Source: an uncultured Planctomycetia bacterium
GTDB taxonomy: Bacteria; Omnitrophota; Gorgyraeia; Tantalellales; Tantalellaceae
NCBI GenBank assembly: GCA_964572255.1
Contig: CAZNEE010000001.1
Location: 395,587-459,586 of the forward strand
DNA: 64,000 bases
Direction: 5' to 3'
In this document: positions 1-64,000 of the stretch, piece after piece
Layout of the letters: the number at the start of each line of letters is the position of its first letter
Position numbering within the stretch: position 1 is the stretch's first letter
Program-made: the position numbers and the translations under genes
The notes under the pieces: model-generated
Told to the model about the DNA's origin: nothing
The model's input: the letters and a program-made list of their open reading frames with translations, nothing else
Database searches by the model: none

Positions 1-658
1 AGATTCACCTCCCAGTTTCGGGTTCTTGACGCTGAATTCCATGTACGCCGCCAATATGATAATTGTCCCGGTGGACCTGAGCTATTTTTCCTTTAACGGA
101 GTTGACAGCGTTTACAGGGTGGCCAATCTTTTAGAGACAGAAACCGGCAGAAAACCTTCGGTGCATTTCGTTCTGAATGTATATGATCAACGTTCCAACT
201 TTGCAAAGAGCTTCGAACAGGATGCAAAACGCAAACTTGGGTCATCGCTTTTCTCTACAAAAATACGTTCAAGCGTAAGGGTAAGGGAAGCGGCCAAGAC
301 CGGTAAAACGATTTTTGAACATGATTCGAAATGTTCGGCAGCGCTTGATTTTTACAATCTTATCAGCGAGATCCTTACAGTGGAAGAAAAAATCTCTGAG
401 ACTATCGTGAGGGAATTCGCGCTGAACGCTCCAAAAGCGGGATCCGTATATGTTCTTGGCGATTTCAACGGCTGGAAAAAAGCGGAAGCAAACCGTCTTG
501 CTAAGGTCGAAGACGGAAAATGGTCGGCTCATTTCAACATCAAAAGAGGGACATATAAATATAAGTTTTTAGTGGATGACAAGTGGATACACGATCCGGG
601 CAATCCAGATACCGAGAAGAACAATTTCGGCACGGTGGATTCTGTTCTTAAGATATAA
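1..658 (+). CDS. ParA/MinD-like P-loop ATPase, C-terminal part, fused to a C-terminal CBM48 / AMPK-beta glycogen-binding domain (5' partial; no stop upstream in frame to position 2)
   Basis: The N-terminal part of the fragment has the ParA/Soj C-terminal pattern (IVPVDLSYFSF..VYDQRSNF..VRVREAAKTGKTIFEHD). The last ~80 aa (VYVLGDFNGWKK...KYKFLVDDKWIHDPGNPDTE..FGTVDSVLKI) match the AMPK1_CBM/CBM48 signature (GsFnnW..YKFxVDGxWxhDP..G..NNvi). The frame is open to the window edge. Confidence 0.6.
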   Translation, partial: DSPPSFGFLTLNSMYAANMIIVPVDLSYFSFNGVDSVYRVANLLETETGRKPSVHFVLNVYDQRSNFAKSFEQDAKRKLGSSLFSTKIRSSVRVREAAKTGKTIFEHDSKCSAALDFYNLISEILTVEEKISETIVREFALNAPKAGSVYVLGDFNGWKKAEANRLAKVEDGKWSAHFNIKRGTYKYKFLVDDKWIHDPGNPDTEKNNFGTVDSVLKI

Positions 659-686
659 GAGAACCGGTATGTGCGGATAGAAATAA

Positions 687-718
687 GGGGGCGTTTCTTA
701 AAAAAGGAAACGCCCTTT
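687..718 (+). terminator. Intrinsic terminator-like hairpin after the ParA-CBM48 gene
   Basis: GGGCGTTTC (689-697) and GAAACGCCC (707-715) form a 9-bp GC-rich stem, followed by TTT. Confidence 0.45.
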
Positions 719-722
719 AGTT

Positions 723-1139
723 ATGACAGCGTTTAATGTGACCCCCAGGAAAGAAAAAACCCTTCGCGAAAAGATGCGGCGTTTCGACGTTAAAGAAAGC
801 GATCTTATTGAGAGATTTGTAAGGTCATCGGGGCGCGGCGGGCAAAATGTCAATAAAGTTGCTACCTGTGTATATCTGAAACATAAGCCTACAGGGATAG
901 AAGTAAAGTGTTCCAGAGAACGTTCACAATCCTTAAATCGTTTTCTTGCCCGCAGGATACTTGTCCAAAAGATAGAGAATACGTTGCTCGGCAAGCTTTC
1001 CGAAGAAAGGAAGAGGATAGAGAAAATACGCAGGCAAAAACGCAAACGGTCCAAACGGGCTAAAGAAAAGATGCTTGAAGAGAAAAAAAAGCGGTCCGAG
1101 AAGAAGACATTGCGGAGAAAAGTGAAATTGGAAGAGTGA
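723..1139 (+). CDS. arfB: Peptidyl-tRNA hydrolase ArfB (ribosome rescue factor, RF-1 domain with GGQ)
   Basis: 138 aa. Contains SSGRGGQNVNKV with the GGQ motif, and a lysine/arginine-rich C-terminal tail typical of ArfB/YaeJ. Confidence 0.7.
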   Translation: MTAFNVTPRKEKTLREKMRRFDVKESDLIERFVRSSGRGGQNVNKVATCVYLKHKPTGIEVKCSRERSQSLNRFLARRILVQKIENTLLGKLSEERKRIEKIRRQKRKRSKRAKEKMLEEKKKRSEKKTLRRKVKLEE

Positions 1140-1152
1140 CACGGGAGGGATA

Positions 1153-2715
1153 ATGGCGAGGAAAATAAGAGACTCATGGGGTTCGCGTCTCGGCGTTATA
1201 ATGGCTGTTGCCGGTTCTGCTGTCGGTCTCGGTAATTTCTTAAGGTTTCCCGTTCAAGCTGCGAAAAACGGAGGAGGCGCTTTCATGATACCGTATTTTG
1301 TTGCGCTTCTTCTTGTCGGTATCCCGATCATGTGGGTTGAGTGGGCTATAGGCAGATACGGCGGCGGTTTTGAACATTCGACCGCGCCGGGAGTTTTTCA
1401 CAGTCTTTGGGAGAAGAACAGGTTCATAAAATATTTCGGCATCATCGGCATCTTCGGTCCGATGGTCATCCTTATTTACTATACTTACATCGAATCGTGG
1501 ACGCTTGCTTACAGTTTTTTCGCCCTTGTTCAGAAATATTCGGGCATAACCAGCCAATCGTCTATGCAGTCCTTTTTAATGGGGTTTCAGGGGCTTGAGA
1601 AAAATCAATATTTCACCAGTATCGCCCCCGCGTATATCTTTTTTGTCATAACTTTCATCATAAACATGGTGGTCCTGAATTACGGCATACGGGGAGGGAT
1701 AGAACGTTTTTGCAAATTTGCCATGCCGACACTTTTTATCTTCGGGATCATATTGGCAATAAGGGTTTTAACTTTAGGGACTCCGGATCCTTCTAAACCC
1801 GGATGGAATATTTTCAACGGATTGGGGTATTTGTGGAATCCCGATTTTTCCCAGCTAAAAAGCGCTAAGATATGGCTGGCAGCGACAGGCCAGATCTTCT
1901 TCACGCTGAGTGTTGGAATAGGCGTGATCCTGACTTATGCGAGTTATTTAAAAAAAGGGGACGATGTTGCGCTTTCAGGGCTCACCGCGGTAAGTACAAA
2001 TGAAATGGCGGAAGTAATACTCGGGGGCAGTATAATCATTCCGGCGGCTTTCGTGTTTTTCGGTCCCATGATGATAGGTAATATCGCAAATTCCGGGGCG
2101 TTTAACCTGGGCTTTGTGACCATGCCGCTTATTTTCGGACATATGCCGTTTTCGGAAGTGTTCGGCTTTTTATGGTTCGGGCTGTTATTTCTCGCGGGCG
2201 TCACTTCATCCGTATCTTTAGCCCAGCCGGCCATAGCTTTTATTGAGGATGAATTTAACCTCACGCGCAAAAAAGCGGTCGCGCTTTTTGGCGCTGTAAC
2301 ATTTTTACTTTGTAACGGAGCGATATTTTTTCTTGGAAAAGGCGTTGTGGATGAACTTGATTTCTGGGGAGGGACATTTTGTCTGGTCCTTTTCGCCACA
2401 ATAGAAGTCATACTTTTCGGCTGGATATTCGGCATTGAAAAAGCCTGGGAAGAAGTGCATCACGGAGCTGATATGCGCATACCGCGTGTTTATAAGTACA
2501 TTATTAAATATATTACCCCTGTTTTCCTCCTGGTAATTTTAGCCGCATGGTTTCTGCAGGAATGGCTGCCGATAATAGGAATGAGCAATGTTTCCGATGC
2601 GAACAGGCCTTACATCATGGCGACCCGAATAGGTTTAATTTTGCTTTTCCTTGTACTTGCCGTTCTCGTGAAGGTCGCCTGGAAGAAAAGGGAAGTGAAG
2701 AGGGGGAAAAAATGA
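1153..2715 (+). CDS. Sodium-dependent transporter, NSS/SNF family (LeuT-like)
   Basis: 520 aa, polytopic. N-terminal GSRLGVIMAVAGSAVGLGNFLRFPVQAAKNGGGAFMIPYF is the NSS family signature. An RBS (GGGAGGGATA) precedes the ATG. Confidence 0.85.
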   Translation: MARKIRDSWGSRLGVIMAVAGSAVGLGNFLRFPVQAAKNGGGAFMIPYFVALLLVGIPIMWVEWAIGRYGGGFEHSTAPGVFHSLWEKNRFIKYFGIIGIFGPMVILIYYTYIESWTLAYSFFALVQKYSGITSQSSMQSFLMGFQGLEKNQYFTSIAPAYIFFVITFIINMVVLNYGIRGGIERFCKFAMPTLFIFGIILAIRVLTLGTPDPSKPGWNIFNGLGYLWNPDFSQLKSAKIWLAATGQIFFTLSVGIGVILTYASYLKKGDDVALSGLTAVSTNEMAEVILGGSIIIPAAFVFFGPMMIGNIANSGAFNLGFVTMPLIFGHMPFSEVFGFLWFGLLFLAGVTSSVSLAQPAIAFIEDEFNLTRKKAVALFGAVTFLLCNGAIFFLGKGVVDELDFWGGTFCLVLFATIEVILFGWIFGIEKAWEEVHHGADMRIPRVYKYIIKYITPVFLLVILAAWFLQEWLPIIGMSNVSDANRPYIMATRIGLILLFLVLAVLVKVAWKKREVKRGKK

Positions 2716-2816
2716 CGGTTTTTGGCTGGATTTTCATTTTTATGTCATGGACGGCGATATTGATCCTTTCTTTTTTCTGTTTTTCAAAGATTTTCAGGAA
2801 AAAGAAGCTGGATTAA
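2712..2816 (+). CDS. Small hydrophobic peptide (34 aa, single TM) translationally coupled to the NSS transporter
   Basis: Its ATG overlaps the transporter stop (ATGA at 2712-2715). A strong RBS, AGGGGGAA, sits just upstream. The product is MTVFGWIFIFMSWTAILILSFFCFSKIFRKKKLD. Confidence 0.35.
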   Translation: MTVFGWIFIFMSWTAILILSFFCFSKIFRKKKLD

Positions 2817-2824
2817 AAATATTT

Positions 2825-2851
2825 TTGCATTTTGGAGAGAATTGTTATAAT
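2825..2851 (+). promoter_or_regulatory. Sigma70-type promoter with extended -10 (TTGCAT ... TGtTATAAT)
   Basis: -35 TTGCAT at 2825-2830 and an extended -10 TGTTATAAT at 2843-2851, with a 15-nt spacer. It lies about 55 bp upstream of the PC4-like gene. Confidence 0.45.
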
Positions 2852-2908
2852 ATATAAACATATAAATATTACGCATTAAAATAATACTCTAGAAAAAAGG
2901 GGGCATAA

Positions 2909-3142
2909 ATGGAAAAAGATGTCGCTTCTTTTGAAAAAAACAAGTACCAGGATATCAAAGTCCGCATATCTGAATTCCAGGGCAATGATGTTATTGACAT
3001 CCGCATCTGGACACAACCTCCGCAGGGCGAGGAGAAAGTGCCGACAGGTAAGGGGATCAATATCAATGTAAAGCTTTTTCCTAAGCTTAAAGAGGCTATC
3101 GAAAAGCTGGAGAAAGAGCTTAAAGACAGTAGCATGATTTAA
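2909..3142 (+). CDS. PC4/YdbC-like small ssDNA-binding protein (transcriptional coactivator p15 fold)
   Basis: 77 aa. The pattern ...KVRISEFQGNDVIDIRIW....KVPTGKGININVKLFPKL.. resembles bacterial PC4-like (PF02229) proteins. RBS AAAAGGGGG. Confidence 0.45.
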   Translation: MEKDVASFEKNKYQDIKVRISEFQGNDVIDIRIWTQPPQGEEKVPTGKGININVKLFPKLKEAIEKLEKELKDSSMI

Positions 3143-3164
3143 AACAGAATGAAAAGGAAAATGT

Positions 3165-3602
3165 ATGGTAGAAGGTAAAGAAAAAAGACGTTTTATCAGA
3201 CATCTTTTGGTCAATCCTCTCGAGTTCCAAGTTGCCGAAGAAGAGCCGGAAAGAACAGAGACGGTCAATGTTTCCGAAGGCGGGCTTATGTTCATGTCGA
3301 AAAAGGATGTTCCCGCGGAAACCCCGATCAAGATACAGATGCCTCTTTACGATAAAGTTTTTCAAATAAAGGCAATCGTTGTGCACAGCACCAAGGACGA
3401 AACTGCCGGGCTGTACAAGATAGGAGTTAAGTTCGAAAGTTTCGCTGACGCGTTCAAGGTTAAACTTATCGAGCAGATATACTTGATCGAAGAATACAGG
3501 ATACTCAGGTCGCTTCAGCTTGGCAAAGAGCTCAGTTTACAGGAAGCGTCAAAAGAATGGATCAAGAGATACTCCAAACGGTTCGAAAAGCTGTACTGGT
3601 AA
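3165..3602 (+). CDS. PilZ-domain c-di-GMP binding protein
   Basis: RRFIRH (RxxxR) is followed by NVSEGGLMF (D/NxSxGG), the two-part PilZ c-di-GMP binding signature. 145 aa. Confidence 0.65.
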   Translation: MVEGKEKRRFIRHLLVNPLEFQVAEEEPERTETVNVSEGGLMFMSKKDVPAETPIKIQMPLYDKVFQIKAIVVHSTKDETAGLYKIGVKFESFADAFKVKLIEQIYLIEEYRILRSLQLGKELSLQEASKEWIKRYSKRFEKLYW

Positions 3603-3626
3603 TTAATTAAGGTTTGTTAAGTTTTA

Positions 3627-3667
3627 AAAAGCCGGTTTCATTATTTATAGTGGAACCGGCTTTTTTA
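3627..3667 (+). terminator. Rho-independent terminator
   Basis: AAAAGCCGGTT (N17) AACCGGCTTTT forms an 11-bp stem (3627-3637 / 3654-3664); the T-run of the 3' arm continues into TTTTTTATTA. Confidence 0.7.
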
Positions 3668-3718
3668 TTATCCCGCCAATAATATTTTTTCAGAAAAAAA
3701 TCAGCCTTGAGATAATAT

Positions 3719-3747
3719 TTGACAAAATATACTTGTATATGTATACT
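3719..3747 (+). promoter_or_regulatory. Near-consensus sigma70 promoter (Pmra) for the dcw cluster
   Basis: TTGACA at 3719-3724, a 17-nt spacer, and TATACT at 3742-3747. Located about 25 bp upstream of mraZ. Confidence 0.65.
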
Positions 3748-3769
3748 TTTTAGTAGATAGTGGAGTAAA

Positions 3770-4225
3770 GTGGAGGAGAGTAGAGTGTTCTACGGAGAGT
3801 ATTCACATACGCTTGATAAGAAAGGACGTTTGATAATTCCGTCCAGATTCCGCGATGTTATCAAGGACAGCGGCATAGAAAAATTGTATGTGACGCGCGG
3901 GTTGGACGAGTGTCTTTTCATATTTTCAGAAGATGAGTGGAGAGTTCAGGAAAATAAATTCAAGTCGATGTCTTTCACAAAAAGAGAAGTAAGAAAGTTC
4001 AGAAGGCTTTTCTTTTCAGGCGCGATCGAAACGGCTCCGGATAAACAATGGCGGATATTGATCCCTGATTATCTTAAAGAGTATGCACATCTTTCCAGGA
4101 GTATTGTTATTATCGGCGTGTCAAACCGTATCGAAGTATGGGACAAAAAGAAATGGAAAGATTTCTATACCACCACCAAAGAAAATTACGAAGATATAGC
4201 TGAGGGGATAATTGAGCCCGAATAA
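3770..4225 (+). CDS. mraZ: Transcriptional regulator MraZ
   Basis: The tandem MraZ/DUF131 motif is present (YGEYSHTLDKKGRLIIPSRFR and a second half). It sits at the head of the dcw cluster. The start is GTG 3770, or alternatively GTG 3785. Confidence 0.85.
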   Translation: MEESRVFYGEYSHTLDKKGRLIIPSRFRDVIKDSGIEKLYVTRGLDECLFIFSEDEWRVQENKFKSMSFTKREVRKFRRLFFSGAIETAPDKQWRILIPDYLKEYAHLSRSIVIIGVSNRIEVWDKKKWKDFYTTTKENYEDIAEGIIEPE

Positions 4226-4251
4226 AAGATGAGTTGCCAAGGGGGAAGGGC

Positions 4252-4443
4252 ATGTACAGAAGATACGCGGTCAAATTTCACAACAAGAAAGCTGAATTCA
4301 TCAATTGCGTGAATATGGTCGAAAGAGAAAAAAAGGCAAGAGCGCTCCATTCGGGAATGTCACATCTTGGCGTTAGAAGATACGTCCTTTCCTCAAGCGG
4401 TATCGGGAAAAAAGGGTTTATCAGGATCAAAGATTGTAAATAA
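4252..4443 (+). CDS. Hypothetical small basic protein (63 aa)
   Basis: ATG preceded by AAGGGGGAAGGG. No recognisable domain. It lies in the normally tight mraZ-rsmH junction. Confidence 0.3.
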   Translation: MYRRYAVKFHNKKAEFINCVNMVEREKKARALHSGMSHLGVRRYVLSSSGIGKKGFIRIKDCK

Positions 4444-4463
4444 ATATATAAAAAGGGGCAAGC

Positions 4464-4646
4464 ATGAAAAAGTATCTTCAAGCATGCGAGGTCGGAGGAT
4501 CGATTTACGGGAAGAAGCGGCAGACAAAAATGCATACTGACCAGGGCAAGAACAAAGTCTTAAAACAGGATGTCATGACTGTCTATAACAAGTTTTACAA
4601 GGATCAGGTTGCCGCTTTATATAAAGCGATCCACAACAGCAAATAA
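4464..4646 (+). CDS. Hypothetical small basic protein (60 aa)
   Basis: ATG preceded by AAAAGGGG. No recognisable domain. Confidence 0.3.
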   Translation: MKKYLQACEVGGSIYGKKRQTKMHTDQGKNKVLKQDVMTVYNKFYKDQVAALYKAIHNSK

Positions 4647-4653
4647 ACATTAA

Positions 4654-5535
4654 ATGCATTTTCCGGTACTTTTAGAAGAAGTTATCTTTAATCTTAAACC
4701 GGAAGTCGGAGATATTATCCTGGATGCTACAGCGGGCGGCGGGGGCCACGCCAGAGCGATACTCGAGAAAATAGCGCCGGGAGGGAAACTTATCACCCTT
4801 GATAGGGATCAAGAAGCCGTCCGGAGGGTCCGAGAGGAACTAAAAGATTTCCAGGAGAACCTTGTAGCTTTAAACGAAAATTTTAAGAATGTAGACAAAG
4901 TTCTTGATTCTTGTAATATAGACCGCATTGACGGAGCGCTTTTTGATCTTGGCATGTCTTCATTTCAGCTTGATGAGCCCGAAAGAGGGTTCAGTTTTTC
5001 CAAAGACGGTTCTCTTGATATGAGGTTCAATACCTCGGAAGGCATGACGGCCTGCGATGTCGTGAATAAATTCAGCATGGCGGATCTGGCCCAGATCATA
5101 AAAAAATACGGGGAAGAACGGCATTCAAAGTTAGTCGCGAAAGCGATCGTTGAATACAGGAGATCCGGGCGGATTCAGACGACAGGTGAATTGGCTGAGA
5201 TCATAAATAAAGCAATAGGCCGGAAATATTCAAGGCTTAAGCTGCATCCGGCGGCAAGAACGTTTCAGGCTTTACGGATATACGTGAATGATGAACTCGG
5301 CGCTCTGGAAGAGGGGGTAAAGAAAGCTTTATCCTTTTTGAGCCCCACAGCAAGGATTTGCGTTATCTCGTTTCATTCTCTTGAAGATAGAATAGTCAAA
5401 AACATCTTCAGGACGATGGCGAGAGTGGGCGATCTGGAGCTCGTGGTAAAAAAGCCTGTAAGGCCGAGCGAGGGGGAAATTGATGAAAATCCCCGGTCAA
5501 GAAGCGCTAAGTTAAGAGTAGCGGAAAAATTATAA
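4654..5535 (+). CDS. rsmH: 16S rRNA (cytosine1402-N4)-methyltransferase RsmH (MraW)
   Basis: LDATAGGGGHARAILEK is the SAM-binding region of MraW. Position within the dcw cluster fits. Confidence 0.9.
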   Translation: MHFPVLLEEVIFNLKPEVGDIILDATAGGGGHARAILEKIAPGGKLITLDRDQEAVRRVREELKDFQENLVALNENFKNVDKVLDSCNIDRIDGALFDLGMSSFQLDEPERGFSFSKDGSLDMRFNTSEGMTACDVVNKFSMADLAQIIKKYGEERHSKLVAKAIVEYRRSGRIQTTGELAEIINKAIGRKYSRLKLHPAARTFQALRIYVNDELGALEEGVKKALSFLSPTARICVISFHSLEDRIVKNIFRTMARVGDLELVVKKPVRPSEGEIDENPRSRSAKLRVAEKL

Positions 5536-5897
5536 TGAAAATATCAAAATTTATTACTATAGGGACCATAATTACAATAATATCTATCGGATATGTTCAC
5601 CAAAGAACAGAAATGATAAAATTGGGATATGCCCTCCAGGACAACAGGATCAAGCTGGCCACTCTCGTTGACCAGAATTCCAAATTAATGTATAATCTTT
5701 CCAAACTGGAATCTCCAAGGACTTTACTCGCTTCATTAGATTGTGAGCAGATAAAATTTGCAAATCACCGGCAGCGGCAAGAGGAAAGTTACCAGCTTAC
5801 CGGCTCAGAGGCCCAGAAAATAAGTTCGACAGAGGCTATCTTTGGACGTTTTTTGGACCTCTTTACTTTAAATGCTGAAGCGAGACCTCGCAAGTAA
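5535..5897 (+). CDS. ftsL: Cell division protein FtsL
   Basis: 120 aa, bitopic (N-terminal TM followed by a coiled coil). Its start overlaps the rsmH stop (TAATG). It lies between rsmH and ftsI. Confidence 0.7.
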   Translation: MKISKFITIGTIITIISIGYVHQRTEMIKLGYALQDNRIKLATLVDQNSKLMYNLSKLESPRTLLASLDCEQIKFANHRQRQEESYQLTGSEAQKISSTEAIFGRFLDLFTLNAEARPRK

Positions 5898-5951
5898 TTC
5901 TTTCACAAGAGGTAAAAAGCTCTATTCCTAAATACTTATTTGCGGAGCGGA

Positions 5952-7640
5952 ATGTTCAAGACACGCCAATATTTTATATTTTTCATCTTAATATTAATTT
6001 TATTCTTCTTATTTGCAAGATTGGCCTATCTGCAGGTTATAAATCGCAAGAAATTCTCAGAGTTAGCCTCCGACCAGCACAACAGTATAATAAAAGTCGA
6101 GCCGAGAAGGGGGACGATATATGACAGGTTCATGGAACCCTTGGCGATCAATCTTGATGTCCCGAGTATTTATGCTGATCCCCGCAGCATCCATGACAAG
6201 AAGTATGTCTCAGATAAGCTTTCCGGTATATTGAACATGAACAGCTCCGTTTTACTCGAAAGATTACAGAAGGATAAGGCTTTTGTCTGGGTAAAACGCA
6301 AAGTCAGCGCCCAAGAGGCGGAGAAGGTGAGGGTGCTCAAACTTGAAGGCGTGAATTTTGTAACGGAGAGTAAACGGCACTATCCGAATGATTCCATGGC
6401 CTGCCATGTTATAGGATTTGCCGGCATCGACAACGAGGGGCTTGAGGGGCTGGAGTTATCATTGAATGATGAGCTTAAGGGGCAGCATGGCTGGAGGTCA
6501 CTTGTCAGGGACGCGAAACGAAGAACAGTTCTTTTTAATGAAAGGGAATCTGTGCCGCCGCAAGACGGTTATAATGTGATCCTTACAATAGATAGTGTGA
6601 TACAATACATTGTAGAGGAAGAAATAAAGGCCATGGCCGAAAAGTATAATGCTTCCTCTGCTTCGTGTGTTGTGATGGAACCTTCAACCGGCAGGATACT
6701 TGCATTGTGCAACTATCCGGGTTTTGATCTTAACTCATTCGGACAGGTGCCTAAAGAAGGGGTCAAAAATGATCCCGTATCCAGCGTTTTTGAACCGGGA
6801 AGCGTTTTCAAGGTCGTTACTGCCGGCGCGTCATTAAACGAGATCGCGGTTGACCCTGAAGAGGAATTTGATTGTGAGAACGGTACCTACAACGTCGGCG
6901 GAAGGATATTGCATGATTACCACCCGTATGGGATATTATCCTTTAAAGAGGTTATTTCAAAATCAAGTAATATAGGCACGGTAAAAGCCGCGTACAAACT
7001 CGGCGATAAGAAATTATATGAATATATAAGAAAATTCGGTTTTGGCGAAAAGACCGGGATCGATCTGCCGGGAGAAGTAGAGGGCATTGTGAGGCCCCCG
7101 TCAACATGGTCAAGAAGCGACATGACAACGATACCTATCGGTCAGGGTATAGCCGTTACTACCATCCAGCTGGCCTGTACGGCAAGTACAATAGCTAATG
7201 GCGGGCTTCTCATGAAGCCGTATATTATCGATAAGATAACTACATGGGAGAACGAGACATTCAGAAAGAACGGTTCCGAACTTAAACGCCGTGTTTTAGA
7301 CGAAGTCACTTGTAACAGGATGAAAAATATAATGCATGAGGTGGTGTTAAACGGGACAGGAAGAAGGGCCGCTTCAAAGATCTACGAGTTTTGCGGAAAA
7401 ACCGGGACAGCGCAGGCAGTTGATCCAAATGGCGGATATTATCCGAATAAATACAACGCTACCTTTATAGGATTTGCTCCCAAAGAAAGACCTTTGGTCA
7501 GTATAGTTGTCACGGCCTATGATCCCCATCCTGTTCATTTCGGCGGGAGTGTGGCGGGGCCGGCTTTCAAGAGAATAGCGGAGCGCACGCTGCAGTATTT
7601 AAAAACAAATGTTCCTATAGCGGAACATGCTGATAATTAA
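5952..7640 (+). CDS. ftsI: Penicillin-binding protein 3 / FtsI transpeptidase
   Basis: SxxK (GSVFKVVTA), SxN (SKSSNIG) and KTG (GKTGTAQ) motifs are all present, plus an N-terminal TM. The ORF track starts at TTG 5940; the ATG at 5952 with a GGAG RBS is the preferred start. Confidence 0.85.
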   Translation: MFKTRQYFIFFILILILFFLFARLAYLQVINRKKFSELASDQHNSIIKVEPRRGTIYDRFMEPLAINLDVPSIYADPRSIHDKKYVSDKLSGILNMNSSVLLERLQKDKAFVWVKRKVSAQEAEKVRVLKLEGVNFVTESKRHYPNDSMACHVIGFAGIDNEGLEGLELSLNDELKGQHGWRSLVRDAKRRTVLFNERESVPPQDGYNVILTIDSVIQYIVEEEIKAMAEKYNASSASCVVMEPSTGRILALCNYPGFDLNSFGQVPKEGVKNDPVSSVFEPGSVFKVVTAGASLNEIAVDPEEEFDCENGTYNVGGRILHDYHPYGILSFKEVISKSSNIGTVKAAYKLGDKKLYEYIRKFGFGEKTGIDLPGEVEGIVRPPSTWSRSDMTTIPIGQGIAVTTIQLACTASTIANGGLLMKPYIIDKITTWENETFRKNGSELKRRVLDEVTCNRMKNIMHEVVLNGTGRRAASKIYEFCGKTGTAQAVDPNGGYYPNKYNATFIGFAPKERPLVSIVVTAYDPHPVHFGGSVAGPAFKRIAERTLQYLKTNVPIAEHADN

Positions 7641-9102
7641 TAAAAAAATGTATAACACGATCGAAAAAATATTAAAACAAACCCCGTTCAATAAGGATAA
7701 CGTAAAGACTGACTCAAGGAAAGTTGCCCCCGGCGATATTTTTGTTGCGATAAAAGGCACGAGATATGATGGCCATGATTATATTCTTGGAGCGTTGAAA
7801 AAAGGCGCAAAACTTGTATTGTGCGAGGAAGAAATTGCCGGCCTGTCAGACGATGACAGAAAAAAAGTCATCAGAGTCGAAGACACTAAAAAAACTCTGG
7901 CGCTTATTGCCAAACATGTTTTTAACGACCCGTCCAATTCACTCAAGGTATATGGGATAACAGGAACTAACGGTAAAACCACGACAGCGTTTCTGATAGA
8001 TAAGATCCTTAATACAGCGGGCACGGACTCCGGGTTCATAACAACAGTTTTCACCAAGACAGCGGGTGAGGAAGTGACGCGTTCATCGATGACAACGCCT
8101 GATTCCGTGACGCTCAACAGTTTGTTAAGAGATATGGCCGCAAACGGCAAGAAAGCCGCTGTGATGGAAGTTTCAAGCCATGCGCTTGATCAGGAGAGGG
8201 TATGCGGGATCGAATTTGCGAGCGCGGTATTTACGAACATTACCCCGGAGCACCTGGATTATCACGGCAGTATGGAGAAATATCTTAAGGATAAGTCCAG
8301 GATATTTGAAAACTTGAAGGCAAACAGCATAGCGGTGCTTAATCAGGATGACCAGTCCGTCAGGAGCATCAAAAGTGCGATAACCGGCAGGGTAGTCACT
8401 TTCGGCATAAAGGAAAGAGCCGATATAATCGCCAGGAACATAAAATTATCATCCGACGGTACTTCTTTTGATCTTATTATTGATAATGCAGGTTCATTAC
8501 ATGTTGAGACAAAACTGATCGGCGAGCATAATGTTTATAATATTCTGGCGTCTGTAGCAGCGCTCGTTGATAGCGGTATCGATCTAAGTGTTTTCGAAAA
8601 GGCGCTGAATGAAGCTGTATCGGTCCCCGGCAGGCTGGAACTGGTTACGGATAAAACCCCTTTTCGGATTTTCGTGGATTATGCGCATACACCTGACGCT
8701 TTGGAGAATGTTTTAAAGTGTCTTAAAGATCTGAGTGAAAACCGGCTTATGTGTGTTTTTGGTTGCGGCGGAGACCGGGATAAGACCAAAAGGCCTGTTA
8801 TGGGGGAAATAGCCAGCAGGATATGCGACAAGGTTATAATAACAAGTGATAATCCGAGAACAGAGGATCCGCGCCAGATCATAAACCAGATCGAAAAAGG
8901 CGTGCTCAAGGGTGCGGACTATAGTATAATATTAGATAGAAAAAAAGCTATCTTTGAGGCAATTGATAAGGCAAAAGAAAAGGATATTATCGTTATCGCG
9001 GGCAAGGGGCACGAGGACTATCAGATCATAGGCGATAAGGTGTTAGAGTTCGACGATAAAAAAGTCGCCCTTGAAATACTAAAAGAATTAAAGTATATAT
9101 AG
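7627..9102 (+). CDS. murE: UDP-N-acetylmuramoyl-L-alanyl-D-glutamate--2,6-diaminopimelate ligase MurE
   Basis: Mur ligase P-loop GITGTNGKTTT. The DNPR motif (SDNPRTEDP) indicates meso-DAP specificity. Confidence 0.9.
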   Translation: MLIINKKMYNTIEKILKQTPFNKDNVKTDSRKVAPGDIFVAIKGTRYDGHDYILGALKKGAKLVLCEEEIAGLSDDDRKKVIRVEDTKKTLALIAKHVFNDPSNSLKVYGITGTNGKTTTAFLIDKILNTAGTDSGFITTVFTKTAGEEVTRSSMTTPDSVTLNSLLRDMAANGKKAAVMEVSSHALDQERVCGIEFASAVFTNITPEHLDYHGSMEKYLKDKSRIFENLKANSIAVLNQDDQSVRSIKSAITGRVVTFGIKERADIIARNIKLSSDGTSFDLIIDNAGSLHVETKLIGEHNVYNILASVAALVDSGIDLSVFEKALNEAVSVPGRLELVTDKTPFRIFVDYAHTPDALENVLKCLKDLSENRLMCVFGCGGDRDKTKRPVMGEIASRICDKVIITSDNPRTEDPRQIINQIEKGVLKGADYSIILDRKKAIFEAIDKAKEKDIIVIAGKGHEDYQIIGDKVLEFDDKKVALEILKELKYI

Positions 9103-9112
9103 CAAGTGTTCG

Positions 9113-9160
9113 GACTATTCCTCGCAGGGACGTCAAAATTCCCCAGCGAGGAATTTTGAC
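9113..9160. repeat. Palindromic repeat family A, copy 1 (core CTCGCAGGGACGTCAAAATTCCCCAGCGAG)
   Basis: A second copy is at 32517-32575. Its flanking stem bases co-vary: TTCCTCGC/GCGAGGAA here versus TTTCTCGC/GCGAGAAA in copy 2. It sits in an unusual ~160 bp gap between murE and murF. Confidence 0.6.
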
Positions 9161-9263
9161 TCAAAAGTTCCCTCGCTCGTCGAGCCAATTTAACGCAGGA
9201 CACCGTGCTCGCTCGGTCACTTATGCCCTGCTCGGAACAGTCCAAACACTTGCAATAAATATT

Positions 9264-10631
9264 ATGTTTAATTTCACTATTACCGACATACTCAAGATCA
9301 CCGGCGGGGAATTGTTTGCCGGAGCCGAAGAGACTCCCGTCAAAGGGTTCTCGATCGATTCAAGGACCATCAAGCCCGGGGATATATTCATTGCCGTAAA
9401 AGGTGAGCATTTTGACGGACATGATTTCATGGACCAGGCAATAAGCAGGGGCGCTTCAGGAATAATCGCAGAAAGACCGCCTTCCGGTTTAATTTCCTCG
9501 AACATGATCAAAGTTGAGAATACGATAGAAGCAATGGTGAGGATCGCCCGTTACTTAAGAGGATTATCGGATATCCCGGTAATATGCATAACCGGAACTA
9601 ACGGGAAAACAACTGTTAAAGATATTCTATCTCACATATTATCGACGAAATACAAAGTTCTTAAAAGCGAAAAGTCTTACAATAATACCATCGGGGTTTG
9701 CCTTACATTGTTTGGATTGGATGCTTCACACCAGATCGCCGTTCTTGAATTGGGGACAAATCATTTTGGCGAGATAAGGAAGCTTGCGGAGATAGCATTG
9801 CCTGATATTGCCGTTATTAATAATATAGGAAGAGGCCACATCGAATTTTTCGGGGACATTGAAGGAGTATTCAAAGAAAAGACGAGTTTACTGGATGTAT
9901 TGCCTGAAAAAGGAACGGTTTTCTTGAACAAGGACGATGCGATGCTTAGTTCCGTAAAGAAGTGTGCGTGCGGGAAAAAATTTTTTGGAAGATCGTCCGG
10001 AAGCGATCTATTGATCTCCGATATTCAAAGGCAAGAAGAAGGGTACAGCTTTCTTGTGAACGGAGAGAAATTCAATATTCCTCTTGAAGGAGAACATAAT
10101 GTTTATAATGCCGCAGCGGCTATTGCGGTGGCGAAAGAGTTCGGGATAGAGAATAGCAAAATAAAAGAAAAGCTGGCAGGTATTTCCCCGCCTGAGATGC
10201 GGCTTCAAAAAATGAAACTTGGCGATGTATTTTTTATCAACGATTCTTATAATGCCAATCCGGATTCTTTTAAAAGTGCGCTCGATGTTCTTTCCGCGGT
10301 ATCTTCAGGCGGCAGAAAAGGGATCATTGCGGGATGCATGATGGAATTGGGCGGCGAAAGCGACCGGATGCATAGAGATCTGGGAGAAGATATCGCGTTG
10401 AAAGGTTTTGATTTCCTGATAACTGTAGGCGGCAACGCAAGGCATATTGCGGAAGGGGCAAAGCATAAAGGGATGGATCCTTCCAATATCTTTGAAGCTG
10501 ACAGCAATAGGACAGCGGCCGATCATATGAAAAACATCACTAAAACGGGCGATGTGGTTCTTTTAAAAGGTTCCAGAAAAGCGAAATTGGAGGAAGTGCT
10601 TACATGTTTTACCACTTGCTGTACCCGTTAA
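9264..10631 (+). CDS. murF: UDP-N-acetylmuramoyl-tripeptide--D-alanyl-D-alanine ligase MurF
   Basis: Mur ligase P-loop ITGTNGKTT, and position after murE. The start is placed at ATG 9264 (MFNFTITDIL...). The upstream extension to 9156 only reads through repeat A. Confidence 0.85.
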   Translation: MFNFTITDILKITGGELFAGAEETPVKGFSIDSRTIKPGDIFIAVKGEHFDGHDFMDQAISRGASGIIAERPPSGLISSNMIKVENTIEAMVRIARYLRGLSDIPVICITGTNGKTTVKDILSHILSTKYKVLKSEKSYNNTIGVCLTLFGLDASHQIAVLELGTNHFGEIRKLAEIALPDIAVINNIGRGHIEFFGDIEGVFKEKTSLLDVLPEKGTVFLNKDDAMLSSVKKCACGKKFFGRSSGSDLLISDIQRQEEGYSFLVNGEKFNIPLEGEHNVYNAAAAIAVAKEFGIENSKIKEKLAGISPPEMRLQKMKLGDVFFINDSYNANPDSFKSALDVLSAVSSGGRKGIIAGCMMELGGESDRMHRDLGEDIALKGFDFLITVGGNARHIAEGAKHKGMDPSNIFEADSNRTAADHMKNITKTGDVVLLKGSRKAKLEEVLTCFTTCCTR

Positions 10632-11692
10632 AAGAATTCTGGTTCGGGTTCAATATTTTCAGATACATAACTTTTCGGGCGAGCATGGCCGTTTTCACAT
10701 CTTTCGCCATTTGCGTGATATTCGGCCCTTTGGTAATAAAATGGCTTAAGGCTTTGCAGGTATGGCAGTATGTCCGCCGTGAACACGTTCATTCGCTGTA
10801 TGATCTGCACAAGCATAAAGAGGGAACCCCGACGATGGGGGGCATAATCATTATTCTTTCCGTCGTTGCTTCGTCATTATTATGGTGCCGCCTGGATAAT
10901 GATCTGGTGCTTCTTACTGTGGGAGGGATGATCTGGCTCGGGCTTGTAGGTTTTGCGGATGACATAATAAAGCTTAACAATAAAAGCGCTAAAGGCATAG
11001 CGGCGGCCACTAAACTTTTCGGCCAAATAACCCTGGCGCTTATCGTGGGCATTTTTGTTGTCAAAGGGAACCTGATAGGTACCGGGCTGTATTTGCCGTT
11101 CGTTAAAAATGCGGTAATGAACTTAGGTCTGTTTTACATGCTTTTAGTGCTTGTTGTAATAGTCGGTTCTTCCAATGCCGTGAACCTTACGGATGGCCTC
11201 GATGGTCTTGCCATAGGTTGCGTGATCTTCGTGGCCTGCACTTATGGCGTGATGAGTTATGTCACGGGCAACTCTGTTATAAGCGGCTATTTGAATGTTT
11301 TTTACCTTCCGGGTTCCGGCGAACTTTCCGTTTTTTGTGCCGCCCTGATAGGCGCGGGATTGGGTTTTTTGTGGTTCAACAGCCACCCGGCAACTGTTTT
11401 TATGGGGGATACAGGGGCGCTTTCTCTCGGCGGGGCAATAGGCATAGTGAGCATATTGATAAAAAAAGAGATACTGCTTTTTTTCGCGGGCGGAATATTT
11501 GTTATCGAAGCTTTATCGGTGATTTTACAGATATTGTCAGTTAAGACCAGAAAAAAAAGAATTTTTCTGATGTCTCCCATTCATCACCATTTTCAGTTAA
11601 AAGGATGGCATGAATCCAAGATCACCATTCGTTTCTGGATAATCGCTGCCATACTGGCTCTCTTGAGCATGGCTACGTTAAAGGTTAGATAA
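10604..11692 (+). CDS. mraY: Phospho-N-acetylmuramoyl-pentapeptide transferase MraY
   Basis: 10-TM protein with the conserved MraY N-terminus (LLYPLKEFWFGFNIFRYITFRA) and the DGLDGLA motif. Confidence 0.9.
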   Translation: MFYHLLYPLKEFWFGFNIFRYITFRASMAVFTSFAICVIFGPLVIKWLKALQVWQYVRREHVHSLYDLHKHKEGTPTMGGIIIILSVVASSLLWCRLDNDLVLLTVGGMIWLGLVGFADDIIKLNNKSAKGIAAATKLFGQITLALIVGIFVVKGNLIGTGLYLPFVKNAVMNLGLFYMLLVLVVIVGSSNAVNLTDGLDGLAIGCVIFVACTYGVMSYVTGNSVISGYLNVFYLPGSGELSVFCAALIGAGLGFLWFNSHPATVFMGDTGALSLGGAIGIVSILIKKEILLFFAGGIFVIEALSVILQILSVKTRKKRIFLMSPIHHHFQLKGWHESKITIRFWIIAAILALLSMATLKVR

Positions 11693-11700
11693 TTTTTCAT

Positions 11701-12987
11701 ATGTTGGATCTTAAAGGCAAAAAAATACTGGTAGTAGGACTCGGCATAAGCGGGTTTTCCGCCGCCAGACTTCTTTCGGGCAAAGGCGCCCTGGTAAAAG
11801 TCACGGAAAACGATGATAACGACACAATAAGGGATTATGCTGAAAAGTTATCTGAGTTTGCTGTTGAAATTGAGATCGGCGGACACACCGAAGATTTTTT
11901 TAAATTTCCGGATATGGTCGTTACAAGCCCCGGGGTGGATAACGGCGCTTTACCTCTTGCATTCGCCCGGAAGAATGATATCCCGGTGATAGGGGAACTT
12001 GAACTGGGCTGGATGTTTTGCGCCTCTCCGATCATTGCGGTAACCGGTACGAACGGTAAAACCACGACAACAGAGCTTATAGGAAAGATCCTGTTAAATT
12101 CCGGAAAAGGAGCGGTCGTTTGCGGTAATATCGGAAATCCCCTGACCGGGGAAATAGAAGATCTTGCGCGGGATAAGATCGCGGTAGTTGAAGTGAGTTC
12201 CTTTCAGCTTGATACGATAAAGAAGTTCAAACCGTACATAGCAGTCCTTCTGAATGTGACCGATGATCATTACGAAAGGCACGAAAATTACGAAAATTAC
12301 AAGAATTCAAAGTTCAGGATATTTCTTAATCAGGACGAAAACGATTGGGCGGTTTTAAATAGTTCGTTCCGCAATGATCAGGCGTTAAGGAATATAAGAA
12401 GCCGTAAGAGTTTTTTTAAAAAAGAGGATTGCGCTGACCTAGAGAGCGTTCCGTTGAAAGGTGACCATAATCTGGAAAATATAGCATGCGCGGTAGCGGT
12501 AGCTGGAATAATGGGTATCAGTAAAGCCGATGCTTACCGGACTATCGCTGCGTTTAAGGGGCTCGGGCACAGATTTGAGATCATAGGTACTTTTGGCGGC
12601 ATTGAATTTATTGACGATTCGAAAGCGACCAATATTGATGCGACCAAGAGGGCTTTGGAATCGGTTGATAAGAAAGTTGTTCTTATAGCCGGCGGCAGAG
12701 ATAAAGGGGGAGATTATCGTTCGGTCTCCTCTGTTATTAAGGAAAAAGTTTCGGCTATGGTGCTTATCGGCGAAGCCGCGGGAAGGATAAAGAACGCTTT
12801 TTCGGATGATGTGAACATTGTTGTCGCTCATACCATGCAGGATGCGGTTCGAAAGGCTTCCTCGATCGCAAAAAAAGGCGAAATAGTCATGCTTTCGCCC
12901 ATGTGTTCGAGTTTTGACATGTTTTCAAGCTACAAACAACGGGGCGAAATATTCAAAAGTTCTGTTTTATCTTTAAAAAGAGATTGA
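11701..12987 (+). CDS. murD: UDP-N-acetylmuramoylalanine--D-glutamate ligase MurD
   Basis: N-terminal Rossmann region KKILVVGLGISG and P-loop VTGTNGKTTTT. Confidence 0.9.
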   Translation: MLDLKGKKILVVGLGISGFSAARLLSGKGALVKVTENDDNDTIRDYAEKLSEFAVEIEIGGHTEDFFKFPDMVVTSPGVDNGALPLAFARKNDIPVIGELELGWMFCASPIIAVTGTNGKTTTTELIGKILLNSGKGAVVCGNIGNPLTGEIEDLARDKIAVVEVSSFQLDTIKKFKPYIAVLLNVTDDHYERHENYENYKNSKFRIFLNQDENDWAVLNSSFRNDQALRNIRSRKSFFKKEDCADLESVPLKGDHNLENIACAVAVAGIMGISKADAYRTIAAFKGLGHRFEIIGTFGGIEFIDDSKATNIDATKRALESVDKKVVLIAGGRDKGGDYRSVSSVIKEKVSAMVLIGEAAGRIKNAFSDDVNIVVAHTMQDAVRKASSIAKKGEIVMLSPMCSSFDMFSSYKQRGEIFKSSVLSLKRD

Positions 12988-13023
12988 GCTGCCTTAAATA
13001 CCGCGTTAAGGATATTCCTTAAG

Positions 13024-14109
13024 ATGAAAAGTGACGCTAAAATAGTTCTATTAATGACATCACTTCTGGTCATGATCGGGATCGTGATGATATATTCATC
13101 CAGTTCCGTTTATGCTTATGGCAATTACGGTGATAGTTTATATTTTGTTAAAAAACATCTCGTTTATTTAATGATAGGCCTTATTGCCGGTATTTTCTGT
13201 ATGAGCGTTTCCGCAAAAGCATTGGAAGAAAATGCAAGAATAGTGATGCTGGCATCAGTGATGCTTCTTTTGATCGTGCTTGTTCCGGGGATAGGAAGCC
13301 AGGCGGGCGGAGCCAGAAGATGGATACGGTTTGCCGGGTTGGGATTTCAGCCTTCGGAATTGACAAAATTAGTGCTTATCATCTATCTCGCGGACCTGAC
13401 TTCCCGGAAAAGATTTCTCATGCAGAATTTCAGGTACGGACTGGTGCCTTCTCTGTTTATCATAGGCCTTACCGGCGGGCTCATTTTATTGGAGCCGGAC
13501 CTGGGAACATCGGTTTCTGTTTTATTTGTCGGCCTTGTTATGTTATTTGCCTCGGGTGTCAGGATAAAGCATCTTGCTTCGATTACAGCTGCGGTACTTC
13601 CTTTCATGATTTTTGTCGTTGTAAGCGCGCCGTACCGTTTAAAGCGTGTAATGACGTTTTTTAACCCGTGGGCTGATGCCAGGGGGGCAGGGTTCCAGCT
13701 TATTCAGTCTTTCATCGCCTTAGGTTCGGGCGGATTTTTCGGTGTAGGGCTCGGAGCGTCGAAACAGAAGCTGTTCTATCTCCCGGAATCTCATACGGAT
13801 TTTATATTTTCTATTATCGGGGAAGAACTCGGTTTTTTCGGCACGGCATTTGTTCTGATGATATTTTCATCCCTTATATGGTTTTTGTTGAGGATAGCTT
13901 TCAGGATCAGAAGAGTTTTCGCGTCACGTGTGGTTTTGGGCGTCACGCTCATGATAGCGTTTGAGGTAATAGTGAACATCGGCGTTTCTACCGGAACGCT
14001 TCCCACTAAGGGGCTGCCGCTTCCTTTTATCAGTTACGGCGGAAGTTCTTTAGTATGCCATCTTGCCGCGATAGGCATTGTTCTTAACATGGCAAGGGAG
14101 GAGGAATAA
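13024..14109 (+). CDS. ftsW: SEDS-family peptidoglycan polymerase FtsW
   Basis: Polytopic FtsW/RodA family protein positioned between murD and murG. Confidence 0.85.
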   Translation: MKSDAKIVLLMTSLLVMIGIVMIYSSSSVYAYGNYGDSLYFVKKHLVYLMIGLIAGIFCMSVSAKALEENARIVMLASVMLLLIVLVPGIGSQAGGARRWIRFAGLGFQPSELTKLVLIIYLADLTSRKRFLMQNFRYGLVPSLFIIGLTGGLILLEPDLGTSVSVLFVGLVMLFASGVRIKHLASITAAVLPFMIFVVVSAPYRLKRVMTFFNPWADARGAGFQLIQSFIALGSGGFFGVGLGASKQKLFYLPESHTDFIFSIIGEELGFFGTAFVLMIFSSLIWFLLRIAFRIRRVFASRVVLGVTLMIAFEVIVNIGVSTGTLPTKGLPLPFISYGGSSLVCHLAAIGIVLNMAREEE

Positions 14110-15212
14110 TGAAAGTTATCCTGGCGGCCGGAGGGAGCGGGGGACATATATTCCCGTCGGTTGCGCTTGCCCGAGAATTGACCGGAAGAGGCGTGAAAGA
14201 TATATATTTTGTCGCGAGTAAAAGAAGATTGGATAAAAGCATCCTGCGAGACGCGGGAAATAAATGTTTTTTTCTCTCGGAAAACCCCATGCCTTATGAA
14301 TTGAATCTTTTCAATGCGGCAGTGTTCGCGTTTAAGCTCTTTGCCGATGCGGTGGTCTCTTTTTTCATAATTGCGGCGATCCGTCCCGATGTTGTTGTGG
14401 GGTTCGGCGGTTATTCGTCCGGTGCTGTTGTAAGATGCGCTAAGATTTTTAACCTCCCCGTTATTATACATGAGCAAAATCTTGTTCCCGGCCGGGCCAA
14501 CAAGCTGCTTTCAAAAGTTGTCGATAAAATAGCGGTGAGCTTTCCGGAATCTTCTGATCATTTTCCGATCAGTCCGGAAAGGATCGTTCATACCGGAAAT
14601 CCCATAAGAGTAGAACTATTGGCTAAAGATAAAATAGAGGCGCTTAAATATTTGGATCTATCGCCTGAGAGGAAAACAGTTCTTGTAATGGGAGGAAGCC
14701 AGGGGTCAACTTTCTTAAATACGACTGTTTCGCAGGCAGCGGGGTTGATAAAAGAAAAAAAAGGTGATAAAGTACAGTTTGTGCATCTTACCGGGAAAAA
14801 AGATTTTGAAAAGATAAAGCAATATTACGAAGAAAAAAAGATCCCGGCAAAAGTTTACTCATTTTTAGACAGAATTGATAAAGCTTATTCGGTATGCGAT
14901 ATTGCGATAAGCAGGTCCGGAGCGGCAGCTATATTTGAGTTGGCGTATTACGCTAAACCGATGTTCTTAGTGCCGTATCCCGGCAAGAAAAATAACCAGA
15001 GATATAATGCTATTTATTTTTCCCGGAAGGGCGCTGCTGTATATAAAGAAGAAGGCGACCTGGCCTCGGGGAGTATTGCGGAAGAAGTTCTTGATATCCT
15101 GGATGATCCGGCAAGTTTAGACAAGATGTGTAAACGCTCCGGACTTTTAAGCAACCCGCAGGCGGGTGAAAAACTTGCCGACGAGGTTATCAAATTAAGC
15201 GGAAAAAAATGA
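14109..15212 (+). CDS. murG: UDP-GlcNAc:undecaprenyl-PP-MurNAc-pentapeptide GlcNAc transferase MurG
   Basis: N-terminal GGSGGHIFP motif. Its start overlaps the ftsW stop (TAATG). Confidence 0.9.
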   Translation: MKVILAAGGSGGHIFPSVALARELTGRGVKDIYFVASKRRLDKSILRDAGNKCFFLSENPMPYELNLFNAAVFAFKLFADAVVSFFIIAAIRPDVVVGFGGYSSGAVVRCAKIFNLPVIIHEQNLVPGRANKLLSKVVDKIAVSFPESSDHFPISPERIVHTGNPIRVELLAKDKIEALKYLDLSPERKTVLVMGGSQGSTFLNTTVSQAAGLIKEKKGDKVQFVHLTGKKDFEKIKQYYEEKKIPAKVYSFLDRIDKAYSVCDIAISRSGAAAIFELAYYAKPMFLVPYPGKKNNQRYNAIYFSRKGAAVYKEEGDLASGSIAEEVLDILDDPASLDKMCKRSGLLSNPQAGEKLADEVIKLSGKK

Positions 15213-16585
15213 AAAAAGTGCATTTCATAGGAATAGGCGGGATCGGCATGAGCGGTCTTGCCTCGATACTTCTTGAAAGAGGCGTTACTGTTTCCGGTTC
15301 CGATCTGAGACCGAATAACCTGACAGATGATCTTGCAAGGAGGGGCGCAAAGATCTATGAAGGGCATGATGCCGCGAATATAGACAGTGATGTGGATGTC
15401 ATTGTCGAGACCACCTGCATAAAAGACGATAATCCGGAAATATTGAGGAGCAAAGACCTGGGCAAGGAGATTATCTCAAGAAGCGCTTTATTGAAGATGA
15501 TGGTGGAATCGTCCCCGGTATCGATAGGGGTTACGGGAACGCATGGAAAAACAACTACAAGTGCCCTCATATCATTCATCATGGATTATTGCGGGAAGAA
15601 TCCCACAGTTGTTGTAGGCGGTGAAATAGACCGGTTCAAAGGCAATGCAAGGGAAGGAAAAGGCGGGATCCTGATCGCTGAAGTGGATGAGAGCGACGGT
15701 TATTTCCGCAACATTTCCACGACTTATGCGGTAGTTACCAACATTGAGCGGGAACACATGGAACACTTCGGTACGTTAGAGAACCTGGTCGGAGCTTATG
15801 AGGAGTTTATCGGCCGCGTATCTCCGGAAGGGTTACTTGTTTACAATGGCGAAGATCCTGTTTTATGTAAAATTGCCGGATCGGTCAATGCGGGGAAAAT
15901 AGATTTCGGGATAGACGGCGATTTTACCGCAACATGCCGGGACCATAAATGCGCGAGATCCATCGAGTTTGATTTTATCGTTTCCGGAAAAAAATACGGC
16001 AGGGTAAAGAGTCCGCTTGTAGGCAGACATAATCTGATGAATATACTTGCAGCGATAACGGTATGCCTTGAAATGGGTCTTGATTTTGAAAGATGCGTAA
16101 AAGCCGTGAACGATTTCCGCGGGGTTAAACGAAGATTCGACGCTGTGGGCAAAGTGGGATCGATCCGAGTTATAGAGGATTACGCGCATCATCCGACAGA
16201 ACTCAAAGCCGTTATAAAAGCGGCCAGGGATTATAACGCCGGAAGGGTGGTCGCTGTTTTTCAGCCGCATCGTTACAGCAGGACAAAGGATCTGGCGGAA
16301 GAATTCGCGAACTGTTTTTATGATGCGGATGTGCTTGTTTTAACCGAGATCTATTCGGCGGATGAAGACCCGTCGGCAGGTGGTGATGTCAGGGATATTT
16401 TCGAATTGGTTGATAAAGATCGTTTCCAGGAAATAGATTTTGTGAAAAAGGATGAGGTGCCCGGACTTGTTTCGGGTTTAGTTAAGGAAAATGATCTTGT
16501 TCTTGTTCTCGGTGCCGGGGACATAAGAGATATAGCGCATTTATTGCTTGATGAAATAAGAAAAAGACAGCCCGATGTTGAGTGA
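15209..16585 (+). CDS. murC: UDP-N-acetylmuramate--L-alanine ligase MurC
   Basis: HFIGIGGIGMSGLA N-terminus and GTHGKTTT P-loop. Confidence 0.9.
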   Translation: MKKVHFIGIGGIGMSGLASILLERGVTVSGSDLRPNNLTDDLARRGAKIYEGHDAANIDSDVDVIVETTCIKDDNPEILRSKDLGKEIISRSALLKMMVESSPVSIGVTGTHGKTTTSALISFIMDYCGKNPTVVVGGEIDRFKGNAREGKGGILIAEVDESDGYFRNISTTYAVVTNIEREHMEHFGTLENLVGAYEEFIGRVSPEGLLVYNGEDPVLCKIAGSVNAGKIDFGIDGDFTATCRDHKCARSIEFDFIVSGKKYGRVKSPLVGRHNLMNILAAITVCLEMGLDFERCVKAVNDFRGVKRRFDAVGKVGSIRVIEDYAHHPTELKAVIKAARDYNAGRVVAVFQPHRYSRTKDLAEEFANCFYDADVLVLTEIYSADEDPSAGGDVRDIFELVDKDRFQEIDFVKKDEVPGLVSGLVKENDLVLVLGAGDIRDIAHLLLDEIRKRQPDVE

Positions 16586-17489
16586 AAACACAATGGAAAA
16601 CTTGAGGAGCATTTCTAAACGTAGTAGCAGCTGTGTTCTGTTTGATGAACCGTTGGCTAAGCATACGACAATATCTATAGGAGGTCCTGCGGAAGCCTTA
16701 TATATGCCTTCTGATCCGGAAGAGCTTTCGGAGCTTTTGGAATTTTTAAGACGCGAAAGTATTGATTTTTTTGTTCTTGGCAACGGAAGCAATGTTCTTG
16801 TTCCCGATGATGGGTTAGATAAAGTAGTGATCAAATTGCAGGGTACGTATTTTGAGAAGAAAGTTTTTACTGATAATTACGTTACAGCCGGGGCGGGGAC
16901 AAAATTAAGCAGTCTGATCAAAGAATGCCGGAAGCGCGGACTTTCCGGTTTAGAGGGCTTGATCGGGATACCCGGAACGGTCGGAGGCGCTCTTTTCAGG
17001 AACGCTTCATACAAGTCATCTATCAGTGATCCATTAGTTAAAGTTCTCGTTATTGACCGGGATTCTGAATTAAGATGGATCGATAAGGAAGAGATCTCTT
17101 TCACGTACAGGGCATCCTCGTTCGGCAAGGCCGAGATAATCCTTGAGGCGATATTTTGTCTTGACAGCCAGCCGAGAGATTCCATCGATCAAAGGATGAA
17201 GGAGTATTTTAAGGAAAAGCTGGAAAGTCAGCCGTTAGGGGCCAGGACCCTGGGGTCTGTTTTTAAAAACCCCGGCGAAGACGATCGTAAAAGCTGGGAA
17301 CTCATTGATAAGTGCGGGTTAAGAGGGCGCTTGCGCGGGGGCGCAAAAGTATCCCAGAAGCATGCGAATTTCATAGTTAATACCGGAGGCGCGACCTCTC
17401 AGGATTTTAAGACTTTACTTGATGAGGTCAGCTCGGCGGTGAAGGAAAAGTTTTCGATAGAGCTCACACCCGAAGTGGAGATACTGTAG
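16575..17489 (+). CDS. murB: UDP-N-acetylenolpyruvoylglucosamine reductase MurB
   Basis: FAD-binding MurB fold, about 300 aa, in the dcw position after murC. Confidence 0.85.
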   Translation: MLSENTMENLRSISKRSSSCVLFDEPLAKHTTISIGGPAEALYMPSDPEELSELLEFLRRESIDFFVLGNGSNVLVPDDGLDKVVIKLQGTYFEKKVFTDNYVTAGAGTKLSSLIKECRKRGLSGLEGLIGIPGTVGGALFRNASYKSSISDPLVKVLVIDRDSELRWIDKEEISFTYRASSFGKAEIILEAIFCLDSQPRDSIDQRMKEYFKEKLESQPLGARTLGSVFKNPGEDDRKSWELIDKCGLRGRLRGGAKVSQKHANFIVNTGGATSQDFKTLLDEVSSAVKEKFSIELTPEVEIL

Positions 17490-18434
17490 ATGTCAAAAGA
17501 ATTGGAAATATTAGGAAAACACAGAATAGGCGTTTTGGCCGGCGGAACTTCCAGCGAGCGGGAGATAAGCATTAAAAGCGGCAGGGCCGTATTTGAATCC
17601 CTGAAAGAAAACGGCCTTAATGTCGATTTTATCGATATCAAAGAAGATAATCCCGAGTGGCTGGATAGAACAGATATAGACACCGCTTTTATCGCCCTGC
17701 ATGGGCGGTTCGGAGAAGATGGCACTGTGCAGAGGATGCTTGATGAAAAAAATATTATTTATACAGGGTCGGATCCGGAAGCGTCATATCTTGCTTTGGA
17801 CAAGATAGCCTCAAAAAAGATCTTTTTAAAAGAAGGCCTCCGCATACCGGAATATAAAGTTATACCGGAAGCGAGCGGCCCCGGGTCTATTGAGGACATT
17901 TGGATCCCGTGTGTTGTAAAGCCCCAGCATGAAGGTTCAAGTATAGGCCTTTCTATCGTGGATTCAAAAGATCAGCTTGCCGAAGCAATAAAGAACGCTT
18001 CGGCATATAGAGGAGATGTTATTGTCGAGAGATTTATCCCGGGGCGTGAGATAACGGTCGGATTGATAGAAGGAGAAGCGCTTCCGGTAATAGAGATCAT
18101 AGCGGCGAATAATTGTTATGACTACAATGCCAAATATCTCGCGAAAGATACAAAATATATCGTGCCGGCGGAATTAGACAACGGTATCGCCGAAAAAGCT
18201 CAGGAGATCGCCCTTAGAGCGCATAACGCTCTTGGATGCGAAGGATTTTCGCGTGTTGATATGCGGCTGGCTGATTCGGGCGATATATATGTTCTTGAGG
18301 TCAATACCATACCCGGCCTTACCGAAAGAAGCCTTCTGCCCATGGCAGCCCGGGCAGCCGGTATAGATTTTTTTGATCTGTGTGTTAAAGTATTGTATGA
18401 AGCAGTGAACAGAAATAGGATAAAGGGGGAATGA
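17490..18434 (+). CDS. ddl: D-alanine--D-alanine ligase Ddl
   Basis: ATP-grasp enzyme with a Ddl-type N-terminus (GVLAGGTSSEREISIKSG). Confidence 0.9.
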   Translation: MSKELEILGKHRIGVLAGGTSSEREISIKSGRAVFESLKENGLNVDFIDIKEDNPEWLDRTDIDTAFIALHGRFGEDGTVQRMLDEKNIIYTGSDPEASYLALDKIASKKIFLKEGLRIPEYKVIPEASGPGSIEDIWIPCVVKPQHEGSSIGLSIVDSKDQLAEAIKNASAYRGDVIVERFIPGREITVGLIEGEALPVIEIIAANNCYDYNAKYLAKDTKYIVPAELDNGIAEKAQEIALRAHNALGCEGFSRVDMRLADSGDIYVLEVNTIPGLTERSLLPMAARAAGIDFFDLCVKVLYEAVNRNRIKGE

Positions 18435-18435
18435 C

Positions 18436-19227
18436 GTGGCAAGGAAGAAAAGATCTTCATCAAGAAAGAAAAAGAAAAGAATAAGCATGCCGTTCAAAAA
18501 CGTGTTTGCGAATAAAGGAGTTCTCATTTTCGCAGTATGTGCGGTACTGCTTGCCGGTATTATTTACGGACTGGGATATTTTTTCCTTAACAGTTCTTTT
18601 TTTAATATTAAAGAGATATCCGTGAATAAAGAACGCGGATATTCTTTTACTGAGGGCAAGGCAAAGCTGAATGATCTTTACCTCGGACATAATATTTTCA
18701 GGGTTGACCTTAAACAGGTAGAGCGTTTCGTGAAAGACAGATATCCCCATCTTAAAAAAGTTGAGGTACGGAGGATGTTCCCTGACCAGATCGAGGTGGA
18801 TATTGTCCCGAGGCAATCGGTGGCGTACATAAGCGCGGGATACAATGTGGTGATCGATAAGGAAGGAATAATATTGGGAAAGAGCGATGACGTAAAAAAC
18901 CTTGTGGAAATAAAAGGGATAAATTTCTTTTTTACCCCGAAAAGGGGGGAGAAGATAAAAGATAAACGTGTGGCGTCAGCTCTTGACCTTTTGGACGGAT
19001 TGAATAAGAATTTATCGAGGGTTTACAGGAATTTTGAATTTATTGATATTTCAGACAAAAGAAACCTCATACTCGGGATAGACGGAATGACTGTTAAGAT
19101 GGGAAGCAGCGATTTTACGGGAAAAGTAAGAAAACTCAGGCAGATATTAAGCGACCCGGATATTGATCTAAAGGATATAAACTATATTGATCTCAGATTT
19201 GATGATGCTGTGATCTCGCCAAAATAG
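18436..19227 (+). CDS. ftsQ: Cell division protein FtsQ (POTRA domain) with lysine-rich N-terminal tail
   Basis: A lysine/arginine-rich cytoplasmic tail (MARKKRSSSRKKKKR), one TM, then POTRA-like and FtsQ domains. Lies between ddl and ftsA. Confidence 0.75.
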   Translation: MARKKRSSSRKKKKRISMPFKNVFANKGVLIFAVCAVLLAGIIYGLGYFFLNSSFFNIKEISVNKERGYSFTEGKAKLNDLYLGHNIFRVDLKQVERFVKDRYPHLKKVEVRRMFPDQIEVDIVPRQSVAYISAGYNVVIDKEGIILGKSDDVKNLVEIKGINFFFTPKRGEKIKDKRVASALDLLDGLNKNLSRVYRNFEFIDISDKRNLILGIDGMTVKMGSSDFTGKVRKLRQILSDPDIDLKDINYIDLRFDDAVISPK

Positions 19228-19238
19228 GATGAATTTAT

Positions 19239-20291
19239 ATGGATAAACAGATCGTATCGATGCATATTGGCTCGGGAGAGATAACGGTAGTTTCCGCTCA
19301 TTGGGCAAGGGGCGGCGAGTATGTATTGGACGGTTTTTACAGGACCGGCGCAAAAGGCTTGCGGGAAGGAGTTGTTACCGATACGAACGAGGCCATAGAT
19401 TCCATTGCCAGGTCATTAAATGGAATAAGGGGGAGAACCGGCATCAAGTTCAGGGAGGTCTATACCGGGATAACATCCCCGTCAGTGGATATGATGCCTG
19501 CCATGGGAGATGTTCTGCTGTCAAAGTACGGAAGGGAGATAAATCCCGGCGATATGAAAAAATGCGTGGAAATGGGGTCGGTGATCAAACTTCCTTTAGA
19601 GAGGGAATCTTTGCATAAGCTGGTCAGCGAATTTTATGTAGACGGAGAAAAAGGCATTAAAAATCCCGTAAATCTTGAAGCGGTAAAGCTCGGAGTGAAG
19701 ATCAATATTATAACGATAAGATCCAATATTCTGAATAATCTTATAAAATGCATAAATATGGCAGGATATCTTTCTTCAGGATTTGTTCTTTCCGGGCTTG
19801 CTTCTTCGTACAGGACGCTTACTCAGGAAGACAAAAATGAAGGGGCGGCGCTCATACGCATTTCTAAAGAGATCACGGAGATCCTCTTTTTCAATAAAGG
19901 GGTCATGACGAACTGCAAGGTCCTTGCTAAAGGCGCGGATAACATCATGGCAAGCGACAATACGATCAATGAAGATGTGCTGGGTGAACTTACATCAAGG
20001 ATCAGGCAATATCCTGAGTGGAAACAGACCAAAAGAATAGTTTTGACAGGGGAAGGATCCATGTATGAAGGCATGTTAGAGTCATGGGAAAGTTCATTGA
20101 ACTCGCCGGTGAAAATCGGGAATTGCCTTGCAAGGCCGTTCGAAAACCTGCCTGAAGACAGAATGGGTTATATCGTAAGCCTCGGCATTTTAGACCATCT
20201 TTATCGGGAAAAACAGCAAAACCGGCTCGCCAACAATCTCATCAACGGGGCATTTTACAGAGTAACGGGATTTATCGATAAGTACTTTTAA
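19239..20291 (+). CDS. ftsA: Actin-like cell division protein FtsA (short form, 350 aa)
   Basis: FtsA-type N-terminus (IVSMHIGSGEITVV...GLREGVVTDTNEAIDSIARS) and position after ftsQ. It is shorter than typical FtsA (~420 aa). Confidence 0.65.
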   Translation: MDKQIVSMHIGSGEITVVSAHWARGGEYVLDGFYRTGAKGLREGVVTDTNEAIDSIARSLNGIRGRTGIKFREVYTGITSPSVDMMPAMGDVLLSKYGREINPGDMKKCVEMGSVIKLPLERESLHKLVSEFYVDGEKGIKNPVNLEAVKLGVKINIITIRSNILNNLIKCINMAGYLSSGFVLSGLASSYRTLTQEDKNEGAALIRISKEITEILFFNKGVMTNCKVLAKGADNIMASDNTINEDVLGELTSRIRQYPEWKQTKRIVLTGEGSMYEGMLESWESSLNSPVKIGNCLARPFENLPEDRMGYIVSLGILDHLYREKQQNRLANNLINGAFYRVTGFIDKYF

Positions 20292-20310
20292 TATTGACTT
20301 TGTTTTAGAA

Positions 20311-20382
20311 GTACAGTGCATTTCCTACCAGGGCCCCTCCGCCCGGTGTGGATCCTCCCTGTACGGAAATACACTGTACTTT
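20311..20382 (+). repeat. Structured repeat family B, copy 1 (core GGGCCCCTCCGCCCGGTGTGGATCCTCCC inside a 16-bp outer stem; core-sense on plus strand)
   Basis: The 27-nt core is identical to the copies at 31412-31481 and, in reverse complement, 32625-32695. A 43-nt stretch is identical to copy 3. Outer stems co-vary between copies. The hairpin is followed by TTTT, so it may also serve as the ftsA terminator. Confidence 0.7.
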
Positions 20383-20499
20383 TGAATAAAAGTAAAGCAG
20401 AAAAGTACTTGGCGCTAGATTCCCTTTGCTATTGACATGTATATAAAATTATGCTACTTTTAACCATTAAAATTATTAATATTATAGGGAAAATATGCC

Positions 20500-21300
20500 A
20501 TGAAGAATCTTAAGTTGGGCGTTATAGGCTGCGGTAACATGGGAAGCGCAATAGTGAGGGGCGTGACCAAAAAGGGCATTATCGAAAGCGAGAACATCCT
20601 TATAAATGATGAGGATACAGATAAAGCCGCTTCTCTCGCAAGCGAAACAGGCTGCCGTTCGGCAGAGCTTCCGGATCTGGCAGGCAAGGCCGACTATTTA
20701 CTTTTTGCTGTCAAACCCCAGGATTTTGATGCTCTGGCTGACCGGATAAAGGATCAAATCTCCGGCCAGACTATAGTATCCATTATGGCGGGCGTTACTA
20801 TCGAAGCCATTACCGAAAAAATTGGGAAGGAAACACCTGTAATAAGGGCAATGCCTAACATGGCGGCATTTGCTTCTTCCGGGGTTACTTGCATCTCCTG
20901 CAATAAGCTGGTTGACGATCTTCAGGATGTGAAAGATATTTTCAGGGCCGTAGGCGAGGTGATGGAAGTTGAAGAGGATGATCTGGATGCCGTCACCGCT
21001 ATTTCCGGTTCGGGGCCTGCGTATCTGTTCTTTCTCGCGGATGCCATGATATCTGCCGGCGAAAAGTCAGGGCTAAGCAGGGAAAAGGCGGAAGAGCTTG
21101 TAAAACAAACCTTATACGGTTCGTCCGTTCTTTTAAAGGATTCGAAGGATCTGCCTTCAGAGCTTATTGGTAAGGTTGCTTCTAAAGGCGGTACTACAGA
21201 AGCGGCGCTGTCGGTTCTTAAGGACAGAGACGTGAAAGGTGCGATAATAGAGGCTGTCATAAAAGCAAAGAAAAGGTCCGAAGAATTATCCGGGAGATAA
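20500..21300 (+). CDS. proC: Pyrroline-5-carboxylate reductase ProC
   Basis: NADP-binding LKLGVIGCGNMGSAIVRG and a P5CR C-terminal dimerisation region. Confidence 0.85.
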   Translation: MKNLKLGVIGCGNMGSAIVRGVTKKGIIESENILINDEDTDKAASLASETGCRSAELPDLAGKADYLLFAVKPQDFDALADRIKDQISGQTIVSIMAGVTIEAITEKIGKETPVIRAMPNMAAFASSGVTCISCNKLVDDLQDVKDIFRAVGEVMEVEEDDLDAVTAISGSGPAYLFFLADAMISAGEKSGLSREKAEELVKQTLYGSSVLLKDSKDLPSELIGKVASKGGTTEAALSVLKDRDVKGAIIEAVIKAKKRSEELSGR

Positions 21301-21304
21301 ATTT

Positions 21305-21601
21305 ATGTTTATTCTAAGCGAATTATTCAGGTCTTTAGCGCTCTTGGTCTCACTTGTTTTCAATATACTCTATTTTTTGCTGGTGATCAGGATAATCATC
21401 TCATGGGTCGGGGCAGATCCGTATAACGAGATCGTAAGGATCATCTACACCATAACCGAACCCATACTTGCTCCTTTCAGAAGATTGCCTCTTCAGGTGG
21501 GAGGGATAGACTTTTCACCTATATTGGCTTTTATAGTTTTGAGTGTATTGAGAAATTTTATTGTCAACATACTTTACCAGATAGCATATCGCTTAGGGTA
21601 G
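21305..21601 (+). CDS. YggT family membrane protein (YlmG/Ycf19)
   Basis: 98 aa with two TMs and a YggT-like core (IISWVG...ITEPILAPFRRL). Conserved linkage with proC. Confidence 0.7.
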   Translation: MFILSELFRSLALLVSLVFNILYFLLVIRIIISWVGADPYNEIVRIIYTITEPILAPFRRLPLQVGGIDFSPILAFIVLSVLRNFIVNILYQIAYRLG

Positions 21602-21603
21602 AA

Positions 21604-21828
21604 GTGATGAGGATAGAACTTAAAGTGTTCCCCAAGTCGTCGCAGGAGAAGCTTGTGACAGACGGAGACCTGATCAAAGCATACGTAAAAGCTCCTCCGG
21701 ACAAAGGCAAGGCAAATAAGGCGCTGATAGAACTCTTGGCCAGGGAATATAAGGTTTCAAAGAGCAGTATAAAGATAATTAAAGGGCAAACCGGCAGGAA
21801 CAAGGTAGTGGAGGTAAATAAAACGTGA
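21604..21828 (+). CDS. DUF167 (YggU) family protein
   Basis: 74 aa. MRIELKVFPKSS...VKAPPDKGKANKALIELLAREYKVSKSSIKIIKGQTGRNKVVEV matches the UPF0235/YggU pattern. Confidence 0.7.
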   Translation: MMRIELKVFPKSSQEKLVTDGDLIKAYVKAPPDKGKANKALIELLAREYKVSKSSIKIIKGQTGRNKVVEVNKT

Positions 21829-22691
21829 GCAAAATAGGAATAATAGGCGGAAGCGGACTTTACCAAATGGAGGGGCTTGATATAACCGAGAGAAAAACTG
21901 TTGATACGCCTTTCGGAAAACCTTCTGATGAGTTTGCAATAGGAAAATTTAACGGAAAAGAAATAGTATTCCTGCCGCGTCATGGCCGCAACCACGAAAT
22001 ATCCCCGACGGAAATAAATAACAGGGCGAATATATATGCTTTGAAAGTCCTCGGTGTTGATAGGATCATATCCGTAGCCGCGGTAGGCAGTCTTAAAGAA
22101 GATATACATCCTTTGGACATGGTCCTTGTTGACCAGTTTATCGACAGGACGAACCAGGCAAGACCCGCCACTTTTTTCAGTGACGGCATAGTTGTCCACA
22201 TACAATTTGCCGAACCCGTGTGCAGCGAATTGCAGCAGCTGATATACAAGAGCAATAAACATCTTGATGCGACAATACATAACGGCGGGACATATGTTAA
22301 CATGGAAGGCCCCGCGTTCTCCACAAAAGCGGAATCTTTCTTATATAAAAGCTGGGGCGCGGATGTGATCGGCATGACGAATATGCCTGAAGCGCGTCTG
22401 GCGCGCGAGGCGGGGATCTGTTACGCGTTGATAGCCATGATAACCGATTATGACTGCTGGCATCTCGGCACGGAGATCGAAGCTGTTTCGGTGGAAATGA
22501 TCCTTGAGAACCTTAAAAAAAGCGTAGAAACTGCCAAAACAATGCTTAAAAATGTTCTCGAAAACATGCCGGATGGACCCGCTTGCGGATGCAAAGATAC
22601 ACTCCGTAATGCTATAGTGACTCCAAAGGATGCCATGCCGAAAGAGACAGTCGAAAAATTGAGACCGATAATTGAAGGGTTTATCAAATAG
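21825..22691 (+). CDS. mtnP: S-methyl-5'-thioadenosine phosphorylase (MTAP/PNP family)
   Basis: MTAP-type N-terminus KIGIIGGSGLY...FGKPSDEF..G...G.EIVFLPRHG. Confidence 0.8.
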   Translation: MSKIGIIGGSGLYQMEGLDITERKTVDTPFGKPSDEFAIGKFNGKEIVFLPRHGRNHEISPTEINNRANIYALKVLGVDRIISVAAVGSLKEDIHPLDMVLVDQFIDRTNQARPATFFSDGIVVHIQFAEPVCSELQQLIYKSNKHLDATIHNGGTYVNMEGPAFSTKAESFLYKSWGADVIGMTNMPEARLAREAGICYALIAMITDYDCWHLGTEIEAVSVEMILENLKKSVETAKTMLKNVLENMPDGPACGCKDTLRNAIVTPKDAMPKETVEKLRPIIEGFIK

Positions 22692-22706
22692 CTTAAGATC
22701 AGAAGA

Positions 22707-25520
22707 ATGAAAAAAGAAACTCAAAAGACAGGATACAAAGAAACGCTGAACCTTCCGAAAACTTCATTCCCCATGAAAGCCGATCTTCCAAAAAGGGAGC
22801 CGGAAATACTTAAAAAATGGGAAGAGGGCGATATTTACAGATCGATAATCGATGAACGCAAAGATTCGGGAAGGACTTTCATCCTGCATGACGGCCCGCC
22901 TTATGCTAACGGCCATATTCATATGGGGCATGTGCTTAATAAGATCCTCAAGGATATGTGCGTGAAGTACTTTTCCATGAAGGGGAACCTTTCTCCGTTC
23001 GTGCCGGGATGGGATTGTCACGGCCTTCCGGTCGAGCACCAGCTGCTGAAGGAATTGAATATAGATAAAAAAGATATCGGCAAGATCGAATTCCGCAAAA
23101 AAGCGTATGATTATGCCATGAAATTCGTAAAGATCCAGTCGGAAGAATTCAAAAGGCTGGGAGTGTTCGGCGACTGGGAGAAACCTTATCTTACCCTGAC
23201 GAAAGAGTATGAAGCGGATATCCTTCTGGCGCTTGCTGAACTTTGCGAAAAAGGATATATATATAAAGGGAAAAAACCTGTCAACTGGTGCAAGTCATGC
23301 GGTACCGCGCTGGCGGAAGCTGAAGTGGAATATGAGGATAAAACATCGCCTTCGATATACGTGAAATTCCCCGCAGGTGACGGCAAAGACAAAAAAACTT
23401 CTTTTTTGATCTGGACCACCACGCCATGGACGCTTATCGCTAACGTCGCCATAGCACTTCATCCGGAGTTTGTATATTCCTTTGTGGCTGTCGGGGATGA
23501 AGAGTGGATCATGGCTTCGGACCTGGTGGGTCCTATCATGGAGAAATTCGCCATCAAGGATTACAGCGTTGCAAAAACGCTGACCGGAGACGAGGTCGCT
23601 AAAGAAATAAAAAAAGCCGAACATCCTTTCATCGAACGGGATTCGTTTGTAGTCACTGCCGATTATGTCACAAAAATGGAAGGCACGGGTTGTGTCCACA
23701 CTGCTCCGGGACACGGGCAGGAAGATTATATTACAGGCATGAAATACAAGCTCCCGATGATCATGCCGGTCGATAGCGAAGGCAAGTTCACAAAAGAAGC
23801 GGGCCAGTTCAGCGGGCAGGATGTCCTGGAGGCAAATCCAAAAATCATGGAAAAAATGCGCTCGAACGGCACGCTCATTTTATCGGAAGATGTAGTGCAT
23901 TCATACCCGCATTGCTGGCGTTGTAAATTGCCGATAATATTCAGGGCTACGGAACAGTGGTTCATGAGCGTTGATCATGATGATCTCAGGACGAAGATGA
24001 TAGATACGATCAATAAAGAAGTTGAATGGATACCTCAAGCAGGGATGGAACGCATAAGTTCAATGGTGGAGGGAAGGCCGGACTGGTGTCTTTCCAGGCA
24101 GCGTTACTGGGGCGTGCCTATACCCGCCTTTAAGTGCGAATCCTGCGGGGAAGCGTTTACGAACGCTGATATCGTAAAGAGGGTGGCGGAACTTACCAGG
24201 AAGCATGGCGCGGATGTCTGGTTCGAGAAGAAAACGGAAGAATTATTTCCTCAAGGCCTTAAATGCGAGAGCTGCGGGAGCAACAAACTGTCCAAAGAAG
24301 ACAATATCCTTGATGTCTGGTTTGATTCGGGCGTAAGCCATAAAGCGGTTCTTGACGCAAGGAGCGATCTTGCCTTTCCTGCGGATCTTTATCTTGAAGG
24401 TTCCGACCAGCATAGGGGATGGTTCCAGGCGGCTTTAATAACTTCCATGGCCGCTAAAGGTGAGGCGCCGTACAAAAAGGTGCTTACTCACGGTTTTGTC
24501 GTGGACGGTGAAGGAAAGAAAATGTCGAAATCCATAGGCAATGTTATCAGCCCTCAGGATGTCATGAAAAAATACGGGGCGGACATTTTAAGGCTGTGGG
24601 TGGCTTCCAGCGATTATGAAGGGGATATCAAGCTTTCCGAGGAGATACTTGCAAGGCTTGCTGACGGGTACAGGAAGATAAGAAATACTTTCAGGTATCT
24701 TTTGAGCAATCTTTATGATTTCGATCCTTCAGAGGACAGTATAGATTTTAAGGATCTCTCCGAACTTGATAAATGGATGCTTTCCCGTCTCAGCAAACTT
24801 GTTATCAGCGCTACTGAATATTACGACAAGTGGGAATTCTACAAGGTTTACAGAGCCGTATATGATTTTTGCGTTTACGAAGTAAGCGCTTTTTATCTTG
24901 ACGTGCTTAAGGATATATTGTATATATTGGCACCGGGCTCGCGCGAGAGGCGTTCCGGCCAAACGGTTATTTTCAATGTGCTCAACGCGTTAAGTGTTAT
25001 CATGGCGCCCGTTCTTTCATTTACAACAGAGGAGGTCTGGAGCTTCATGGATTTTGCCGGCAGGGGCAAAAGCGTTCATATGGCAAACTGGCCCGATGTC
25101 GAAGATATGAAAAAATGGAGGAACGGGGAACTGGATGAAAAATGGGACAAAATCCTTGATATACGCGACAATGTGATGAAATTCCTTGAAATAAAACGTG
25201 AAAAGGATATCATAGGTAGTTCACTGGAAGCGAAAATAATTTTATACACGGAGGATGACGGGCTTGAGAGTTTCATCCGCGAGAATATCGATCTTTTTCC
25301 GCCTCTTTTTAAAGTATCACAGGCAGAGGTAGCAGATTCCCGCGGTGAAGAGATGGAGAAGTCGCAGGATCTTCCTCTTGAAGTCTCGATCAAAAAAGCT
25401 GACGGTCAGAAATGTCCGAGGTGCTGGAACTTTAGCGAAAAGGTAGGAAGCAGTAAGGAGTTTCCCGAACTTTGTGAAAGATGCAGCAGCGTAATGTCAG
25501 AAAGGAGTGATAATGGTTAG
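22707..25520 (+). CDS. ileS: Isoleucine--tRNA ligase IleS
   Basis: HIGH variant (HIHMGHVLN), KMSKS (KKMSKSIGN), an editing domain, and a C-terminal zinc knuckle (CPRCW...CERC). 937 aa. Confidence 0.95.
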   Translation: MKKETQKTGYKETLNLPKTSFPMKADLPKREPEILKKWEEGDIYRSIIDERKDSGRTFILHDGPPYANGHIHMGHVLNKILKDMCVKYFSMKGNLSPFVPGWDCHGLPVEHQLLKELNIDKKDIGKIEFRKKAYDYAMKFVKIQSEEFKRLGVFGDWEKPYLTLTKEYEADILLALAELCEKGYIYKGKKPVNWCKSCGTALAEAEVEYEDKTSPSIYVKFPAGDGKDKKTSFLIWTTTPWTLIANVAIALHPEFVYSFVAVGDEEWIMASDLVGPIMEKFAIKDYSVAKTLTGDEVAKEIKKAEHPFIERDSFVVTADYVTKMEGTGCVHTAPGHGQEDYITGMKYKLPMIMPVDSEGKFTKEAGQFSGQDVLEANPKIMEKMRSNGTLILSEDVVHSYPHCWRCKLPIIFRATEQWFMSVDHDDLRTKMIDTINKEVEWIPQAGMERISSMVEGRPDWCLSRQRYWGVPIPAFKCESCGEAFTNADIVKRVAELTRKHGADVWFEKKTEELFPQGLKCESCGSNKLSKEDNILDVWFDSGVSHKAVLDARSDLAFPADLYLEGSDQHRGWFQAALITSMAAKGEAPYKKVLTHGFVVDGEGKKMSKSIGNVISPQDVMKKYGADILRLWVASSDYEGDIKLSEEILARLADGYRKIRNTFRYLLSNLYDFDPSEDSIDFKDLSELDKWMLSRLSKLVISATEYYDKWEFYKVYRAVYDFCVYEVSAFYLDVLKDILYILAPGSRERRSGQTVIFNVLNALSVIMAPVLSFTTEEVWSFMDFAGRGKSVHMANWPDVEDMKKWRNGELDEKWDKILDIRDNVMKFLEIKREKDIIGSSLEAKIILYTEDDGLESFIRENIDLFPPLFKVSQAEVADSRGEEMEKSQDLPLEVSIKKADGQKCPRCWNFSEKVGSSKEFPELCERCSSVMSERSDNG

Positions 25521-26013
25521 AAAAAGAGCAAAAGCCAAGGCAGCCAAGAAAAAAACTGCTTCTAAAAAAGCGACCCGTAAAGGCGCAAAAAAGAAAACAG
25601 TCTTAAAAAAGAAGGTTGTTATAAAAGGGCCTTTTAAAAAGAACGAACTTGCCAAGGTCAGACAGGACCTTCTTAAGAAGAAAGCGAAGATCCTTGAGGA
25701 ACTGATGATACTTAAAGGGCAGTCGCTCAATACTTCATTCAAAGATGCCTCAGGGGACCTTTCCGGATATACATTTCATATGGCGGATATGGCTACCGAT
25801 CTTTATGATCGTGAATTTTCCCTGGAGTTGGCCGAAGGCGAAAGAGAACAGCTTTACGCTTTAGATGATGCCATAAAACGCATCGATGAGGGCATTTACG
25901 GCGTATGTGAAAGCTGCGGATGCAATATTAAGAAGCAGCGCTTAAAAGTTATGCCGGAGGCAAAATGCTGTATAAAATGCCAGGAAGAGGAAGAACAATC
26001 CGCGGGTAGATAA
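25513..26013 (+). CDS. DksA/TraR-family C4 zinc-finger protein with histone-H1-like lysine-rich N-terminal tail
   Basis: C-terminal CESCGCNI...CCIKC matches the TraR/DksA zinc finger. The N-terminal 45 aa are about 50% Lys/Ala. Placement between ileS and lspA is conserved. The ATG at 25513 has an AAAGGAG RBS. Confidence 0.65.
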   Translation: MVRKRAKAKAAKKKTASKKATRKGAKKKTVLKKKVVIKGPFKKNELAKVRQDLLKKKAKILEELMILKGQSLNTSFKDASGDLSGYTFHMADMATDLYDREFSLELAEGEREQLYALDDAIKRIDEGIYGVCESCGCNIKKQRLKVMPEAKCCIKCQEEEEQSAGR

Positions 26014-26015
26014 AG

Positions 26016-26459
26016 TTGGCTTTTATCATAATTCTCGCTATATTCATTCTTGATCAGGCTTCCAAATTATACGCTGTAAGGATGCTTTCCGCATCAGAAA
26101 GCATCCCGGTCATAAAAAACGTCTTTCACCTGACCCTCGTGTACAATACCGGAGCGGCTTTCGGCATATTCAGGTCCCAATCACATCTTTTTATCGTTGT
26201 AGCCGTGCTTTCGGTATTTTTCATCCTTTTTCTTGTAACCAGAAAAGCGCACGCGTTTAATTCCTTTGAGAAAACGGCATTATATTTCATTTTAGGCGGT
26301 ACGTTGGGAAATCTGACCGATCGTTTAAGATTGGGTCATGTTACAGACTTTATTGATCTCAGAGTGTGGCCGGTCTTTAATATTGCGGACAGTTTTATCA
26401 CTGTCGGCGCTATAATGCTGGCGTTATCGATCATATTAAGAGGAAGAAAGAGACAATAA
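26016..26459 (+). CDS. lspA: Lipoprotein signal peptidase II LspA
   Basis: NTGAAFG and FNIAD motifs, four TMs. Confidence 0.85.
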   Translation: MAFIIILAIFILDQASKLYAVRMLSASESIPVIKNVFHLTLVYNTGAAFGIFRSQSHLFIVVAVLSVFFILFLVTRKAHAFNSFEKTALYFILGGTLGNLTDRLRLGHVTDFIDLRVWPVFNIADSFITVGAIMLALSIILRGRKRQ

Positions 26460-27196
26460 TGTACCCCGTATTATTCAAGATAGGATCCGTTTCAATATAT
26501 TCTTATGGTTTATTTGTTGCCGCAGGCTTTTTGATCGCGTCTTTTCTCATGTTAAGAGATTCCGCGAAAGAGGGGCTTCCCAGGGAAAGCGTATTGGACT
26601 CGCTTATTGCGATTCTTGCGGGCGGCGTGATAGGCGGAAGACTGTTATATGTTGTCATTAATTGGGGATATTTTTCATCTGATCCCATCAAGATGATCAT
26701 GCTTAATGAAGGGGGCATGGCTATCCATGGAGCGATCGTCCTGGGGTTTATAGCCGGGGTCGTGACAGCGAGAATAAAAGGACTTCCTGTCTGGAAGACA
26801 GCTGATATCATAGCGCCGTATATAGCATTGGGGCAGGCGATCGGGAGGATCGGCTGCTTTTTTAACGGATGTTGTTACGGCAGGGAATACGACGGTCTTT
26901 TCAGTGTTACATTTCCTCAGGATACGGTATCCAGAGTGCCGACACAGATCTGTCTAAGCGCAGGGTTGCTTGCGATCTATATAATGCTGAGAGTTGCCGG
27001 CAGAGGCGGAAAGTATAACGGCCGGATCTTTGCTTTGTATCTGATCCTCTATTCCATTTTCAGGTTTTTCGTGGATTTTCTAAGAGGCGATAATCCGCTC
27101 GTATTTTCCGGATTGACCCTCGCGCAAGTTATAAGCATTATCATCTTTGCATGCGGATTATTTTTATTCGCGATAAGAAAACATGGAAGAACTTAA
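26459..27196 (+). CDS. lgt: Prolipoprotein diacylglyceryl transferase Lgt
   Basis: Polytopic membrane protein with an Lgt-type N-terminus and a G-rich signature (GGRLLYV). It follows lspA. Confidence 0.8.
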   Translation: MYPVLFKIGSVSIYSYGLFVAAGFLIASFLMLRDSAKEGLPRESVLDSLIAILAGGVIGGRLLYVVINWGYFSSDPIKMIMLNEGGMAIHGAIVLGFIAGVVTARIKGLPVWKTADIIAPYIALGQAIGRIGCFFNGCCYGREYDGLFSVTFPQDTVSRVPTQICLSAGLLAIYIMLRVAGRGGKYNGRIFALYLILYSIFRFFVDFLRGDNPLVFSGLTLAQVISIIIFACGLFLFAIRKHGRT

Positions 27197-28088
27197 ATTT
27201 AAAGTAACACAGGAAGAGGCCGGGATGCGCGTCGATAAATGCATCGCGCTCAGGCTCGGCGAAGGATATTCCCGTACATTCGTCAAGGACCTGATCGATA
27301 AAAAGCTTGTAAAAGTTAACGGCAAAAGTATCAAGCCCAGCTATGAGGCAAATGAAGGCGATCGGATCCTGGCAGCCATACCTCCCCCTGAAAAAAGCGA
27401 TCTCGAGCCGGAAGATATTCCTCTGAATGTAATTTACGAAGACGAGTGGATCATTGTTATTGATAAGCCCGCGGGAATGGTCGTTCACCCCGGAGCGGGC
27501 AACAGGAAGGGAACGCTGGTTAACGCACTTCTGCATTATTCGGAAAAGCTCGCGGATACGGGGGATGAATCGAGGCCCGGCATTGTCCACAGGCTTGATA
27601 AGGACACTTCAGGCATTATAGTTGTCGCGAAAAATGACCGCGCATTGAGATCTCTTTCAAAGCAGTTCCAGAAACGCGCGGTAAAAAAAAGATATGCAGC
27701 GATTGTAAAAGGGCGCCTTGAGCTGGATAACGGCGTTGTAGAGCTTCCCCTTGCGAGGCATTCTACCGACAGAAAAAAAATGGCTGTCGAGCATGCAAGA
27801 GGAAAAAAAGCTAAGACAGTTTATCATGTCCGAAAACGTTTTAAGGATTTTACTTTACTGGATATCGAGCTTCATACAGGCAGGACCCATCAGATAAGGG
27901 TCCACATGAAACATATAGGTCATCCTGTTCTCGGCGATATTACTTACGGAAGGTCCGACGGGGTAAAAAGACAGGCGCTTCACGCCCAAATGCTGGGGTT
28001 CACTCACCCTGATACGGGTGAATATATCGAATTCCATTCACCGATCCCGAAAGACATGAAAGAGATCATTGAGAAAGGTGAAATTTAG
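27183..28088 (+). CDS. rluD: 23S rRNA pseudouridine synthase, RluD/RluA family (S4 domain N-terminal)
   Basis: Catalytic HRLDKDTSGIIVVAKN motif and an N-terminal S4 domain. Confidence 0.85.
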   Translation: MEELKFKVTQEEAGMRVDKCIALRLGEGYSRTFVKDLIDKKLVKVNGKSIKPSYEANEGDRILAAIPPPEKSDLEPEDIPLNVIYEDEWIIVIDKPAGMVVHPGAGNRKGTLVNALLHYSEKLADTGDESRPGIVHRLDKDTSGIIVVAKNDRALRSLSKQFQKRAVKKRYAAIVKGRLELDNGVVELPLARHSTDRKKMAVEHARGKKAKTVYHVRKRFKDFTLLDIELHTGRTHQIRVHMKHIGHPVLGDITYGRSDGVKRQALHAQMLGFTHPDTGEYIEFHSPIPKDMKEIIEKGEI

Positions 28089-28105
28089 TGGTATAGTAGC
28101 TGATT

Positions 28106-29398
28106 ATGGACTGGAAAATAAAAAAAGCTAAGAGGTTGAATGGAGAGCTGACAGTACCTGCGGATAAAAGTATCTCGCATCGCGCTGTCATGTTCGGCTC
28201 CATAGGAAAAGGGAAATGCCGCATTGATAATTTTCTTTCAGGAGAGGACTGCATGCGTACATTCGATGCTTTTCGTGCTATGGGGGTTGATATCGAAAGA
28301 GACGGGGATACCGTCATTGTTAAGGGTAATGGTTTAAAAGGGTTAAAAGCTCCGGAAAAAGATCTTTATTTGGGCAATTCCGGCACGACTATGCGTATAA
28401 TCTCCGGCATTCTTGCGGGACAAGGTTTCGCTACAACTCTTACGGGAGATGAATCGTTATCAAAGCGTCCGATGAAGAGAATAATGGAACCGTTAACTCT
28501 TATGGGGGGAAAAATAGAAGCTTTAGAAGGAGGGGATCATGCGCCTTTAAGAATAGAAGGTACCGGCAGGCCCCTTGCTCCGATCGATCATAAAACTCCT
28601 GTGGCCAGCGCGCAGGTAAAATCCTGCATCCTCGCTGCGGGACTTTACGCTGATGGGGTTACTTCCGTGACAGAACCTTTTCAGTCCAGGGACCATACTG
28701 AAAGGATGCTTGAATATTTTTCAGCTGATATTAAAAGAGAAGGGCTTAAGACAGAGATAAAAGGATTAAAAGAACTTTCGCCTAAAGACGTGAAGATCCC
28801 GGGAGACATTTCCGGCGCGGCGTTCTTTATCGTAGCGTCTCTCATTTTGGGAGGATCAAGTATCATAATACGGAATGTAGGATTAAATTCAACGCGAAGA
28901 GGATTGTTGGATGTTCTGGAGCGCATGGGCGCCGGCATAGAGATCCTTGATGTACATGACGGGCTTGAACCGGCAGGGGACCTGGAAGTAAAAAGTTCTG
29001 CGTTAAAAGGCACAACGGTGGAAGAGGCGGAGGTCCCTCTTCTTATAGATGAGATACCGATACTTGTTATTGCCGCAGCTTTTGCCGGGGGACAAACTGT
29101 CATAAAAGGGATAAAAGAGCTGAAGGTGAAAGAGTCGGACAGGATAAGGGCCATGACAGAGAACCTGAGAGGCATGGGCGTCACTCTGGAAGAAAAAGAA
29201 AATTCCCTTATTATACACGGAGGCGCGGAGGCGCTTGAGGCTTCCGAACTTGATAGTTTTGCGGATCATCGTATCGCGATGAGCATGGCGATCGCGGCGC
29301 TTACCTCAGATGGCGAATGTGTTATCAGGAACACTGCCTGTGTTGATACTTCGTATCCCGCCTTTTTAAGCGATCTGGAAAAGCTTATTGTCCGCTAG
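28106..29398 (+). CDS. aroA: 3-phosphoshikimate 1-carboxyvinyltransferase (EPSP synthase) AroA
   Basis: LGNSGTTMR motif. 430 aa. Confidence 0.9.
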   Translation: MDWKIKKAKRLNGELTVPADKSISHRAVMFGSIGKGKCRIDNFLSGEDCMRTFDAFRAMGVDIERDGDTVIVKGNGLKGLKAPEKDLYLGNSGTTMRIISGILAGQGFATTLTGDESLSKRPMKRIMEPLTLMGGKIEALEGGDHAPLRIEGTGRPLAPIDHKTPVASAQVKSCILAAGLYADGVTSVTEPFQSRDHTERMLEYFSADIKREGLKTEIKGLKELSPKDVKIPGDISGAAFFIVASLILGGSSIIIRNVGLNSTRRGLLDVLERMGAGIEILDVHDGLEPAGDLEVKSSALKGTTVEEAEVPLLIDEIPILVIAAAFAGGQTVIKGIKELKVKESDRIRAMTENLRGMGVTLEEKENSLIIHGGAEALEASELDSFADHRIAMSMAIAALTSDGECVIRNTACVDTSYPAFLSDLEKLIVR

Positions 29399-31325
29399 AA
29401 GAAGGTTCCTCTAAAGGGAGTTCTTCTTCAGGGAGCTCCTCTACAGAAATTTCTTCTGCAGGAATAACGGGAACTTCTCCTACAGGGACAACGGGTTTGC
29501 CTTCCAATTCATTAAGCCGGGTTTGAAGATATCCCGATTTTGGATCGAGAGATATGGCCTTTTCCAAGAGGGTGATCGCTTTTTCCTTATCTCCCATTTT
29601 TAAGTGCACTTCAGCAAGAGTGTCGATAAAAGTAGGAAAGTTGTTTGACAGTTCAACTGCCCGCTCGGCGTATTTTAAAGCAGCATCTAAATTTGTCCCT
29701 TTCTGCGCGTAATCCCAGGCCAGGTTGTTCAGGGAAGCCGGCATATCCGGATTGATGGCGATAGCTTTTTCATAACAGACGATCGCATTATCCCGATCAT
29801 CTTGCTTGCCGTAAACCATTCCCAGGGATTCCCAGGCCCTGTTAAAATCGGGATATGTTGCAGTAAGTTCCACAAGCTCTTTTTTCGCCAGGTCGAGCCG
29901 GGCATTGCGAAAGTAGAGCTGCGCCAGGGTGAGCTTTACCACCTTGTTATTTGGATCTTTATCCAGGAGGTCCTTAAAAAAAGTTATCATCGAGTTTATA
30001 TCTCCGCCCTTAAACCTGACGGGCCCGAAAAGAAAATTCTTAAAATACTGTATTTTTTCTTTGGGATCCGCGCCTTTATCCAGTATTTTTATAAGTTCGG
30101 GTCTTTTTTTCTCAAGATATTCCATCAATCCGCTTTTTAATTCCGAAGCTTTTTCCGGGTTCTCGCCGGCGATATTTTTAAGTTCGTGAGGGTCATTTTC
30201 AAGATCATATAGTTCAGCTTCGGGGAGTTCGATATATTTAAAACCGTCAAGAATCAAGCCCACCACAGGCGCCCAGCCGAAGTTATAATAACCTTCCAGA
30301 GATTCAAGGTAAATAGATCTGGACCGGACTTTTTCTTCCTTTTCTTTCATGAGTTCCAGAAGACTTCCGCCGTCGAATTCTTCATCCGCATAGCTGATAT
30401 TGATAATATCCAGGATCGTGGGGGCAATATCCGGATTTGAAGCAGGGGTCTTGATCTTTTTGGCTTTAAGATCTTCCGGGAACTTTATGATGAGAGGGAC
30501 TCTTACAGTCGCATCATACAGAAATATACCGTGAGTCGGTTCCCCGTGTTCATTTAGACTTTCACCGCTTGTCGCGGTGAATATTATGATAGTGTTGTCG
30601 CTCAGGCCTAATTTCTCTATTCCGTCCAGAAGTTTCGAAACTTCGTCATCTAACAGCAAAATTTGCCTGTCATAAGGAAAATCGTCTTTCGCCTTTTCAA
30701 AAGTTTCAGGCACCTTGTAGGGGAATTGGGGGATAGGGTAGCTTACCCATATAAATGCGGGATCTCCTTTTTCGTTAGATTCCTTAAGTATTTCCAGCAC
30801 GCCATCTGTCAATTTATTCCAGCGTTCGGGAAGTTCTTCCTGGGGGAGATCTTCCATGACACCTTCAAATAGGTCAAATTCCTTATCATATCCAAATCTT
30901 TTCATGAAAGTAGTGTTAAGCATAACCGCGGCTCTGGTATATTCTTTTGTTTTTAAATATTTTCCCAAAGTGTTATAAGAATCATCAAGATCAAAAGCAT
31001 CTCCGCGTTTGGAAATGACCGAACCGCCGTTTTTCCCGCTAAAGATCGTCGCATAACTATAAAAAGGAACGGGGGCGTTGCAGTATACATTTTCAAATAA
31101 AACACCGTTCTCTGCAAGTTTGTCTATGGATCCTGTTTTTACATGCTCATAACCGTAAGAGCTCAAGTGGTCCGGTCGTAAGGAGCCTGCGGTTATCAGG
31201 AGGATGTTCGGTTTATCATATGAGACTCTAACTTTAGAAGGTATCTTTGAGTAGAGGAATACGGCGGCAGAGATGACCGCCACGATCAGAATTATAATAA
31301 AGATAGTTTTTAAAAGTTTGCCCAT
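29385..31325 (-). CDS. Sulfatase-like (alkaline-phosphatase superfamily) membrane-anchored protein with C-terminal TPR repeats
   Basis: N-terminal TM (MGKLLKTIFIIILIVAVISAAVF), then PNILLITAGSLRPDHLSSYGY and LAENGVLFENVY, which resemble the sulfatase N-terminal region. The canonical C/S-x-P-x-R motif is not obvious. The C-terminal ~200 aa are TPR repeats ending in a Pro/Glu-rich tail. The start is placed at ATG 31325 with an AAGGGGGGAG RBS; the ORF-track start at 31478 reads through repeat B. Confidence 0.7.
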   Translation of the reverse strand: MGKLLKTIFIIILIVAVISAAVFLYSKIPSKVRVSYDKPNILLITAGSLRPDHLSSYGYEHVKTGSIDKLAENGVLFENVYCNAPVPFYSYATIFSGKNGGSVISKRGDAFDLDDSYNTLGKYLKTKEYTRAAVMLNTTFMKRFGYDKEFDLFEGVMEDLPQEELPERWNKLTDGVLEILKESNEKGDPAFIWVSYPIPQFPYKVPETFEKAKDDFPYDRQILLLDDEVSKLLDGIEKLGLSDNTIIIFTATSGESLNEHGEPTHGIFLYDATVRVPLIIKFPEDLKAKKIKTPASNPDIAPTILDIINISYADEEFDGGSLLELMKEKEEKVRSRSIYLESLEGYYNFGWAPVVGLILDGFKYIELPEAELYDLENDPHELKNIAGENPEKASELKSGLMEYLEKKRPELIKILDKGADPKEKIQYFKNFLFGPVRFKGGDINSMITFFKDLLDKDPNNKVVKLTLAQLYFRNARLDLAKKELVELTATYPDFNRAWESLGMVYGKQDDRDNAIVCYEKAIAINPDMPASLNNLAWDYAQKGTNLDAALKYAERAVELSNNFPTFIDTLAEVHLKMGDKEKAITLLEKAISLDPKSGYLQTRLNELEGKPVVPVGEVPVIPAEEISVEELPEEELPLEEPSSSGQ

Positions 31326-31411
31326 TTCTCCCCCCTTAATTGTTGATACATTGTGTATACCATAAAAGGCGATGCGAGTCAAATAGTTGATGAGAATCTC
31401 AATATTAAAGT

Positions 31412-31481
31412 GAGTGGTAGGTACCTTTCGTGGGCCCCTCCGCCCGGTGTGGATCCTCCCACTCAAGGCACCTACCACTCG
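31412..31481 (+). repeat. Structured repeat family B, copy 2 (core-sense on plus strand)
   Basis: The identical 27-nt core GGGCCCCTCCGCCCGGTGTGGATCCTCCC. The outer stem is different but still self-complementary: GAGTGGTAGGTACC / GGCACCTACCACTC. Confidence 0.7.
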
Positions 31482-31542
31482 CTTTAATTAAGAAGATCCA
31501 CTGCTCGCTTCGATGGCGGGTGAAAAAGATCATGAAAAAATT

Positions 31543-31572
31543 TGACAATGGAAAATTATATGGCATACTTTA
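31543..31572 (+). promoter_or_regulatory. Candidate sigma70 promoter driving the riboswitch leader
   Basis: TTGACA, a 16-17 nt spacer, then CATACT/ATACTT. Located about 40 bp upstream of the aptamer. Confidence 0.35.
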
Positions 31573-31599
31573 AGAGATAGCAAAGTAAGATTAGAAATG

Positions 31600-31700
31600 T
31601 GTTTTTATTACGAATCGTAAACCATTCGAAAGAGTGGGGCACAAAGCCAGGGGGCGTAAGGCCGGCCGGCTACCGTTTTAACACTGTCGTAAAGTGTTGA
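31600..31700 (+). ncRNA. c-di-GMP-I (GEMM) riboswitch aptamer
   Basis: AAACCATTCGAAAGAGTGGG at 31619-31638 is identical over 20 nt to the P2 hairpin of the Vibrio cholerae Vc2 GEMM-I aptamer. GCACAAAGCC at 31639-31648 is the Vc2 ACGCAAAGCC motif with its first two bases swapped. A GGCGTAAGG tetraloop-receptor-like P3 follows. It sits in a ~200-nt leader. Confidence 0.65.
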
Positions 31701-31728
31701 TTGGGAAAACCCATTCTTTTGGATTTAT

Positions 31729-31760
31729 GTCCCAACCTTACGATAGGTTGGGTTTTTGTT
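31729..31760 (+). terminator. Intrinsic terminator acting as riboswitch expression platform
   Basis: CCCAACC (31731-37), loop TTACGATA, GGTTGGG (31746-52), then TTTTTGTTTATT. It lies immediately 5' of the AGGAGA RBS and ATG of the downstream gene. Confidence 0.6.
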
Positions 31761-31776
31761 TATTAGGAGACTGAAG

Positions 31777-32397
31777 ATGAAAGAAACATGCGATCTTATC
31801 ATTATATTGCTGATGACTATACTGCTCGGGGGTGTTGCGTTCGCGTCCGAAAGTAAACCGGATCTGTACGAGATCACCGGTTACGAAGGAACGCAAGGGA
31901 TCGTTTCATCAGATTATGAAAAGTTAAATACTACAAAAGCGGAAACTGTTTTTCAGATACTGTTGGAAGACGCGGGCTATTGCGACGAAAATATTTTTGG
32001 TATTTACAGTTTTACTGATATTGATGGGATGATAACTGTGGATGTTATGCATCAAATATTCAAAGGGACAGATGCCCCGGGTAGTGAGAAAAACATCTAC
32101 CCCGGGATAAATTCTGAGATAGGGTTTTATCTCACAACACCGCAAGGCTATACGTATTATAGCCATACGTCTTTGAATCCCGATCGAGAGCAGCACATGC
32201 TGCTGTTCTCTTATTCTGATGTCAGCGATTCTGAGAGTTTTGTTGTTGCATGTGAGGACCTGTATGGTTTGGGTGACTGCGATTATAATGATCTTGTTGT
32301 TAAAGCAAGCGACGTACAAGGCAATCCCGAACCGGCTACAATATTATCGTTCTTCCTAGCCGGACTTGGTCTGGCATTTAGAAAAATGAGAAAATAA
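31777..32397 (+). CDS. Secreted PEP-CTERM protein (exosortase substrate), riboswitch-controlled
   Basis: Signal peptide MKETCDLIIILLMTILLGGVAFA. The C-terminal NPEPATILSFFLAGLGLAFRKMRK has PEP followed by a TM helix and a basic cluster. An internal EDLYGLGDCDYNDLVV motif is DUF4114-like. Confidence 0.6.
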   Translation: MKETCDLIIILLMTILLGGVAFASESKPDLYEITGYEGTQGIVSSDYEKLNTTKAETVFQILLEDAGYCDENIFGIYSFTDIDGMITVDVMHQIFKGTDAPGSEKNIYPGINSEIGFYLTTPQGYTYYSHTSLNPDREQHMLLFSYSDVSDSESFVVACEDLYGLGDCDYNDLVVKASDVQGNPEPATILSFFLAGLGLAFRKMRK

Positions 32398-32417
32398 TCA
32401 TTTTTCTCATCACCACT

Positions 32418-32456
32418 AAAAGCCCGCTATGCAAAAGCATAGCGGGCTTTATTATT
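32418..32456 (+). terminator. Rho-independent terminator
   Basis: AAAGCCCGCTATGC-AAAA-GCATAGCGGGCTTT forms a perfect 14-bp stem, followed by ATTATT. Confidence 0.65.
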
Positions 32457-32516
32457 CAGTTGGTTCACAAAAGAAAAAGAAGATTCTTTTCCCCTGAGAA
32501 TTATTAATTATAAACA

Positions 32517-32575
32517 GCCGTTTAAACTATTTCTCGCAGGGACGTCAAAATTTCCCAGCGAGAAACAGTTCAAAC
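32517..32575. repeat. Palindromic repeat family A, copy 2 (extended stem CCGTTTAAACTATTTCTCGC...GCGAGAAACAGTTCAAACGG)
   Basis: It shares the core CTCGCAGGGACGTCAAAAT(T)TCCCAGCGAG with 9113-9160. The stem bases are co-varying. Confidence 0.6.
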
Positions 32576-32624
32576 GGCCGTAATAATGGATAATGTCAAA
32601 TATCTCGCTGATTTTGCTTTTTAA

Positions 32625-32695
32625 AGTGCAGTATGTTTCCGTACAGGGAGGATCCACACCGGGCGGAGGGGCCCTGGTAGGAAATATACTGCACT
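32625..32695 (-). repeat. Structured repeat family B, copy 3 (core on minus strand)
   Basis: Its reverse complement is identical to copy 1 over a 43-nt stretch. The outer stem differs at two base pairs, both with compensatory changes (A-T to G-C, and G-C to A-T). Confidence 0.7.
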
Positions 32696-32750
32696 TCTGA
32701 ATAAACATAAAGTCAGAATTTTTTTTGACATTATGCCTCAACGAATGTTA

Positions 32751-32779
32751 TTGACAAAAAAAACAATATTTGTTACCAT
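32751..32779 (+). promoter_or_regulatory. Candidate sigma70 promoter for the mreB operon (TTGACA, 17-nt spacer, TGtTACCAT)
   Basis: TTGACA at 32751-56 and an extended -10 TGTTACCAT at 32771-79. Confidence 0.4.
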
Positions 32780-32853
32780 TTTTATCGGCTTAATGGCTGT
32801 CTATATAAAAATAATTTTTAAGATAAGTTATTATAGTAAGGGATTGGGGCGTT

Positions 32854-33915
32854 ATGATTCTTAAAAAAGTTTCAAATTGGCTTGAAAATCTTGTAGGCGT
32901 TTTTTCCTCGGATATGGGCATAGATCTCGGCACCGCGTCGACACTTGTCTATATCAAGAACGAAGGCATAGTCCTCTGCGAACCTTCCGTTGTAGCGGTT
33001 GAAGCCGGGACATCCACAGTGCTTGCGGTGGGCGAGGAAGCTAAGCGCATGCTTGGCAGGACCCCGGGAACTATTGTCGCGATAAGACCGATGAGAGACG
33101 GCGTTATCACGGATTTTGAAGTCACCGAAAGCATGCTCAGATATTTCATCAAGAAAGTTCATCACTCCCGCAGTTTTGTCCGCCCCCGGATCGTGGTTGC
33201 GATACCTTCCGGCATCACAGAAGTTGAAAAACGCGCCGTGAAAGATTCAGCTCTTCATGCGGGCGCCAGAGAAGTTTTCATGATCGAGGAACCCGTGGCA
33301 GCTTCCATCGGAGTAGGCCTTCCGATACAGGAACCTTCAGGCAACATGATAATAGATATAGGCGGCGGCACGACAGAAATGGCCGTTATATCACTTGCCG
33401 GCGTGGTATTCTCCAAATCTATCCGCATAGGCGGCGATGAAATGGATGAAGCTATCATGAACTATTTGAAGAGAACTTATAATCTCATGGTGGGAGAGAG
33501 GACGGCCGAGGAAATAAAGATCAGGATCGGTTCCGGTTATCCTATGGAAGAAGAGCTTACCATGGAAGTAAGAGGCCGGGATCTTGTTGCCGGATTGCCG
33601 AAGATGATAACGATAACAAGCGAAGAGGTCCGTGAAGCTCTTGCGGAACCTATTGCGCAGATAATAGAAGCTGTAAGGATAACTCTGGAGAGGACTCCCC
33701 CGGAACTTTCAGCTGATCTGATCGAAAAAGGTTTGATCCTCGCGGGGGGCGGTTCGCTCCTGAGAGGGTTGGATAAACTTATATCAGAAGAGACAGGCCT
33801 TCCGGTCCATCTTGCGGATGACCCTTTAACAGCGGTTGTTTTAGGTACAGGCAAGGTTTTAAGTGAGCTTAAGTACCTGAAGAGGATAACGGTCGGGCCT
33901 AAACTTCACAAATAG
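32854..33915 (+). CDS. mreB: Rod shape-determining actin homolog MreB
   Basis: MreB N-terminus ([17 protein letters not shown]) and actin-fold phosphate motifs. 353 aa. Confidence 0.95.
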
Positions 33916-33931
33916 TTTATAGACATTCGAT

Positions 33932-34711
33932 GTGCCTAAAGGAAAATTCCGAAAAAATAAAAGACAAGCACTCATCGTTTTCGCGGCAGCGATCGTTCTA
34001 TTGCTGTTCCTGACCACACCGCTTTTTTCCCATTTTAAAAGATTTTCTCTCAAAGTTTTTTTGTTTCCCGTCAAGGTAATGTCTCAAGTGGGAAAGTATT
34101 TTTCCAGCAAAGATCTTCTGATGGAGGAGAACCAGGCTCTCAGAAAGAGAGTCGCGGACCTTTCGATCGAAATAGTTCGTTCACAGGATCTTAAAAGAGA
34201 GAATGAACGGCTCAGGGGACTTTTAAATTTTCAAAATAAATTCGATTTCGAGACCGTTTCAGCTGAAATAATAGCAAGAAATCCCAACGATTGGTTAGGA
34301 TCGATAGTTATCAACAAAGGGTCAAATGATGGTGTCAGGATAAATTCCGCGGTATGTTCCGCGAACGGCCTTATAGGAAAGATCGTTGATGTTAACAGGG
34401 ACACGAGTTCAGTAATGCTCATGACACATCCCGGTTTTAAAGCGGGGGGGATGATAAAAGATACAAGGGTGAATGCTATCGTGGTAGGCGGCGGCAAGGA
34501 TGCCTTGGAGATGATGTACATACCCCTTGAGGCGGATGTTTATAAAGGTTCGATCGTTGTAACTTCAGGTTACAGCCGTATATTTCCCAAAGGCATAAAG
34601 ATCGGCACGATAGCTTCTGTCGAGAAAAGCAAGACAGGTCTTTATAAGCATGCCGTTATAAAACCCTCCGCGAGTTCTGTTGGCCTGGAAGAAGTTCTTT
34701 GCGTTAAATAA
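33932..34711 (+). CDS. mreC: Rod shape-determining protein MreC
   Basis: Bitopic protein with a coiled coil (LENQALRKRVADL) and a beta-rich C-terminal domain. It follows mreB. Confidence 0.8.
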   Translation: MPKGKFRKNKRQALIVFAAAIVLLLFLTTPLFSHFKRFSLKVFLFPVKVMSQVGKYFSSKDLLMEENQALRKRVADLSIEIVRSQDLKRENERLRGLLNFQNKFDFETVSAEIIARNPNDWLGSIVINKGSNDGVRINSAVCSANGLIGKIVDVNRDTSSVMLMTHPGFKAGGMIKDTRVNAIVVGGGKDALEMMYIPLEADVYKGSIVVTSGYSRIFPKGIKIGTIASVEKSKTGLYKHAVIKPSASSVGLEEVLCVK

Positions 34712-34732
34712 TTTGCTTCGCAATCACTGGAC

Positions 34733-35209
34733 ATGGACACACGAAAATATTTATATTCACTATTGGTCTCTTCCGTTCTTATTCAAGTAACGGCGACGAA
34801 ATATTTCGCCTGCTTTCCGGATCTTATTATTGCCGCTGTAGTGTTCACGGGTATCTTTTACGGCTTGGGCAGGGGATTTGAGCTTGGGCTTGCAGCGGGC
34901 ATTCTTAGAGGCATTTTTTCAGCAGAGACAATATCAGTAGATGTACTTATCCTTCCCGCGGTGGGCATGATCTCAGCGTTGCTTGCGCGCATGGTCTACC
35001 GTCACAATCCCTTTGTGCAGCTGGTAATAACTTTCGTTGCGGTCTTCATGACCGTTCTGTTCCATACAGTTTATCTGAATTTGATATACGGAAATGATCT
35101 TAATTATTTGTCGGTTTTTGCTAAAAGTTGGCGCCCCATTGCGGCAACTGTCTTTTTTTCGCCGTTTCTTTTCGCCTTTCTGAAAAGATCATTAAAAGTA
35201 GAATCGTAG
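34733..35209 (+). CDS. mreD: Rod shape-determining protein MreD
   Basis: 158 aa polytopic membrane protein in the mreD position. Confidence 0.65.
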   Translation: MDTRKYLYSLLVSSVLIQVTATKYFACFPDLIIAAVVFTGIFYGLGRGFELGLAAGILRGIFSAETISVDVLILPAVGMISALLARMVYRHNPFVQLVITFVAVFMTVLFHTVYLNLIYGNDLNYLSVFAKSWRPIAATVFFSPFLFAFLKRSLKVES

Positions 35210-35210
35210 T

Positions 35211-36929
35211 ATGCGGATCAGGATATTCACTCTTATATTGGTTTTTTGCCTGGCATTTTTGCTGGTGGGATTATTCTCTTTTCAAGTGTTACGGCATGAT
35301 AATTACCGTGTTATGTCCGAGGAGAACAGGCTCAAAGTCACGCCTCTTATGGCTCCAAGGGGGAACATCTACGACAGGAACGGCAAGTATCTGGTAAAGA
35401 ACAAGTTAAGTTTTAATCTATGCGCGGTTTACAATCAGATAAAAGACATAGATGCGTTATCCGGTGTTCTGTCTTTGGTGCTTGATACGGATCAGGATAA
35501 GATAAAAGAAAATATAACCAGGGGAAAGAGGAATCCGTACACTCCTTTTTGCATAGCTTCGGATATAGGGGTTGAAAAAGCGATCTATCTGGAAGAGATA
35601 AGCAATGACTATCCCGGTCTTTTCGTTGACGTTTCCGCTAAGCGGGAATATGTAAATGGGGGGAGCGCTTCGGCCGTCATAGGATATCTGGGGCTCATAA
35701 ACCAGCCTGAATTTGAAAGGCTGAAACATTACGGATACAGGATAGATGATCTTGTGGGAAGGGACGGAGTTGAAAAATATTATGATAATTACTTAAGAGG
35801 CGTACACGGAGGTAAACAGGTAGAGGTCGATCATCTCAGCCGGGAATTGAGGGTTTTGGGATACAAGGAACCAATACCCGGCAAGGATATTTACCTGACT
35901 TTGGATGCGGAACTTCAGGAGTATTGCGATCAATTACTGGAAGGAAAAAAAGGCGCTATTATTGTCATGGACTCTAATACGGGCGCGATACTCGCGCTGG
36001 CGAGCGCTCCCGTATATGATCCCGGGGTTTTTATCGATAGAAAACGTTCCGAGGAACTGAAACATATACTCGGGGATGAGGATTATCCGCTTATCAACCG
36101 CGCCATTTCAGGTGCTTATCCGCCCGGTTCCGTGTTCAAGGTTGTTATTGCGTCTGCCGGTCTTGAGCTTAAAAAAATAGATCTCGAAAGTTCGTTCAAT
36201 TGTGACGGTACTTTAGTCCTGGGAAGAAAGGTATTCAGGTGCTGGTATGAAAAAGGGCACGGCGTTCAGACGATAAAAGAAGCCTTAAAAAATTCCTGTA
36301 ATGTGTTTTTTTACCGGCTCGGGCTTCTTCTCGGGGTTGATAACATAGCGGGGTTTTCATCAAAATTCAATTTGGGCGATCCCACGGGGATCGATCTGCC
36401 CGGAGAAAAGGGAGGCGTTCTGCCTTCGCGCAAGTGGAAAAGAAAAAATCTTAACGATAAATGGTATAAGGGAGAGACCGTCAATTATGCCATAGGCCAG
36501 GGATACCTTCTTTGCACGCCGCTTCAGATAGCAAGAGTGATGGCGGTTTTTGCGAATGAAGGCATTCTTTTAAAACCATATGTGGTATCAAAAGTGGGGA
36601 ATATTGACGTGAGGCCGGACGGCGAGACGAATATTGAGATCTCCCGGGAAACTATCGAGATCGTAAGGGACGGCCTTAAGAAAGTCGTGAATGATCCCAG
36701 GGGCACGGGGATGAAAGCAAAGTTGGAAGATGTTGTAGTCGCGGGCAAAACCGGTACGGCGCAGACATCACGGGGTAAAAGCCATGGGTGGTTTGCGGGT
36801 TTCGCGCCTTTTGAGGATTCGAAAATAACGGTTGTAATTTTTGACGAGTATGGAGGAAAGGGAGGATATTACGCCGCGCAGACTGCGGGAAAAGTATTCA
36901 AGAAAGCCAAATCGTTGGAGTTGATATAA
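35211..36929 (+). CDS. mrdA: Penicillin-binding protein 2 (elongasome transpeptidase) MrdA
   Basis: SxxK (GSVFKVVIA), SxN (KNSCNVF) and KTG (GKTGTAQ) motifs. It lies between mreD and rodA. Confidence 0.85.
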   Translation: MRIRIFTLILVFCLAFLLVGLFSFQVLRHDNYRVMSEENRLKVTPLMAPRGNIYDRNGKYLVKNKLSFNLCAVYNQIKDIDALSGVLSLVLDTDQDKIKENITRGKRNPYTPFCIASDIGVEKAIYLEEISNDYPGLFVDVSAKREYVNGGSASAVIGYLGLINQPEFERLKHYGYRIDDLVGRDGVEKYYDNYLRGVHGGKQVEVDHLSRELRVLGYKEPIPGKDIYLTLDAELQEYCDQLLEGKKGAIIVMDSNTGAILALASAPVYDPGVFIDRKRSEELKHILGDEDYPLINRAISGAYPPGSVFKVVIASAGLELKKIDLESSFNCDGTLVLGRKVFRCWYEKGHGVQTIKEALKNSCNVFFYRLGLLLGVDNIAGFSSKFNLGDPTGIDLPGEKGGVLPSRKWKRKNLNDKWYKGETVNYAIGQGYLLCTPLQIARVMAVFANEGILLKPYVVSKVGNIDVRPDGETNIEISRETIEIVRDGLKKVVNDPRGTGMKAKLEDVVVAGKTGTAQTSRGKSHGWFAGFAPFEDSKITVVIFDEYGGKGGYYAAQTAGKVFKKAKSLELI

Positions 36930-36931
36930 AT

Positions 36932-38008
36932 ATGGGAAGAGTTGACAAATTAATGCTTTTGGTGGTTTTTCTGATCACGATCCTTGGAGTTGTGTTCATT
37001 TACAGCGCGACCTGGGACAGGGATAATAGCGGTATAACTCTTAATAAATTCGTGATGAAGCAGTGTTTGTTCGTTGTGATCGGGTTCATTCTTCTTTTTA
37101 TCATAATGAACGCGGATTACATGAAAATGCTGGATTTCGCGTATCTTGCATACGCGATAAACCTGGCCGCGCTTCTTTTTCTTTTGATCTTCGGCGGTGA
37201 GCGTTTCGGCGCAAAGAGATGGATAAGTTTAGGTCCTTTCTCCCTCCAGCCTTCGGAATTCGTAAAGATAACCGTTATATTCGCGCTCGCCATATTTTTG
37301 GGAGATAGGAGAGAAAAAATAGGGACGGTTAAAAATTACTTTTACTCCATCGGCATTGTTTTGCCTGCTTTTATCCTGATCTTCCTCCAGCCGGATCTCG
37401 GGACGGCCTTTGTTCTTATCCCTATTCTTCTTGCTGTTCTTTTTATTTGCGGCGAAAGAGTGAAGTATATGGCTTTTACTGTTTTAGCGGGGCTTGCAAG
37501 CATGCCGATCTTCTGGAGTTTCCTTAAGAGTTATCAGAAGAACCGTCTCTTGGTATTTTTGAACCCGAATATAGATCCTTTGGGAGCGGGGTATACCATC
37601 ATACAGTCCAAAATAGCGATCGGGTCGGGAGGCATTCTCGGAAAAGGCTGGCTTGCCGGAACCCAGAGCCATCTTAAATTTTTGCCTGAACGGCATACAG
37701 ATTTTATTTTTTCGGTTATAGGGGAAGAATGGGGGTTCGTCGGCGGAGTGATACTGATCCTTCTTTATACGTTCGTGATAATGCGCGGGATAAGGATCAT
37801 AAACAACACCGATGATATCTACGGAAGGGCCATTGCAACGGGCATAGTCACTTTATTGGCTTTTCAGGTCCTTGTTAATATAGCGATGACCATAGGGCTC
37901 ATGCCGGTCGTGGGTCTGCCTTTACCGGCGATAAGCTACGGCGGTTCAAATACCGTGACATTTCTCATAGCCATGGGATTTCTTTTAAATGTGGGGCGAA
38001 GAGCGTAA
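36932..38008 (+). CDS. rodA: SEDS-family peptidoglycan polymerase RodA (MrdB)
   Basis: FtsW/RodA family protein, paralogous to the ORF at 13024. It follows mrdA. Confidence 0.85.
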   Translation: MGRVDKLMLLVVFLITILGVVFIYSATWDRDNSGITLNKFVMKQCLFVVIGFILLFIIMNADYMKMLDFAYLAYAINLAALLFLLIFGGERFGAKRWISLGPFSLQPSEFVKITVIFALAIFLGDRREKIGTVKNYFYSIGIVLPAFILIFLQPDLGTAFVLIPILLAVLFICGERVKYMAFTVLAGLASMPIFWSFLKSYQKNRLLVFLNPNIDPLGAGYTIIQSKIAIGSGGILGKGWLAGTQSHLKFLPERHTDFIFSVIGEEWGFVGGVILILLYTFVIMRGIRIINNTDDIYGRAIATGIVTLLAFQVLVNIAMTIGLMPVVGLPLPAISYGGSNTVTFLIAMGFLLNVGRRA

Positions 38009-38013
38009 AGATA

Positions 38014-39756
38014 ATGAATAAATTGCATGACATCCTGAGCAGGGTCCAAAAGCCCGCGAGATATATCGGCGGAGAAATAAACTCATCCGGCAAGACTTTT
38101 TCTGAAGAGAAAGTCACGTTTGCGCTGGCATATCCGGATCTCTATGAGATAGGCATGAGCTATCTGGGCCTGAAGATCATATATCATCTTCTTAATGAGA
38201 TGGATGATTGCGTTTGTGAACGTGTTTTTGCCCTATGGGAAGATATGGAAAATGAGCTCCTCTCATCAAGAATGAAACTTTTTTCCCTTGGATCAAAGAC
38301 TGAAATAAACAAATTCGATATTTTGGGTTTTTCTCTTTCTTACGAACTTACCTTTACCGGGGCATTGAACATGCTGCATCTTTCGGGGATAACTTTAAGA
38401 GCGGAAGACCGGAAGGAAGACGAACCGTTTGTTATTGCCGGAGGCGCGTGCTGTTACAATCCCGAACCGATGGCCGAATTTATCGATCTCTTTATCGTCG
38501 GTGACGCGGAAGAGATCATGCCCCGATTTATCCGGGAGTACAAGGTGCTGAAGAAGAAAAAAATGGCGAGAAAAAAGAAATTAAAAATTCTTTCGCGCCT
38601 TCCGGGAGTATATGTGCCTTCGCTGTATGAGGCGGAATATCTTGATGATGATTTCCTCAGACTTGCTCCGAAAGATGAAGATGCGCCTTTGAAAGTAAAA
38701 AAAGTTTATGTGGAGGATCTTGATAAAACATATTATCCCGAGAGGCAGATAGTACCGTTCATCAATATTGTCCACGATAGGATCGCCGTCGAGATAATGA
38801 GGGGCTGCCCCAACAGTTGCCGCTTCTGCCAGGCAAGCGCTGTTAACCGGCCTGTAAGGCTGAGGAGCCGGGAAACAATAAAAAATATTTGCGAGAATAC
38901 TTACCGTCACACAGGATATGAGCAGATATCGCTTCTGTCCCTCTCCAGCGTTAATTATCCTCATCTTGAAGGCCTTGTAAGGGATCTTACGGAGATCTTC
39001 AAGGAAAAAGGCGTGGGGCTTTCCATCCCGTCGCTCAGGGTCGATGAGTCTTTTTACAGACTGCCGGAGATGATCTCGACGATCCGTAAAGCCGGGCTTA
39101 CTTTTGCTCCGGAAAGCGCTGATGAGGTGATCAGAAATTCAATAGGAAAAAATATCGACAATGAGATCTTGTGCAAGTCTGCCAGGCTGGCTTTTGAGCA
39201 TGGGTGGAGGAAACTTAAACTTTATTTCATGGTGGGTTTTCCGCTTGATGAGAAAGATGAAGCCGAAAAAATACTTATATTAGCCAAGAAACTTTCGAAC
39301 ATGAAGAGAGATGTGTCGAAAGGTTCAGCCGAAATAAATTTAAGCGTTAACCCCTTTGTCCCGAAGCCGCATACGCCTTTCCAGTGGCTGGGGATGCAGC
39401 CGAGAGAAGTCCTCAAGAGAAAAAAAAGAATGTTGCTGGAAGGCGCGGGAAAGAAGATAAAAATGGCTTTTCATGATATAGACAGGTCGATATTGGAAGG
39501 CTGTCTTTCACGGGGTGACAGGAGATTATCAAAAGTGATATACGCTGCGTGGAAGAAGGGAGCAAGATTGGAAGGCTGGAATGAGTTCTTTAAATTTTCT
39601 GTTTGGGAAGAGTCTTTCAAAGAGAACGATCTTAACATTGACGAGATTTCCACACGCTCATTTTCTCCTAATGATCCATTGCCTTGGGGACATATAGATA
39701 CCGGATCAAATGGAAGATATCTTGAAAAAGAGTTTGAAAAAAGCGGACTTCAATAG
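38014..39756 (+). CDS. Radical SAM protein, TIGR03960-like (B12-binding-like N-domain); usual partner of DUF2344 and RNase G/E
   Basis: CPNSCRFCQA is the CxxxCxxC iron-sulfur cluster motif. The N-terminal LAYPDLYEIGMSYLGLKIIYHLLNE is characteristic of this family. 580 aa. Confidence 0.7.
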   Translation: MNKLHDILSRVQKPARYIGGEINSSGKTFSEEKVTFALAYPDLYEIGMSYLGLKIIYHLLNEMDDCVCERVFALWEDMENELLSSRMKLFSLGSKTEINKFDILGFSLSYELTFTGALNMLHLSGITLRAEDRKEDEPFVIAGGACCYNPEPMAEFIDLFIVGDAEEIMPRFIREYKVLKKKKMARKKKLKILSRLPGVYVPSLYEAEYLDDDFLRLAPKDEDAPLKVKKVYVEDLDKTYYPERQIVPFINIVHDRIAVEIMRGCPNSCRFCQASAVNRPVRLRSRETIKNICENTYRHTGYEQISLLSLSSVNYPHLEGLVRDLTEIFKEKGVGLSIPSLRVDESFYRLPEMISTIRKAGLTFAPESADEVIRNSIGKNIDNEILCKSARLAFEHGWRKLKLYFMVGFPLDEKDEAEKILILAKKLSNMKRDVSKGSAEINLSVNPFVPKPHTPFQWLGMQPREVLKRKKRMLLEGAGKKIKMAFHDIDRSILEGCLSRGDRRLSKVIYAAWKKGARLEGWNEFFKFSVWEESFKENDLNIDEISTRSFSPNDPLPWGHIDTGSNGRYLEKEFEKSGLQ

Positions 39757-39807
39757 GGGAGAAAAGATATTTTCTTAAGCATATCTAACTTTACTTTAAA
39801 CTTTATG

Positions 39808-39836
39808 TTGACTTCAGGCCGGTTATTGTGTATTAT
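39808..39836 (+). promoter_or_regulatory. Strong sigma70 promoter upstream of pilT (TTGACT, 17-nt spacer, TATTAT)
   Basis: TTGACT at 39808-13 and TATTAT at 39831-36, about 55 bp upstream of the pilT ATG. Confidence 0.55.
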
Positions 39837-39890
39837 ATCCATAAGGGTAGTTATCCATAATAAGCACCTATTGACTTAATGGAGGGGGTC

Positions 39891-40958
39891 ATGACAGACA
39901 ATGTCCAAAAACTTTTCGTGGAGATGAAGGATAAGAACGCTTCAGATATCCACATAACCGCAAATTCACCCATACATTTCAGGATTGATGAAGAGCTTGT
40001 AAAGGTGAATGACAATATCTTAACACCCGATGAAACCAAGACCATTGCTTACAGTCTTATGAGCGATTTCCAGAAGAAAAAATTTGAAGAAGAGAAGGAG
40101 CTGGACTTTTCATTTTCACTGGAAGATATGGGACGTTTCAGGGTAAATATTTTTATGCAGAGATTTTGCGTAGGTTGTGCTATACGAAGAATACCGCCTG
40201 AGATAATGAGTATCGAGGAATGTGGTTTGCCGATCGACGTGGTTAAAGGTTTTTGTCATACCCCTAAAGGTCTGGTCCTCGTAACGGGCGCAACAGGAAG
40301 CGGCAAATCGACCACTCTCGCGGCCATGGTCGATGAGATAAACAAGACCCGCAAGTGTCACATCGTAACGGTGGAAGATCCGATAGAATTCGTCCACCAG
40401 AACAAGCAGGCCGTAGTTGACCAGAGAGAAGTGTTTTCCGACACGTTTTCGTTTAACAACGCTCTCAGGAATGTTCTAAGACAAGACCCTGATGTTATTC
40501 TGATAGGCGAACTTCGCGACCTGGAAACGATCCAGCAGGCAATGATCATTGCCGATACCGGACACCTCGTTCTAGGTACATTACACACATCAGACAGCGT
40601 GCAGACCATAAACCGTATAATTGACGTTTTTCCGTCACACCAGCAAAGGCAGATCAGGGTCCAGCTTTCTTTCGTTCTGACGGGGCTGATTTCCCAGCAG
40701 CTCATACAGTATAAAGACGGGTCGGGCATGGAGCTTGCGACAGAGATACTTGTCGCGACACCGGCGATAAGAAGCATGATCCGGGAAGATAAGGTGCACC
40801 AGATATATTCCATCATGCAGACTTCTCAGAATCTCGGAATGAGAACGATGAACCAGGCTCTCTTTGAGTTATACTCAGCCGGCAAAATATCCTACGATAG
40901 CGCGATATCGAAATCAGGAGATGTGGAAGAATTGCTTAAAATGATAGAAAAAATATAA
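39891..40958 (+). CDS. pilT: Type IV pilus retraction ATPase PilT
   Basis: Walker A LVTGATGSGKSTT, PilT-type Asp/His boxes. About 355 aa with no long N-terminal domain. GGAGGGGG RBS. Confidence 0.85.
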   Translation: MTDNVQKLFVEMKDKNASDIHITANSPIHFRIDEELVKVNDNILTPDETKTIAYSLMSDFQKKKFEEEKELDFSFSLEDMGRFRVNIFMQRFCVGCAIRRIPPEIMSIEECGLPIDVVKGFCHTPKGLVLVTGATGSGKSTTLAAMVDEINKTRKCHIVTVEDPIEFVHQNKQAVVDQREVFSDTFSFNNALRNVLRQDPDVILIGELRDLETIQQAMIIADTGHLVLGTLHTSDSVQTINRIIDVFPSHQQRQIRVQLSFVLTGLISQQLIQYKDGSGMELATEILVATPAIRSMIREDKVHQIYSIMQTSQNLGMRTMNQALFELYSAGKISYDSAISKSGDVEELLKMIEKI

Positions 40959-40971
40959 AAAGGAGATAAAC

Positions 40972-41421
40972 GTGATACTGAAAAGACAATTGGATGAAAG
41001 GCTCGGGGAAATACTTATCCGCAACGGCAATATTTCTGATGAGCAGCTGGGCAAGGCGCTGGATCTCCAGAAACGCGAAGGCGGGCTTCTGGGCGAAGTC
41101 CTTTCGAAGCTTGGTTATGTAAAGGAACTGGAGATCGTTCAGGCGCTTACCGCGCAATACGGGTTTCCGTACATTCCGCTGGAAAATTATGAATTGAACA
41201 AAAAGTGCGCGGAAATAGTTTCCGAAGATCTTGCCAGGCAGCATAATCTTGTTCCGCTTGATGTGATCGGGGGCCTGTTGACGGTCGCGATGTCTAATCC
41301 GCTGAACAAAAAGTCGATCGAGGAGACAGAGTCGCTTACGGGAAAAAAGATCCAGATCTTCATATCCACTGCTTCATCGATAAATGATTCTATCAATGAA
41401 CTCTATAGGAAAGAAGAATAA
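40972..41421 (+). CDS. Standalone MshEN (c-di-GMP-binding) plus GspE-N1 domain protein, with no ATPase domain
   Basis: Two canonical 24-aa MshEN motifs are separated by a 5-aa spacer: RLGEILIRNGNISDEQLGKALDLQ, then KREGG, then LLGEVLSKLGYVKELEIVQALTAQ. A T2SSE_N-like fold follows. GTG start with an AAAAGGAG RBS. Confidence 0.65.
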   Translation: MILKRQLDERLGEILIRNGNISDEQLGKALDLQKREGGLLGEVLSKLGYVKELEIVQALTAQYGFPYIPLENYELNKKCAEIVSEDLARQHNLVPLDVIGGLLTVAMSNPLNKKSIEETESLTGKKIQIFISTASSINDSINELYRKEE

Positions 41422-43139
41422 TGACAGACTCATTGCCGGGCAAAATATGTGATTTTCTTATAAAGAACAACCTTGTCACGGAAGAGGACCTTAACAAGTC
41501 CCGCGAGATATGCAAGGAGCAGGGCGGGAGTCTGGGCGATGTCCTGGTGAAGATGAACGCTCTTTCAAGGGAAGATCTTCTGACCGCGATGAGCGAAGGT
41601 CTGGGTTTTGCCCCGCTTGATCTGTCACGTTTCAATATTGACGAGGGAGTCATCAAACTTATCCCGCAAAAGATCTGTCAACGCCATCAGGTGCTTCCCG
41701 TCTCCAGGATCGGGAATATCCTTACTGTCGCTATGGTCGATCCGATGAATATATCGGCTCTTGATGACATAAAAGCTATCACCAAGATGGAAGTGGTGCA
41801 GGTGGTAGTCGATCAGGACAACATGCGGGAAGCTATCAGCAAATATTTCGAAAGATCCGCGAATGAAGAGATAAGCGAGATCATGGGCGATATAAGGACC
41901 TCGCAGATGGAGATGGTTACCGAATCGGATGAGGATGTCAGCTCCAGCGAACTTTTGCGCAGCGCTGAAGAAGCTCCGGTCGTAAAACTTACCAATCTCA
42001 TATTAAGCCGTGCGGTAAAAGACGGAGCCAGCGATATACTTATTGAGCCGATGGATAAGACCGCAAGAGTAAGGTATCGCATAGACGGCGTGCTCAGGGA
42101 AAATATGGAACCCCCAAAAAAACTTCACAGAGCCATAGTATCCCGCCTTAAGGTCATGTCGAATCTCAATATTGCGGAAAGAAGGCTGCCTCAGGACGGA
42201 CGCTTTAAAATACGGATAGAGAACAGGCGCGTGGATTTCAGGGTTTCCGTGATACCGTCCAGCATGGGGGAGAAGATCGCTTTACGTATTCTTGATAAAG
42301 CTCAGGCGACGCTGGATGTTGACAAGCTTGGGTTCAGCGAAGACGGAAAAAAGAAGCTCATCAGAGCTTCCTCAAAGCCACACGGAATGATCTTGGTGTG
42401 CGGTCCCACAGGCTGCGGTAAAACGACCACACTTTATTCGATAATGAATTACATAGATTCTCCCGAGCTGAATCTGGTTACGGTAGAAGATCCCGTAGAA
42501 TATGAACTGAAAGGCGTGAACCAGGTTTCCGTAAAGGAGGATATGGGCCTGACCTTCGCCGCCTGTTTGCGTTCTATTCTTAGGCAGGACCCGGATATTA
42601 TTTTGGTAGGAGAGATAAGAGATCTGGAGACCGTTGACACAGCTATCAAATCCGCGTTAACGGGGCACCTTGTACTCAGCACTTTACACACGAATACCGC
42701 CAGCGGTTCTATTGTAAGGCTTGTTAATATGGGAGTGGAGCCGTTTTTGATATCTTCATCGGTCGAGCTTGTCGCGGCACAGGCGCTTTTAAGAAGATTA
42801 TGTCCGGATTGCAAGGAAGCATATACGCCCGCAAAGGAGATCGCCGACAGGTATAAACTTTTTGATGAGAGCGGGGGAATTGCGAAAATTTATAAGCCGA
42901 AAGGCTGTAAGAACTGCGGTGATACCGGATATCAGGGCCGCGAAGGCATAATTGAATGCTTGGAGTTGACGCCCACTATCAAAGAACTTATTTTCCGGAG
43001 AGCCGAGGAACTCGAAATTGAAAGAACCGCGAAAAAAGAGGGCATGTCCACGTTAAGGCAGAACGGCATCGCAAAAGTACTTAAAGGCATTACATCGCTC
43101 GAAGAAGTATTAAGGGTCACGATGGAAGACAGAGGGTAA
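41421..43139 (+). CDS. pilB: Type IV pilus assembly ATPase PilB/GspE paralog 1
   Basis: Walker A LVCGPTGCGKTTT and a C-terminal tetracysteine (CPDC...CKNCGDTG). The N-terminal MshEN-like motifs are degenerate. Confidence 0.85.
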   Translation: MTDSLPGKICDFLIKNNLVTEEDLNKSREICKEQGGSLGDVLVKMNALSREDLLTAMSEGLGFAPLDLSRFNIDEGVIKLIPQKICQRHQVLPVSRIGNILTVAMVDPMNISALDDIKAITKMEVVQVVVDQDNMREAISKYFERSANEEISEIMGDIRTSQMEMVTESDEDVSSSELLRSAEEAPVVKLTNLILSRAVKDGASDILIEPMDKTARVRYRIDGVLRENMEPPKKLHRAIVSRLKVMSNLNIAERRLPQDGRFKIRIENRRVDFRVSVIPSSMGEKIALRILDKAQATLDVDKLGFSEDGKKKLIRASSKPHGMILVCGPTGCGKTTTLYSIMNYIDSPELNLVTVEDPVEYELKGVNQVSVKEDMGLTFAACLRSILRQDPDIILVGEIRDLETVDTAIKSALTGHLVLSTLHTNTASGSIVRLVNMGVEPFLISSSVELVAAQALLRRLCPDCKEAYTPAKEIADRYKLFDESGGIAKIYKPKGCKNCGDTGYQGREGIIECLELTPTIKELIFRRAEELEIERTAKKEGMSTLRQNGIAKVLKGITSLEEVLRVTMEDRG

Positions 43140-43162
43140 TTTAAAAAATAAAGGCAAAAAAG

Positions 43163-44872
43163 ATGAGTACATCTATAAGAAGCAGGATATTGAAGGCGAT
43201 CGAAAAGAGCGAATTTGTAGACAAGAATCGCTATCAGAATTTCCTGAACAAGAGCAAGGGAGGGAAGGAAGAGGATATCCTTAGGAGCCTTGTTGAGGAG
43301 GATGTTATTTCCGCGCAGAACCTGCTTACGGTATTGAGCGAAGAATTGGGCCTTCCCGCGATAGATGTATCTAAGATAGAACTTGATGATTCTGCGATGA
43401 GGACGATACCGGAACGCCTCGTGAGAAAATACAAAATTATACCCCTTTCACGCATCGGAAATTCACTCACTCTTGTCGTGTCAGATCCGACCGATGTCAT
43501 GGCTATCGACGATGTGCGCACCATAACAGGGTGCGAGATCAGTTTAGTTATTGCCGATCAGGCTGATCTGGAGAAAAAATTACTTTCGTATTACGAAGGC
43601 GAAGAGGATGATATTACCGACATCATTGACGAGGAAGCCGAAAGCGATGATATCGAGGTTTTGGGAAGATCGGAAAATCTTGATGTAGCGGATATTACCA
43701 AGAAAAGCAAGCAGGCGCCGATAGTCAAGATGGTGAACCTTATAATAAGCGAGGCCTTGAAGAACAGGGCAAGTGATATACACGTCGAGCCTCAGGAAAA
43801 ATCGGTAAGGATAAGGAACAGGATAGACGGCGCGCTTCAGGAAGCTTTTGATCTTCCGAAGAAGAACCAGAACGCGGTCATAGCGAGACTTAAGATCATG
43901 TCAAATCTTGACATAACGGAGAACCGGGTGCCTCAGGACGGCAGGTTCAGGATAAACATGGACGGAAGGGATATAGATTTTCGTGTATCGATCCTTCCCT
44001 GCAGGTTCGGCAATAAGATCGTTTTAAGAGCGTTGGATAAGAGCGGCCTTTCTTTCGGGCTGGAAACTTTGGGATTCCTTCCTGATACAATGAATGATTT
44101 CAAGCAGGCTCTTTCCAAACCGTTCGGGATCATACTTGTGACAGGGCCTACCGGAAGCGGGAAATCAACGACTCTTTATTCTGTCCTTAACGAAATGAAT
44201 GTGCCGGAGAGAAATATTGTTACCATTGAAGATCCCGTCGAGTATCAGGTGCAGGGCATAACCCAGATACCGGCTCGCCCGGACATAGGGCTCAATTTCG
44301 CGAGCGGCTTAAGATCGGTTTTGCGCCAGAGCCCCGATGTCATAATGGTCGGAGAGATCAGGGATTATGAGACGGCGGATATAGCGATCAAAGCTTCGCT
44401 TACGGGTCACATGGTCCTCAGCACTTTACATACCAACGACGCTGTGGGAGCGATCACGCGTTTGGTCAACATGGGAGTGGAGCCTTTTCTCATCGCTTCA
44501 AGTCTTGTTATGGCATGCGCCCAGAGGCTTCTCCGCAAGATCTGTCCGCATTGCAAAGTTAAAGCGGATCTTCCAAAAGAAGTATTAAGTGGTCTGAGAG
44601 AGAAGTATCCTGATATAATGGAACAGACAGATACGTTTTACAAAGGCAAGGGGTGCCAGAAATGCAACGATACCGGTTATCTGGGGCGTTTCGCGACTTT
44701 AGAAACAGTGCTGGTCGATGAGAAGATAAATGGAATGATCAACCGGAAAAAGTCTGAAGAAGAGATCAAAAAATACCTCAGATCAAAAGGTGTCAGGACG
44801 CTTCGTGAAAACGCGCTGATAAAATTCTGTAAAGGCTGGACGACTTACGAAGAGGTTTTAAGGGTAACTTAA
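43163..44872 (+). CDS. pilB: Type IV pilus assembly ATPase PilB/GspE paralog 2
   Basis: Walker A LVTGPTGSGKSTT and a tetracysteine (CPHC...CQKCNDTG). The N-terminal GspE_N domain lacks the RLG motif. Confidence 0.85.
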   Translation: MSTSIRSRILKAIEKSEFVDKNRYQNFLNKSKGGKEEDILRSLVEEDVISAQNLLTVLSEELGLPAIDVSKIELDDSAMRTIPERLVRKYKIIPLSRIGNSLTLVVSDPTDVMAIDDVRTITGCEISLVIADQADLEKKLLSYYEGEEDDITDIIDEEAESDDIEVLGRSENLDVADITKKSKQAPIVKMVNLIISEALKNRASDIHVEPQEKSVRIRNRIDGALQEAFDLPKKNQNAVIARLKIMSNLDITENRVPQDGRFRINMDGRDIDFRVSILPCRFGNKIVLRALDKSGLSFGLETLGFLPDTMNDFKQALSKPFGIILVTGPTGSGKSTTLYSVLNEMNVPERNIVTIEDPVEYQVQGITQIPARPDIGLNFASGLRSVLRQSPDVIMVGEIRDYETADIAIKASLTGHMVLSTLHTNDAVGAITRLVNMGVEPFLIASSLVMACAQRLLRKICPHCKVKADLPKEVLSGLREKYPDIMEQTDTFYKGKGCQKCNDTGYLGRFATLETVLVDEKINGMINRKKSEEEIKKYLRSKGVRTLRENALIKFCKGWTTYEEVLRVT

Positions 44873-44923
44873 TTCGTTTTCTTTAGATTTAACCAATCAT
44901 ACATATATAACGGGGGTCGGGGA

Positions 44924-46144
44924 ATGGCGAAATTCACATATATCGCAAAGAACAAAGAGGGCGCTACGGTAAAGGGCGAACTTGACGCGCCGGAGAAAGG
45001 TCAGGCGCTTGATATTCTGCGGGGCAAAGGGTTTTTGATCCTCAAACTTGAGCAGCTGCGGGAACTCTCCAATATTTTTTCCTCTTTTAAATTCAGAAAA
45101 GGCAAAAAAGTCTCCCTTGATGATCTTGTGGTTTTTTCAAGGCAATTGGCGACATTGATCGAATCAGGCATACCTGTTGTAAGTTCGCTGGATATACTTT
45201 CCGAACAGGCGGATAATGAGACCTTGAAGAGCGTTTTAATAGATGTAAGAGATTCGGTTAATACGGGATCCAGCCTTTCGGATGCGCTGCTTAAACATTC
45301 GGCTCTCTTTTCGTCCCTGTTCGTGAACATGGTAAGGGCCGGCGAATCCAGCGGTTCGCTGGACGTGGTTCTTGACAGGATCGCGACTTATCAGGAAAAA
45401 AAGAGCGCTTTGCAGAAAAAGATCAAGTCAGCTCTTATTTATCCTATGGTTGTTTCCGGCATGGCCGTTGCGATCACGCTCATTATGCTCTTGAAGGTAA
45501 TACCTGTTTTTAAGGATATTTTTTCAGGTTTCGGCGCTAAACTTCCCACGCCTACACAGCTTTTGATCAACCTCAGCGATTTTCTGATAAACAATTTTGT
45601 ACTGCTGATAATATTTTTTATCGTTCTTGGCATAGCTGTCAAAAAGTATGTAGATACGCCAAAAGGAAGGGCATTGATCGACAGGTACAAACTGCGGCTT
45701 CCTATCGTCGGTTCCTTAGCGACAAAAGTCGCCATAAGTAAATTCACCCGCACATTAAGCACTTTACTGAATAGCGGTGTGCCGATATTGACGGCTCTTG
45801 AGATCGTGGCCAAGACTTCGGGCAACGTTATTGTAGAACGGTCCGTTGACAATGTCAAAGAAAGCGTAAGAGAAGGAGAGAGCGTGGCAACCCCCATGGA
45901 AAGAAGCGGGATTTTTCCCCGCATGGTAACAAGAATGGTATCAGTCGGCGAAAAGACAGGGGAACTGGAGAAGATGCTCGCGAAAATATCGGATTTTTAT
46001 GATGAACAGGTTGACACGTCGGTGGAAGGCCTGACAAGTTTGATAGAACCTCTTGTTATCGCGTTTCTTGGTATTGTTATCGGAGGCATAGTTATCTGTA
46101 TGTTCCTCCCGATATTCAAGATATCGACCATAATCAATTTTTAG
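44924..46144 (+). CDS. pilC: Type IV pilus inner-membrane platform protein PilC (GspF family)
   Basis: 406 aa with two GspF repeats and three TMs. It follows the pilB genes. Confidence 0.85.
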   Translation: MAKFTYIAKNKEGATVKGELDAPEKGQALDILRGKGFLILKLEQLRELSNIFSSFKFRKGKKVSLDDLVVFSRQLATLIESGIPVVSSLDILSEQADNETLKSVLIDVRDSVNTGSSLSDALLKHSALFSSLFVNMVRAGESSGSLDVVLDRIATYQEKKSALQKKIKSALIYPMVVSGMAVAITLIMLLKVIPVFKDIFSGFGAKLPTPTQLLINLSDFLINNFVLLIIFFIVLGIAVKKYVDTPKGRALIDRYKLRLPIVGSLATKVAISKFTRTLSTLLNSGVPILTALEIVAKTSGNVIVERSVDNVKESVREGESVATPMERSGIFPRMVTRMVSVGEKTGELEKMLAKISDFYDEQVDTSVEGLTSLIEPLVIAFLGIVIGGIVICMFLPIFKISTIINF

Positions 46145-46293
46145 GGCTTAACTTTTGTACGGCTAACCGGTAAAAATTTCTTCCTATCGGTTTGCTTTTC
46201 TCAGTTTCAAAATGTAAACTAAAATCGAGGGTAGGTATATCTGGAAACAAATAAAACTTTTAAAAAGAGTCATAGAAAGGAGGTGAGGATAAA

Positions 46294-46641
46294 ATGATCA
46301 GAATGCGCAAATTACTAGGAAAGGGTGGTTTTACGCTTGTTGAAATTATGATTGTTGTCGCAATTATAGGTTTATTAGCCGCAGTGGCCATCCCGAACTT
46401 CATGCGTGCAAGACAAAGAGCGCAGACAAACGCTTGTATCGCGAATCTGAAACAGATGGACGGCGCGAAGACATTGTGGGCGCTGGATACAGGTGCTGCC
46501 AGCGGTGCTGCAGTGACCATGGCAAACCTTGTTACTGCGTACATAAAATCAACACCGTCTTGTCCCGCAAACGGTACTTACACGATCGGTGCAATAGGGA
46601 CTACTCCTACATGCACTGTTTCAGGCCACGCGCTGCCGTAA
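46294..46641 (+). CDS. pilA: Type IV pilin (prepilin-type N-terminal cleavage/methylation domain), tandem copy 1
   Basis: GKGG then FTLVEIMIVVAIIGLLAAVAIPNF is the class III signal. A C-terminal Cys pair (disulfide-loop region) is present. 115 aa. It has its own strong terminator. Confidence 0.8.
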   Translation: MIRMRKLLGKGGFTLVEIMIVVAIIGLLAAVAIPNFMRARQRAQTNACIANLKQMDGAKTLWALDTGAASGAAVTMANLVTAYIKSTPSCPANGTYTIGAIGTTPTCTVSGHALP

Positions 46642-46677
46642 TTACGGTAACGGTTTCAGCGGGCGCAAAATGTTTAT

Positions 46678-46714
46678 AAAAGGAGGCGATTCTTATCGCC
46701 TCCTTTTATATTTT
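46678..46714 (+). terminator. Rho-independent terminator after pilin 1
   Basis: GGAGGCGAT-TCTT-ATCGCCTCC forms a 9-bp stem, followed by TTTTATATTTT. Confidence 0.7.
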
Positions 46715-46781
46715 ATAACTTATGAAACTTTAGTAGGATTTGCCTTTTGCGCATATGATGGTATACTTAAGGCAAAAATTT

Positions 46782-47120
46782 ATGCTTACGATCAGAAAAA
46801 AACAGGGTTTTACGCTTGTTGAAATAATGATAGTTGTTGCCATTATCGGCTTATTGGCAGCGGTGGCTATACCGAATTTTATGCGCTCGAGGGAAAGAGC
46901 GCAGACCAATGCCTGCATTTCGAACTTGAAGCAGATAGCGGGAGCGAAGACATTATGGGCGATCGATTACGGCGCTATTACAGGAGATCCCGTTATGATG
47001 TCTGATCTGTGCACGGCATATTTTAAGACCGCACCTCAATGCCCCGCGGGGGGAACATACACACTGGGAGCGGTAGGGACCGAACCGACATGCAGTGTTT
47101 CCGGACATGAATTGCCTTAG
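46782..47120 (+). CDS. pilA: Type IV pilin, tandem copy 2
   Basis: KKQG then FTLVEIMIVVAIIGLLAAVAIPNF. A paralog of copy 1, identical over the N-terminal helix. Confidence 0.75.
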   Translation: MLTIRKKQGFTLVEIMIVVAIIGLLAAVAIPNFMRSRERAQTNACISNLKQIAGAKTLWAIDYGAITGDPVMMSDLCTAYFKTAPQCPAGGTYTLGAVGTEPTCSVSGHELP

Positions 47121-47138
47121 ATTTACAAGTCTTATCAC

Positions 47139-47486
47139 ATGAAAGTGATCTATCAAAAAAAAGGTTTCACTCTCATCGAAATAGTGCTTGTCGCCACTGT
47201 TATTGCCTTTTTGGTGGCTCTGGTCGTTCCGAATGCCATGCGCGCCAGGCAAAGATCACAGACGAATACATGCATTACGAATTTAAAACAGATAGCGGGC
47301 GCAAAAACCTTATGGGCTATTGAGGGGGGCCTGGTGAGCGGGGATACGATAGATCTTGCCGACATTATTTCGGCGTATTTCAAGGAAACGCCTGTCTGCC
47401 CCGCGGGAGGTACTTATACCATAGGAATGGTCGGTGTTGATCCCGCTTGCAATGTTCCGGGCCATGTTCTTCCGGAAAATGAATAG
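47139..47486 (+). CDS. pilA: Type IV pilin, tandem copy 3
   Basis: QKKG then FTLIEIVLVATVIAFLVALVVPN. More diverged paralog. Confidence 0.75.
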   Translation: MKVIYQKKGFTLIEIVLVATVIAFLVALVVPNAMRARQRSQTNTCITNLKQIAGAKTLWAIEGGLVSGDTIDLADIISAYFKETPVCPAGGTYTIGMVGVDPACNVPGHVLPENE

Positions 47487-47515
47487 ATCAAGATGAGCCG
47501 CGTCCCGTCATATTT

Positions 47516-49372
47516 ATGCATACACGTCGCGAAAATATATTAATCATTCTCATTCTTTTTACCGCTTGCGTTGTAACGTATCTGGCATCGGTCAATTTCG
47601 GGTTTATCTGGGATGACGAGTATTTAGTCGTCAATAACGCTCTTATCAGAGCTCCTTTATGGTCGTTCCAGCCGTTCAAGCAGGACATAATAAATTCGAA
47701 TTTTGTCTACACGATATACTATCGGCCCCTCCAGATATTAAGTTACGCTGTTGATTACCGCATTTGGGGGCTATCGCCGTTCGGGTTTCATCTTTCGAAT
47801 ATTTTATTTCATTTTTTGAACGGGCTGCTCGTTTTTGCGCTCACCTTTAAACTCACGGATAAAAAAGACATAGCGGCCCTTACGGCGATCTTTTTCCTGG
47901 TGTATCCGCTGCACGCGGGAGCCGTATCATACGTTTCGGGGAGAGCGGACCTGGTGTCATTCTTTTTCGGGTTTTTATTTTTTATTTTCTTTTTGCTTTT
48001 TAAAGAGAAGGGGAAGATCGGTCTATTCGCGGGCAGTGTGATCTTTCTCTTGGCCGCCGTTCTGAGCAAGGAAATAGCTCTTATATTTCCGGTACTGCTT
48101 CTTCTGGCGGATTATATCATGCTTAAGGGGAAGTACAGGTTCAGGATCATCCATCACGTGCCGAATTTTATTTTAGCCGCTTCTTATATTTTCCTTCATC
48201 ACGCCCTTTTCAGCGGAAGATATTCACCGCTGTTAAAAGGCGGCTTTTTAAAAAAGGCCCTTGATTACTTCACCATGACAGGAGAATTTTTTCTTCTTAG
48301 CTTTGCTCCCGTAAATCTCTACATGCGGCGGGAGATCCACATGACCTCTTTCGAGCTGGCAGGACTGATGATCCTTTTAGGCATCATCTTTTTTCTCATG
48401 TTCCGTTTTAAAGACATCAGGAGGATATCCTTTTTCGGTATCATGTTTTTCGCAGCGGCGCTTATTCCTCTTGTATTTGTCATGGATCATTTCGGCGTTT
48501 TCGCGGAACACTGGATGTATGTTGCCAGTTACGGCGTATTTCTTCTTATCTCCGCGGTCTTGATAAGGCTTTTCCGGCAAAAAAATGTTTTCCAAAAAGT
48601 ATTAGCGGTCGCTTTAATTTTGTTTTTAATATTTTTTCACGCTTCCGGAACGGTCGGCCAGGTTGCTCACTGGAGGGATGATGTCGCCTTGAGCGACCTG
48701 ATTCTCGCCTCTTCCGGAAAGGATTCGGCCGCCGTGTTCTACAAGGCAGCTTCTTTTATGAGAAATAGATCGCCTTTGCGGTCGATAGAGTTGATGGATG
48801 AATATGTCGGACAAAGCCCCTCGGATCTCAGAACGCTTTATATAAGAGGAAGGCTTAATTTGGCGGCGGGGAACACGGAAAAAGCGGTTAAGGATTTTAA
48901 AAGAGCGATCGAGATAAATCCTCTTTACGATAATGGGCATTTGGGCATGGCATACGCGTCTTTTATTTATGGCGATGATGAAAAGGGGATAAGTTATCTG
49001 GAACGCGTAATTGAAATAAACCCGAAGCACAGAGAGGCGCTTTTGGTCTTGAGCACGGCATACTCTTCGGCGGGCGAGAATGAAAAGGCCCTGGAGGCGG
49101 CTGAAAAAGCTAAAAAAATGAATCCTTATGATTACAACGCCATTGTGAATTTGGGCACCGCGTATTCACGCATGGGGGGCCTGCAGGAAGCGGCGACACT
49201 TTATTTAAAAGCTATTGATCTTTATCCGGAAAGGCCCGTTCCATATTATAACCTGGGCTATGTTTTTTATCTGGGAGGGGAGAAAGAAGAAGCTGAGATA
49301 TATCTTCGGAAGGCTTTGGAAATAGACCCCAATTTCCGGCAGGCGATCGAGCTGTTAAACAAACTAAAATGA
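47516..49372 (+). CDS. TMTC-like GT-C membrane glycosyltransferase (DUF1736/PMT-like) with C-terminal TPR repeats; candidate pilin O-glycosyltransferase
   Basis: N-terminal FIWDDEYLVVNN...YYRPLQILSYAVDYRIWGLSPFGFHLSNILFH matches the TMTC family signature (DD(E) loop and YRPL motif). About 10 TMs, then TPR repeats. It lies directly 3' of the three pilin genes. Confidence 0.55.
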   Translation: MHTRRENILIILILFTACVVTYLASVNFGFIWDDEYLVVNNALIRAPLWSFQPFKQDIINSNFVYTIYYRPLQILSYAVDYRIWGLSPFGFHLSNILFHFLNGLLVFALTFKLTDKKDIAALTAIFFLVYPLHAGAVSYVSGRADLVSFFFGFLFFIFFLLFKEKGKIGLFAGSVIFLLAAVLSKEIALIFPVLLLLADYIMLKGKYRFRIIHHVPNFILAASYIFLHHALFSGRYSPLLKGGFLKKALDYFTMTGEFFLLSFAPVNLYMRREIHMTSFELAGLMILLGIIFFLMFRFKDIRRISFFGIMFFAAALIPLVFVMDHFGVFAEHWMYVASYGVFLLISAVLIRLFRQKNVFQKVLAVALILFLIFFHASGTVGQVAHWRDDVALSDLILASSGKDSAAVFYKAASFMRNRSPLRSIELMDEYVGQSPSDLRTLYIRGRLNLAAGNTEKAVKDFKRAIEINPLYDNGHLGMAYASFIYGDDEKGISYLERVIEINPKHREALLVLSTAYSSAGENEKALEAAEKAKKMNPYDYNAIVNLGTAYSRMGGLQEAATLYLKAIDLYPERPVPYYNLGYVFYLGGEKEEAEIYLRKALEIDPNFRQAIELLNKLK

Positions 49373-49497
49373 GCATGTCAAGTTAGCACTCTTTCTTGAC
49401 ATTATATTAGCCATATGATACTCTTAATTGAAATATATACTATTATTTTTAATTATTTTATGAGTTTTCGCATTAGACACATATACCCTGATTGAAT

Positions 49498-50523
49498 ATG
49501 ATCGTTAAATTTGGCCAAAAAACCCAGGAATCTGTAGGGCTCGATATAGGGGACTATTCTATCAAGGTAAGTTCCATCAAAAAAGAAGCCGACAGGAACA
49601 TTCTTACCTCATATAATTTAAAAAAGATCCCCCCGGAAGGAAACAAGGCGGAGAAACTTTCTCAGCTGATCAAAGAGACGCTGGATGAAGTGGGGGTTGC
49701 CCCGGAAGACGTGAATTTCTCTGTGTCGGGCTCTGATGTTATAGTGAGATTCATCGATCTTCCCAAGATGACCAAAGAACAGCTGGACAATTCAATGGCT
49801 TATGAGGCCGAAAAATATATACCGTTTAACGTGAATGAAGTGGTAATGGATTCGGTGATACTCGGACGGGCTTCAGAAGCGGGGCAGATGAGGGTCCTTC
49901 TTGCGGCGGTGAAGAAAGATTATCTCGAATCAAGGATCAAAGTGGTGGATAAGCTCGGCTTCGGGGTCAATGTAGTGGATATAGATCCTTTTGCCGAGTT
50001 CAATGCTTTTTTAGCCGCGAAGAACAATCTCCCCAAGGATAAAGGGACCGCCTTTTTTGATTTCGGGCATACGCATACCAATATGCTGATATCCATAGGC
50101 GAAGCCCCGTGTTTCATGAGGCAGATACAGATAGGCGGCGCGGACATAACAAATACGATAGCGGAGGACCTGGGGATCTCCGCTAAAGAAGCCGAAGAAT
50201 TGAAGACCAAAAGCGATGAAGAGACGAAAAATAAAGTCTCCCGGTCAACTTTTTCGGTTCTCGATGAACTTATCAAGGAGATGCAGCTTTCATTCGGCTA
50301 TTTTGAGAACAGGTTCAATGAGCCCATCGGCAACTTTTATTGTTCCGGGGGGCAGACATACCAGCAGGGAGTTATTGAATATATACAGGAAAAGGTCGGT
50401 GCTAAAGTGGACAGATGGGACCCGACTGCCGGAATGGTCTTGGCCGAAGACCTTTCAAAAGAAGCGGTCAGTTCCATCGGCTCTCAGCTTGCGGTAAGTA
50501 TCGGATTAGCATTAAGAGGTTGA
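49498..50523 (+). CDS. pilM: Type IV pilus assembly protein PilM (actin-like ATPase fold)
   Basis: VGLDIGDYSIKVS N-terminus, about 340 aa. It is followed by pilNOPQ. Confidence 0.8.
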   Translation: MIVKFGQKTQESVGLDIGDYSIKVSSIKKEADRNILTSYNLKKIPPEGNKAEKLSQLIKETLDEVGVAPEDVNFSVSGSDVIVRFIDLPKMTKEQLDNSMAYEAEKYIPFNVNEVVMDSVILGRASEAGQMRVLLAAVKKDYLESRIKVVDKLGFGVNVVDIDPFAEFNAFLAAKNNLPKDKGTAFFDFGHTHTNMLISIGEAPCFMRQIQIGGADITNTIAEDLGISAKEAEELKTKSDEETKNKVSRSTFSVLDELIKEMQLSFGYFENRFNEPIGNFYCSGGQTYQQGVIEYIQEKVGAKVDRWDPTAGMVLAEDLSKEAVSSIGSQLAVSIGLALRG

Positions 50524-50591
50524 TAGTAGTAAGCGGATTACGCGAAAGGTATCCACTATTCGCGTAGCCCACTCACAACATATAACGAATT

Positions 50592-51263
50592 ATGATAGAG
50601 ATAAATTTACTGCCGAAAGAACTCAGGAAAAAGAAGAAGAAAGCGAAAGAGGTTTCGGTTTCCTCTATTTCTCTGCCGGTTTTTGAGGCGCAGATCCTGC
50701 CGATATGCGCGGGCGTGATAGGCCTTTTTATCTCGCTCAATATCATCGTGTCGTTCTTGACCGGCGTCAACAATTTCAGGGCCGCGAGGATGGGGTCCAC
50801 GTGGACCGAACTCCAGCCTCAAAAAGAAATAATGGATAGAATGAAAAAAGAGAGAGGCGAGCTTGAAATAAAATTGGGGCTGGCCAACAAGGTCAGCAAT
50901 CCTTATGTCCAATGGACGCGATTGCTCAGCGGGCTTAATCAGTCGGTGATCCCCGGAATTTGGCTAGAGTCTTTCAAACCGGTTTTTCCCGCGGCAGGCA
51001 GGAAGGGCAGCGCGGAGAGCGCTAAATTCCCCACAATGCTTAAACTTAACGGGTATGCTTTAGGGGAGAGCGAGGTGGCGACCGCGACCGTCGCGAGATT
51101 CATAAACAGCCTCAAGAGCAATGAAGATTTTTCCACGTTTTTTGATGATATCGAGATGCAGGATATACGGAGCAAAGTGATGGACGGCAAGGAAGCCATG
51201 CAGTTCGATATTTTGTGTAGATTTAAACCAAGGGGAACGGCCCCCGCGGCCGGGAAAAGGTAA
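50592..51263 (+). CDS. pilN: Type IV pilus assembly protein PilN
   Basis: MIEINLLPKE N-terminus (INLLP motif) and a single TM. Confidence 0.75.
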   Translation: MIEINLLPKELRKKKKKAKEVSVSSISLPVFEAQILPICAGVIGLFISLNIIVSFLTGVNNFRAARMGSTWTELQPQKEIMDRMKKERGELEIKLGLANKVSNPYVQWTRLLSGLNQSVIPGIWLESFKPVFPAAGRKGSAESAKFPTMLKLNGYALGESEVATATVARFINSLKSNEDFSTFFDDIEMQDIRSKVMDGKEAMQFDILCRFKPRGTAPAAGKR

Positions 51264-51265
51264 AA

Positions 51266-51880
51266 ATGGCGAATATAAATCCGGGCCTGGATGAGCTTAC
51301 GGAAAAAATTCAGGTGTTTCTCAGCGATGAGAAACACAGGACCTATACGATTATCGGCGGAACTGTCCTCATAGCGGTATTTTACACCATGTTCGCCGTT
51401 ATCCCCGGCATAGGCAGGCTGTCGGAAGCTTCCGGAAAAGCCGGTGTTCTAAAGAAAAAGATCAATATCGTCAGAAAACATGCCGCGCAAATGAATAATT
51501 TCCAGGCTCAGCTTGAAACGCTCAAAACGCGCGACAAAAGCTATGCCAAGCAGTTCTCCGATAAAAAAGAAACAACGGTTCTCCTGGAAGAGTTCGCCCA
51601 GATGGCGCGGAAATATGATGTTGATATAGTGAGCATCACCCCTTTAGAACCGGCGAAACCGGCCCAACAGGCGGATAAAACAAAACAATATTTTGAGGAG
51701 ATGCCGCTTCTTATAACGGCTAAAAGCGGGTATCACCAGCTCGCGCATTTCGTGAACGATCTTGAAAGCGGGAGCCGCCTCATAACTGTCGAGGATCTTG
51801 AGATAACCGATGATAAGAAGAATGCCTGGCGGCATAACGTAAGAATCGTTTTAAAAACATATATTGCGGCGAGCCTATAA
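51266..51880 (+). CDS. pilO: Type IV pilus assembly protein PilO
   Basis: Bitopic protein with a coiled coil and a C-terminal GYHQLAHFVNDLE...RLITVEDLEI pattern. Confidence 0.7.
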   Translation: MANINPGLDELTEKIQVFLSDEKHRTYTIIGGTVLIAVFYTMFAVIPGIGRLSEASGKAGVLKKKINIVRKHAAQMNNFQAQLETLKTRDKSYAKQFSDKKETTVLLEEFAQMARKYDVDIVSITPLEPAKPAQQADKTKQYFEEMPLLITAKSGYHQLAHFVNDLESGSRLITVEDLEITDDKKNAWRHNVRIVLKTYIAASL

Positions 51881-51881
51881 T

Positions 51882-52244
51882 ATGAAAGCAGCAAGTACAA
51901 TATTGATCATTTTATTTTTATGCCCGGCGGTTGTTCTTGCCGGCAAAGAAGTCCCCGCGGAGAAATTCAAGTATAATTCGTACGGACGGAGGGATCCCTT
52001 TGTTCCTCTTGTCGGCATAAAAGAGCGCAGAGGGACAGGAGGGGTCGCGAGCATCCTTACGGTGGAGGATATTTCGCTTCAAGGGATCCTGACAAATCCT
52101 GACGGGACAAAAAGCGTTGTTATAAACGGCGATATAATGAAAGAAGGAGATCAGATAGAACGCCTGAAAGTCGTGCAGATAGGCGAAAATTCCGTGAAAG
52201 TAGAACTTAATGACACAAATTACGATCTAAAACTGTATAAATAG
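51882..52244 (+). CDS. pilP: Type IV pilus assembly lipoprotein PilP
   Basis: Signal peptide with LFLC lipobox, an RRDPF motif, and a beta-domain (VVINGDIMKEGDQI...VVQIGENSVKVEL). Confidence 0.65.
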   Translation: MKAASTILIILFLCPAVVLAGKEVPAEKFKYNSYGRRDPFVPLVGIKERRGTGGVASILTVEDISLQGILTNPDGTKSVVINGDIMKEGDQIERLKVVQIGENSVKVELNDTNYDLKLYK

Positions 52245-52263
52245 ATCACAAAAGGGGGAGGGT

Positions 52264-53883
52264 ATGGTTACCACTAGAACAAATGCGGCAATAAAGATCC
52301 TGAGCGTTATTCTTGTTTTCGTTTTCGCGACTTTCAATATCGAAAGCTGCGCGTTTGCCCAGAGCGAGGGTTCCGCGGGGCAGATGCAGCCGGACATGCC
52401 GAAACCGGGCAATGTCACCGTGAACTTCAAGGACGTCGATATTTTATCCGTCCTCAACTATCTTTCGGAAGTAAGCGGTGTGGATATTGTCCCGTCACCC
52501 GGCGTCGATGCCGTGGTCACGATGAAATTGAGGGATAAACCCTGGGAAGTCGCGCTGGATATCGTGACAAGGAATTATGGTTACGTTTATTCTCGCGAGG
52601 GGAATATAATCCGCGTTGTTCCGAAAAGCAAACTGCAGATGGAAGAAGCTATTACGGAGGTTATTCCTCTGAACTATGTTGTTGAGGATACCGAGGGCAA
52701 GGAAAAGAATATAACGAAACTAATGGAAGCGGTTACATATATCATTGACGAGAGGGCAGGCGAAAAGGCGACTTTTCTTCCGAGTGCGAACGCTATGGTA
52801 GTGACAACTATTCCCACGAGAATGACCGCTATAAAAGAGATGGTGAATAAGGTCGATAAGAAAACGCCGCAGATCATGCTGGAAGCGAAGGTCATAGAGA
52901 TCACACTGGACAGGAACGATCAGTTCGGCGTGGATTGGAATGCCGTTGTTACTGCTGCGGGCGCTCAAAGGCCAACTACTTTTCCTTTCACGAATACTGG
53001 TATTTTAAATTTTTTACCTGGAGAACAAAGAAGATATTTTCCAACTGATACAACGGGTATCGACAGTGCCGTTTTTCCTCTTACGGATACCACCCCGATA
53101 AGTGCAGTTACGGTTGCAGAATATTTTCAATATGGCACTCTTGATTTCAGCACTTTTACTGCAACACTCAGACTCATTGATGAATGGGATAATACGAACA
53201 TCATATCAAGCCCCAGAATTACAACATTGAACAACCAAACTGCCGTAATAAAAGTCATAACCAATTTATACCTACAGAAGCAGCAGAAAACTACAGATAC
53301 AGCAACGACGGTTACCGTTGAATTCGAAAAAGATCCAAGAGAAATTGGTGTTATTCTTGAAGTTACCCCTCACGTTAATGATAGAGGTGAGATAGCAGTA
53401 AATCTTAAACCGGAAGTTTCCAGTGACATCACCTTTCAGACATTAGAAGTGCAAGGCGGCAATCAAACCCAAGCTTTAAGGTATAACACCAGATCCGCAG
53501 ATACTCAGATAATGGTTAAAGACGGAGAGACTATTTTTATTGGTGGCCTTATAAGCGAGACGATCACAAAAGAGGACCATAAGCTTCCTATTTTGGGCGA
53601 TCTTTTCGGGGGGATACCGGTTATTGGCAGTGCCTTCAAGTACGAACAGGATAATAAAGATAAAACTGAAGTTGTTTTCTTTGTTACTGTCCATTTGTTA
53701 AAAGACGGTGTACATTCAATAAAAGCATCAGATACAGTTGATGAGTATAATAAGCATTTTCCGAAGAAAGAGCCCATTATACTGCAGGGGCAAGTAAAGT
53801 CTGTAGAGCATCAGGAAGAGATAGCAGTAGCCGCGGCGGAAGAAAAAAAATATAAACCGTTTTTGGATTTCAGGAAAAAATAA
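52264..53883 (+). CDS. pilQ: Type IV pilus secretin PilQ
   Basis: C-terminal secretin domain (TPQIMLEAKVIEITLDRNDQFGVDW ... GETIFIGGL...LPILGDLFGGIPVIGSAFK...TEVVFFVTVHLL). 539 aa. Confidence 0.85.
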   Translation: MVTTRTNAAIKILSVILVFVFATFNIESCAFAQSEGSAGQMQPDMPKPGNVTVNFKDVDILSVLNYLSEVSGVDIVPSPGVDAVVTMKLRDKPWEVALDIVTRNYGYVYSREGNIIRVVPKSKLQMEEAITEVIPLNYVVEDTEGKEKNITKLMEAVTYIIDERAGEKATFLPSANAMVVTTIPTRMTAIKEMVNKVDKKTPQIMLEAKVIEITLDRNDQFGVDWNAVVTAAGAQRPTTFPFTNTGILNFLPGEQRRYFPTDTTGIDSAVFPLTDTTPISAVTVAEYFQYGTLDFSTFTATLRLIDEWDNTNIISSPRITTLNNQTAVIKVITNLYLQKQQKTTDTATTVTVEFEKDPREIGVILEVTPHVNDRGEIAVNLKPEVSSDITFQTLEVQGGNQTQALRYNTRSADTQIMVKDGETIFIGGLISETITKEDHKLPILGDLFGGIPVIGSAFKYEQDNKDKTEVVFFVTVHLLKDGVHSIKASDTVDEYNKHFPKKEPIILQGQVKSVEHQEEIAVAAAEEKKYKPFLDFRKK

Positions 53884-53898
53884 ATTCAAACTCCTCCT

Positions 53899-54234
53899 AT
53901 GAATATCCGCTATGAAGCAGTCTTCCATAAGAAGGGAGATATGAAATATATCTCCCATCTGGATCTCATGAAACTTTTTCGCAGGGCGATGAGAAGAACG
54001 GATCTCCCCGTTGTCCTCACGAAAGGGTTCACTCCGAGAGTCAAGATCAGCATACCTAAAGCGCTTAAGCTGGGCGCTGAAAGCGATAATGAGAACATGT
54101 CCTTGTGGATGACCGAAAAGATAGAACCTGAGCGGGTACAAAAAACCATAAACGCCGAACTGCCCAACGGCATAAAAATACTGATACTGGGGACGTCCTA
54201 TTCAGGGACACCCCTAAGCACAGAAAAAGAATAA
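53899..54234 (+). CDS. DUF2344 (TIGR03936-like) protein, short form; usual partner of the TIGR03960 radical SAM and RNase G/E
   Basis: MNIRYEAVFHKKGDMKYISHLDLMKLFRRAMRRTDLPVVLTKGFTPRVKISIPKALKLGAES matches the DUF2344 N-terminus. Only 111 aa. Confidence 0.55.
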   Translation: MNIRYEAVFHKKGDMKYISHLDLMKLFRRAMRRTDLPVVLTKGFTPRVKISIPKALKLGAESDNENMSLWMTEKIEPERVQKTINAELPNGIKILILGTSYSGTPLSTEKE

Positions 54235-54269
54235 TTTTGCGGGTTTTTATATATTTTAGAAAGGCATAA

Positions 54270-55817
54270 ATGCATACGAGAAGATCAGGAGCAAAAGAAC
54301 ATAAAAAGACGGGCAAAGAAGTCATTGTAAATGTAGGCCCCGTTGAGAAACGGATCGCGCTTTTAGCTGACGGAAAATTGGCGGATTTTTTCATGGAACG
54401 GGAAGGGATCGAGCAGCACGCCGGAAGCATTTATAAGGGGAAAGTGAGCTCGATCATACCCGGCATCGAAGCCGCTTTTGTCGATATAGGGCATAAGAAG
54501 AACGCGTTTCTTCATGTAAGCGATGTCGTGGATAAAAGTTCAGTGCTTAAGGAGATACTTCCGGATGAAGATGAGCCGGTCATACAGGTACAAAAAAAAG
54601 GGAAACAGCCCAGGATACAGGATATCCTGAAAACCGGCCAGGAGATCATGGTGCAGATCGTAAAGGAATCCATCGGCACAAAAGGGGCGAGGGTGACATC
54701 ATACATAAGTATTCCGGGCAGGTATCTGGTCCTCACGCCTTTTGACGGAGGATTCGGAGTCTCGCGGCGCATAGGAAACAGAGAAGAACGGAAACGGATC
54801 AGGGAAATATTGACCAAGATAAAAGCCCCCTCCGATGTGGGATGTATAGTCAGGACGGTCGCGGAGAACAGGTCCGAAAAAGAGCTTAAAGACGAGTTCA
54901 GATATCTTCTGAATCTGTGGGAAAGGGTCAGGAACAGAGAGAAACGCCAGCCGGCGCCTGCCATGATCTATGAAGAATACGGTATTATACTCAGGATGAT
55001 ACGCGACCGTTTTACCGAAGACATAAGCCAGTTCATAGTTGATTCAAAAGACGAGTATAACCGCATCATCAAATTTCTCAAAGCTTTCATGCCGTCGCTC
55101 AGGCAGAAAGTGAAGTTATATAACGGTAAAGTCCCCCTTTTTCAGAAATATGATATAGAAAAAGAAGTGGACATGATATTCGAGAGGAAGATCCCTCTTA
55201 AGAGCGGGGGGTATCTCGTTATTGAACAAACGGAAGGCCTTGTTGCTATCGATGTAAACACCGGAAGCTATACCGGGAAAAAGGGCTTGGAATACACCGC
55301 TTTCAGGACCAACATTGAAGCGGCGGAAGAGATACCGAGACAATTGCTTTTAAGGGATGTCGGCGGGATAATCATCATTGATTTCATTGATATGGAAGAG
55401 AAACATCACCGTGATAAAGTTTTCGAAAAACTCCAGGAAAACCTGCGCGGCGATAAAGCAAGGATAAATGTAAGAGGCATATCCCAGTTCGGCATAGTCG
55501 AGATGACGCGCCAGAGGCAGAGAAAAAGCATAGAAAGCACTTCCCACATCGAATGCCCTTATTGCGGGGGAAAGGGTTCGGTAAAGAGCTCAGAGACAAT
55601 AGCCATTGAAACGGCGAGAGAGGTCGATAAAGTGCTTTCAAAAAGCGCCAAGAAACATAAACATATAACTGTTACGATGCATCCGCATATTCACGCGGTA
55701 CTGGTGTCGGATCAGGCAAGGGTATTGCGTGACATACAGAGAAAATACCGCTGCAAGATAGATCTTAGGGAAGACAGATTATTGCATGTCGAGGATGTTA
55801 TAATAGAAGAAGCATAA
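54270..55817 (+). CDS. rng: Ribonuclease G (RNase E/G family)
   Basis: S1 domain (GSIYKGKVSSIIPGIEAAFVDIGHKKNAFLHVSDV), a DNase-I-like catalytic region, and a Zn-link CPYCGGKG. 515 aa. Confidence 0.85.
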   Translation: MHTRRSGAKEHKKTGKEVIVNVGPVEKRIALLADGKLADFFMEREGIEQHAGSIYKGKVSSIIPGIEAAFVDIGHKKNAFLHVSDVVDKSSVLKEILPDEDEPVIQVQKKGKQPRIQDILKTGQEIMVQIVKESIGTKGARVTSYISIPGRYLVLTPFDGGFGVSRRIGNREERKRIREILTKIKAPSDVGCIVRTVAENRSEKELKDEFRYLLNLWERVRNREKRQPAPAMIYEEYGIILRMIRDRFTEDISQFIVDSKDEYNRIIKFLKAFMPSLRQKVKLYNGKVPLFQKYDIEKEVDMIFERKIPLKSGGYLVIEQTEGLVAIDVNTGSYTGKKGLEYTAFRTNIEAAEEIPRQLLLRDVGGIIIIDFIDMEEKHHRDKVFEKLQENLRGDKARINVRGISQFGIVEMTRQRQRKSIESTSHIECPYCGGKGSVKSSETIAIETAREVDKVLSKSAKKHKHITVTMHPHIHAVLVSDQARVLRDIQRKYRCKIDLREDRLLHVEDVIIEEA

Positions 55818-55818
55818 T

Positions 55819-56220
55819 ATGCAGAATAATAAAGGTATAACGCTTATTGAAGTTGTAGTATCAATAGCTCTGGCAGCTGTGGTGATAGTTTCTGTCCTTG
55901 TCGTTGTCGCCCAGAACGCTACTTTTTCCGTTAGGATAGATTTGGTTTATGATTGCGCTAACCTTGCCAGAAAACAGATAGATGATCTTAAGCGTTACAA
56001 TTTTAGAGATCTCGACAGAGCGGCTGAAGTGAATACACGTGTTGATGAAGAGGGGCAACCTGACATCAGCGGTAATTATTATAGAACAACAGCGATCACA
56101 GAGGACTACGGCGGAAATGATTATCTTACAAAGGTGAAGGTGAGTGTGGATAAGATAATAGACGAGAAGGCTTCCGGCCATCCGGTTATTATAGAGACAT
56201 TATTTGCGGATGTAGACTGA
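55819..56220 (+). CDS. Minor pilin / pseudopilin (prepilin-type N-terminal methylation domain)
   Basis: NNKG then ITLIEVVVSIALAAVVIV is the class III signal. 133 aa. Confidence 0.65.
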   Translation: MQNNKGITLIEVVVSIALAAVVIVSVLVVVAQNATFSVRIDLVYDCANLARKQIDDLKRYNFRDLDRAAEVNTRVDEEGQPDISGNYYRTTAITEDYGGNDYLTKVKVSVDKIIDEKASGHPVIIETLFADVD

Positions 56221-58481
56221 TGAATAGAATGCTAAAGAACCAAAAAGGATTTACGTTTACTGAAGTCATGGTGGTGGCTGTGATATTCCTTTTTGTAATA
56301 AGCACGATCCTTTCGGCGTGGCTTTTTACTTACAGAAGCTGGTCTGTTGAAGGTAAGCGCACGAATCTTCGTATTGATCTCATGAAAGCACTTGAGACTG
56401 TGCAAAGTGATATACGCCTCTCAAGTGCGACATATATGTCATTTTATCCCGCAACGGGAGGTGTCTACACTGCTGTAAGCATGCCTTTGGCTGAAGTCGA
56501 TGCAAGCGGTTTTCTTACGCTTGATGCTAACGGGGATATACAGTGGGATAAGACAGTCGTATATCATATTTTTACGGAATTAGATGGCAGTAAAACTTTA
56601 AGAAGGACGGTTTTTGATCCGAGAGATAATACATTGGATCATGACGAGCGTTTTGCCCAATTGTCTAATGTTATTACTAACGGAGAAGGCAGTGGAAGCT
56701 ATACTACTGATAAGGAGTTTCTTGAGGATCTTGAGACATTCGATATCACACCTCTTCCTATAGTAGTGGATTTTTACGAGAATGACTCGGATCCGGTAAG
56801 GGTCGGCAAGGTCACGTTTGGCTGGATAAGGCTGGATAGCGGGGATCATACGATACGTTTTGAAGTCTCAGGGCAGAATGCTTCTTCATCCGGCTACGGC
56901 TTTGGTTTAGATTATATACGTCTTGAACCTTGCGGAAGCAGAAGGGAAGTTGAGTATTACGATTCATCATTTGCCCCATCTGGTGCTCTTGACTCAAGCG
57001 GAGATACTATAACAAGGGTCCATGATAATACCTGGAGCAATGAAAACTTTCTTGAATATGATGCATCAGCTGTCGGTGATTACCTGGAGATCACTGATTA
57101 TTATGATCTTTGGCGCGAGTCTGCGTTCGATAACGTTAACATGAATAATGCCATGGAGTATGGCGAGGAAGTGCGCGTGAAACTGGAACTGCCCCAAGAC
57201 AGAGAGACAGGCAAGGAAAACATCAGCTGGTATGCATATGCGGAAGCCGGGTATACTGTGCAGGAAGGCACCGACGCCAACCTTCCCACATATCCCATAA
57301 CGATACGCACGATAGTTACGAATAGTTTTATTGATTCTGAAGCGGACCTTGTTAGGGTGAAGTTTAAATCATCTTCAGAGAATCCCCTTAAAATAACCGC
57401 TGCTTATATAACCCGCAGGAATTCCGATGAAGACGGCCTGGCAAACCAGTCAACAGGAGGCCTTGATATAGAGGAATATCACAGACACCAGCAGCTTTTC
57501 TTCCAGGATGTACATGATGGTGATAATGACAGCGATACAGATGAGATATTAGCTGCAGGGTGGGTGCCGGTAGATTCGGAACTCTGGAGCGAATGGATAG
57601 CATTTCCCCTTGTTAAAAATGTTGGAGGAACAGATTACGATTATTTTATTACAATTTGCATACCAAATTTAGATACAGCAGTTTTTCCTTCGGCATGGGA
57701 CAGCTATGATCCTTTTGATACTAATTGCAAATATTGGATAGGAGCGTCAACTCATTCTTATTATGTAACAGGAGATTATACTACAGTTGTTCTTCCTGCA
57801 GCTGGAACAACTGATTGGAGCGGATACACGGTCAATGCTTCTAACAATATATATGTAACTGCCGAAATAGATACGTGGAGGAAACAAGGTTCGGTCGAGT
57901 CGGATATATTGGACACAGGGATTGATGATCCATCGTATAACGAAGTTAAGTGGTCCGAGGATAATCCTTCGGGGACTGAAGTTCTTATGAAGGCGCGTTC
58001 AGCTGATGACCAATTTATGGATACAGCTACTGATTGGAGCGCTATTGCAGGCTCTACAGGCAATCCTGCCGGACTTGCGATCGGGAGCGGTCGGTACGTA
58101 CAGTTTTATGCAGAGCTTTCAACCGAGCCGTTTTGGACAGCATCCGGATCAAACTTGAGTTACGCGGACTATGTGGACACGCAGGTAGGTTTAGGCGCTG
58201 ACCGGCTTTTTCCGGCAAGCGGAGGAGAATATTATGTTACGGGACTGTATTCAACATGGATAGATGATGTGGAGATCGACTGGCCCGGAGATGACCGTAT
58301 GTGTGTTTTAAGCGGATATATCGCAAGAAAAGACGATTACGGCCAGACTAAAATTACGGTTGACGGAAGAGACCTCATAAAAGTTTTAAATATTGATATG
58401 AGCGTTACAGTGGAATATGAAGATAAGACAATACGGCAGGAAAATAATATGGAAGTCGAACCCAGGAATACGGGAAGATAA
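56220..58481 (+). CDS. Large pilin-like protein (PilW-like N-terminus with ~700-aa extension), putative pilus tip/adhesin subunit
   Basis: KNQKG then FTFTEVMVVAVIFLFVIS prepilin signal, then a 753-aa Asp/Thr/Ser-rich extracellular region. Confidence 0.55.
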   Translation: MNRMLKNQKGFTFTEVMVVAVIFLFVISTILSAWLFTYRSWSVEGKRTNLRIDLMKALETVQSDIRLSSATYMSFYPATGGVYTAVSMPLAEVDASGFLTLDANGDIQWDKTVVYHIFTELDGSKTLRRTVFDPRDNTLDHDERFAQLSNVITNGEGSGSYTTDKEFLEDLETFDITPLPIVVDFYENDSDPVRVGKVTFGWIRLDSGDHTIRFEVSGQNASSSGYGFGLDYIRLEPCGSRREVEYYDSSFAPSGALDSSGDTITRVHDNTWSNENFLEYDASAVGDYLEITDYYDLWRESAFDNVNMNNAMEYGEEVRVKLELPQDRETGKENISWYAYAEAGYTVQEGTDANLPTYPITIRTIVTNSFIDSEADLVRVKFKSSSENPLKITAAYITRRNSDEDGLANQSTGGLDIEEYHRHQQLFFQDVHDGDNDSDTDEILAAGWVPVDSELWSEWIAFPLVKNVGGTDYDYFITICIPNLDTAVFPSAWDSYDPFDTNCKYWIGASTHSYYVTGDYTTVVLPAAGTTDWSGYTVNASNNIYVTAEIDTWRKQGSVESDILDTGIDDPSYNEVKWSEDNPSGTEVLMKARSADDQFMDTATDWSAIAGSTGNPAGLAIGSGRYVQFYAELSTEPFWTASGSNLSYADYVDTQVGLGADRLFPASGGEYYVTGLYSTWIDDVEIDWPGDDRMCVLSGYIARKDDYGQTKITVDGRDLIKVLNIDMSVTVEYEDKTIRQENNMEVEPRNTGR

Positions 58482-59639
58482 ATGCTGAAGAAAAAAATGA
58501 AAGTAACAAGCCTTAAGCTGATAAAAAATCAAGAGGGAGCTGTACTTGTTATCGTTATGACATTTATGGCTCTTATGCTTCTTAGCGCAATATACCTTGC
58601 CAACATGATAAAGGGAGACGCTGAACTCATCGGCAGGGTCAAGACCGTTGAGCAAGCTAAATACATGGCGGAAGCCGGGATAAATCATGCCCTTGGAAGG
58701 ATAAAGAATACCAATTTTGGGAACAGGACCGATTTTAGTAATGCGTTGGATACAGGTTCATACAGCGTTACTTTTTCTGAATCGGGAGGAAGATATCTTA
58801 TAACTTCCGTAGGAACGGCCGGAAGCGTTTCAAGAACGGCTTCACTTGAGATAGAGGACCTTACCCCAACGGCACTTAAATATGTGACTGGGGCGGGGAA
58901 TGATTTCAGGACAAACTCATTTATTGCCGGAGCTGAAATGAACGGGGATATACATGCCAATAACGATGTTTACCTGAAATCGGGGTTCCTTATTTCATGG
59001 CTGAGGATCACGGGGGATGTTTCCGCAACGGGTATTGTCATTGAAGGCACTGTACATAATGATGGCTCTTGGGATTGGTGGGACGACCATGTCGTTATAA
59101 ACGGTAATGCGGATGACACAGCGACAGTTTTTGAGGGAGAGAGAAGAATTGTATTCCCGACATTTAATTATGACAAGTACAGGCAAGAGGCCATAGATTC
59201 GGGGGACTATTACGATACGGACCAAGTCTTTAATGGCGCGACACTCAGCCCGGCTAACGGAATAGTTTTTGTTGACGGAGATGTAGATTTTCAGGGAAAT
59301 AATACCATAAATGGCGGGATAATCGCCGACGACATAACGATATGGGGAACTTTGAGCCAGAACAAGTCAGGCAACAGGAACGTTGTTATTGCAAGAGACG
59401 GCGATATAGGAATACTCGGAAGACTTTACACGGAAGAAGCACTTGTATATGCCGATAGGGACATAAGGTCTCTGCAGGTTTTAGCTGATATAGAAATAAA
59501 CGGGATCATCCTTGCCAGAAGAGATATATATATGTGGAATTTTCTTACTCTTATAGATTACGATTATGTTGAGACTTATCCCGCCGATATAGGCAGCGAA
59601 GAAGACCAGTCCTTCGGTATAATCAGCTGGAACAGATAA
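58482..59639 (+). CDS. PilX-like minor pilin (PilX N-terminal domain)
   Basis: KNQEGAVLVIVMTFMALMLLSAIYLANMIKGDAELIGRVKTVEQAKYMAEAGINHAL is the PilX_N pattern. 385 aa. Confidence 0.55.
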   Translation: MLKKKMKVTSLKLIKNQEGAVLVIVMTFMALMLLSAIYLANMIKGDAELIGRVKTVEQAKYMAEAGINHALGRIKNTNFGNRTDFSNALDTGSYSVTFSESGGRYLITSVGTAGSVSRTASLEIEDLTPTALKYVTGAGNDFRTNSFIAGAEMNGDIHANNDVYLKSGFLISWLRITGDVSATGIVIEGTVHNDGSWDWWDDHVVINGNADDTATVFEGERRIVFPTFNYDKYRQEAIDSGDYYDTDQVFNGATLSPANGIVFVDGDVDFQGNNTINGGIIADDITIWGTLSQNKSGNRNVVIARDGDIGILGRLYTEEALVYADRDIRSLQVLADIEINGIILARRDIYMWNFLTLIDYDYVETYPADIGSEEDQSFGIISWNR

Positions 59640-59670
59640 TCGGCTCTTAATTTCCAAAATTCAAATATCC

Positions 59671-59699
59671 TTGACAATAAAACCTCTATCTGTTAATAT
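59671..59699 (+). promoter_or_regulatory. Near-consensus sigma70 promoter for rplU-rpmA-obg (TTGACA, 17-nt spacer, TAATAT)
   Basis: TTGACA at 59671-76 and TAATAT at 59694-99. Confidence 0.6.
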
Positions 59700-59783
59700 T
59701 ATTCTACTTATTTTTAATAATATACTACTAGTGCGGGCATAAGCACTTGTAAAATAATAACTTAGACAAACAGGAGACGATAA

Positions 59784-60104
59784 ATGTACGCTGTAATAGA
59801 AGTTAAAGGTGCTCAGATACTTGTTGAGAAAAACGATAAGATAGTAGTGAACCGTCTTAAGCCGGAAGAGAGAAAATCAAAAGAGATAAAAATAGATAAA
59901 GTTCTTCTTGCGAAAAAAGGCAACTCGATCCATATCGGCGAGCCTTATATTAAAGGCGCGTATGTAAAGTGCGAAGTGATCGGCGATAAGAGAGCAAAAA
60001 AAGTTATCGCTTTTAAATACAGGGACAGAAAAAGTTCCCAGTCCAAAAGAGGGCACAGGCAGGATCAGACGGAACTTAAAGTGACGGATATACATTTTGA
60101 ATAG
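59784..60104 (+). CDS. rplU: 50S ribosomal protein L21
   Basis: MYAVIEVKGAQILVEKNDKI N-terminus. 106 aa. Confidence 0.9.
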   Translation: MYAVIEVKGAQILVEKNDKIVVNRLKPEERKSKEIKIDKVLLAKKGNSIHIGEPYIKGAYVKCEVIGDKRAKKVIAFKYRDRKSSQSKRGHRQDQTELKVTDIHFE

Positions 60105-60122
60105 AAAAATCAGGAGATACTA

Positions 60123-60365
60123 ATGGCGCATAAAAAAGGACAAGGAGCTTCACGTAACGGACGAGATTCCGCGGGTCAAAGGCTTGGCGTAAAAAGGTTC
60201 GGCGGTGAAACAGTTACCCCGGGATGCATTCTTGTCAGGCAAAGAGGCACACAATATAGACCGGGCGTTAATGTGAAAAAAGGAAAAGACGATACGTTAT
60301 TTGCCAAGTGCGATGGCGTAGTTTCTTTTTCGGGGAAACGCGTGGTAAACGTCATCCCAAAATGA
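60123..60365 (+). CDS. rpmA: 50S ribosomal protein L27
   Basis: [29 protein letters not shown]. 80 aa. Confidence 0.95.
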
Positions 60366-60366
60366 G

Positions 60367-61356
60367 ATGCTTATAGATCAGGCTAAAATCTATGTAAGCG
60401 GCGGACGCGGCGGTAACGGATGCAGCAGCCTTTACAAAGATATCTTCCACCGAAAGGGCATCCCTGATGGGGGTGACGGCGGCGATGGTGGGGATGTGAT
60501 CATCAAAAGCGATCCTAATCTTCAAACCCTTCTTGATTTTAAATACAATCAGCACTATCGTGCCGGAAGCGGCAAGCACGGCGGTTCAAACAAAAAATTC
60601 GGTAAAAGAGGAGAGGACCTGCTTGTAAAGGTGCCTGCGGGTACTATTATCAGGGACGCTGAGGAGGATCTTGTCCTTAAGGACCTTGCGGCAATTGATG
60701 AGGCGGTCACTGTTGCCAGAGGCGGTTCCGGCGGGTTAGGGAACGCCAAAAAACGTGAAGCGACTCAAGGCGAACCGGGCGAAGAACGCACGCTTTTATT
60801 GGAGCTTAAACTTGTAGCGGATGTGGGGATAATAGGTTTTCCCAATGCGGGCAAATCGACTATAGTATCGCGCATATCAAAGGTGCATACAAAGATCGCC
60901 CCGTATCCTTTTACGACAAAAAGTCCTAAACTTGGGGTTGTCAGCTTCGATGACGATTCGTTCGTTGCGGCCGATATGCCCGGGCTGATCGAAGGCGCTC
61001 ATGCAGGAAAGGGCCTTGGCGACAGGTTTTTGCGTCATATAGAAAGAACGCTCGTACTTGTTCATGTGGTGGATATAGCCCCGCTTGACGGGACCGATCC
61101 GGCGGATAACTATTTTAAGCTTGAAAAAGAGCTCGAATTATACGGGCATAATGTTTCCGGCAAGGAACGGGTAATTGTAATTAACAAAATGGACATGCCG
61201 GGCTCGGAAGAGAAACTCAAGGAGTTCAAAGATAAAATAAATAAAGAGGTTATTTCCATCTCAGCCATAAAAGGCGAAGGATTGAAGGATCTCGTATCTT
61301 TTGTATATAAGAAGGTGAAAGATGTCAAAAAAGAAAAGCAAGAGAATAACGGTTAA
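60367..61356 (+). CDS. obg: GTPase Obg/CgtA
   Basis: Gly-rich Obg fold (GGRGGNG...GGDGGDGGD) and G-domain GFPNAGKST. 329 aa. Confidence 0.9.
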   Translation: MLIDQAKIYVSGGRGGNGCSSLYKDIFHRKGIPDGGDGGDGGDVIIKSDPNLQTLLDFKYNQHYRAGSGKHGGSNKKFGKRGEDLLVKVPAGTIIRDAEEDLVLKDLAAIDEAVTVARGGSGGLGNAKKREATQGEPGEERTLLLELKLVADVGIIGFPNAGKSTIVSRISKVHTKIAPYPFTTKSPKLGVVSFDDDSFVAADMPGLIEGAHAGKGLGDRFLRHIERTLVLVHVVDIAPLDGTDPADNYFKLEKELELYGHNVSGKERVIVINKMDMPGSEEKLKEFKDKINKEVISISAIKGEGLKDLVSFVYKKVKDVKKEKQENNG

Positions 61357-62428
61357 GATCGGGACGCGAGTCCTCACGGATCAAAGGAACAGGCTTGACC
61401 GGAAAATAATAAAAAGTCTGGCGGATCAGATATCGTCCCTGATGGATAAAGGGACAGAAGTTATAGTTGTCTCATCCGGCGCGATAGGGGCGGGACTCGG
61501 CATACTTAAAGTCGACAAAAAACACAAGAGTCTTTCCGAACTTCAGGCGATAGCCAGCGTGGGGCAGAACCATCTGATGGATATCTATAACGAGTATTTC
61601 AATAAAAAAGGGTATAAAGCCGGCCAGATATTGCTCACGCAGGAGGATTTTAACGATCGCAGGAGGTTTCTTAATATACGCTATACCCTGAACACGCTTT
61701 TAAAATATAAAGCCATTCCTGTTATCAACGAGAACGATTCAGTGTCCACCGAGGAGATAAAATGCGGGGATAATGACAGGCTTTCGTCTTTGGTGGCGGA
61801 TCTGGCCAATTCGGACACTTTTATCATACTTACTGATGTGGACGGGCTTTACGATAACGAAGGCAATCTTATCGAAAGCGTTGAAAAAATAACCAAAGAC
61901 ATAAAAGCTTTCTGTAAAGGCAAAGGCTGCGATGAAAGCACCGGAGGGATGATCACGAAACTCGAGGCGGTGCAGAACGCCGCGGGATCAGGAATTGAAA
62001 GCGTTATCGCCCGGGGGAGACGCAAGGATGTGGTGGTTGATATAGCAGAAGGTAAAAAGGTCGGCACCAGATTCCTCGCTTCGAAGAAAACCATCAAAGC
62101 GAGAAAGCGCTGGATAGCTTTCAGCAAAAAAGCGAAAGGCGCGCTTATTATTGATGAAGGCGCCGAGAAAGCGCTCACAGAGAGCAATAAAAGCCTTCTT
62201 CCGAGCGGCGTAATGAAGGTAAGCGGAGAATTTAACGAAGGGGACGTTGTTGATGTCGTGTCGCAGGAGAAAAAAATAGTAGCCAGAGGTCTTATAAACT
62301 ATTCATCGGATGAGATGAATAGAATCAAGGGGTTAAGGACGGACAGGATAGAGGGCGTGCTGGGTTATAAAGATTATGATGAAGTGATACACAGGGACAA
62401 TCTGGCGGTCATTGAAAAGGGAGATTAG
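61322..62428 (+). CDS. proB: Glutamate 5-kinase ProB (with PUA domain)
   Basis: Amino-acid kinase fold (VVVSSGAIGAG) and a C-terminal PUA domain. It is followed by proA. Confidence 0.85.
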   Translation: MSKKKSKRITVKIGTRVLTDQRNRLDRKIIKSLADQISSLMDKGTEVIVVSSGAIGAGLGILKVDKKHKSLSELQAIASVGQNHLMDIYNEYFNKKGYKAGQILLTQEDFNDRRRFLNIRYTLNTLLKYKAIPVINENDSVSTEEIKCGDNDRLSSLVADLANSDTFIILTDVDGLYDNEGNLIESVEKITKDIKAFCKGKGCDESTGGMITKLEAVQNAAGSGIESVIARGRRKDVVVDIAEGKKVGTRFLASKKTIKARKRWIAFSKKAKGALIIDEGAEKALTESNKSLLPSGVMKVSGEFNEGDVVDVVSQEKKIVARGLINYSSDEMNRIKGLRTDRIEGVLGYKDYDEVIHRDNLAVIEKGD

Positions 62429-62433
62429 GAACA

Positions 62434-63696
62434 ATGGATGCTAAGGGAAAAATGAAAGATATAACGGACAGGGCGAAAAAAGCGGCCCGTGTTTTGAGCA
62501 TAATGTCCGCGGATGAGAAGAACAGGATATTGCTTGCCATGGCGGAAGCGATCAAAAAAGAAAAAGATGCCATAAAGCAAGCTAACGTTCAGGACGCGGA
62601 AGCCGCAAGAAAGAACGGAAAGAACGAGGCGTTTATCGATCGCCTGACTTTAACTGATAAACGTATCGACGGAATGTATTCGATGATCAGGGATGTCGCG
62701 TCATTAGAAGATCCGGTAGGCAAAACAATAGAAAAGACCAAAAGGCCGAACGGTCTTGTTATAGAGAAAATCCGCGTGCCGATAGGCGTGATAGGAATCA
62801 TATATGAATCCCGTCCGAATGTGACAGCGGATTGCGCGGCGCTTTGCTTTAAATCAGGCAATTCCGTGATCCTGCGCGGCGGCAGCGATTCCGTGCGGTC
62901 AAATACGGCCATATATAAGGCATTGAAAAAAGCCGCTGAAAGCGAAGGGCTTAAAGAAGACGCCTTTATTTTGATTGAAGATACTTCGCGTGATATGGTT
63001 GACGCTATGCTTGAAGCTGCCGGCGATATAGATCTTATCATGCCCAGAGGCGGAGAATCGCTTATCAGGCAGGTTGCCGAAAAAAGCAGAGTGCCTGTAA
63101 TAAAACATTACAAGGGAATATGCCATGTTTATGTGGATAAAGATGCGGACCTTAAAATGGCTGAGGGGATCTGCATGAATGCCAAGATCCAAAGGCCCGG
63201 GGTCTGCAATGCGATGGAGACCATGCTTGTTCACGAGGGTGTAGCCGGCCAGTTCCTGCCGATGATCGCCAAGAAAATGACGGAAGCCGGGGTGAAGCTC
63301 AAGGGATGCTCGAGAACGAGGGAGATACTCGAGGGTACAGACGTGGAAGAAGCGACAGATGAAGACTACATGACGGAATATCTGGACCTTATTCTTAATA
63401 TTCGTGTAGTGGGATCGCTGGATGAGGCCATTAAACACATCGCAAAATATGGCTCAAACCATTCCGATGCGATCGTGACGCAGAATCGCGGAAACGGCCT
63501 TGAATTTACAAAAAGAGTTGATTCGTCTGCGGTTTACATCAATGCTTCGACACGCTTTACTGACGGCGGCGAGTTCGGTAAAGGCGCCGAGATCGGTATT
63601 TCCACCGATAAGCTGCATGCGCGCGGTCCCATGGGGCTGGAAGAGCTTACCAGCTATAAGTATGTAGTGCATGGTAAAGGACACGTCAGGCAATAA
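62434..63696 (+). CDS. proA: Gamma-glutamyl phosphate reductase ProA
   Basis: Aldehyde dehydrogenase fold with the catalytic Cys region (GICHVYVD...VCNAMETMLVH). 420 aa. Confidence 0.9.
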   Translation: MDAKGKMKDITDRAKKAARVLSIMSADEKNRILLAMAEAIKKEKDAIKQANVQDAEAARKNGKNEAFIDRLTLTDKRIDGMYSMIRDVASLEDPVGKTIEKTKRPNGLVIEKIRVPIGVIGIIYESRPNVTADCAALCFKSGNSVILRGGSDSVRSNTAIYKALKKAAESEGLKEDAFILIEDTSRDMVDAMLEAAGDIDLIMPRGGESLIRQVAEKSRVPVIKHYKGICHVYVDKDADLKMAEGICMNAKIQRPGVCNAMETMLVHEGVAGQFLPMIAKKMTEAGVKLKGCSRTREILEGTDVEEATDEDYMTEYLDLILNIRVVGSLDEAIKHIAKYGSNHSDAIVTQNRGNGLEFTKRVDSSAVYINASTRFTDGGEFGKGAEIGISTDKLHARGPMGLEELTSYKYVVHGKGHVRQ

Positions 63697-63733
63697 TGAA
63701 GATCAAATCGCGAAGAAGGAAGGACGATAGTCT

Positions 63734-64000
63734 ATGAAAATAGGGCTTCTGGGAGGGACATTTAATCCGATCCATACAGGGCACCTTATCCTGGCCCAGG
63801 AATGCTGGCACAGGCTTGGTCTAGATAAGGTAATATTTATTCCGGCGTTCATACCTCCTTTAAAGGACGCAAAGCCGGAAGTTGGTCCCGCGGACAGACT
63901 GAACATGGTACGCCTGGCTCTCGAAGGTGACGATCGGTTTGAGATATCGACATATGAACTGGATAAAAAGGGGACGTCTTATTCAATAGACACGATCAAG
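63734..64000 (+). CDS. nadD: Nicotinate-nucleotide adenylyltransferase NadD (3' partial, runs off window)
   Basis: IGLLGGTFNPIHTGHL contains the (H/T)xGH nucleotidyltransferase motif. Confidence 0.8.
   Translation, partial: MKIGLLGGTFNPIHTGHLILAQECWHRLGLDKVIFIPAFIPPLKDAKPEVGPADRLNMVRLALEGDDRFEISTYELDKKGTSYSIDTIK

Follow-up and report, generated by a model that had tools for sequence, protein, structure and literature searches.

A ParA/Soj-type ATPase fused to a glycogen-binding (CBM48) module and encoded next to a likely activator protein

The left edge of the 64-kb stretch of DNA analysed here (the window; contig CAZNEE010000001.1) falls inside a gene whose visible part appeared, in a preliminary description, to join the C-terminal half of a ParA/MinD-type ATPase to an AMPK-beta/CBM48 domain. 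That description proposed a dedicated system for positioning or partitioning a polysaccharide storage granule. The N-terminus was not visible. We asked whether the fusion is real, whether it occurs in other genomes, and what such a protein could do.

An intact fusion of a Soj-class ATPase and an AMPK-beta-type CBM48

The portion of the gene within the window is one open frame of 218 codons plus stop (Table 1). Pfam searches with this fragment identified AMPK1_CBM (PF16561, E 4e-13, 49.8 bits against a cut-off of 26.8, fragment residues 147-217), CBM_48 (PF02922, E 3e-6, 27.8 bits against a cut-off of 22.4) and AAA_31 (E 3e-8, residues 1-47). The NCBIfam model ParA_partition matched residues 1-123 (E 4e-10), although the score was far below its equivalog cut-off (39.5 against 180 bits). 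The missing N-terminus was recovered from a contig that is 100% identical to window 1-9449 (JGI 3300029267, contig Ga0310068_1000017, 256.6 kb; locus L088 in our set of loci). This contig carries the whole gene at 8792-9835(-) of the locus, encoding 347 aa from an ATG preceded by AGGAGG, without a stop or frameshift. The N-terminus, MRIISVANQKGGCGKTT, contains the deviant Walker A motif KGGCGKT. The full-length protein matched AAA_31 at E 8e-43 and AMPK1_CBM at E 8.6e-13. As about 100 orthologues of 347-348 aa (57-78% identical) have the same architecture, this is not an assembly chimera. A tblastn search of the window found only the gene itself. We conclude that the architecture given in the preliminary description is correct.

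Table 1. Features of the ParA-CBM48 gene and its 3' flank, in window coordinates
Position	Strand	Feature	Residues or detail
2..658	+	3' part of the ParA-CBM48 gene	Codons 130-347 plus stop; the first 386 nt lie upstream of the window
2..379	+	C-terminal half of the Soj-type ATPase domain	aa 130-255; Walker B Asp130 (IDSPP), equivalents of the Soj DNA-binding basic patch (R193, K198, R218/R222, K239) and the last helix
380..400	+	Short linker between the ATPase and the CBM	aa 256-262
401..655	+	CBM48 / AMPK-beta-type glycogen-binding module	aa 263-347; W287 at 473-475, K317 at 563-565, W324 at 584-586
686..718	+	14-bp G+C-rich hairpin, probably the transcription terminator of the gene	28 nt after the stop codon, followed by UUUAGUU

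The ATPase is Soj-like both in sequence and in predicted fold. Its best solved relatives are Thermus thermophilus Soj (1wcv, E 8e-34) and Helicobacter pylori Soj (6iub), and identity to the chromosomal Soj/ParA proteins (1wcv/2bek; 6iub, 8jmj) is 29-34%. An AF2 model (pLDDT 92.4) matched Soj, ParA, McdA and MinD structures at probability 1.00 in Foldseek, with Soj/ParA as the top hits (TM 0.85-0.93 normalised to the target). In an alignment of 81 relatives that are 30-100% identical, the catalytic residues K10, K15, D37, D39 and D130 were conserved in 81/81. H. pylori Soj residues K199/K227/K230/K247, implicated in DNA binding (PMC6393308), map to K198/S219/R222/K239, such that three of the four positions are basic and the fourth is Ser next to R218, which is invariant among the close orthologues. 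Conservation of the patch across the family is partial; R193 is conserved in 79/81 and R222 is K/R in 66/81. The ParB-peptide site of H. pylori ParA, L50-G51-F52 (PMC11229316), maps to L48-G49-Y50. However, only L48 holds family-wide, as G49 is Gly in only 36 of 81 and Y50 is mostly Ile or Val.

The best solved matches of the C-terminal module are the AMPK beta1 CBM structures 4yef/1z0m (E 7e-9). In the alignment to the rat AMPK beta1 CBM, W100, K126, W133, L146 and N150, which appear to be the residues that hold sugar in AMPK, correspond to W287, K317, W324, F338 and D342. W287, W324 and G339 are conserved in 81/81, K317 is K/R in 73/81 and D342 is N/D in 80/81, with many relatives having N at this last position. 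From these data we conclude that the sugar-contacting residues are under strong purifying selection. The linker length varies in relatives from -3 to +79 residues relative to this protein, and the linker is much longer in proteins of 450-700 aa, which argues for a tethered binding module rather than an allosteric domain.

An exhaustive search showed that most of the top 150 cluster representatives have this architecture. The family has hundreds of cluster representatives under more than ten phylum labels, and Omnitrophota dominate. Many of the hits lacking the CBM are contig-end fragments. Members are currently labelled 'AAA family ATPase' or 'chromosome partitioning protein', which is misleading. 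We found no description of the family in the literature that could be searched.

An adjacent partner gene and the genomic neighbourhood

A homologous bitopic protein is encoded next to the ATPase gene in 49 of 87 loci, and within 400 nt in 48 of these. In this genome the partner is a single-pass inner-membrane protein with a predicted cytoplasmic N-terminal helix and an extracytoplasmic CBM27-like beta-sandwich; it is not McdB-like. D17, I19, L23 and F28 of its N-terminal tail are invariant in 46 orthologues while the rest of the tail varies. In other phyla the partner is an unrelated soluble protein. The only feature shared by all partner types is a short N-terminal motif preceded by Lys/Arg, which resembles the ParB peptide that activates ParA ATPases. 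The motif reads LGRGLEDVSHLFLS in some lineages, like the ParB N-terminus, and KINAELSKTFF in this genome, where it is a predicted helix. A related motif occurs in 60 of 215 adjacent ORFs against 6 of 1184 others. The pattern was defined after inspection of the data; the occurrences in adjacent ORFs include four loci (L064, L065, L069 and L083) that were not used to define it. One short activating-type motif appears on both membrane and soluble partner proteins.

We next examined whether the neighbourhood connects the pair to glycogen. In most Omnitrophota relatives the pair sits directly after a GH57 gene, and GH57 lies within 5 kb in 23 of 87 loci. The enzyme has no signal peptide and is closest to a GH57 amylopullulanase (E 1e-91). 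One distant relative faces a cluster of two GH57 genes, a glycosyltransferase and a free-standing CBM48 (locus L006). The GH57 linkage comes mostly from one large Omnitrophota clade, however, and so represents few independent events. In contrast, no glycogen gene was found in Pfam scans of about 40 ORFs of this window or in the 10 kb upstream. In this subfamily the gene lies directly upstream of PC4-PilZ-mraZ-dcw, and GH130 is beside it in three loci (L002, L004 and L009). Neighbours outside Omnitrophota (UvrA-like, ClpB, solute-binding protein and PhoH) showed no common theme. In one published study most Omnitrophota MAGs encode glycogen synthesis, including Tantalella remota, which has an orthologue, whereas Aadella gelida, which also carries an orthologue, was scored as making trehalose only (this MAG is 91% complete).

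Possible roles of the ATPase

Our preferred but tentative explanation, which rests on sequence comparison and structure prediction rather than biochemistry, is that the gene encodes one half of a two-gene, ParA-type spatial-organisation module for cytoplasmic alpha-glucan (glycogen) particles. The granule system proposed in the preliminary description is strengthened but not shown. In the inferred mechanism, the ATP-bound ATPase forms a sandwich dimer that binds the nucleoid through the partly retained Soj basic patch and presents two CBM48 modules that grip glycogen, coupling granules to the chromosome. The N-terminal peptide of the membrane-anchored partner would then dock at L48-G49-Y50 and trigger ATP hydrolysis, releasing or resetting the tether. 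The net effect would be placement, anchoring or even inheritance of glycogen granules, together with the glycogen-degrading GH57 enzyme that most Omnitrophota relatives encode beside the pair. One difficulty is that in classical ParA systems the activating peptide sits on the cargo, and by that rule the cargo here would be the membrane protein rather than glycogen. A more speculative and unlikely variant is that the granule surface replaces the nucleoid or the membrane as the matrix on which the ATP-bound dimer sits. Each CBM48 would bind weakly and the dimer with two-site avidity, as for the two amphipathic helices of MinD on membranes, until the partner peptide fires hydrolysis. A granule would then organise the position of the membrane-anchored, outward-looking glycan-binding partner, or the reverse, the granule being held at or cleared from defined membrane sites. 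This would be a third kind of matrix for ParA/MinD machines.

The location of the activating-peptide-like motif on a membrane protein is also consistent with an organiser of envelope machinery, comparable to BcsQ for cellulose synthase, ParC/ParP for chemoreceptor arrays or HubP-type landmarks, with the CBM48 binding an alpha-glucan substrate or product at the cytoplasmic face. The CBM27/mannanase-CBM-like outer domain of the partner, the nearby GH130 genes, a weak Pfam/NCBIfam match to BcsQ, and the AlgE-type 'Alginate_exp' outer-membrane barrel and small membrane protein in the operon of the large Omnitrophota clade favour this view. We consider it unlikely, as non-Omnitrophota members have soluble partners and no envelope genes, the nearest solved relatives are Soj proteins rather than BcsQ or MinD, and the GH57 lacks a signal peptide. 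Somewhat less likely still is an energy-status sensor, in which the CBM48 would report glycogen or oligosaccharide load, as in AMPK, to a ParA that acts in cell division or nucleoid organisation, for example. The conserved position next to dcw, the fixed pose of the CBM in the AF2 model (pTM 0.89) with its 7-residue linker, and the similarity to the AMPK beta subunit are compatible with this possibility. However, linkers that range from very short to hundreds of residues are hard to reconcile with a docked allosteric domain, and adjacency to dcw is confined to one subfamily.

Two further alternatives are the least likely. The CBM48-like domain could be an immunoglobulin-like beta-sandwich reused for protein-protein or other non-sugar interactions, since the fold also occurs in non-enzymatic scaffolds and a type IX secretion plug protein matches weakly in the same region. 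Against this, exactly the sugar-contacting positions of the AMPK CBM are the invariant ones, and linkage to alpha-glucan enzymes is recurrent. The protein could also be an ordinary chromosome-partition ParA with an accessory domain, as some database names, its similarity to Soj and the largely retained DNA-binding patch would suggest. However, a motif scan for the ParB GERRxRA box found no ParB-like gene within +/-10 kb in any of the 87 loci, none was found in this window, and a different, conserved partner gene is adjacent.

Comparison with known systems and the 3' end of the gene

The chromosomal Soj/ParA proteins share the deviant Walker A with its signature lysine, Walker A' and Walker B, and the L-G-aromatic site is present in this protein, which differs in its C-terminal CBM48 and in its partner. 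McdA/McdB is likewise an orphan ParA-type ATPase encoded next to a small partner; its partner acts through its N-terminus and the system is dedicated to a metabolic inclusion, as is inferred here. McdA is nevertheless a more distant relative (E 1e-12; 22-24% identity), its cargo is recognised by McdB rather than by a module fused to the ATPase, and no carboxysome genes were found in the window or loci. As in MinD, a C-terminal appendage would bind a surface with a valency doubled by dimerisation, but here it is a beta-sandwich ending ...VDSVLKI rather than an amphipathic helix, no Min genes are among the neighbours, and MinD is structurally more distant than Soj. The AMPK module is attached to a kinase scaffold instead of a P-loop ATPase. 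A Wzc-like paralogue in locus L051 is a different protein, and BY-kinase was rejected as a family assignment. HubP/FimV-type landmarks are also single-pass membrane proteins with a periplasmic glycan-binding domain and a cytoplasmic part that recruits ParA-like ATPases, although the partner described here has the opposite topology (N-terminus inside), a CBM27-like domain instead of LysM and a very short cytoplasmic part; no sequence relationship is claimed. Tethering of PHB granules to the nucleoid by PhaM/PhaF is a functional analogy only, as those are non-ATPase, histone-like proteins without homology.

ParA-type systems have been described for chromosomes, plasmids, carboxysomes, chemoreceptor arrays and division sites, whereas to our knowledge no active positioning system is known for bacterial glycogen granules. 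The present family is an example of a folded cargo- or matrix-binding domain fused directly to the ATPase. In Omnitrophota, which are uncultured nanobacteria, the module points to an organised link between the envelope, the nucleoid and carbon stores.

A simple terminator scan found no terminator after the gene, as the downstream hairpin failed its T-run criterion. RNA folding nevertheless revealed a strong hairpin with a weak U tract (-23.4 kcal/mol, z -4.4), and 0 of 200 shuffled sequences were as stable.

Gene structure and domain composition

The segment of the gene within the window is a single open frame of 218 codons that runs off the left edge. Profile searches showed that its last ~70 residues match Pfam AMPK1_CBM (PF16561; E 4e-13, 49.8 bits against a curated cut-off of 26.8) and CBM_48, whereas its first 47 residues match the end of the AAA_31 ParA-type domain. 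The NCBIfam ParA_partition model aligned to residues 1-123, far below its equivalog cut-off. The missing 5' end was recovered from two contigs, one that is 99.7% identical to the window (L001) and a 256.6-kb JGI contig (3300029267 Ga0310068_1000017) that is 100% identical to window 1-9449. On the latter contig the gene is 347 codons long, starts at an ATG behind AGGAGG located 386 nt upstream of window position 1, and contains no stop or frameshift. The encoded protein begins MRIISVANQKGGCGKTT, a textbook deviant Walker A box. Thus, the upstream stop, frameshift or non-ATPase N-terminus that the preliminary description had named as evidence against a fusion was not observed. A 14-bp G+C-rich hairpin (-23.4 kcal/mol, z -4.4) follows the stop codon, and promoter-like hexamers lie in the 165-nt divergent intergenic region upstream. 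The gene therefore looks like its own transcription unit.

The full-length protein scored AAA_31 at E 8e-43, as well as CbiA and AMPK1_CBM. By sequence, its nearest solved relatives are chromosomal Soj/ParA proteins, i.e. T. thermophilus 1wcv (E 8e-34), 8ray and H. pylori 6iub, with McdA (1e-12), MinD (1e-9) and MipZ far behind. The C-terminal part matched the AMPK beta1/beta2 carbohydrate-binding modules. An AlphaFold2 model built on 99 sequences was confident (pLDDT 92.4, pTM 0.89) and shows a predicted Soj fold up to residue 255, a 7-residue linker and a beta-sandwich. The top Foldseek hits of this model were Soj/ParA, with target-normalised TM-scores of 0.85-0.93.

We next aligned 81 family members that are 30-100% identical. 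Residues K10, K15, D37, D39 and D130 are invariant. Within the CBM, W287, W324 and G339 are invariant, K317 is K/R in 73 of 81 sequences, and D342 is N/D in 80 of 81. In the alignment to rat AMPK beta1, W287, K317, W324 and D342 correspond to W100, K126, W133 and N150, which are probably the residues that hold the sugar. The sugar site is thus the most conserved part of the domain, which argues that it binds an alpha-glucan. The linker varies from 3 residues shorter to 79 longer in these sequences, and is far longer in relatives of 450-700 aa. This variation fits a tethered binding module better than a docked regulatory domain.

The Soj DNA-binding patch (HpSoj K199/K227/K230/K247; PMC6393308) maps to K198, S219, R222 and K239. 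S219 lies next to R218, which is invariant among the close orthologues but is found in only 30 of 81 sequences family-wide. R193 is conserved in 79 of 81 sequences, and R222 is K/R in 66 of 81.

Distribution of the family

A word-indexed search identified about 100 orthologues of 347-348 aa, nearly all of which are labelled Candidatus Omnitrophota. An exhaustive HMMER search of 1.84 billion cluster representatives yielded 926 hits below 1e-30, and most of the top 150 are full-length ParA+CBM proteins of 337-700 aa at 31-47% identity. This search also returned giant proteins made of many CBM48 repeats (P0116, P0174, P0184 and P0208), for example one of 1812 aa with 18 matched stretches, that have no ATPase domain. 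A scan of one genome per GTDB species identified 581 encoding stretches. The best 80 cover Omnitrophota, Desulfobacterota and 'delta proteobacteria', Krumholzibacteriota, Rokubacteria, Margulisiibacteriota, Gammaproteobacteria (Thiogranum), Gemmatimonadales, Phycisphaerae, Auribacter, Myxococcales and others, while Leptospirillia and Eisenbacteria appeared in other searches. A second Omnitrophota subfamily, about 35% identical to the window protein, is very abundant. These proteins are called 'AAA family ATPase' or 'chromosome partitioning protein' in the sources, and no curated NCBIfam or Pfam family covers the architecture. We found no description of it in the literature that could be searched.

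The adjacent partner gene

To identify conserved neighbours, ORFs were called in 87 loci and clustered. In the subfamily of the window protein, a 275-330-aa gene is transcribed divergently from the ATPase gene. In one Omnitrophota genome (locus L002), genes for giant proteins of 2082 aa and more than 2012 aa, with no Pfam match, lie next to the locus, and the 2082-aa gene has been inserted between the partner gene and the ATPase gene. In the large Omnitrophota subfamily, a ~190-aa gene lies 12-40 nt upstream on the same strand. An iterated profile showed that these partners are one family, which is present next to the ATPase gene in 49 of 87 loci and within 400 nt in 48 of these.

The window's partner (P0263, 292 aa) is predicted to contain a short helix at residues 18-27, a basic disordered stretch, one transmembrane helix (49-73), and a disordered linker followed by a very confident beta-sandwich (119-289, pLDDT ~97). 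The sandwich matches Pfam CBM27 (E 5e-7), and is structurally closest to a mannanase CBM (1wky) and to mannan-binding CBM27 modules. Across 46 orthologues the cytoplasmic tail is variable except for the helix, where D17, I19, L23 and F28 are invariant (consensus D-x-I-D-x-E-L-S-K-T-Y-F). The strongly basic N-terminal side suggests an N-in, C-out topology.

Outside Omnitrophota, the adjacent gene instead encodes a soluble protein of several unrelated kinds with no Pfam match. One carries an ExeA-like AAA domain, judging from its similarity to neighbouring ORFs and from inspection of the sequence, and by eye some resemble PD-(D/E)xK nucleases. The N-termini of the soluble partners read KPLGRGLEDVSHLFLS, RNLRDISHLYLS, RSLEDISHFFLS, ERFSHLFLS and DHLAKISARFLSD. 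In Gammaproteobacteria and Leptospirillia a MerR-family regulator precedes the ATPase gene.

LGRGL is the conserved ParB N-terminal motif. In H. pylori, ParB residues 1-10 (MAKNKVLGRG) bind ParA at L50-G51-F52, and the Lys/Arg residues are needed to stimulate the ATPase (PMC11229316). These ParA positions are L48-G49-Y50 in the window protein. A pattern derived from the partner sequences occurs within the first 90 residues of 60 of 215 ORFs adjacent to the ATPase gene, compared to 6 of 1184 other ORFs. Although this pattern was defined post hoc, such that the ratio is only indicative, it picked up four loci that were not used to define it (L064, L065, L069 and L083). The simplest explanation for these results is that every subfamily has a partner that acts on the ATPase through a ParB-like N-terminal peptide, while the rest of the partner differs.

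Genomic context and inferred function

There is no glycogen gene in the window. The ATPase gene is followed by genes for an RF-1-domain protein, an SNF transporter, PC4 and PilZ, the dcw cluster (mraZ to ftsA), housekeeping genes, mreBCD-pbp2-rodA and a type IV pilus cluster. The order partner-ATPase-(variable)-PC4-PilZ-mraZ is conserved across orthologues down to 62% identity, sometimes with a GH130 gene after the ATPase gene. In the large Omnitrophota subfamily the pair is embedded in the order PPDK, sigma factor, APRT, PHP, lipoprotein, Alginate_exp-type outer-membrane barrel, GH57, partner, ATPase, small membrane protein and lysine-rich protein, where the names of the first five rest on our reading of the sequences rather than on a profile scan. 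No ORF with a ParB box occurs in any of the 87 loci.

Linkage to cytoplasmic alpha-glucan enzymes recurs in relatives. GH57 lies within 5 kb in 23 of 87 loci. This enzyme starts directly with the catalytic region, with no signal peptide, and is closest (E 1e-91) to a crystallised GH57 amylopullulanase that cuts alpha-1,4 and alpha-1,6 bonds. In addition, a 426-aa relative faces two GH57 genes, a glycosyltransferase and a free-standing CBM48 protein. Published analyses of MAGs report glycogen synthesis in most Ace Lake Omnitrophota, including Tantalella remota, which has an orthologue, but do not report it in Aadella gelida, which also has one.

We tentatively infer that the ATP dimer binds the nucleoid and, through two CBM48 modules, glycogen, and that the partner peptide triggers hydrolysis and release, resulting in placement, anchoring or partition of granules. 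The main tension is that the activating peptide marks the cargo in known systems. This favours an alternative, which we nevertheless consider unlikely, in which the membrane protein or its envelope complex is what gets positioned. It also allows a more novel but doubtful possibility in which glycogen itself is the matrix, with dimer-dependent two-site binding analogous to the amphipathic helices of MinD. A sensor role for the CBM is also unlikely, and an ordinary chromosomal ParA or a non-sugar role for the domain is very unlikely.

The preliminary description correctly identified a real fusion of a ParA-like ATPase with an AMPK-beta/CBM48 domain. Its suggestion of a dedicated system for positioning or partitioning a polysaccharide storage granule is reasonable and now better supported, but it rests on comparative evidence, and this genome's own neighbourhood is silent on glycogen. 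Compared with known ParA/MinD positioning machines, the system differs in having a folded, putative sugar-binding module on the ATPase and a new set of partners, and it does not constitute a new category.

Coordinates of the ATPase gene, neighbouring genes and partner genes in related loci
Sequence	Coordinates	Strand	Feature
Window	2-658	+	ATPase-CBM48 gene, cut by the left edge
Window	686-718		Hairpin after the stop codon
Window	723-1139		138-aa RF-1-domain protein (ArfB/ICT1-like, with the GGQ region)
Window	2909-3142		77-aa PC4-family (ssDNA-binding transcriptional coactivator p15) gene
Window	3165-3602		145-aa PilZ-domain gene
Window	19239-21300		End of the dcw cluster, 350-aa FtsA-like protein followed by proC
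Window	29385-31478	-	697-aa fusion of a sulfatase domain (with the SGSH_C domain) to a C-terminal block of TPR repeats
Window; L001	31412-31485; 8444-8517		74-bp stretch shared in reverse orientation
Window	39879-59639		Type IV pilus cluster
L076	11088-11789		Soluble partner with LGRGLEDVSHLFLS-type N-terminus
L085	11180-11857		Soluble partner with LGRGLEDVSHLFLS-type N-terminus
L052	9421-10203		Soluble partner with LGRGLEDVSHLFLS-type N-terminus
L075	11068-11916		Soluble partner with LGRGLEDVSHLFLS-type N-terminus
L063	5536-6462		Soluble partner with LGRGLEDVSHLFLS-type N-terminus
L002	3561-9809 and 1-2481		Genes for giant proteins

Other features of the window were noted. The RF-1-domain protein, which has a very lysine- and arginine-rich C-terminal tail, lies directly after the ATPase gene and is present at this position in several but not all orthologous loci. 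The PC4 and PilZ genes sit directly upstream of mraZ, and PC4-PilZ-mraZ is conserved in every Omnitrophota locus of this subfamily, which may be a c-di-GMP input to the division/cell-wall operon. Only the SHS2_FTSA domain of the FtsA-like protein matched, and no ftsZ follows ftsA here or anywhere in the 64-kb window. The 74-bp stretch at the 5' end of the sulfatase-TPR gene is 94.6% identical to a stretch just upstream of the Zincin_1 gene beside the partner gene, and may be a shared 5' leader or a small repeat. The type IV pilus cluster holds PilT, a free-standing MshEN (c-di-GMP-binding) domain protein of 149 aa, two PilB paralogues that each have MshEN, PilC, a pilin, PilM, PilO and the secretin. 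An RNase G gene is then followed by a 133-aa pilin-like protein, a 753-aa protein and a 385-aa PilX_N protein, the first two of which have a pilin N-methylation motif.

Follow-up and report, generated by a model that had tools for sequence, protein, structure and literature searches.

The murE-murF junction

In the window, by which the whole 64-kb stretch of DNA analysed here is meant, the gap between murE and murF in the dcw operon is filled by one copy of a previously undescribed, non-coding element of about 150 nt. The spacer between murE, which encodes Mur ligase domains, and murF measures 161 nt (from the end of the murE stop TAG at 9102 to the murF ATG at 9264); this is unusual for murE-murF, given that four related Omnitrophota genomes have the two genes either overlapping or separated by 43 nt. 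The preliminary description of the locus had held that this junction is normally tight and that a long, palindrome-bearing spacer separates the genes here, and in this respect it was borne out. The automatic gene call makes MurF 491 aa long by starting at TTG 9156, thus reaching 36 codons into the element; another pipeline starts at ATG 9264, and the resulting 455 aa agree with the 453-458 aa of MurF in relatives. The element leads to mis-called gene starts, with murF annotated 36 codons too long. The features of the window discussed below are as follows, with helices named according to the predicted fold.

7627-9102, plus strand: murE, upstream flank, stop TAG at 9102
9102-9253, minus strand: complete copy of the element (copy 1), 152 nt, from the G of the murE stop TAG to 10 nt before the murF ATG
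9102-9121: P1 closing helix, plus-strand 5' arm GCAAGTGTTCGGACTATTCC, pairing with 9234-9253
9118-9153, plus strand: hairpin TTCCTCGC...GCGAGGAA of the preliminary description, competing with P1b and P3
9124-9129: P1b 5' arm GCAGGG, 6-bp helix with CCCTGC at 9226-9231
9132-9160: P3, conserved 13-bp hairpin GTCAAAATTCCCC-AGC-GAGGAATTTTGAC
9161-9225: P2 domain, stem AAGT (9165-9168) with ACTT (9219-9222) plus CC/GG
9202-9214: conserved block ACCGTGCTCGCTC inside the P2 domain
9226-9231: P1b 3' arm CCCTGC, pairing with GCAGGG
9234-9253: P1 closing helix, plus-strand 3' arm GGAACAGTCCAAACACTTGC, forming a 20-bp inverted repeat with GCAAGTGTTCGGACTATTCC
9264-10631, plus strand: murF, true start ATG 9264
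32515-32580, minus strand: copy 2, internal-deletion derivative, 66 nt, between a DUF4114 gene and mreB

Homologues of MurE and GmhB put the window organism, as well as the organism carrying a diverged copy described below (L013), in Omnitrophota. The window organism is without a close relative in the databases, MurE identity dropping from 100% to 61%. The closest MurE relative is P0086 (81% over half its length); it provides no murE-murF junction, as similarity along its contig is lost while still within murE and a tRNA-like stretch follows. No clean example of an empty murE-murF site was encountered, the copy being fixed in every strain sampled.

The palindrome TTCCTCGC-AGGGACGTCAAAATTCCCCA-GCGAGGAA, on which attention had initially centred, was confirmed at 9118-9153. 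The hairpin that it forms is real, and yet it represents only a small part of the 152-nt unit that fills the spacer; it lies outside the minimum-free-energy fold of both strands and is not kept in the diverged subfamily. The pairing GTCAAAATTCC/GGAATTTTGAC, originally listed as an overlapping alternative, is likewise present, except that the full-length copies conserve it as P3, and not TTCCTCGC/GCGAGGAA as the primary structure. The idea that three-way alternative pairing might act as a switch was rejected, this arrangement being specific to the window subfamily. The GACGTC site noted in the loop does exist; it is not conserved in four other copies (L142, L137, L128 and L132), and its candidacy as a functional palindrome was dropped for that reason.

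Copy 1 folds considerably better as its minus strand (-80.0 kcal/mol, against -62.7 kcal/mol for the plus strand), with RNA fold z-scores of -8.8 and -7.2, respectively, and it scores 168.7 bits on the minus strand versus 29.9 on the plus strand in R1, and 144.4 bits in R2. Its P1 contains two A·C oppositions on the plus strand that become G·U on the minus strand. A 2x2 loop separates P1 from P1b and shows tandem G·A on the minus strand, and further tandem G·A motifs occur in the P2 domain, arising from GAGCGAG on both strands.

A second, shortened copy in the window

A core of 40 nt (9114-9153) is repeated, 93% identical, at 32526-32565 (family D13), and the 19-mer CTCGCAGGGACGTCAAAAT is found exactly twice in the window, versus 0.05 occurrences expected (none of 100 shuffles reached two). 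The second copy that had been reported is thus confirmed, as is the C-G to U-A stem change between the two. This copy 2 lacks 82 nt between GCGA|GAAA and GCTC|GAAA; along with the whole of P2, the 3' arms of P3 and P1b are gone, and P1 has been kept. The longer outer stem previously ascribed to it is therefore present without being a new stem: it is P1, brought next to the core remnant by the deletion. The short, 66-nt form occupies this locus in the window, L117 and L119; at the same position, the unit is complete, with 148 nt, in L118 and L125, two assemblies that stem from a closely related strain.

Further copies within Omnitrophota

An exact 19-mer scan of the GTDB species representatives gave no match, while a 17-mer scan of metagenome contigs returned at least three true copies among 27 matches (L008, L018 and L013). 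The first of them, L008, is the long form of copy 2. The second, L018, comes from the same study as the window, has a core identical to that of copy 1 and is flanked by a thioredoxin gene on one side and the promoter of an rfaE-kdsB-kdsA-kdsD operon on the other. It probably belongs to the window organism, as judged from the identical core, the common study and the pattern of contig breaks rather than from a shared contig. This pattern is best seen in two murE-bearing Logan contigs, both of which break off within the element; from the last base at which copy 1 and the L018 copy differ to the break is exactly 31 nt, as happens when an assembler of word length 31 meets a repeat. The element thus causes assembly breaks. 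The third, L013, is a diverged copy from another organism, located between a GT2 glycosyltransferase gene and a gmhB-like gene.

Altogether, at least nine loci bearing the element were collected; one of the contigs among them, L142, holds a second copy cut by the contig end. The element is therefore not confined to the two loci of the window, related copies being present elsewhere in what is probably the same organism and in a second clade of Omnitrophota, and it has so far been seen in this phylum only. The window organism is represented by bins with the contigs ERZ27256770 k141_181630 and Ga0310068_1000017, the second clade by GCA_964523875.1, GCA_030593065.1, GCA_964492885.1 and GCA_028716165.1; Ga018043x and SRR6963311 come from hypersaline sediments. 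Four of the five distinct loci adjoin cell-envelope genes (murF, mreB, rfaE-kdsBAD and gmhB), and two copies sit outside operons, with a terminator or the end of a gene on one side and a promoter on the other. No copy was detected in viral contigs, phage records or plasmid records, and covariance-model searches of about 0.5 Mb of other loci produced no additional members. A second family of the same architecture, here called family B (core CCTCCGCCCGGTGTGGATCC), occurs in the same genome.

A conserved three-armed fold

Comparison of the copies predicts a conserved three-armed fold, in which P1 closes a three-way junction of P1b, P2 and P3. For the analysis of covariation, eight full copies were aligned with plain MAFFT, with no fitting to structure. 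In this alignment, 22 of the 36 pairs of P1, P1b and P3 have changed on both sides, and 92.2% of the cells are standard pairs, compared with 76.5% upon shuffling (0 of 500 shuffles reach the observed value) and at most 57% when the pairing is slid. Both-side changes affect 16 of the 25 pairs in P1/P1b and 6 of the 11 in P3, where 96.6% of cells are paired. The stem of P2 consists of three unrelated, always complementary sequences in the three subfamilies (AAGU..CC/GG.ACUU, UUUUCUUUC/GAAAGAAAA and GAAGAGCC/GGCUAUUC). All four helices thus covary, and the notion that the element might lack structural conservation is contradicted by the double changes.

Conserved throughout, as read on the minus strand, are the block GAGCGRGCAYGGU and a GAGCGAG just 5' of the 3' strand of P2; the two GAGCGA strands are able to pair with each other through tandem sheared G·A on either side of a GC step. 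A hammerhead or other small-ribozyme core at the three-way junction was considered and rejected, given that inspection of the junction strands (CAU / UUGA / GU) showed no fit and that Rfam gave no indication of one. A search of the window, L013, L128 and L137 against Rfam 15 at the gathering threshold yielded no match, and with E values up to 10 the sole Rfam match was a chance miRNA hairpin (16.7 bits versus a gathering score of 90).

The constrained strand

In all eight full copies, the minus strand is the better-folding one, by 6.6-17 kcal/mol. Its folds contain 36 G·U and only 3 symmetric A·C oppositions, together with 29 G·A positions, most of them in tandem, and every placeable transition-type mismatch in P1 and P3 reads as A·C on the plus strand (two in copy 1, three in copy 2, two in L018, one in L013, three in L142 and one each in L128 and L132). 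This set includes changes that arose in place, between strains as well as between orthologues. Could a mutational bias have produced the asymmetry? Replication and transcription leave a C-to-T bias on the leading strand and on the non-transcribed strand; given the positive GC skew of the plus strand (+0.10 to +0.19), however, such a bias predicts the opposite sign, and it was rejected as the cause. Since the G·U/A·C asymmetry runs against what replication and transcription are known to produce, constraint must act on the minus strand.

At murE-murF this strand is antisense to the dcw operon, and across the seven independent insertion events it is antisense to the neighbouring genes in five, the two exceptions being L018 and L137. 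An orientation ratio of 5 to 2 is effectively unbiased, and among the five plus-sense events only three sit in operon junctions (w1 and the two subfamilies at GT2|gmhB).

Constraint and turnover at orthologous junctions

Via GmhB homologues, the GT2|gmhB junction was gathered from seven lineages, and the element was located in it by covariance model. Its plus strand is sense to the genes in L013, L142, L128-131 and L132-135, and it has the opposite orientation in L137/L138; in L136 it is absent and the spacer measures 1 nt, and L139 and L144 have a different gene upstream and no element. Where present at this junction, the element begins with a P1 that contains the stop codon or follows it by 3 nt, and the ribosome-binding site comes after P1.

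According to a concatenated tree of six proteins, (L139,((L142,L137),(L013,(L128,(L136,L132))))), the element was lost in L136. L013 and L142 share P1 and the junction, although the deepest node of the ingroup separates them. In L137, a core of the L013/L142 type is combined with an unrelated P1 (about 45% identical to those of L142 and L013), and the subfamily of L128 and L132 is strongly diverged, its cores being about 50-55% identical to the others. Taken together, the tree and the comparison of copies point to retention, replacement, re-insertion or inversion, and loss, all at one and the same junction.

Orthologous copies are nonetheless conserved above the neutral level. Between L128 and L132 the element is 88% identical (134/152), compared with 56% (182/325) at four-fold degenerate sites of four flanking genes, and between L013 and L142 the corresponding values are 82% (121/148) and 40% (84/211). 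Paralogues of the window organism behave differently: their cores are 92-96% identical and their P1 arms only 58-75% (Fisher p 3e-7 to 5e-4), that is, the core is conserved while P1 is copy-specific. P1 is not intrinsically hypermutable, because in the orthologues L128 and L132 it is conserved as well as the core (85% and 89%, no difference). It follows that P1 differs between insertion events, whereas cores within a genome are nearly identical, as would be expected if the copies were made recently or if gene conversion acts between them.

Interpretation

What kind of element could unite these properties? We see about an even chance that it is a repeat element of the REPIN/bcr1 kind, dispersed and dependent on its structure, and that the dcw operon tolerates it. 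The grounds are the several copies, the breaks that they leave in assemblies, the deletion variant, the turnover at one junction, the independence of orientation, the lack of transcription signals of its own and the existence of family B. Concerning those signals, no sigma-70-like promoter or intrinsic terminator accompanies the element consistently on either strand, and no terminator-like site or U-tract follows the stems on either strand at either window copy or at L018; the organism does have clear sigma-70 promoters, and L018 shows a textbook TTGACA-18-TAAAAT just beyond the element. Searches for the hallmarks of transposition gave the following picture. No target-site duplication abuts the ends in 9 copies, where only scattered AT-rich 3-4-mers were seen, and no transposase, RAYT, reverse transcriptase or integrase is found among the genes of the 64-kb window and the flanking loci, all of which are housekeeping genes (dcw, mreBCD, type IV pilus, IleRS and others). 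Empty P1-like hairpins that might serve as insertion targets are absent from the window and neighbouring loci, and the P1 arms, regarded as possible guides, match nothing in the window beyond the arms themselves.

Read as a repeat of this kind, the element would be small, non-autonomous and dynamic in copy number, broadly comparable in kind to REPINs, bcr1, ERIC and Correia elements, and its propagation or maintenance would rely on one strand folding while single-stranded, here the bottom strand, antisense to the dcw operon. At some point a copy would have inserted into a murE-murF junction formerly of 11 nt or shorter. The operon might tolerate it in that no terminator is carried, in that the mRNA would receive the weaker, A·C-mismatched complement, and in that P1, once zipped, could leave only about 10 nt between the murE stop and the murF start, a geometry found again at GT2|gmhB. 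The mobility itself, the mode of tolerance and the nature of the folded molecule, be it ssDNA or RNA, are what we infer here. Of the three options raised in the preliminary description, a REP-like element comes closest: the element is non-coding, palindromic and multicopy, and it is present, absent, inverted or replaced at one junction; what does not agree is that its ends are variable and its core conserved.

This last point also speaks against the repeat reading, as termini that are unconserved between copies are the opposite of what MITEs and REPINs show, and so do the lack of target-site duplications, the absence of all the enzymes named above from the genes of the window and the flanking loci, and the fixation of the murE-murF copy, with no clean empty site, in every strain sampled. 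Moreover, conservation above neutral combined with purine-rich tandem G·A looks more like a functional RNA than like selfish DNA, unless gene conversion among paralogues maintains the consensus. Could the element then be a family of structured non-coding RNA genes, encoded on the minus strand? The product would be a three-way junction with its ends paired in P1, possibly protein-binding or catalytic, duplicated and kept by purifying selection for a host function, and the murE-murF copy would be an antisense RNA gene within an operon. Several observations are in keeping with this: the 82-88% identity of orthologues against 40-56% at four-fold sites of flanking genes, the covariation of four helices across three subfamilies, and the excess of G·U over A·C (36 versus 3) together with the 29 mostly tandem G·A, which is typical of RNA motifs. 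An orientation independent of the neighbours would suit a self-contained gene, near-identical cores with diverged flanks would suit concerted evolution of a multicopy RNA gene, and the location of four of five distinct loci beside cell-envelope genes could be added to the list. Such a gene, however, would have neither a sigma-70-like promoter nor a terminator on either strand, in an organism with clear sigma-70 promoters. In addition, P1 reaches into the upstream stop codon at one end and comes to within 10-30 nt of the following start at the other, so that the promoter would fall inside the coding sequence of murF or gmhB. The element also appears dispensable, having been lost in L136 and having suffered the 82-nt internal deletion in one strain, and at one junction it was replaced by another subfamily and by an inverted copy. 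On balance, we hold an RNA gene family to be rather unlikely, though it is the chief rival of the repeat reading. In a further proposal, which we rate as unlikely too, the element, perhaps together with family B, would represent a new, Omnitrophota-specific class of structured RNA or ssDNA module: a three-way junction of about 150 nt with a GAGCGA/GAGCGA tandem G·A motif, under purifying selection on the operon-antisense strand and repeatedly recruited beside murF, mreB, rfaE-kdsBAD and gmhB, where it might act as a trans-acting or protein-sequestering RNA or as the substrate of a single-strand-specific enzyme.

An improbable alternative is that the plus strand works in cis in the dcw mRNA, as an attenuator, an RNase III/E site or a stabilising hairpin that sets the murE:murF expression ratio. 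The plus strand does fold strongly (-62.7 kcal/mol, z-score -7.2), RNase III could plausibly act on its coaxial P1/P1b helix of about 28 bp, effects of this sort are on record for ERIC and Correia elements (PMC3184786, PMC2649163), and five of the seven insertion events are plus-sense to their neighbours, even if only three of these lie in operon junctions. Yet there is no U-tract or terminator, the mismatches of the plus strand are A·C, which leaves the mRNA strand unprotected, and either orientation is found at the same junction; furthermore, two copies lie outside operons, in the stretch that leads from a terminator or gene end to a promoter, and the alternative pairings originally proposed are absent from other subfamilies. 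The suggestion of an intra-operon attenuator is accordingly not supported: neither strand carries a U-tract or terminator, both orientations occur, even at one junction, and the foldable strand is antisense to the dcw mRNA. A riboswitch or cis-regulatory leader was likewise rejected, the structured strand being antisense in five of seven events and both orientations being found upstream of gmhB. As to RNA processing, the long helix of -62.7 kcal/mol is expected in the dcw mRNA, and cleavage there by an RNase, RNase III for example, may come about as its by-product.

Far less probable is a recombination site like the attC of integrons, folded as a single strand, the bottom strand of which would be read by a site-specific recombinase. 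The element resembles such a site in its place immediately downstream of a stop codon and ahead of the following gene, in being an imperfect palindrome of attC-like length, in keeping structure more than sequence in its outer helix and, in five of the seven events, in having its bottom strand kept foldable. Against this, its outer ends (GCAAGTG.., CAGCCG.., AAGACA.., AGCTTTGG..) are without the core sites RYYYAAC/GTTRRRY, the variable part lies where attC is conserved and vice versa, its neighbours are housekeeping genes and not cassettes, and the window contains neither an array nor an integrase.

Finally, a protein-coding spacer, either a small gene or an N-terminal extension of MurF, is already effectively refuted: the open frame from TTG 9156 into murF (the gene callers' 491-aa MurF) and a 74-aa ORF on the minus strand are countered by the lack of a reading frame, and hence of any small gene, conserved among copies (a 2-nt indel shifts the frames, and the L013 copy has stops in most of them), by the relative-like 455 aa of MurF from ATG 9264, on which another pipeline agrees, and by the failure of the translated element (concatenated six-frame peptides) to match any of 5.8 billion proteins.

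Comparison with known repeat systems

Returning to the reading as a structure-dependent repeat, how does the element compare with described families? An attC site has conserved ends around a variable centre, its core sites are R'' (RYYYAAC) and R' (GTTRRRY), and the bottom strand is the folded one. The element is similar in its position at gene junctions, in its imperfect palindrome and in partly keeping structure over sequence. Its folded strand is the bottom one relative to the flanking ORFs in five of seven events and the top one in L018 and L137. By contrast, it lacks the R''/R' sites and occurs as dispersed single copies in a housekeeping context with no integrase. It also differs from IS200/IS605-derived PATE, which have subterminal hairpins at the left and right ends without terminal inverted repeats, insert 3' of a fixed tetra- or pentanucleotide and depend on a TnpA encoded in the genome, in being closed by such repeats and in having no common flanking tetranucleotide.

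For ERIC and Correia, we know of no comparable above-neutral conservation of orthologues and of no description of a strand-specific G·U pattern. These MITEs, also known as CREE in the case of Correia, are like the element in being imperfect palindromes of 100-160 bp between co-transcribed genes, in forming long RNA helices open to RNase III or RNase E, and in occurring in both orientations and as internal-deletion variants (PMC3184786, PMC2649163); they are unlike it in having conserved terminal inverted repeats and TA duplications, where the element has variable termini and no duplication. The definition of MITEs more generally includes a small size (below about 400 bp) and the lack of a transposase gene or coding capacity (PMC3184786). 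The element, with its 152 nt and no conserved reading frame, is similar in this regard, and so are its dispersed copies with presence/absence variation (two loci in the window plus L018, two copies in L142, and none at the junction in L136, L139 and L144). It departs from them in that its terminal inverted repeats of 15-20 bp (P1) are not shared between copies, no parent IS is seen and target-site duplications are missing in 9 copies.

The repeat bcr1 of the Bacillus cereus group, of about 155 bp (Delihas 2011, PMC3184786), resembles the element in size, in being interspersed and non-coding, in a branched fold with compensatory changes and in a distribution that is not conserved between relatives. 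Sequence similarity is lacking, however, and bcr1 has flanking 5-bp direct repeats, none of which are found here. It is also known to be transcribed, and its copies often lose structural stability, whereas the orthologous copies of the element keep it. REPINs are doublets of REP sequences that form hairpins and are mobilised by RAYT transposases (Bertels & Rainey 2011, PMC3116915); as they and bcr1 demonstrate, mobile hairpin repeats can carry compensatory changes (PMC3116915, PMC3184786). Like the element, REPINs are extragenic hairpin repeats of about 100-150 nt with several copies per genome, a predicted ssDNA/RNA fold, compensatory changes that keep the hairpin, long persistence in a lineage and several families per genome. 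Unlike it, they are simple hairpins and not three-way junctions, and their inverted 16-mer REP ends are invariant around a variable middle, while the element combines copy-specific P1 ends with a conserved middle; nor is there a RAYT (Y1 transposase) among the genes of the window and flanks. Given its variable termini with a conserved core, the lack of target duplication and the strong conservation in place, the element is not placed in any named family.

Whichever reading holds, a covariance model allows a census of the family in complete genomes and metatranscriptomes. If the element is a structured RNA after all, it would be a new conserved one in a candidate phylum without a cultured model, with covariation support already sufficient for defining a family. 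The element sits in essential operons (dcw, LPS-core genes) without breaking them. If it is a repeat, the interspersed hairpin repeats of Omnitrophota would be built in the opposite way to REPINs and MITEs, with a conserved branched core and a copy-specific closing helix, which would imply that recognition or propagation reads the core fold of one strand and not the ends of the element.

Cell-envelope genes beside the element

At four of the five distinct loci of the element (the 152-nt structured repeat at the murE-murF junction), genes of cell-envelope biosynthesis directly adjoin it, the fifth locus lying after a GH57 gene. The probability of such adjacency arising by chance is 0.002-0.01, a rough and post hoc estimate, and the orientation of the element relative to the adjoining envelope genes is not constant.

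Copies of the element
Window 9102-9253: between murE and murF (copy 1)
Window 32515-32580: internal-deletion form, upstream of mreBCD-pbp2-rodA (copy 2)
L018 1039-1186: metagenome contig, upstream of rfaE-kdsB-kdsA-kdsD
L013 11013-11158: diverged copy of another organism, between a GT2 gene and gmhB
L142 10598-10646: second copy in the organism of this Omnitrophota gmhB locus, 3' of a GH57 gene

The second L142 copy, with the sequence GCAGGGACGTAAAATTTCTCCAGCGTAGA, is truncated where the Logan contig ends; it matches model positions 101-148 at 18.8 bits (E 0.058). The nearest relative of the MurE protein, the only one between 61% and 100% identity, is encoded on contig L116 (81% identity over half its length; region noted, 1360-1566); because this contig diverges ahead of the murE end and then continues into tRNA-like sequence, it may be chimeric or rearranged.

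Gene starts and transcription signals

Automatic gene calls lengthen murF by 36 codons that reach into the element (window 9156-9263), giving a 491-aa protein from TTG 9156, while another pipeline calls a 455-aa MurF from ATG 9264. Extended N-termini also occur in several GmhB homologues (195-222 aa); in the Omnitrophota loci L137 and L142 the extension enters the upstream element, and at L139 and L144 no element is present.

Promoter and apparent terminator near the element
L018 1197-1226: near-consensus sigma-70 promoter, TTGACA-18-TAAAAT with TG extension
Window 32420-32449: perfect G+C-rich hairpin, AAAGCCCGCTATGC-AAAA-GCATAGCGGGCTTT

The promoter, situated 11 nt past the element and before rfaE, shows that canonical promoters are in use by the L018 organism, which makes the absence of promoters at the element informative. 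The hairpin follows the DUF4114 gene, ~65 nt upstream of copy 2, and looks like the terminator of that gene; it was not listed by the terminator scan because its T-run is too short.

Family B hairpins

Family B, the second repeat family of the window, is made up of long hairpins that share the invariant core TTCC-TACC-AGGG-CCCCTCCGCCCGGTGTGGATCCT-CCCT-GTAC-GGAA, around which the outer stems vary from copy to copy.

Family B copies
Window 20307-20383, 31409-31483 and 32623-32697: copies inside the window
L001 440-505: ~1.9 kb before the window begins
L034 6943-7028: GTDB Omnitrophota MAG JAJRVD010000030.1

The hairpins are found in both orientations. The loop holds the motif CCUCC twice; on the opposite strand it reads GGAGG. 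Many assemblies break within family B, and a search of Rfam returned no match to it.

Two further features of the window were recorded.

Other features of the window
31606-31677, + strand: c-di-GMP-I riboswitch (48.3 bits; gathering score 35)
46319-47323: three 169-nt repeats, 72-77% identical

The riboswitch lies upstream of the DUF4114 gene (31756-32397), with a family B hairpin ~120 nt upstream of it. The 169-nt repeats, spaced 479 and 357 nt apart, fall within a 1.4-kb stretch that holds no ORF of at least 130 aa and is flanked, in the type IV pilus cluster, by pilC on one side and a TPR gene on the other; tandem genes for small pilins are a possible identity for them.

The L034 copy belongs to a distant genome, whose MurE is 56% identical, and its family B core is identical base for base. 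It occupies the mraY-murD junction of the dcw cluster, and its outer stem (ATGATAATTGGTGTG...) is unrelated. Taken together, the identity of the core, its position and the unrelated stem indicate that hairpins combining a conserved core with a variable stem are recurrent at dcw junctions in the phylum.

Follow-up and report, generated by a model that had tools for sequence, protein, structure and literature searches.

The window (the whole 64-kb stretch of DNA that was analysed) contains three copies of a palindromic repeat, designated family B, all of which are intergenic, as the first-pass annotation had indicated. Copy 1 is located 13 nt past the stop codon of a 350-aa ftsA-like gene and upstream of proC. 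These genes form part of a division cluster (18436–21601) in which ftsQ and the short (350-aa) ftsA-like gene are directly followed by proC and yggT; a search with an approximate query sequence found no FtsZ-like sequence in the 64-kb window. Copy 2 lies between a divergent sulfatase-TPR gene (minus strand, start at ~31331) and the promoter-like site (31542–31569) of a c-di-GMP riboswitch/DUF4114 gene, i.e. upstream of this site. Copy 3 is placed between the intrinsic terminator of the DUF4114 gene (~32421–32452; position taken from an alignment reading) and the promoter-like site of mreB (32751–32779). The c-di-GMP-I riboswitch aptamer (31606–31677, + strand; 48.3 bits, compared to a gathering score of 35) precedes the gene of the 213-aa DUF4114 protein (31756–32397), with a terminator-like hairpin (31731–31752) between them.

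Another palindromic repeat, family A (ACTATTYCTCGCAGGGACGTCAAAATTYCCCAGCGAGRAA), occupies positions 9114–9153 and 32526–32565. The copy at 9.1 kb runs on into a longer element, and the one at 32.5 kb is accompanied by 82 extra nt in two strains of the window's own population (L120 and L127), so that family A is indel-polymorphic and probably mobile. A link between families A and B was considered and dropped; only three family A-like motifs are present in 0.93 Mb.

The whole hairpins and the 29-nt cores of the three family B copies are listed below (+ is the strand of the core as written; classes I and II are the two main architectures of the family).

20304..20386, + strand: copy 1, whole hairpin; class I; covariance-model match of 92 bits, folds
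20331..20359, + strand: 29-nt core of copy 1; exact match
31405..31487, + strand: copy 2, whole hairpin; class II-type tip; covariance-model match of 77.5 bits, folds
31432..31460, + strand: 29-nt core of copy 2; exact match
32619..32701, - strand: copy 3, whole hairpin; class I; covariance-model match of 88.4 bits, folds
32646..32674, - strand: 29-nt core of copy 3; exact match

The core (GGGCCCCTCCGCCCGGTGTGGATCCTCCC) has three exact matches in the 64-kb window and no further match with up to three mismatches, and it was found in none of 100 shuffled sequences, which bears out the earlier claim of an exact core common to the three copies. Each copy constitutes an ~80-nt hairpin with the core at its tip. 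Predicted RNA folds of the three copies, on either strand, have energies of -37 to -51 kcal/mol (z-scores -6 to -9), and DNA folds -19 to -25 kcal/mol. The outer stems, annotated as 14–16 bp, proved to be longer (~19–22 pairs by folding). Copy 1 is built of an outer stem of ~20 pairs, TAC/TAC internal loops, a CAGGG/CCCTG helix and the invariant tip. In copy 2 the tip is bordered by TC / GTGGG ... CCCAC / TCA, and the outer stem (4 + 18 pairs), which is unrelated to those of copies 1 and 3, has its nearest counterparts at loci L017 and L074. Copy 3 is 94–97% identical over 65–78 nt to copies from other species. A covariance model built from relatives recovered only these three copies in the window; covariance-model searching of the window and its syntenic relatives brought no diverged copies to light.

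Copies 1 and 3, placed in opposite orientation, are 91% complementary over 79 nt. The stretch of identity between them, reported as 43 nt, is indeed identical and extends over 50 nt (20320–20369). Pair-by-pair reading confirmed the two double compensatory changes between these copies, one at stem pair 8 (G-C to A-T) and the other at stem pair 13 (A-T to G-C). Each of the three stems contains one A.C/C.A mismatch that becomes a G.U wobble if the strand antisense to the core is read. The statement that this is the single irregularity of each stem did not hold, however: copy 2 has two non-Watson-Crick positions (one antisense-strand wobble and one core-strand wobble), and copies 1 and 3 carry an additional outer G.T, a core-strand wobble.

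On the + strand, copy 1 is followed by TTTTGAATAA, which includes four T residues only; a T-tract is absent after copies 2 and 3 and after most members of the family. The suggested role of copy 1 as the ftsA terminator is possible but weak, since only four T follow the stem; the hairpin may contribute some termination downstream of the ftsA-like gene.

The distribution of family B was examined by searching a species-representative genome collection with an exact 20-mer of the core. This analysis revealed at least 113 stretches; the matches listed represent 34 species-level assemblies, nearly all of Candidatus Omnitrophota. A minority among the matches listed are labeled Planctomycetia, Deltaproteobacteria, Bdellovibrionota or simply “bacterium”, and some of the taxonomic labels of these metagenome-assembled genomes (MAGs) may be wrong. 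Host GC content, judged from bin names and locus composition, ranges from ~35 to 61%. The MAG JBDRFA01 alone accounts for 32 loci and about 40 copies among the matches listed. At least 121 unique copies were collected, most of them intergenic and a minority intragenic. The core 20-mer had no match in viral contigs. No Rfam family matched the repeat (whole window at the gathering score; two copies at E ≤ 10), the only matches being to generic miRNA-precursor hairpin models, far under their gathering scores, and a full-text literature search returned nothing relevant on an Omnitrophota/Omnitrophica hairpin, repeat or RNA motif. Family B is a previously undescribed family, dispersed across the uncultured phylum Omnitrophota.

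Individual copies are imperfect hairpins of 70–200 nt. Class I, to which window copies 1 and 3 belong, has the pattern ...YCC-TAC-C[A/C]GGG-CCCC-TCCGC-CCGGT-GTGGA-TCCT-CCC[T/G]G-TAC-GGR..., and class II, represented by the tip of copy 2, has a TC / TCA loop and RYGGG/CCCRY. A second conserved module, GGGTCCTG...YCACCC, is found farther out in 21 of 58 class II copies. The near-invariant tip comprises the 29-nt core, or 39–50 nt when the 5-bp P2 helix and a small internal loop are included. In secondary copies, which were outside the selection imposed by the search pattern, the core shows only 1–3 substitutions, apart from one decayed copy; tip variation is nevertheless under-sampled, because the search needed an exact 20-mer. 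The outer stem beyond P2 has 13–25 bp (median 19), and in one sub-family the palindrome is ~195 nt long. Conservation peaks at the tip and falls towards the base. Tandem arrays of two or three hairpins, spaced by 107–431 nt, were observed at loci L009 (5461–6120), L031 (2810–2936) and L086 (1346–1494); the tandem copies of L009 sit within a larger non-palindromic repeat unit.

Covariation was examined in a gapless alignment of 56 class I copies. Standard pairs occupy 93.7% of outer stem cells, compared to 70.3% in shuffles and 38–51% with slid partners. Pairs changing on both sides were observed at 21 of the 22 outer-stem positions, and double-change cells numbered 419, compared to 123 in shuffles. 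The P2 helix contains one covarying pair (A-U, C-G, G-C). The inner 5-bp helix, which contains a G.U when the core strand is read and an A.C on the antisense strand, never varies and therefore speaks neither for nor against its pairing. The first-pass annotation had proposed collecting further copies and checking their covariation, and had named absent covariation, or membership of a larger annotated IS, as findings that would speak against its reading; the wider collection revealed strong stem covariation, and the repeat is not part of a larger annotated IS.

Presence and absence of the element were compared in syntenic relatives of the window, which comes from an Omnitrophota-like genome. 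The best of these, L114 and L117, share 45–90% protein identity with the window and have a common gene order from the murein/dcw genes to mreBC. Both lack an element between the ftsA-like gene and proC, and in both aroA abuts mreB at the place where the window has copies 2 and 3; the region at ~29.4–32.85 kb (3.4 kb) is therefore an insertion relative to L114 and L117. Between ~29400 and 32850 it contains the sulfatase-TPR gene (minus strand), copy 2, the riboswitch with the DUF4114 gene, the family A repeat and copy 3. This lineage-specific insertion carries hairpin repeats inside and at its right edge. Conversely, L114 carries a copy of its own ahead of a gene, and the corresponding window site is empty. 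No copies at orthologous sites were found between species, nor any pair of different loci with homologous genes on both sides; within the der-plsY block the element is present in three different spacers in three species. The three window copies are lineage-specific insertions in spacers, and most likely passengers.

At the strain level, contigs with identical MreB or ProC yielded no empty site, as all of them carry copies 1 or 3 or end there. Eight contigs of the window's own population (L122–L126, L128, L130 and L131) start or end 160–195 nt upstream of mreB or proC. These ends coincide with copies 3 and 1; the repeat fragments short-read assemblies.

Several observations identify the copied unit. 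The ~195-nt sub-family, with identical stems, is present at no fewer than ten different loci in JBDRFA01, and JBFZAV01 contains eight near-identical class II copies. The occurrence of identical-stem sub-families at unrelated loci implies that the whole hairpin, stem included, is copied. Stems within one genome are related by descent, as seen from a shared GCTATRCTCC block and a similarity graded from tip to base. The check for target-site duplications, suggested as a sign of mobility, gave nothing beyond the control: direct-repeat lengths at the hairpin bases equal those of shuffled flank pairs. Clustering of 669 ORFs from 113 loci revealed no recurrent neighbour gene family, only housekeeping genes (e.g. 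ABC ATPases, histidine kinases, Der/Era and PlsY). No transposase was found adjoining the copies and no recombinase gene recurs nearby. A tblastn search with E. coli RayT and an approximate IS200 TnpA query yielded no credible match in the ~0.93 Mb surrounding the copies; two weak RayT-like matches lie inside giant ORFs and were rejected as spurious. A 45-aa peptide encoded by the element likewise gave no candidate in a protein search that required at least three 5-mers in common. Giant ORFs of 2200–2500 aa are located next to some copies (L117, 155–7672; L067, 57–6749; L007; L063).

Some of the intragenic copies are inserted in frame. Equivalogs of RimO and CobQ have ~49 and ~50 extra aa, respectively, at the element, and a CCA-type nucleotidyltransferase has ~28; in RimO and the CCA-type enzyme, alignments with PDB entries show a gap exactly at the element. 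These in-gene copies are whole hairpins, whose frames and orientations vary from case to case. Two further candidates, in L033 and L073, were set aside as probable read-through between adjacent genes. Landing sites are mostly intergenic spacers, with some in-frame genic positions, and none is common to different species.

Some copies combine arms from two variants, and one and the same core position is the break point in two copies. In these two (JBDRFA01; L015 at ~2537 and L096 at ~6674), the left half has been swapped at ...CTGCC|CCTCCGCCC for the same ~140-nt repeat, which elsewhere runs on as GCCCCTCCGGGAACACCC. This replacement may have arisen by recombination at the shared CCCCTCCG, or it may be an assembly join. 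Because the data come almost entirely from MAGs, whose assemblies the repeat interrupts, the chimeric arms and both half-replaced copies may be artefacts.

In our judgement, these data make it probable that family B is a non-coding, non-autonomous, selfish mobile palindromic repeat of Candidatus Omnitrophota. Among the natures suggested for it in the first-pass annotation (sRNA, REP/MITE-like element or cruciform), the REP/MITE-like option is the one favoured by the evidence. As to mechanism, we tentatively propose, as a possible rather than a probable course, that the element is mobilised in trans via a folded single strand, with the tip recognised and the stem needed only as a helix. For the single-stranded intermediate, ssDNA is envisaged, by analogy with REP/RAYT and IS200/IS605-type systems, RNA being less likely. 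A putative conserved factor would recognise the tip, and element lineages in which pairing is lost or the tip altered would cease to spread. Selection of this kind would account for the compensatory changes in the stem as well as for the constancy of the tip.

Several points count against the mobile-repeat interpretation. A candidate mobilising enzyme was not found in the ~0.93 Mb around the copies, and no strain-level pair of empty and filled sites, from which boundaries and mechanism could be read directly, was found. REPINs and terminal-repeat MITEs have the opposite layout to the conserved centre and variable ends of family B. The tip is intact despite near-saturated stem divergence, which could alternatively reflect purifying selection on each copy, and hence a host function. 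Finally, lagging-strand ssDNA transposition might be expected to produce an orientation bias, and the orientation of the copies relative to GC skew shows no significant bias (56 vs 40, p = 0.13).

The strand asymmetry of stem mismatches bears on the main alternative, according to which family B is a structured RNA module on the antisense strand (a cis-regulatory or protein-binding hairpin, or an sRNA), with each copy selected by the host. The wobble asymmetry towards the antisense strand, first noticed in the window copies, was seen throughout the family: when each sequence context is counted once, isolated 1x1 outer-stem mismatches on the core strand are of the A.C type in 33 cases and of the G.T type in 11 (p = 0.0013), and the antisense strand therefore tolerates the mismatches as wobbles. 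The count in gapless class I copies is milder (60 A.C vs 39 G.T) and clustered by position, so the signal is inflated by shared ancestry. The antisense strand also gives the better RNA fold in 82 of 121 copies, and three independent A.C variants of P2 (L018, L035, L071) are G.U on this strand. On the same strand the conserved internal loops are purine-rich (GUA/GUA, AGGA/GGGG, UGA/GA, UGA/GCAGGA) and carry GGA motifs. Together with the tip that stays intact in nearly all copies though stems diverge, these features fit an antisense RNA.

Nevertheless, this explanation is considered unlikely. The orientation of the element relative to flanking genes is random (26 vs 23; 17 divergent and 8 convergent pairs), copies 2 and 3 precede the promoter-like sites of the adjoining genes and copy 3 follows a terminator, no orthologous retention was found between species, and ORF-internal copies occur in both orientations. 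Moreover, the G.U of the invariant inner helix is on the core strand and becomes A.C in the antisense RNA. No Rfam family corresponds to such a module, and a tblastn search with an approximate query (a weak test) found no CsrA-like gene in the sequence around the copies. The earlier suggestion of a transcribed antisense RNA is thus supported as far as covariation and wobble asymmetry are concerned, but not as a discrete sRNA gene: neither a conserved location, nor a promoter and terminator of its own, nor a consistent orientation was found. Since orientation is random with respect to both genes and GC skew, the wobble asymmetry is a property of the element itself. Either of two causes would fit: selection acting on a folded single strand, be it RNA or ssDNA, or strand-specific damage suffered by a single-stranded intermediate.

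Two bolder proposals may be formulated for the tip, although we regard them as distinctly unlikely. The tip may be a docking site for a conserved Omnitrophota factor on the folded single strand, with the ends of the element set by structure; or the antisense hairpin, with its purine-rich GA/GGA loops, may be a functional RNA module kept copy by copy by the host.

A site in duplex or cruciform DNA for a conserved host protein (a nucleoid protein, topoisomerase or site-specific recombinase), spread by recombination and with the tip as binding or crossover site, appears improbable. It would account for a tip that is invariant across frames, orientations and genomic GC contents of 35–61%, for the about equal DNA folds of both strands, and for the unbiased orientation relative to genes and GC skew. 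The mixed-variant arms of some copies and the two copies broken at the same core position would likewise fit, but these chimeras may be metagenome joins at a shared repeat, because contigs often end at the element. Furthermore, an intrinsic strand asymmetry of mismatches is unexpected for a purely double-stranded site, the core is without dif-type dyad symmetry, and a recombinase gene recurring nearby is lacking.

Insertion of the 29–43-nt tip alone into the loops of pre-existing hairpins (e.g. terminators), with stems of host sequence, is highly improbable and largely excluded: some same-genome copies do have completely different stems, and TTTT follows copy 1, but identical full-length stems are found at unrelated loci, same-genome stems are related by descent (the GCTATRCTCC block, graded similarity), in-gene copies are whole hairpins, and the stems (19–30 bp, AT- or GC-rich according to the genome, without T-tracts) are unlike terminators. 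A group II intron domain V, a K-turn, a dif/Xer site, an uptake sequence, a CRISPR repeat and a hairpin-adapter artefact were each rejected on sequence features and because the genes on the two sides of the element are normal and different.

Taking family B as a mobile repeat, its closest parallels were sought among known systems. REP sequences and REPINs are likewise short, non-coding, high-copy imperfect palindromes, mostly extragenic, present in both orientations and occasionally in tandem arrays. They share with family B a predicted ssDNA/RNA hairpin, the lack of a target-site duplication and an apparently long-term, lineage-wide persistence. REP sequences differ between genera, whereas the tip of family B is identical across a phylum. 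Typically, a single-copy RAYT (Y1/HUH) gene is flanked by the repeats and a conserved GTAG-type tetranucleotide stands beside the palindrome. No RAYT-like gene was found next to the family B copies examined (113 loci); on the antisense strand, class I elements have GTAC 5′ and GTAG 3′ of P2, and class II elements lack both. Compensatory changes that maintain the hairpin are common in REPINs, in which conservation lies in the two terminal REPs and variability in the spacer or tip (PMC3116915). This layout is reversed in family B, where an invariant tip is combined with free ends, and family B copies, unlike REPINs, also occur inside genes.

Palindromic elements of Rickettsia (RPEs) are inserted in frame in unrelated housekeeping genes and are also present in spacers (PMC10969869). 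They resemble family B in being palindromic repeats of ~100–150 bp with no known transposase and with in-frame genic copies (RimO, CobQ and the CCA-type enzyme in the present case); they belong to another phylum, no sequence relationship is to be expected, and family B, compared with them by description only, is mostly intergenic. To our knowledge, RPE families have not been described with an invariant tip and freely covarying stems.

The defining features of MITEs are terminal inverted repeats that match a parent IS, and flanking target-site duplications. In Correia elements, cleavage by RNase III has been reported as a regulatory side-effect of a MITE (PMC10969869). Like Correia and ERIC elements, family B consists of small non-autonomous inverted repeats that reside in spacers, can form hairpins in transcripts and break assemblies. 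It is small, non-coding and multi-copy, and shows presence/absence polymorphism, as MITEs do. In contrast to MITEs, its ends vary between sub-families, no duplication was detected and no parent IS was found.

The attC sites of integrons have a conserved hairpin base (R boxes) and a variable tip, and are arranged in one-orientation cassette arrays beside an integrase. They are similar to family B as recombination substrates folded from a single strand, in which structure prevails over stem sequence and strand selectivity is seen. However, base-conserved R boxes, a cassette array and an integrase are all lacking with family B. Family B works most like REP/REPIN elements, with an RPE-like intragenic habit, and is a member of neither group. 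Among such elements it is unusual to find a tip with the same letters throughout a phylum together with freely covarying stems.

The repeat provides a phylum-wide marker in the uncultured and poorly understood Omnitrophota, and explains the fragmentation of their metagenome assemblies. With dozens of independent stem lineages around a fixed tip, it constitutes a natural experiment in compensatory evolution. It is also a second case, outside Rickettsia, of in-frame palindromic DNA tolerated in housekeeping proteins, and it points to a putative conserved factor that would read a structured motif of 29–43 nt. Should the ends not be defined by structure, family B would be one more selfish repeat of the REP/MITE type; if it is true that such a factor sets the ends by structure, this would represent a new transposition mechanism, operating without terminal repeats, duplications or a linked transposase.
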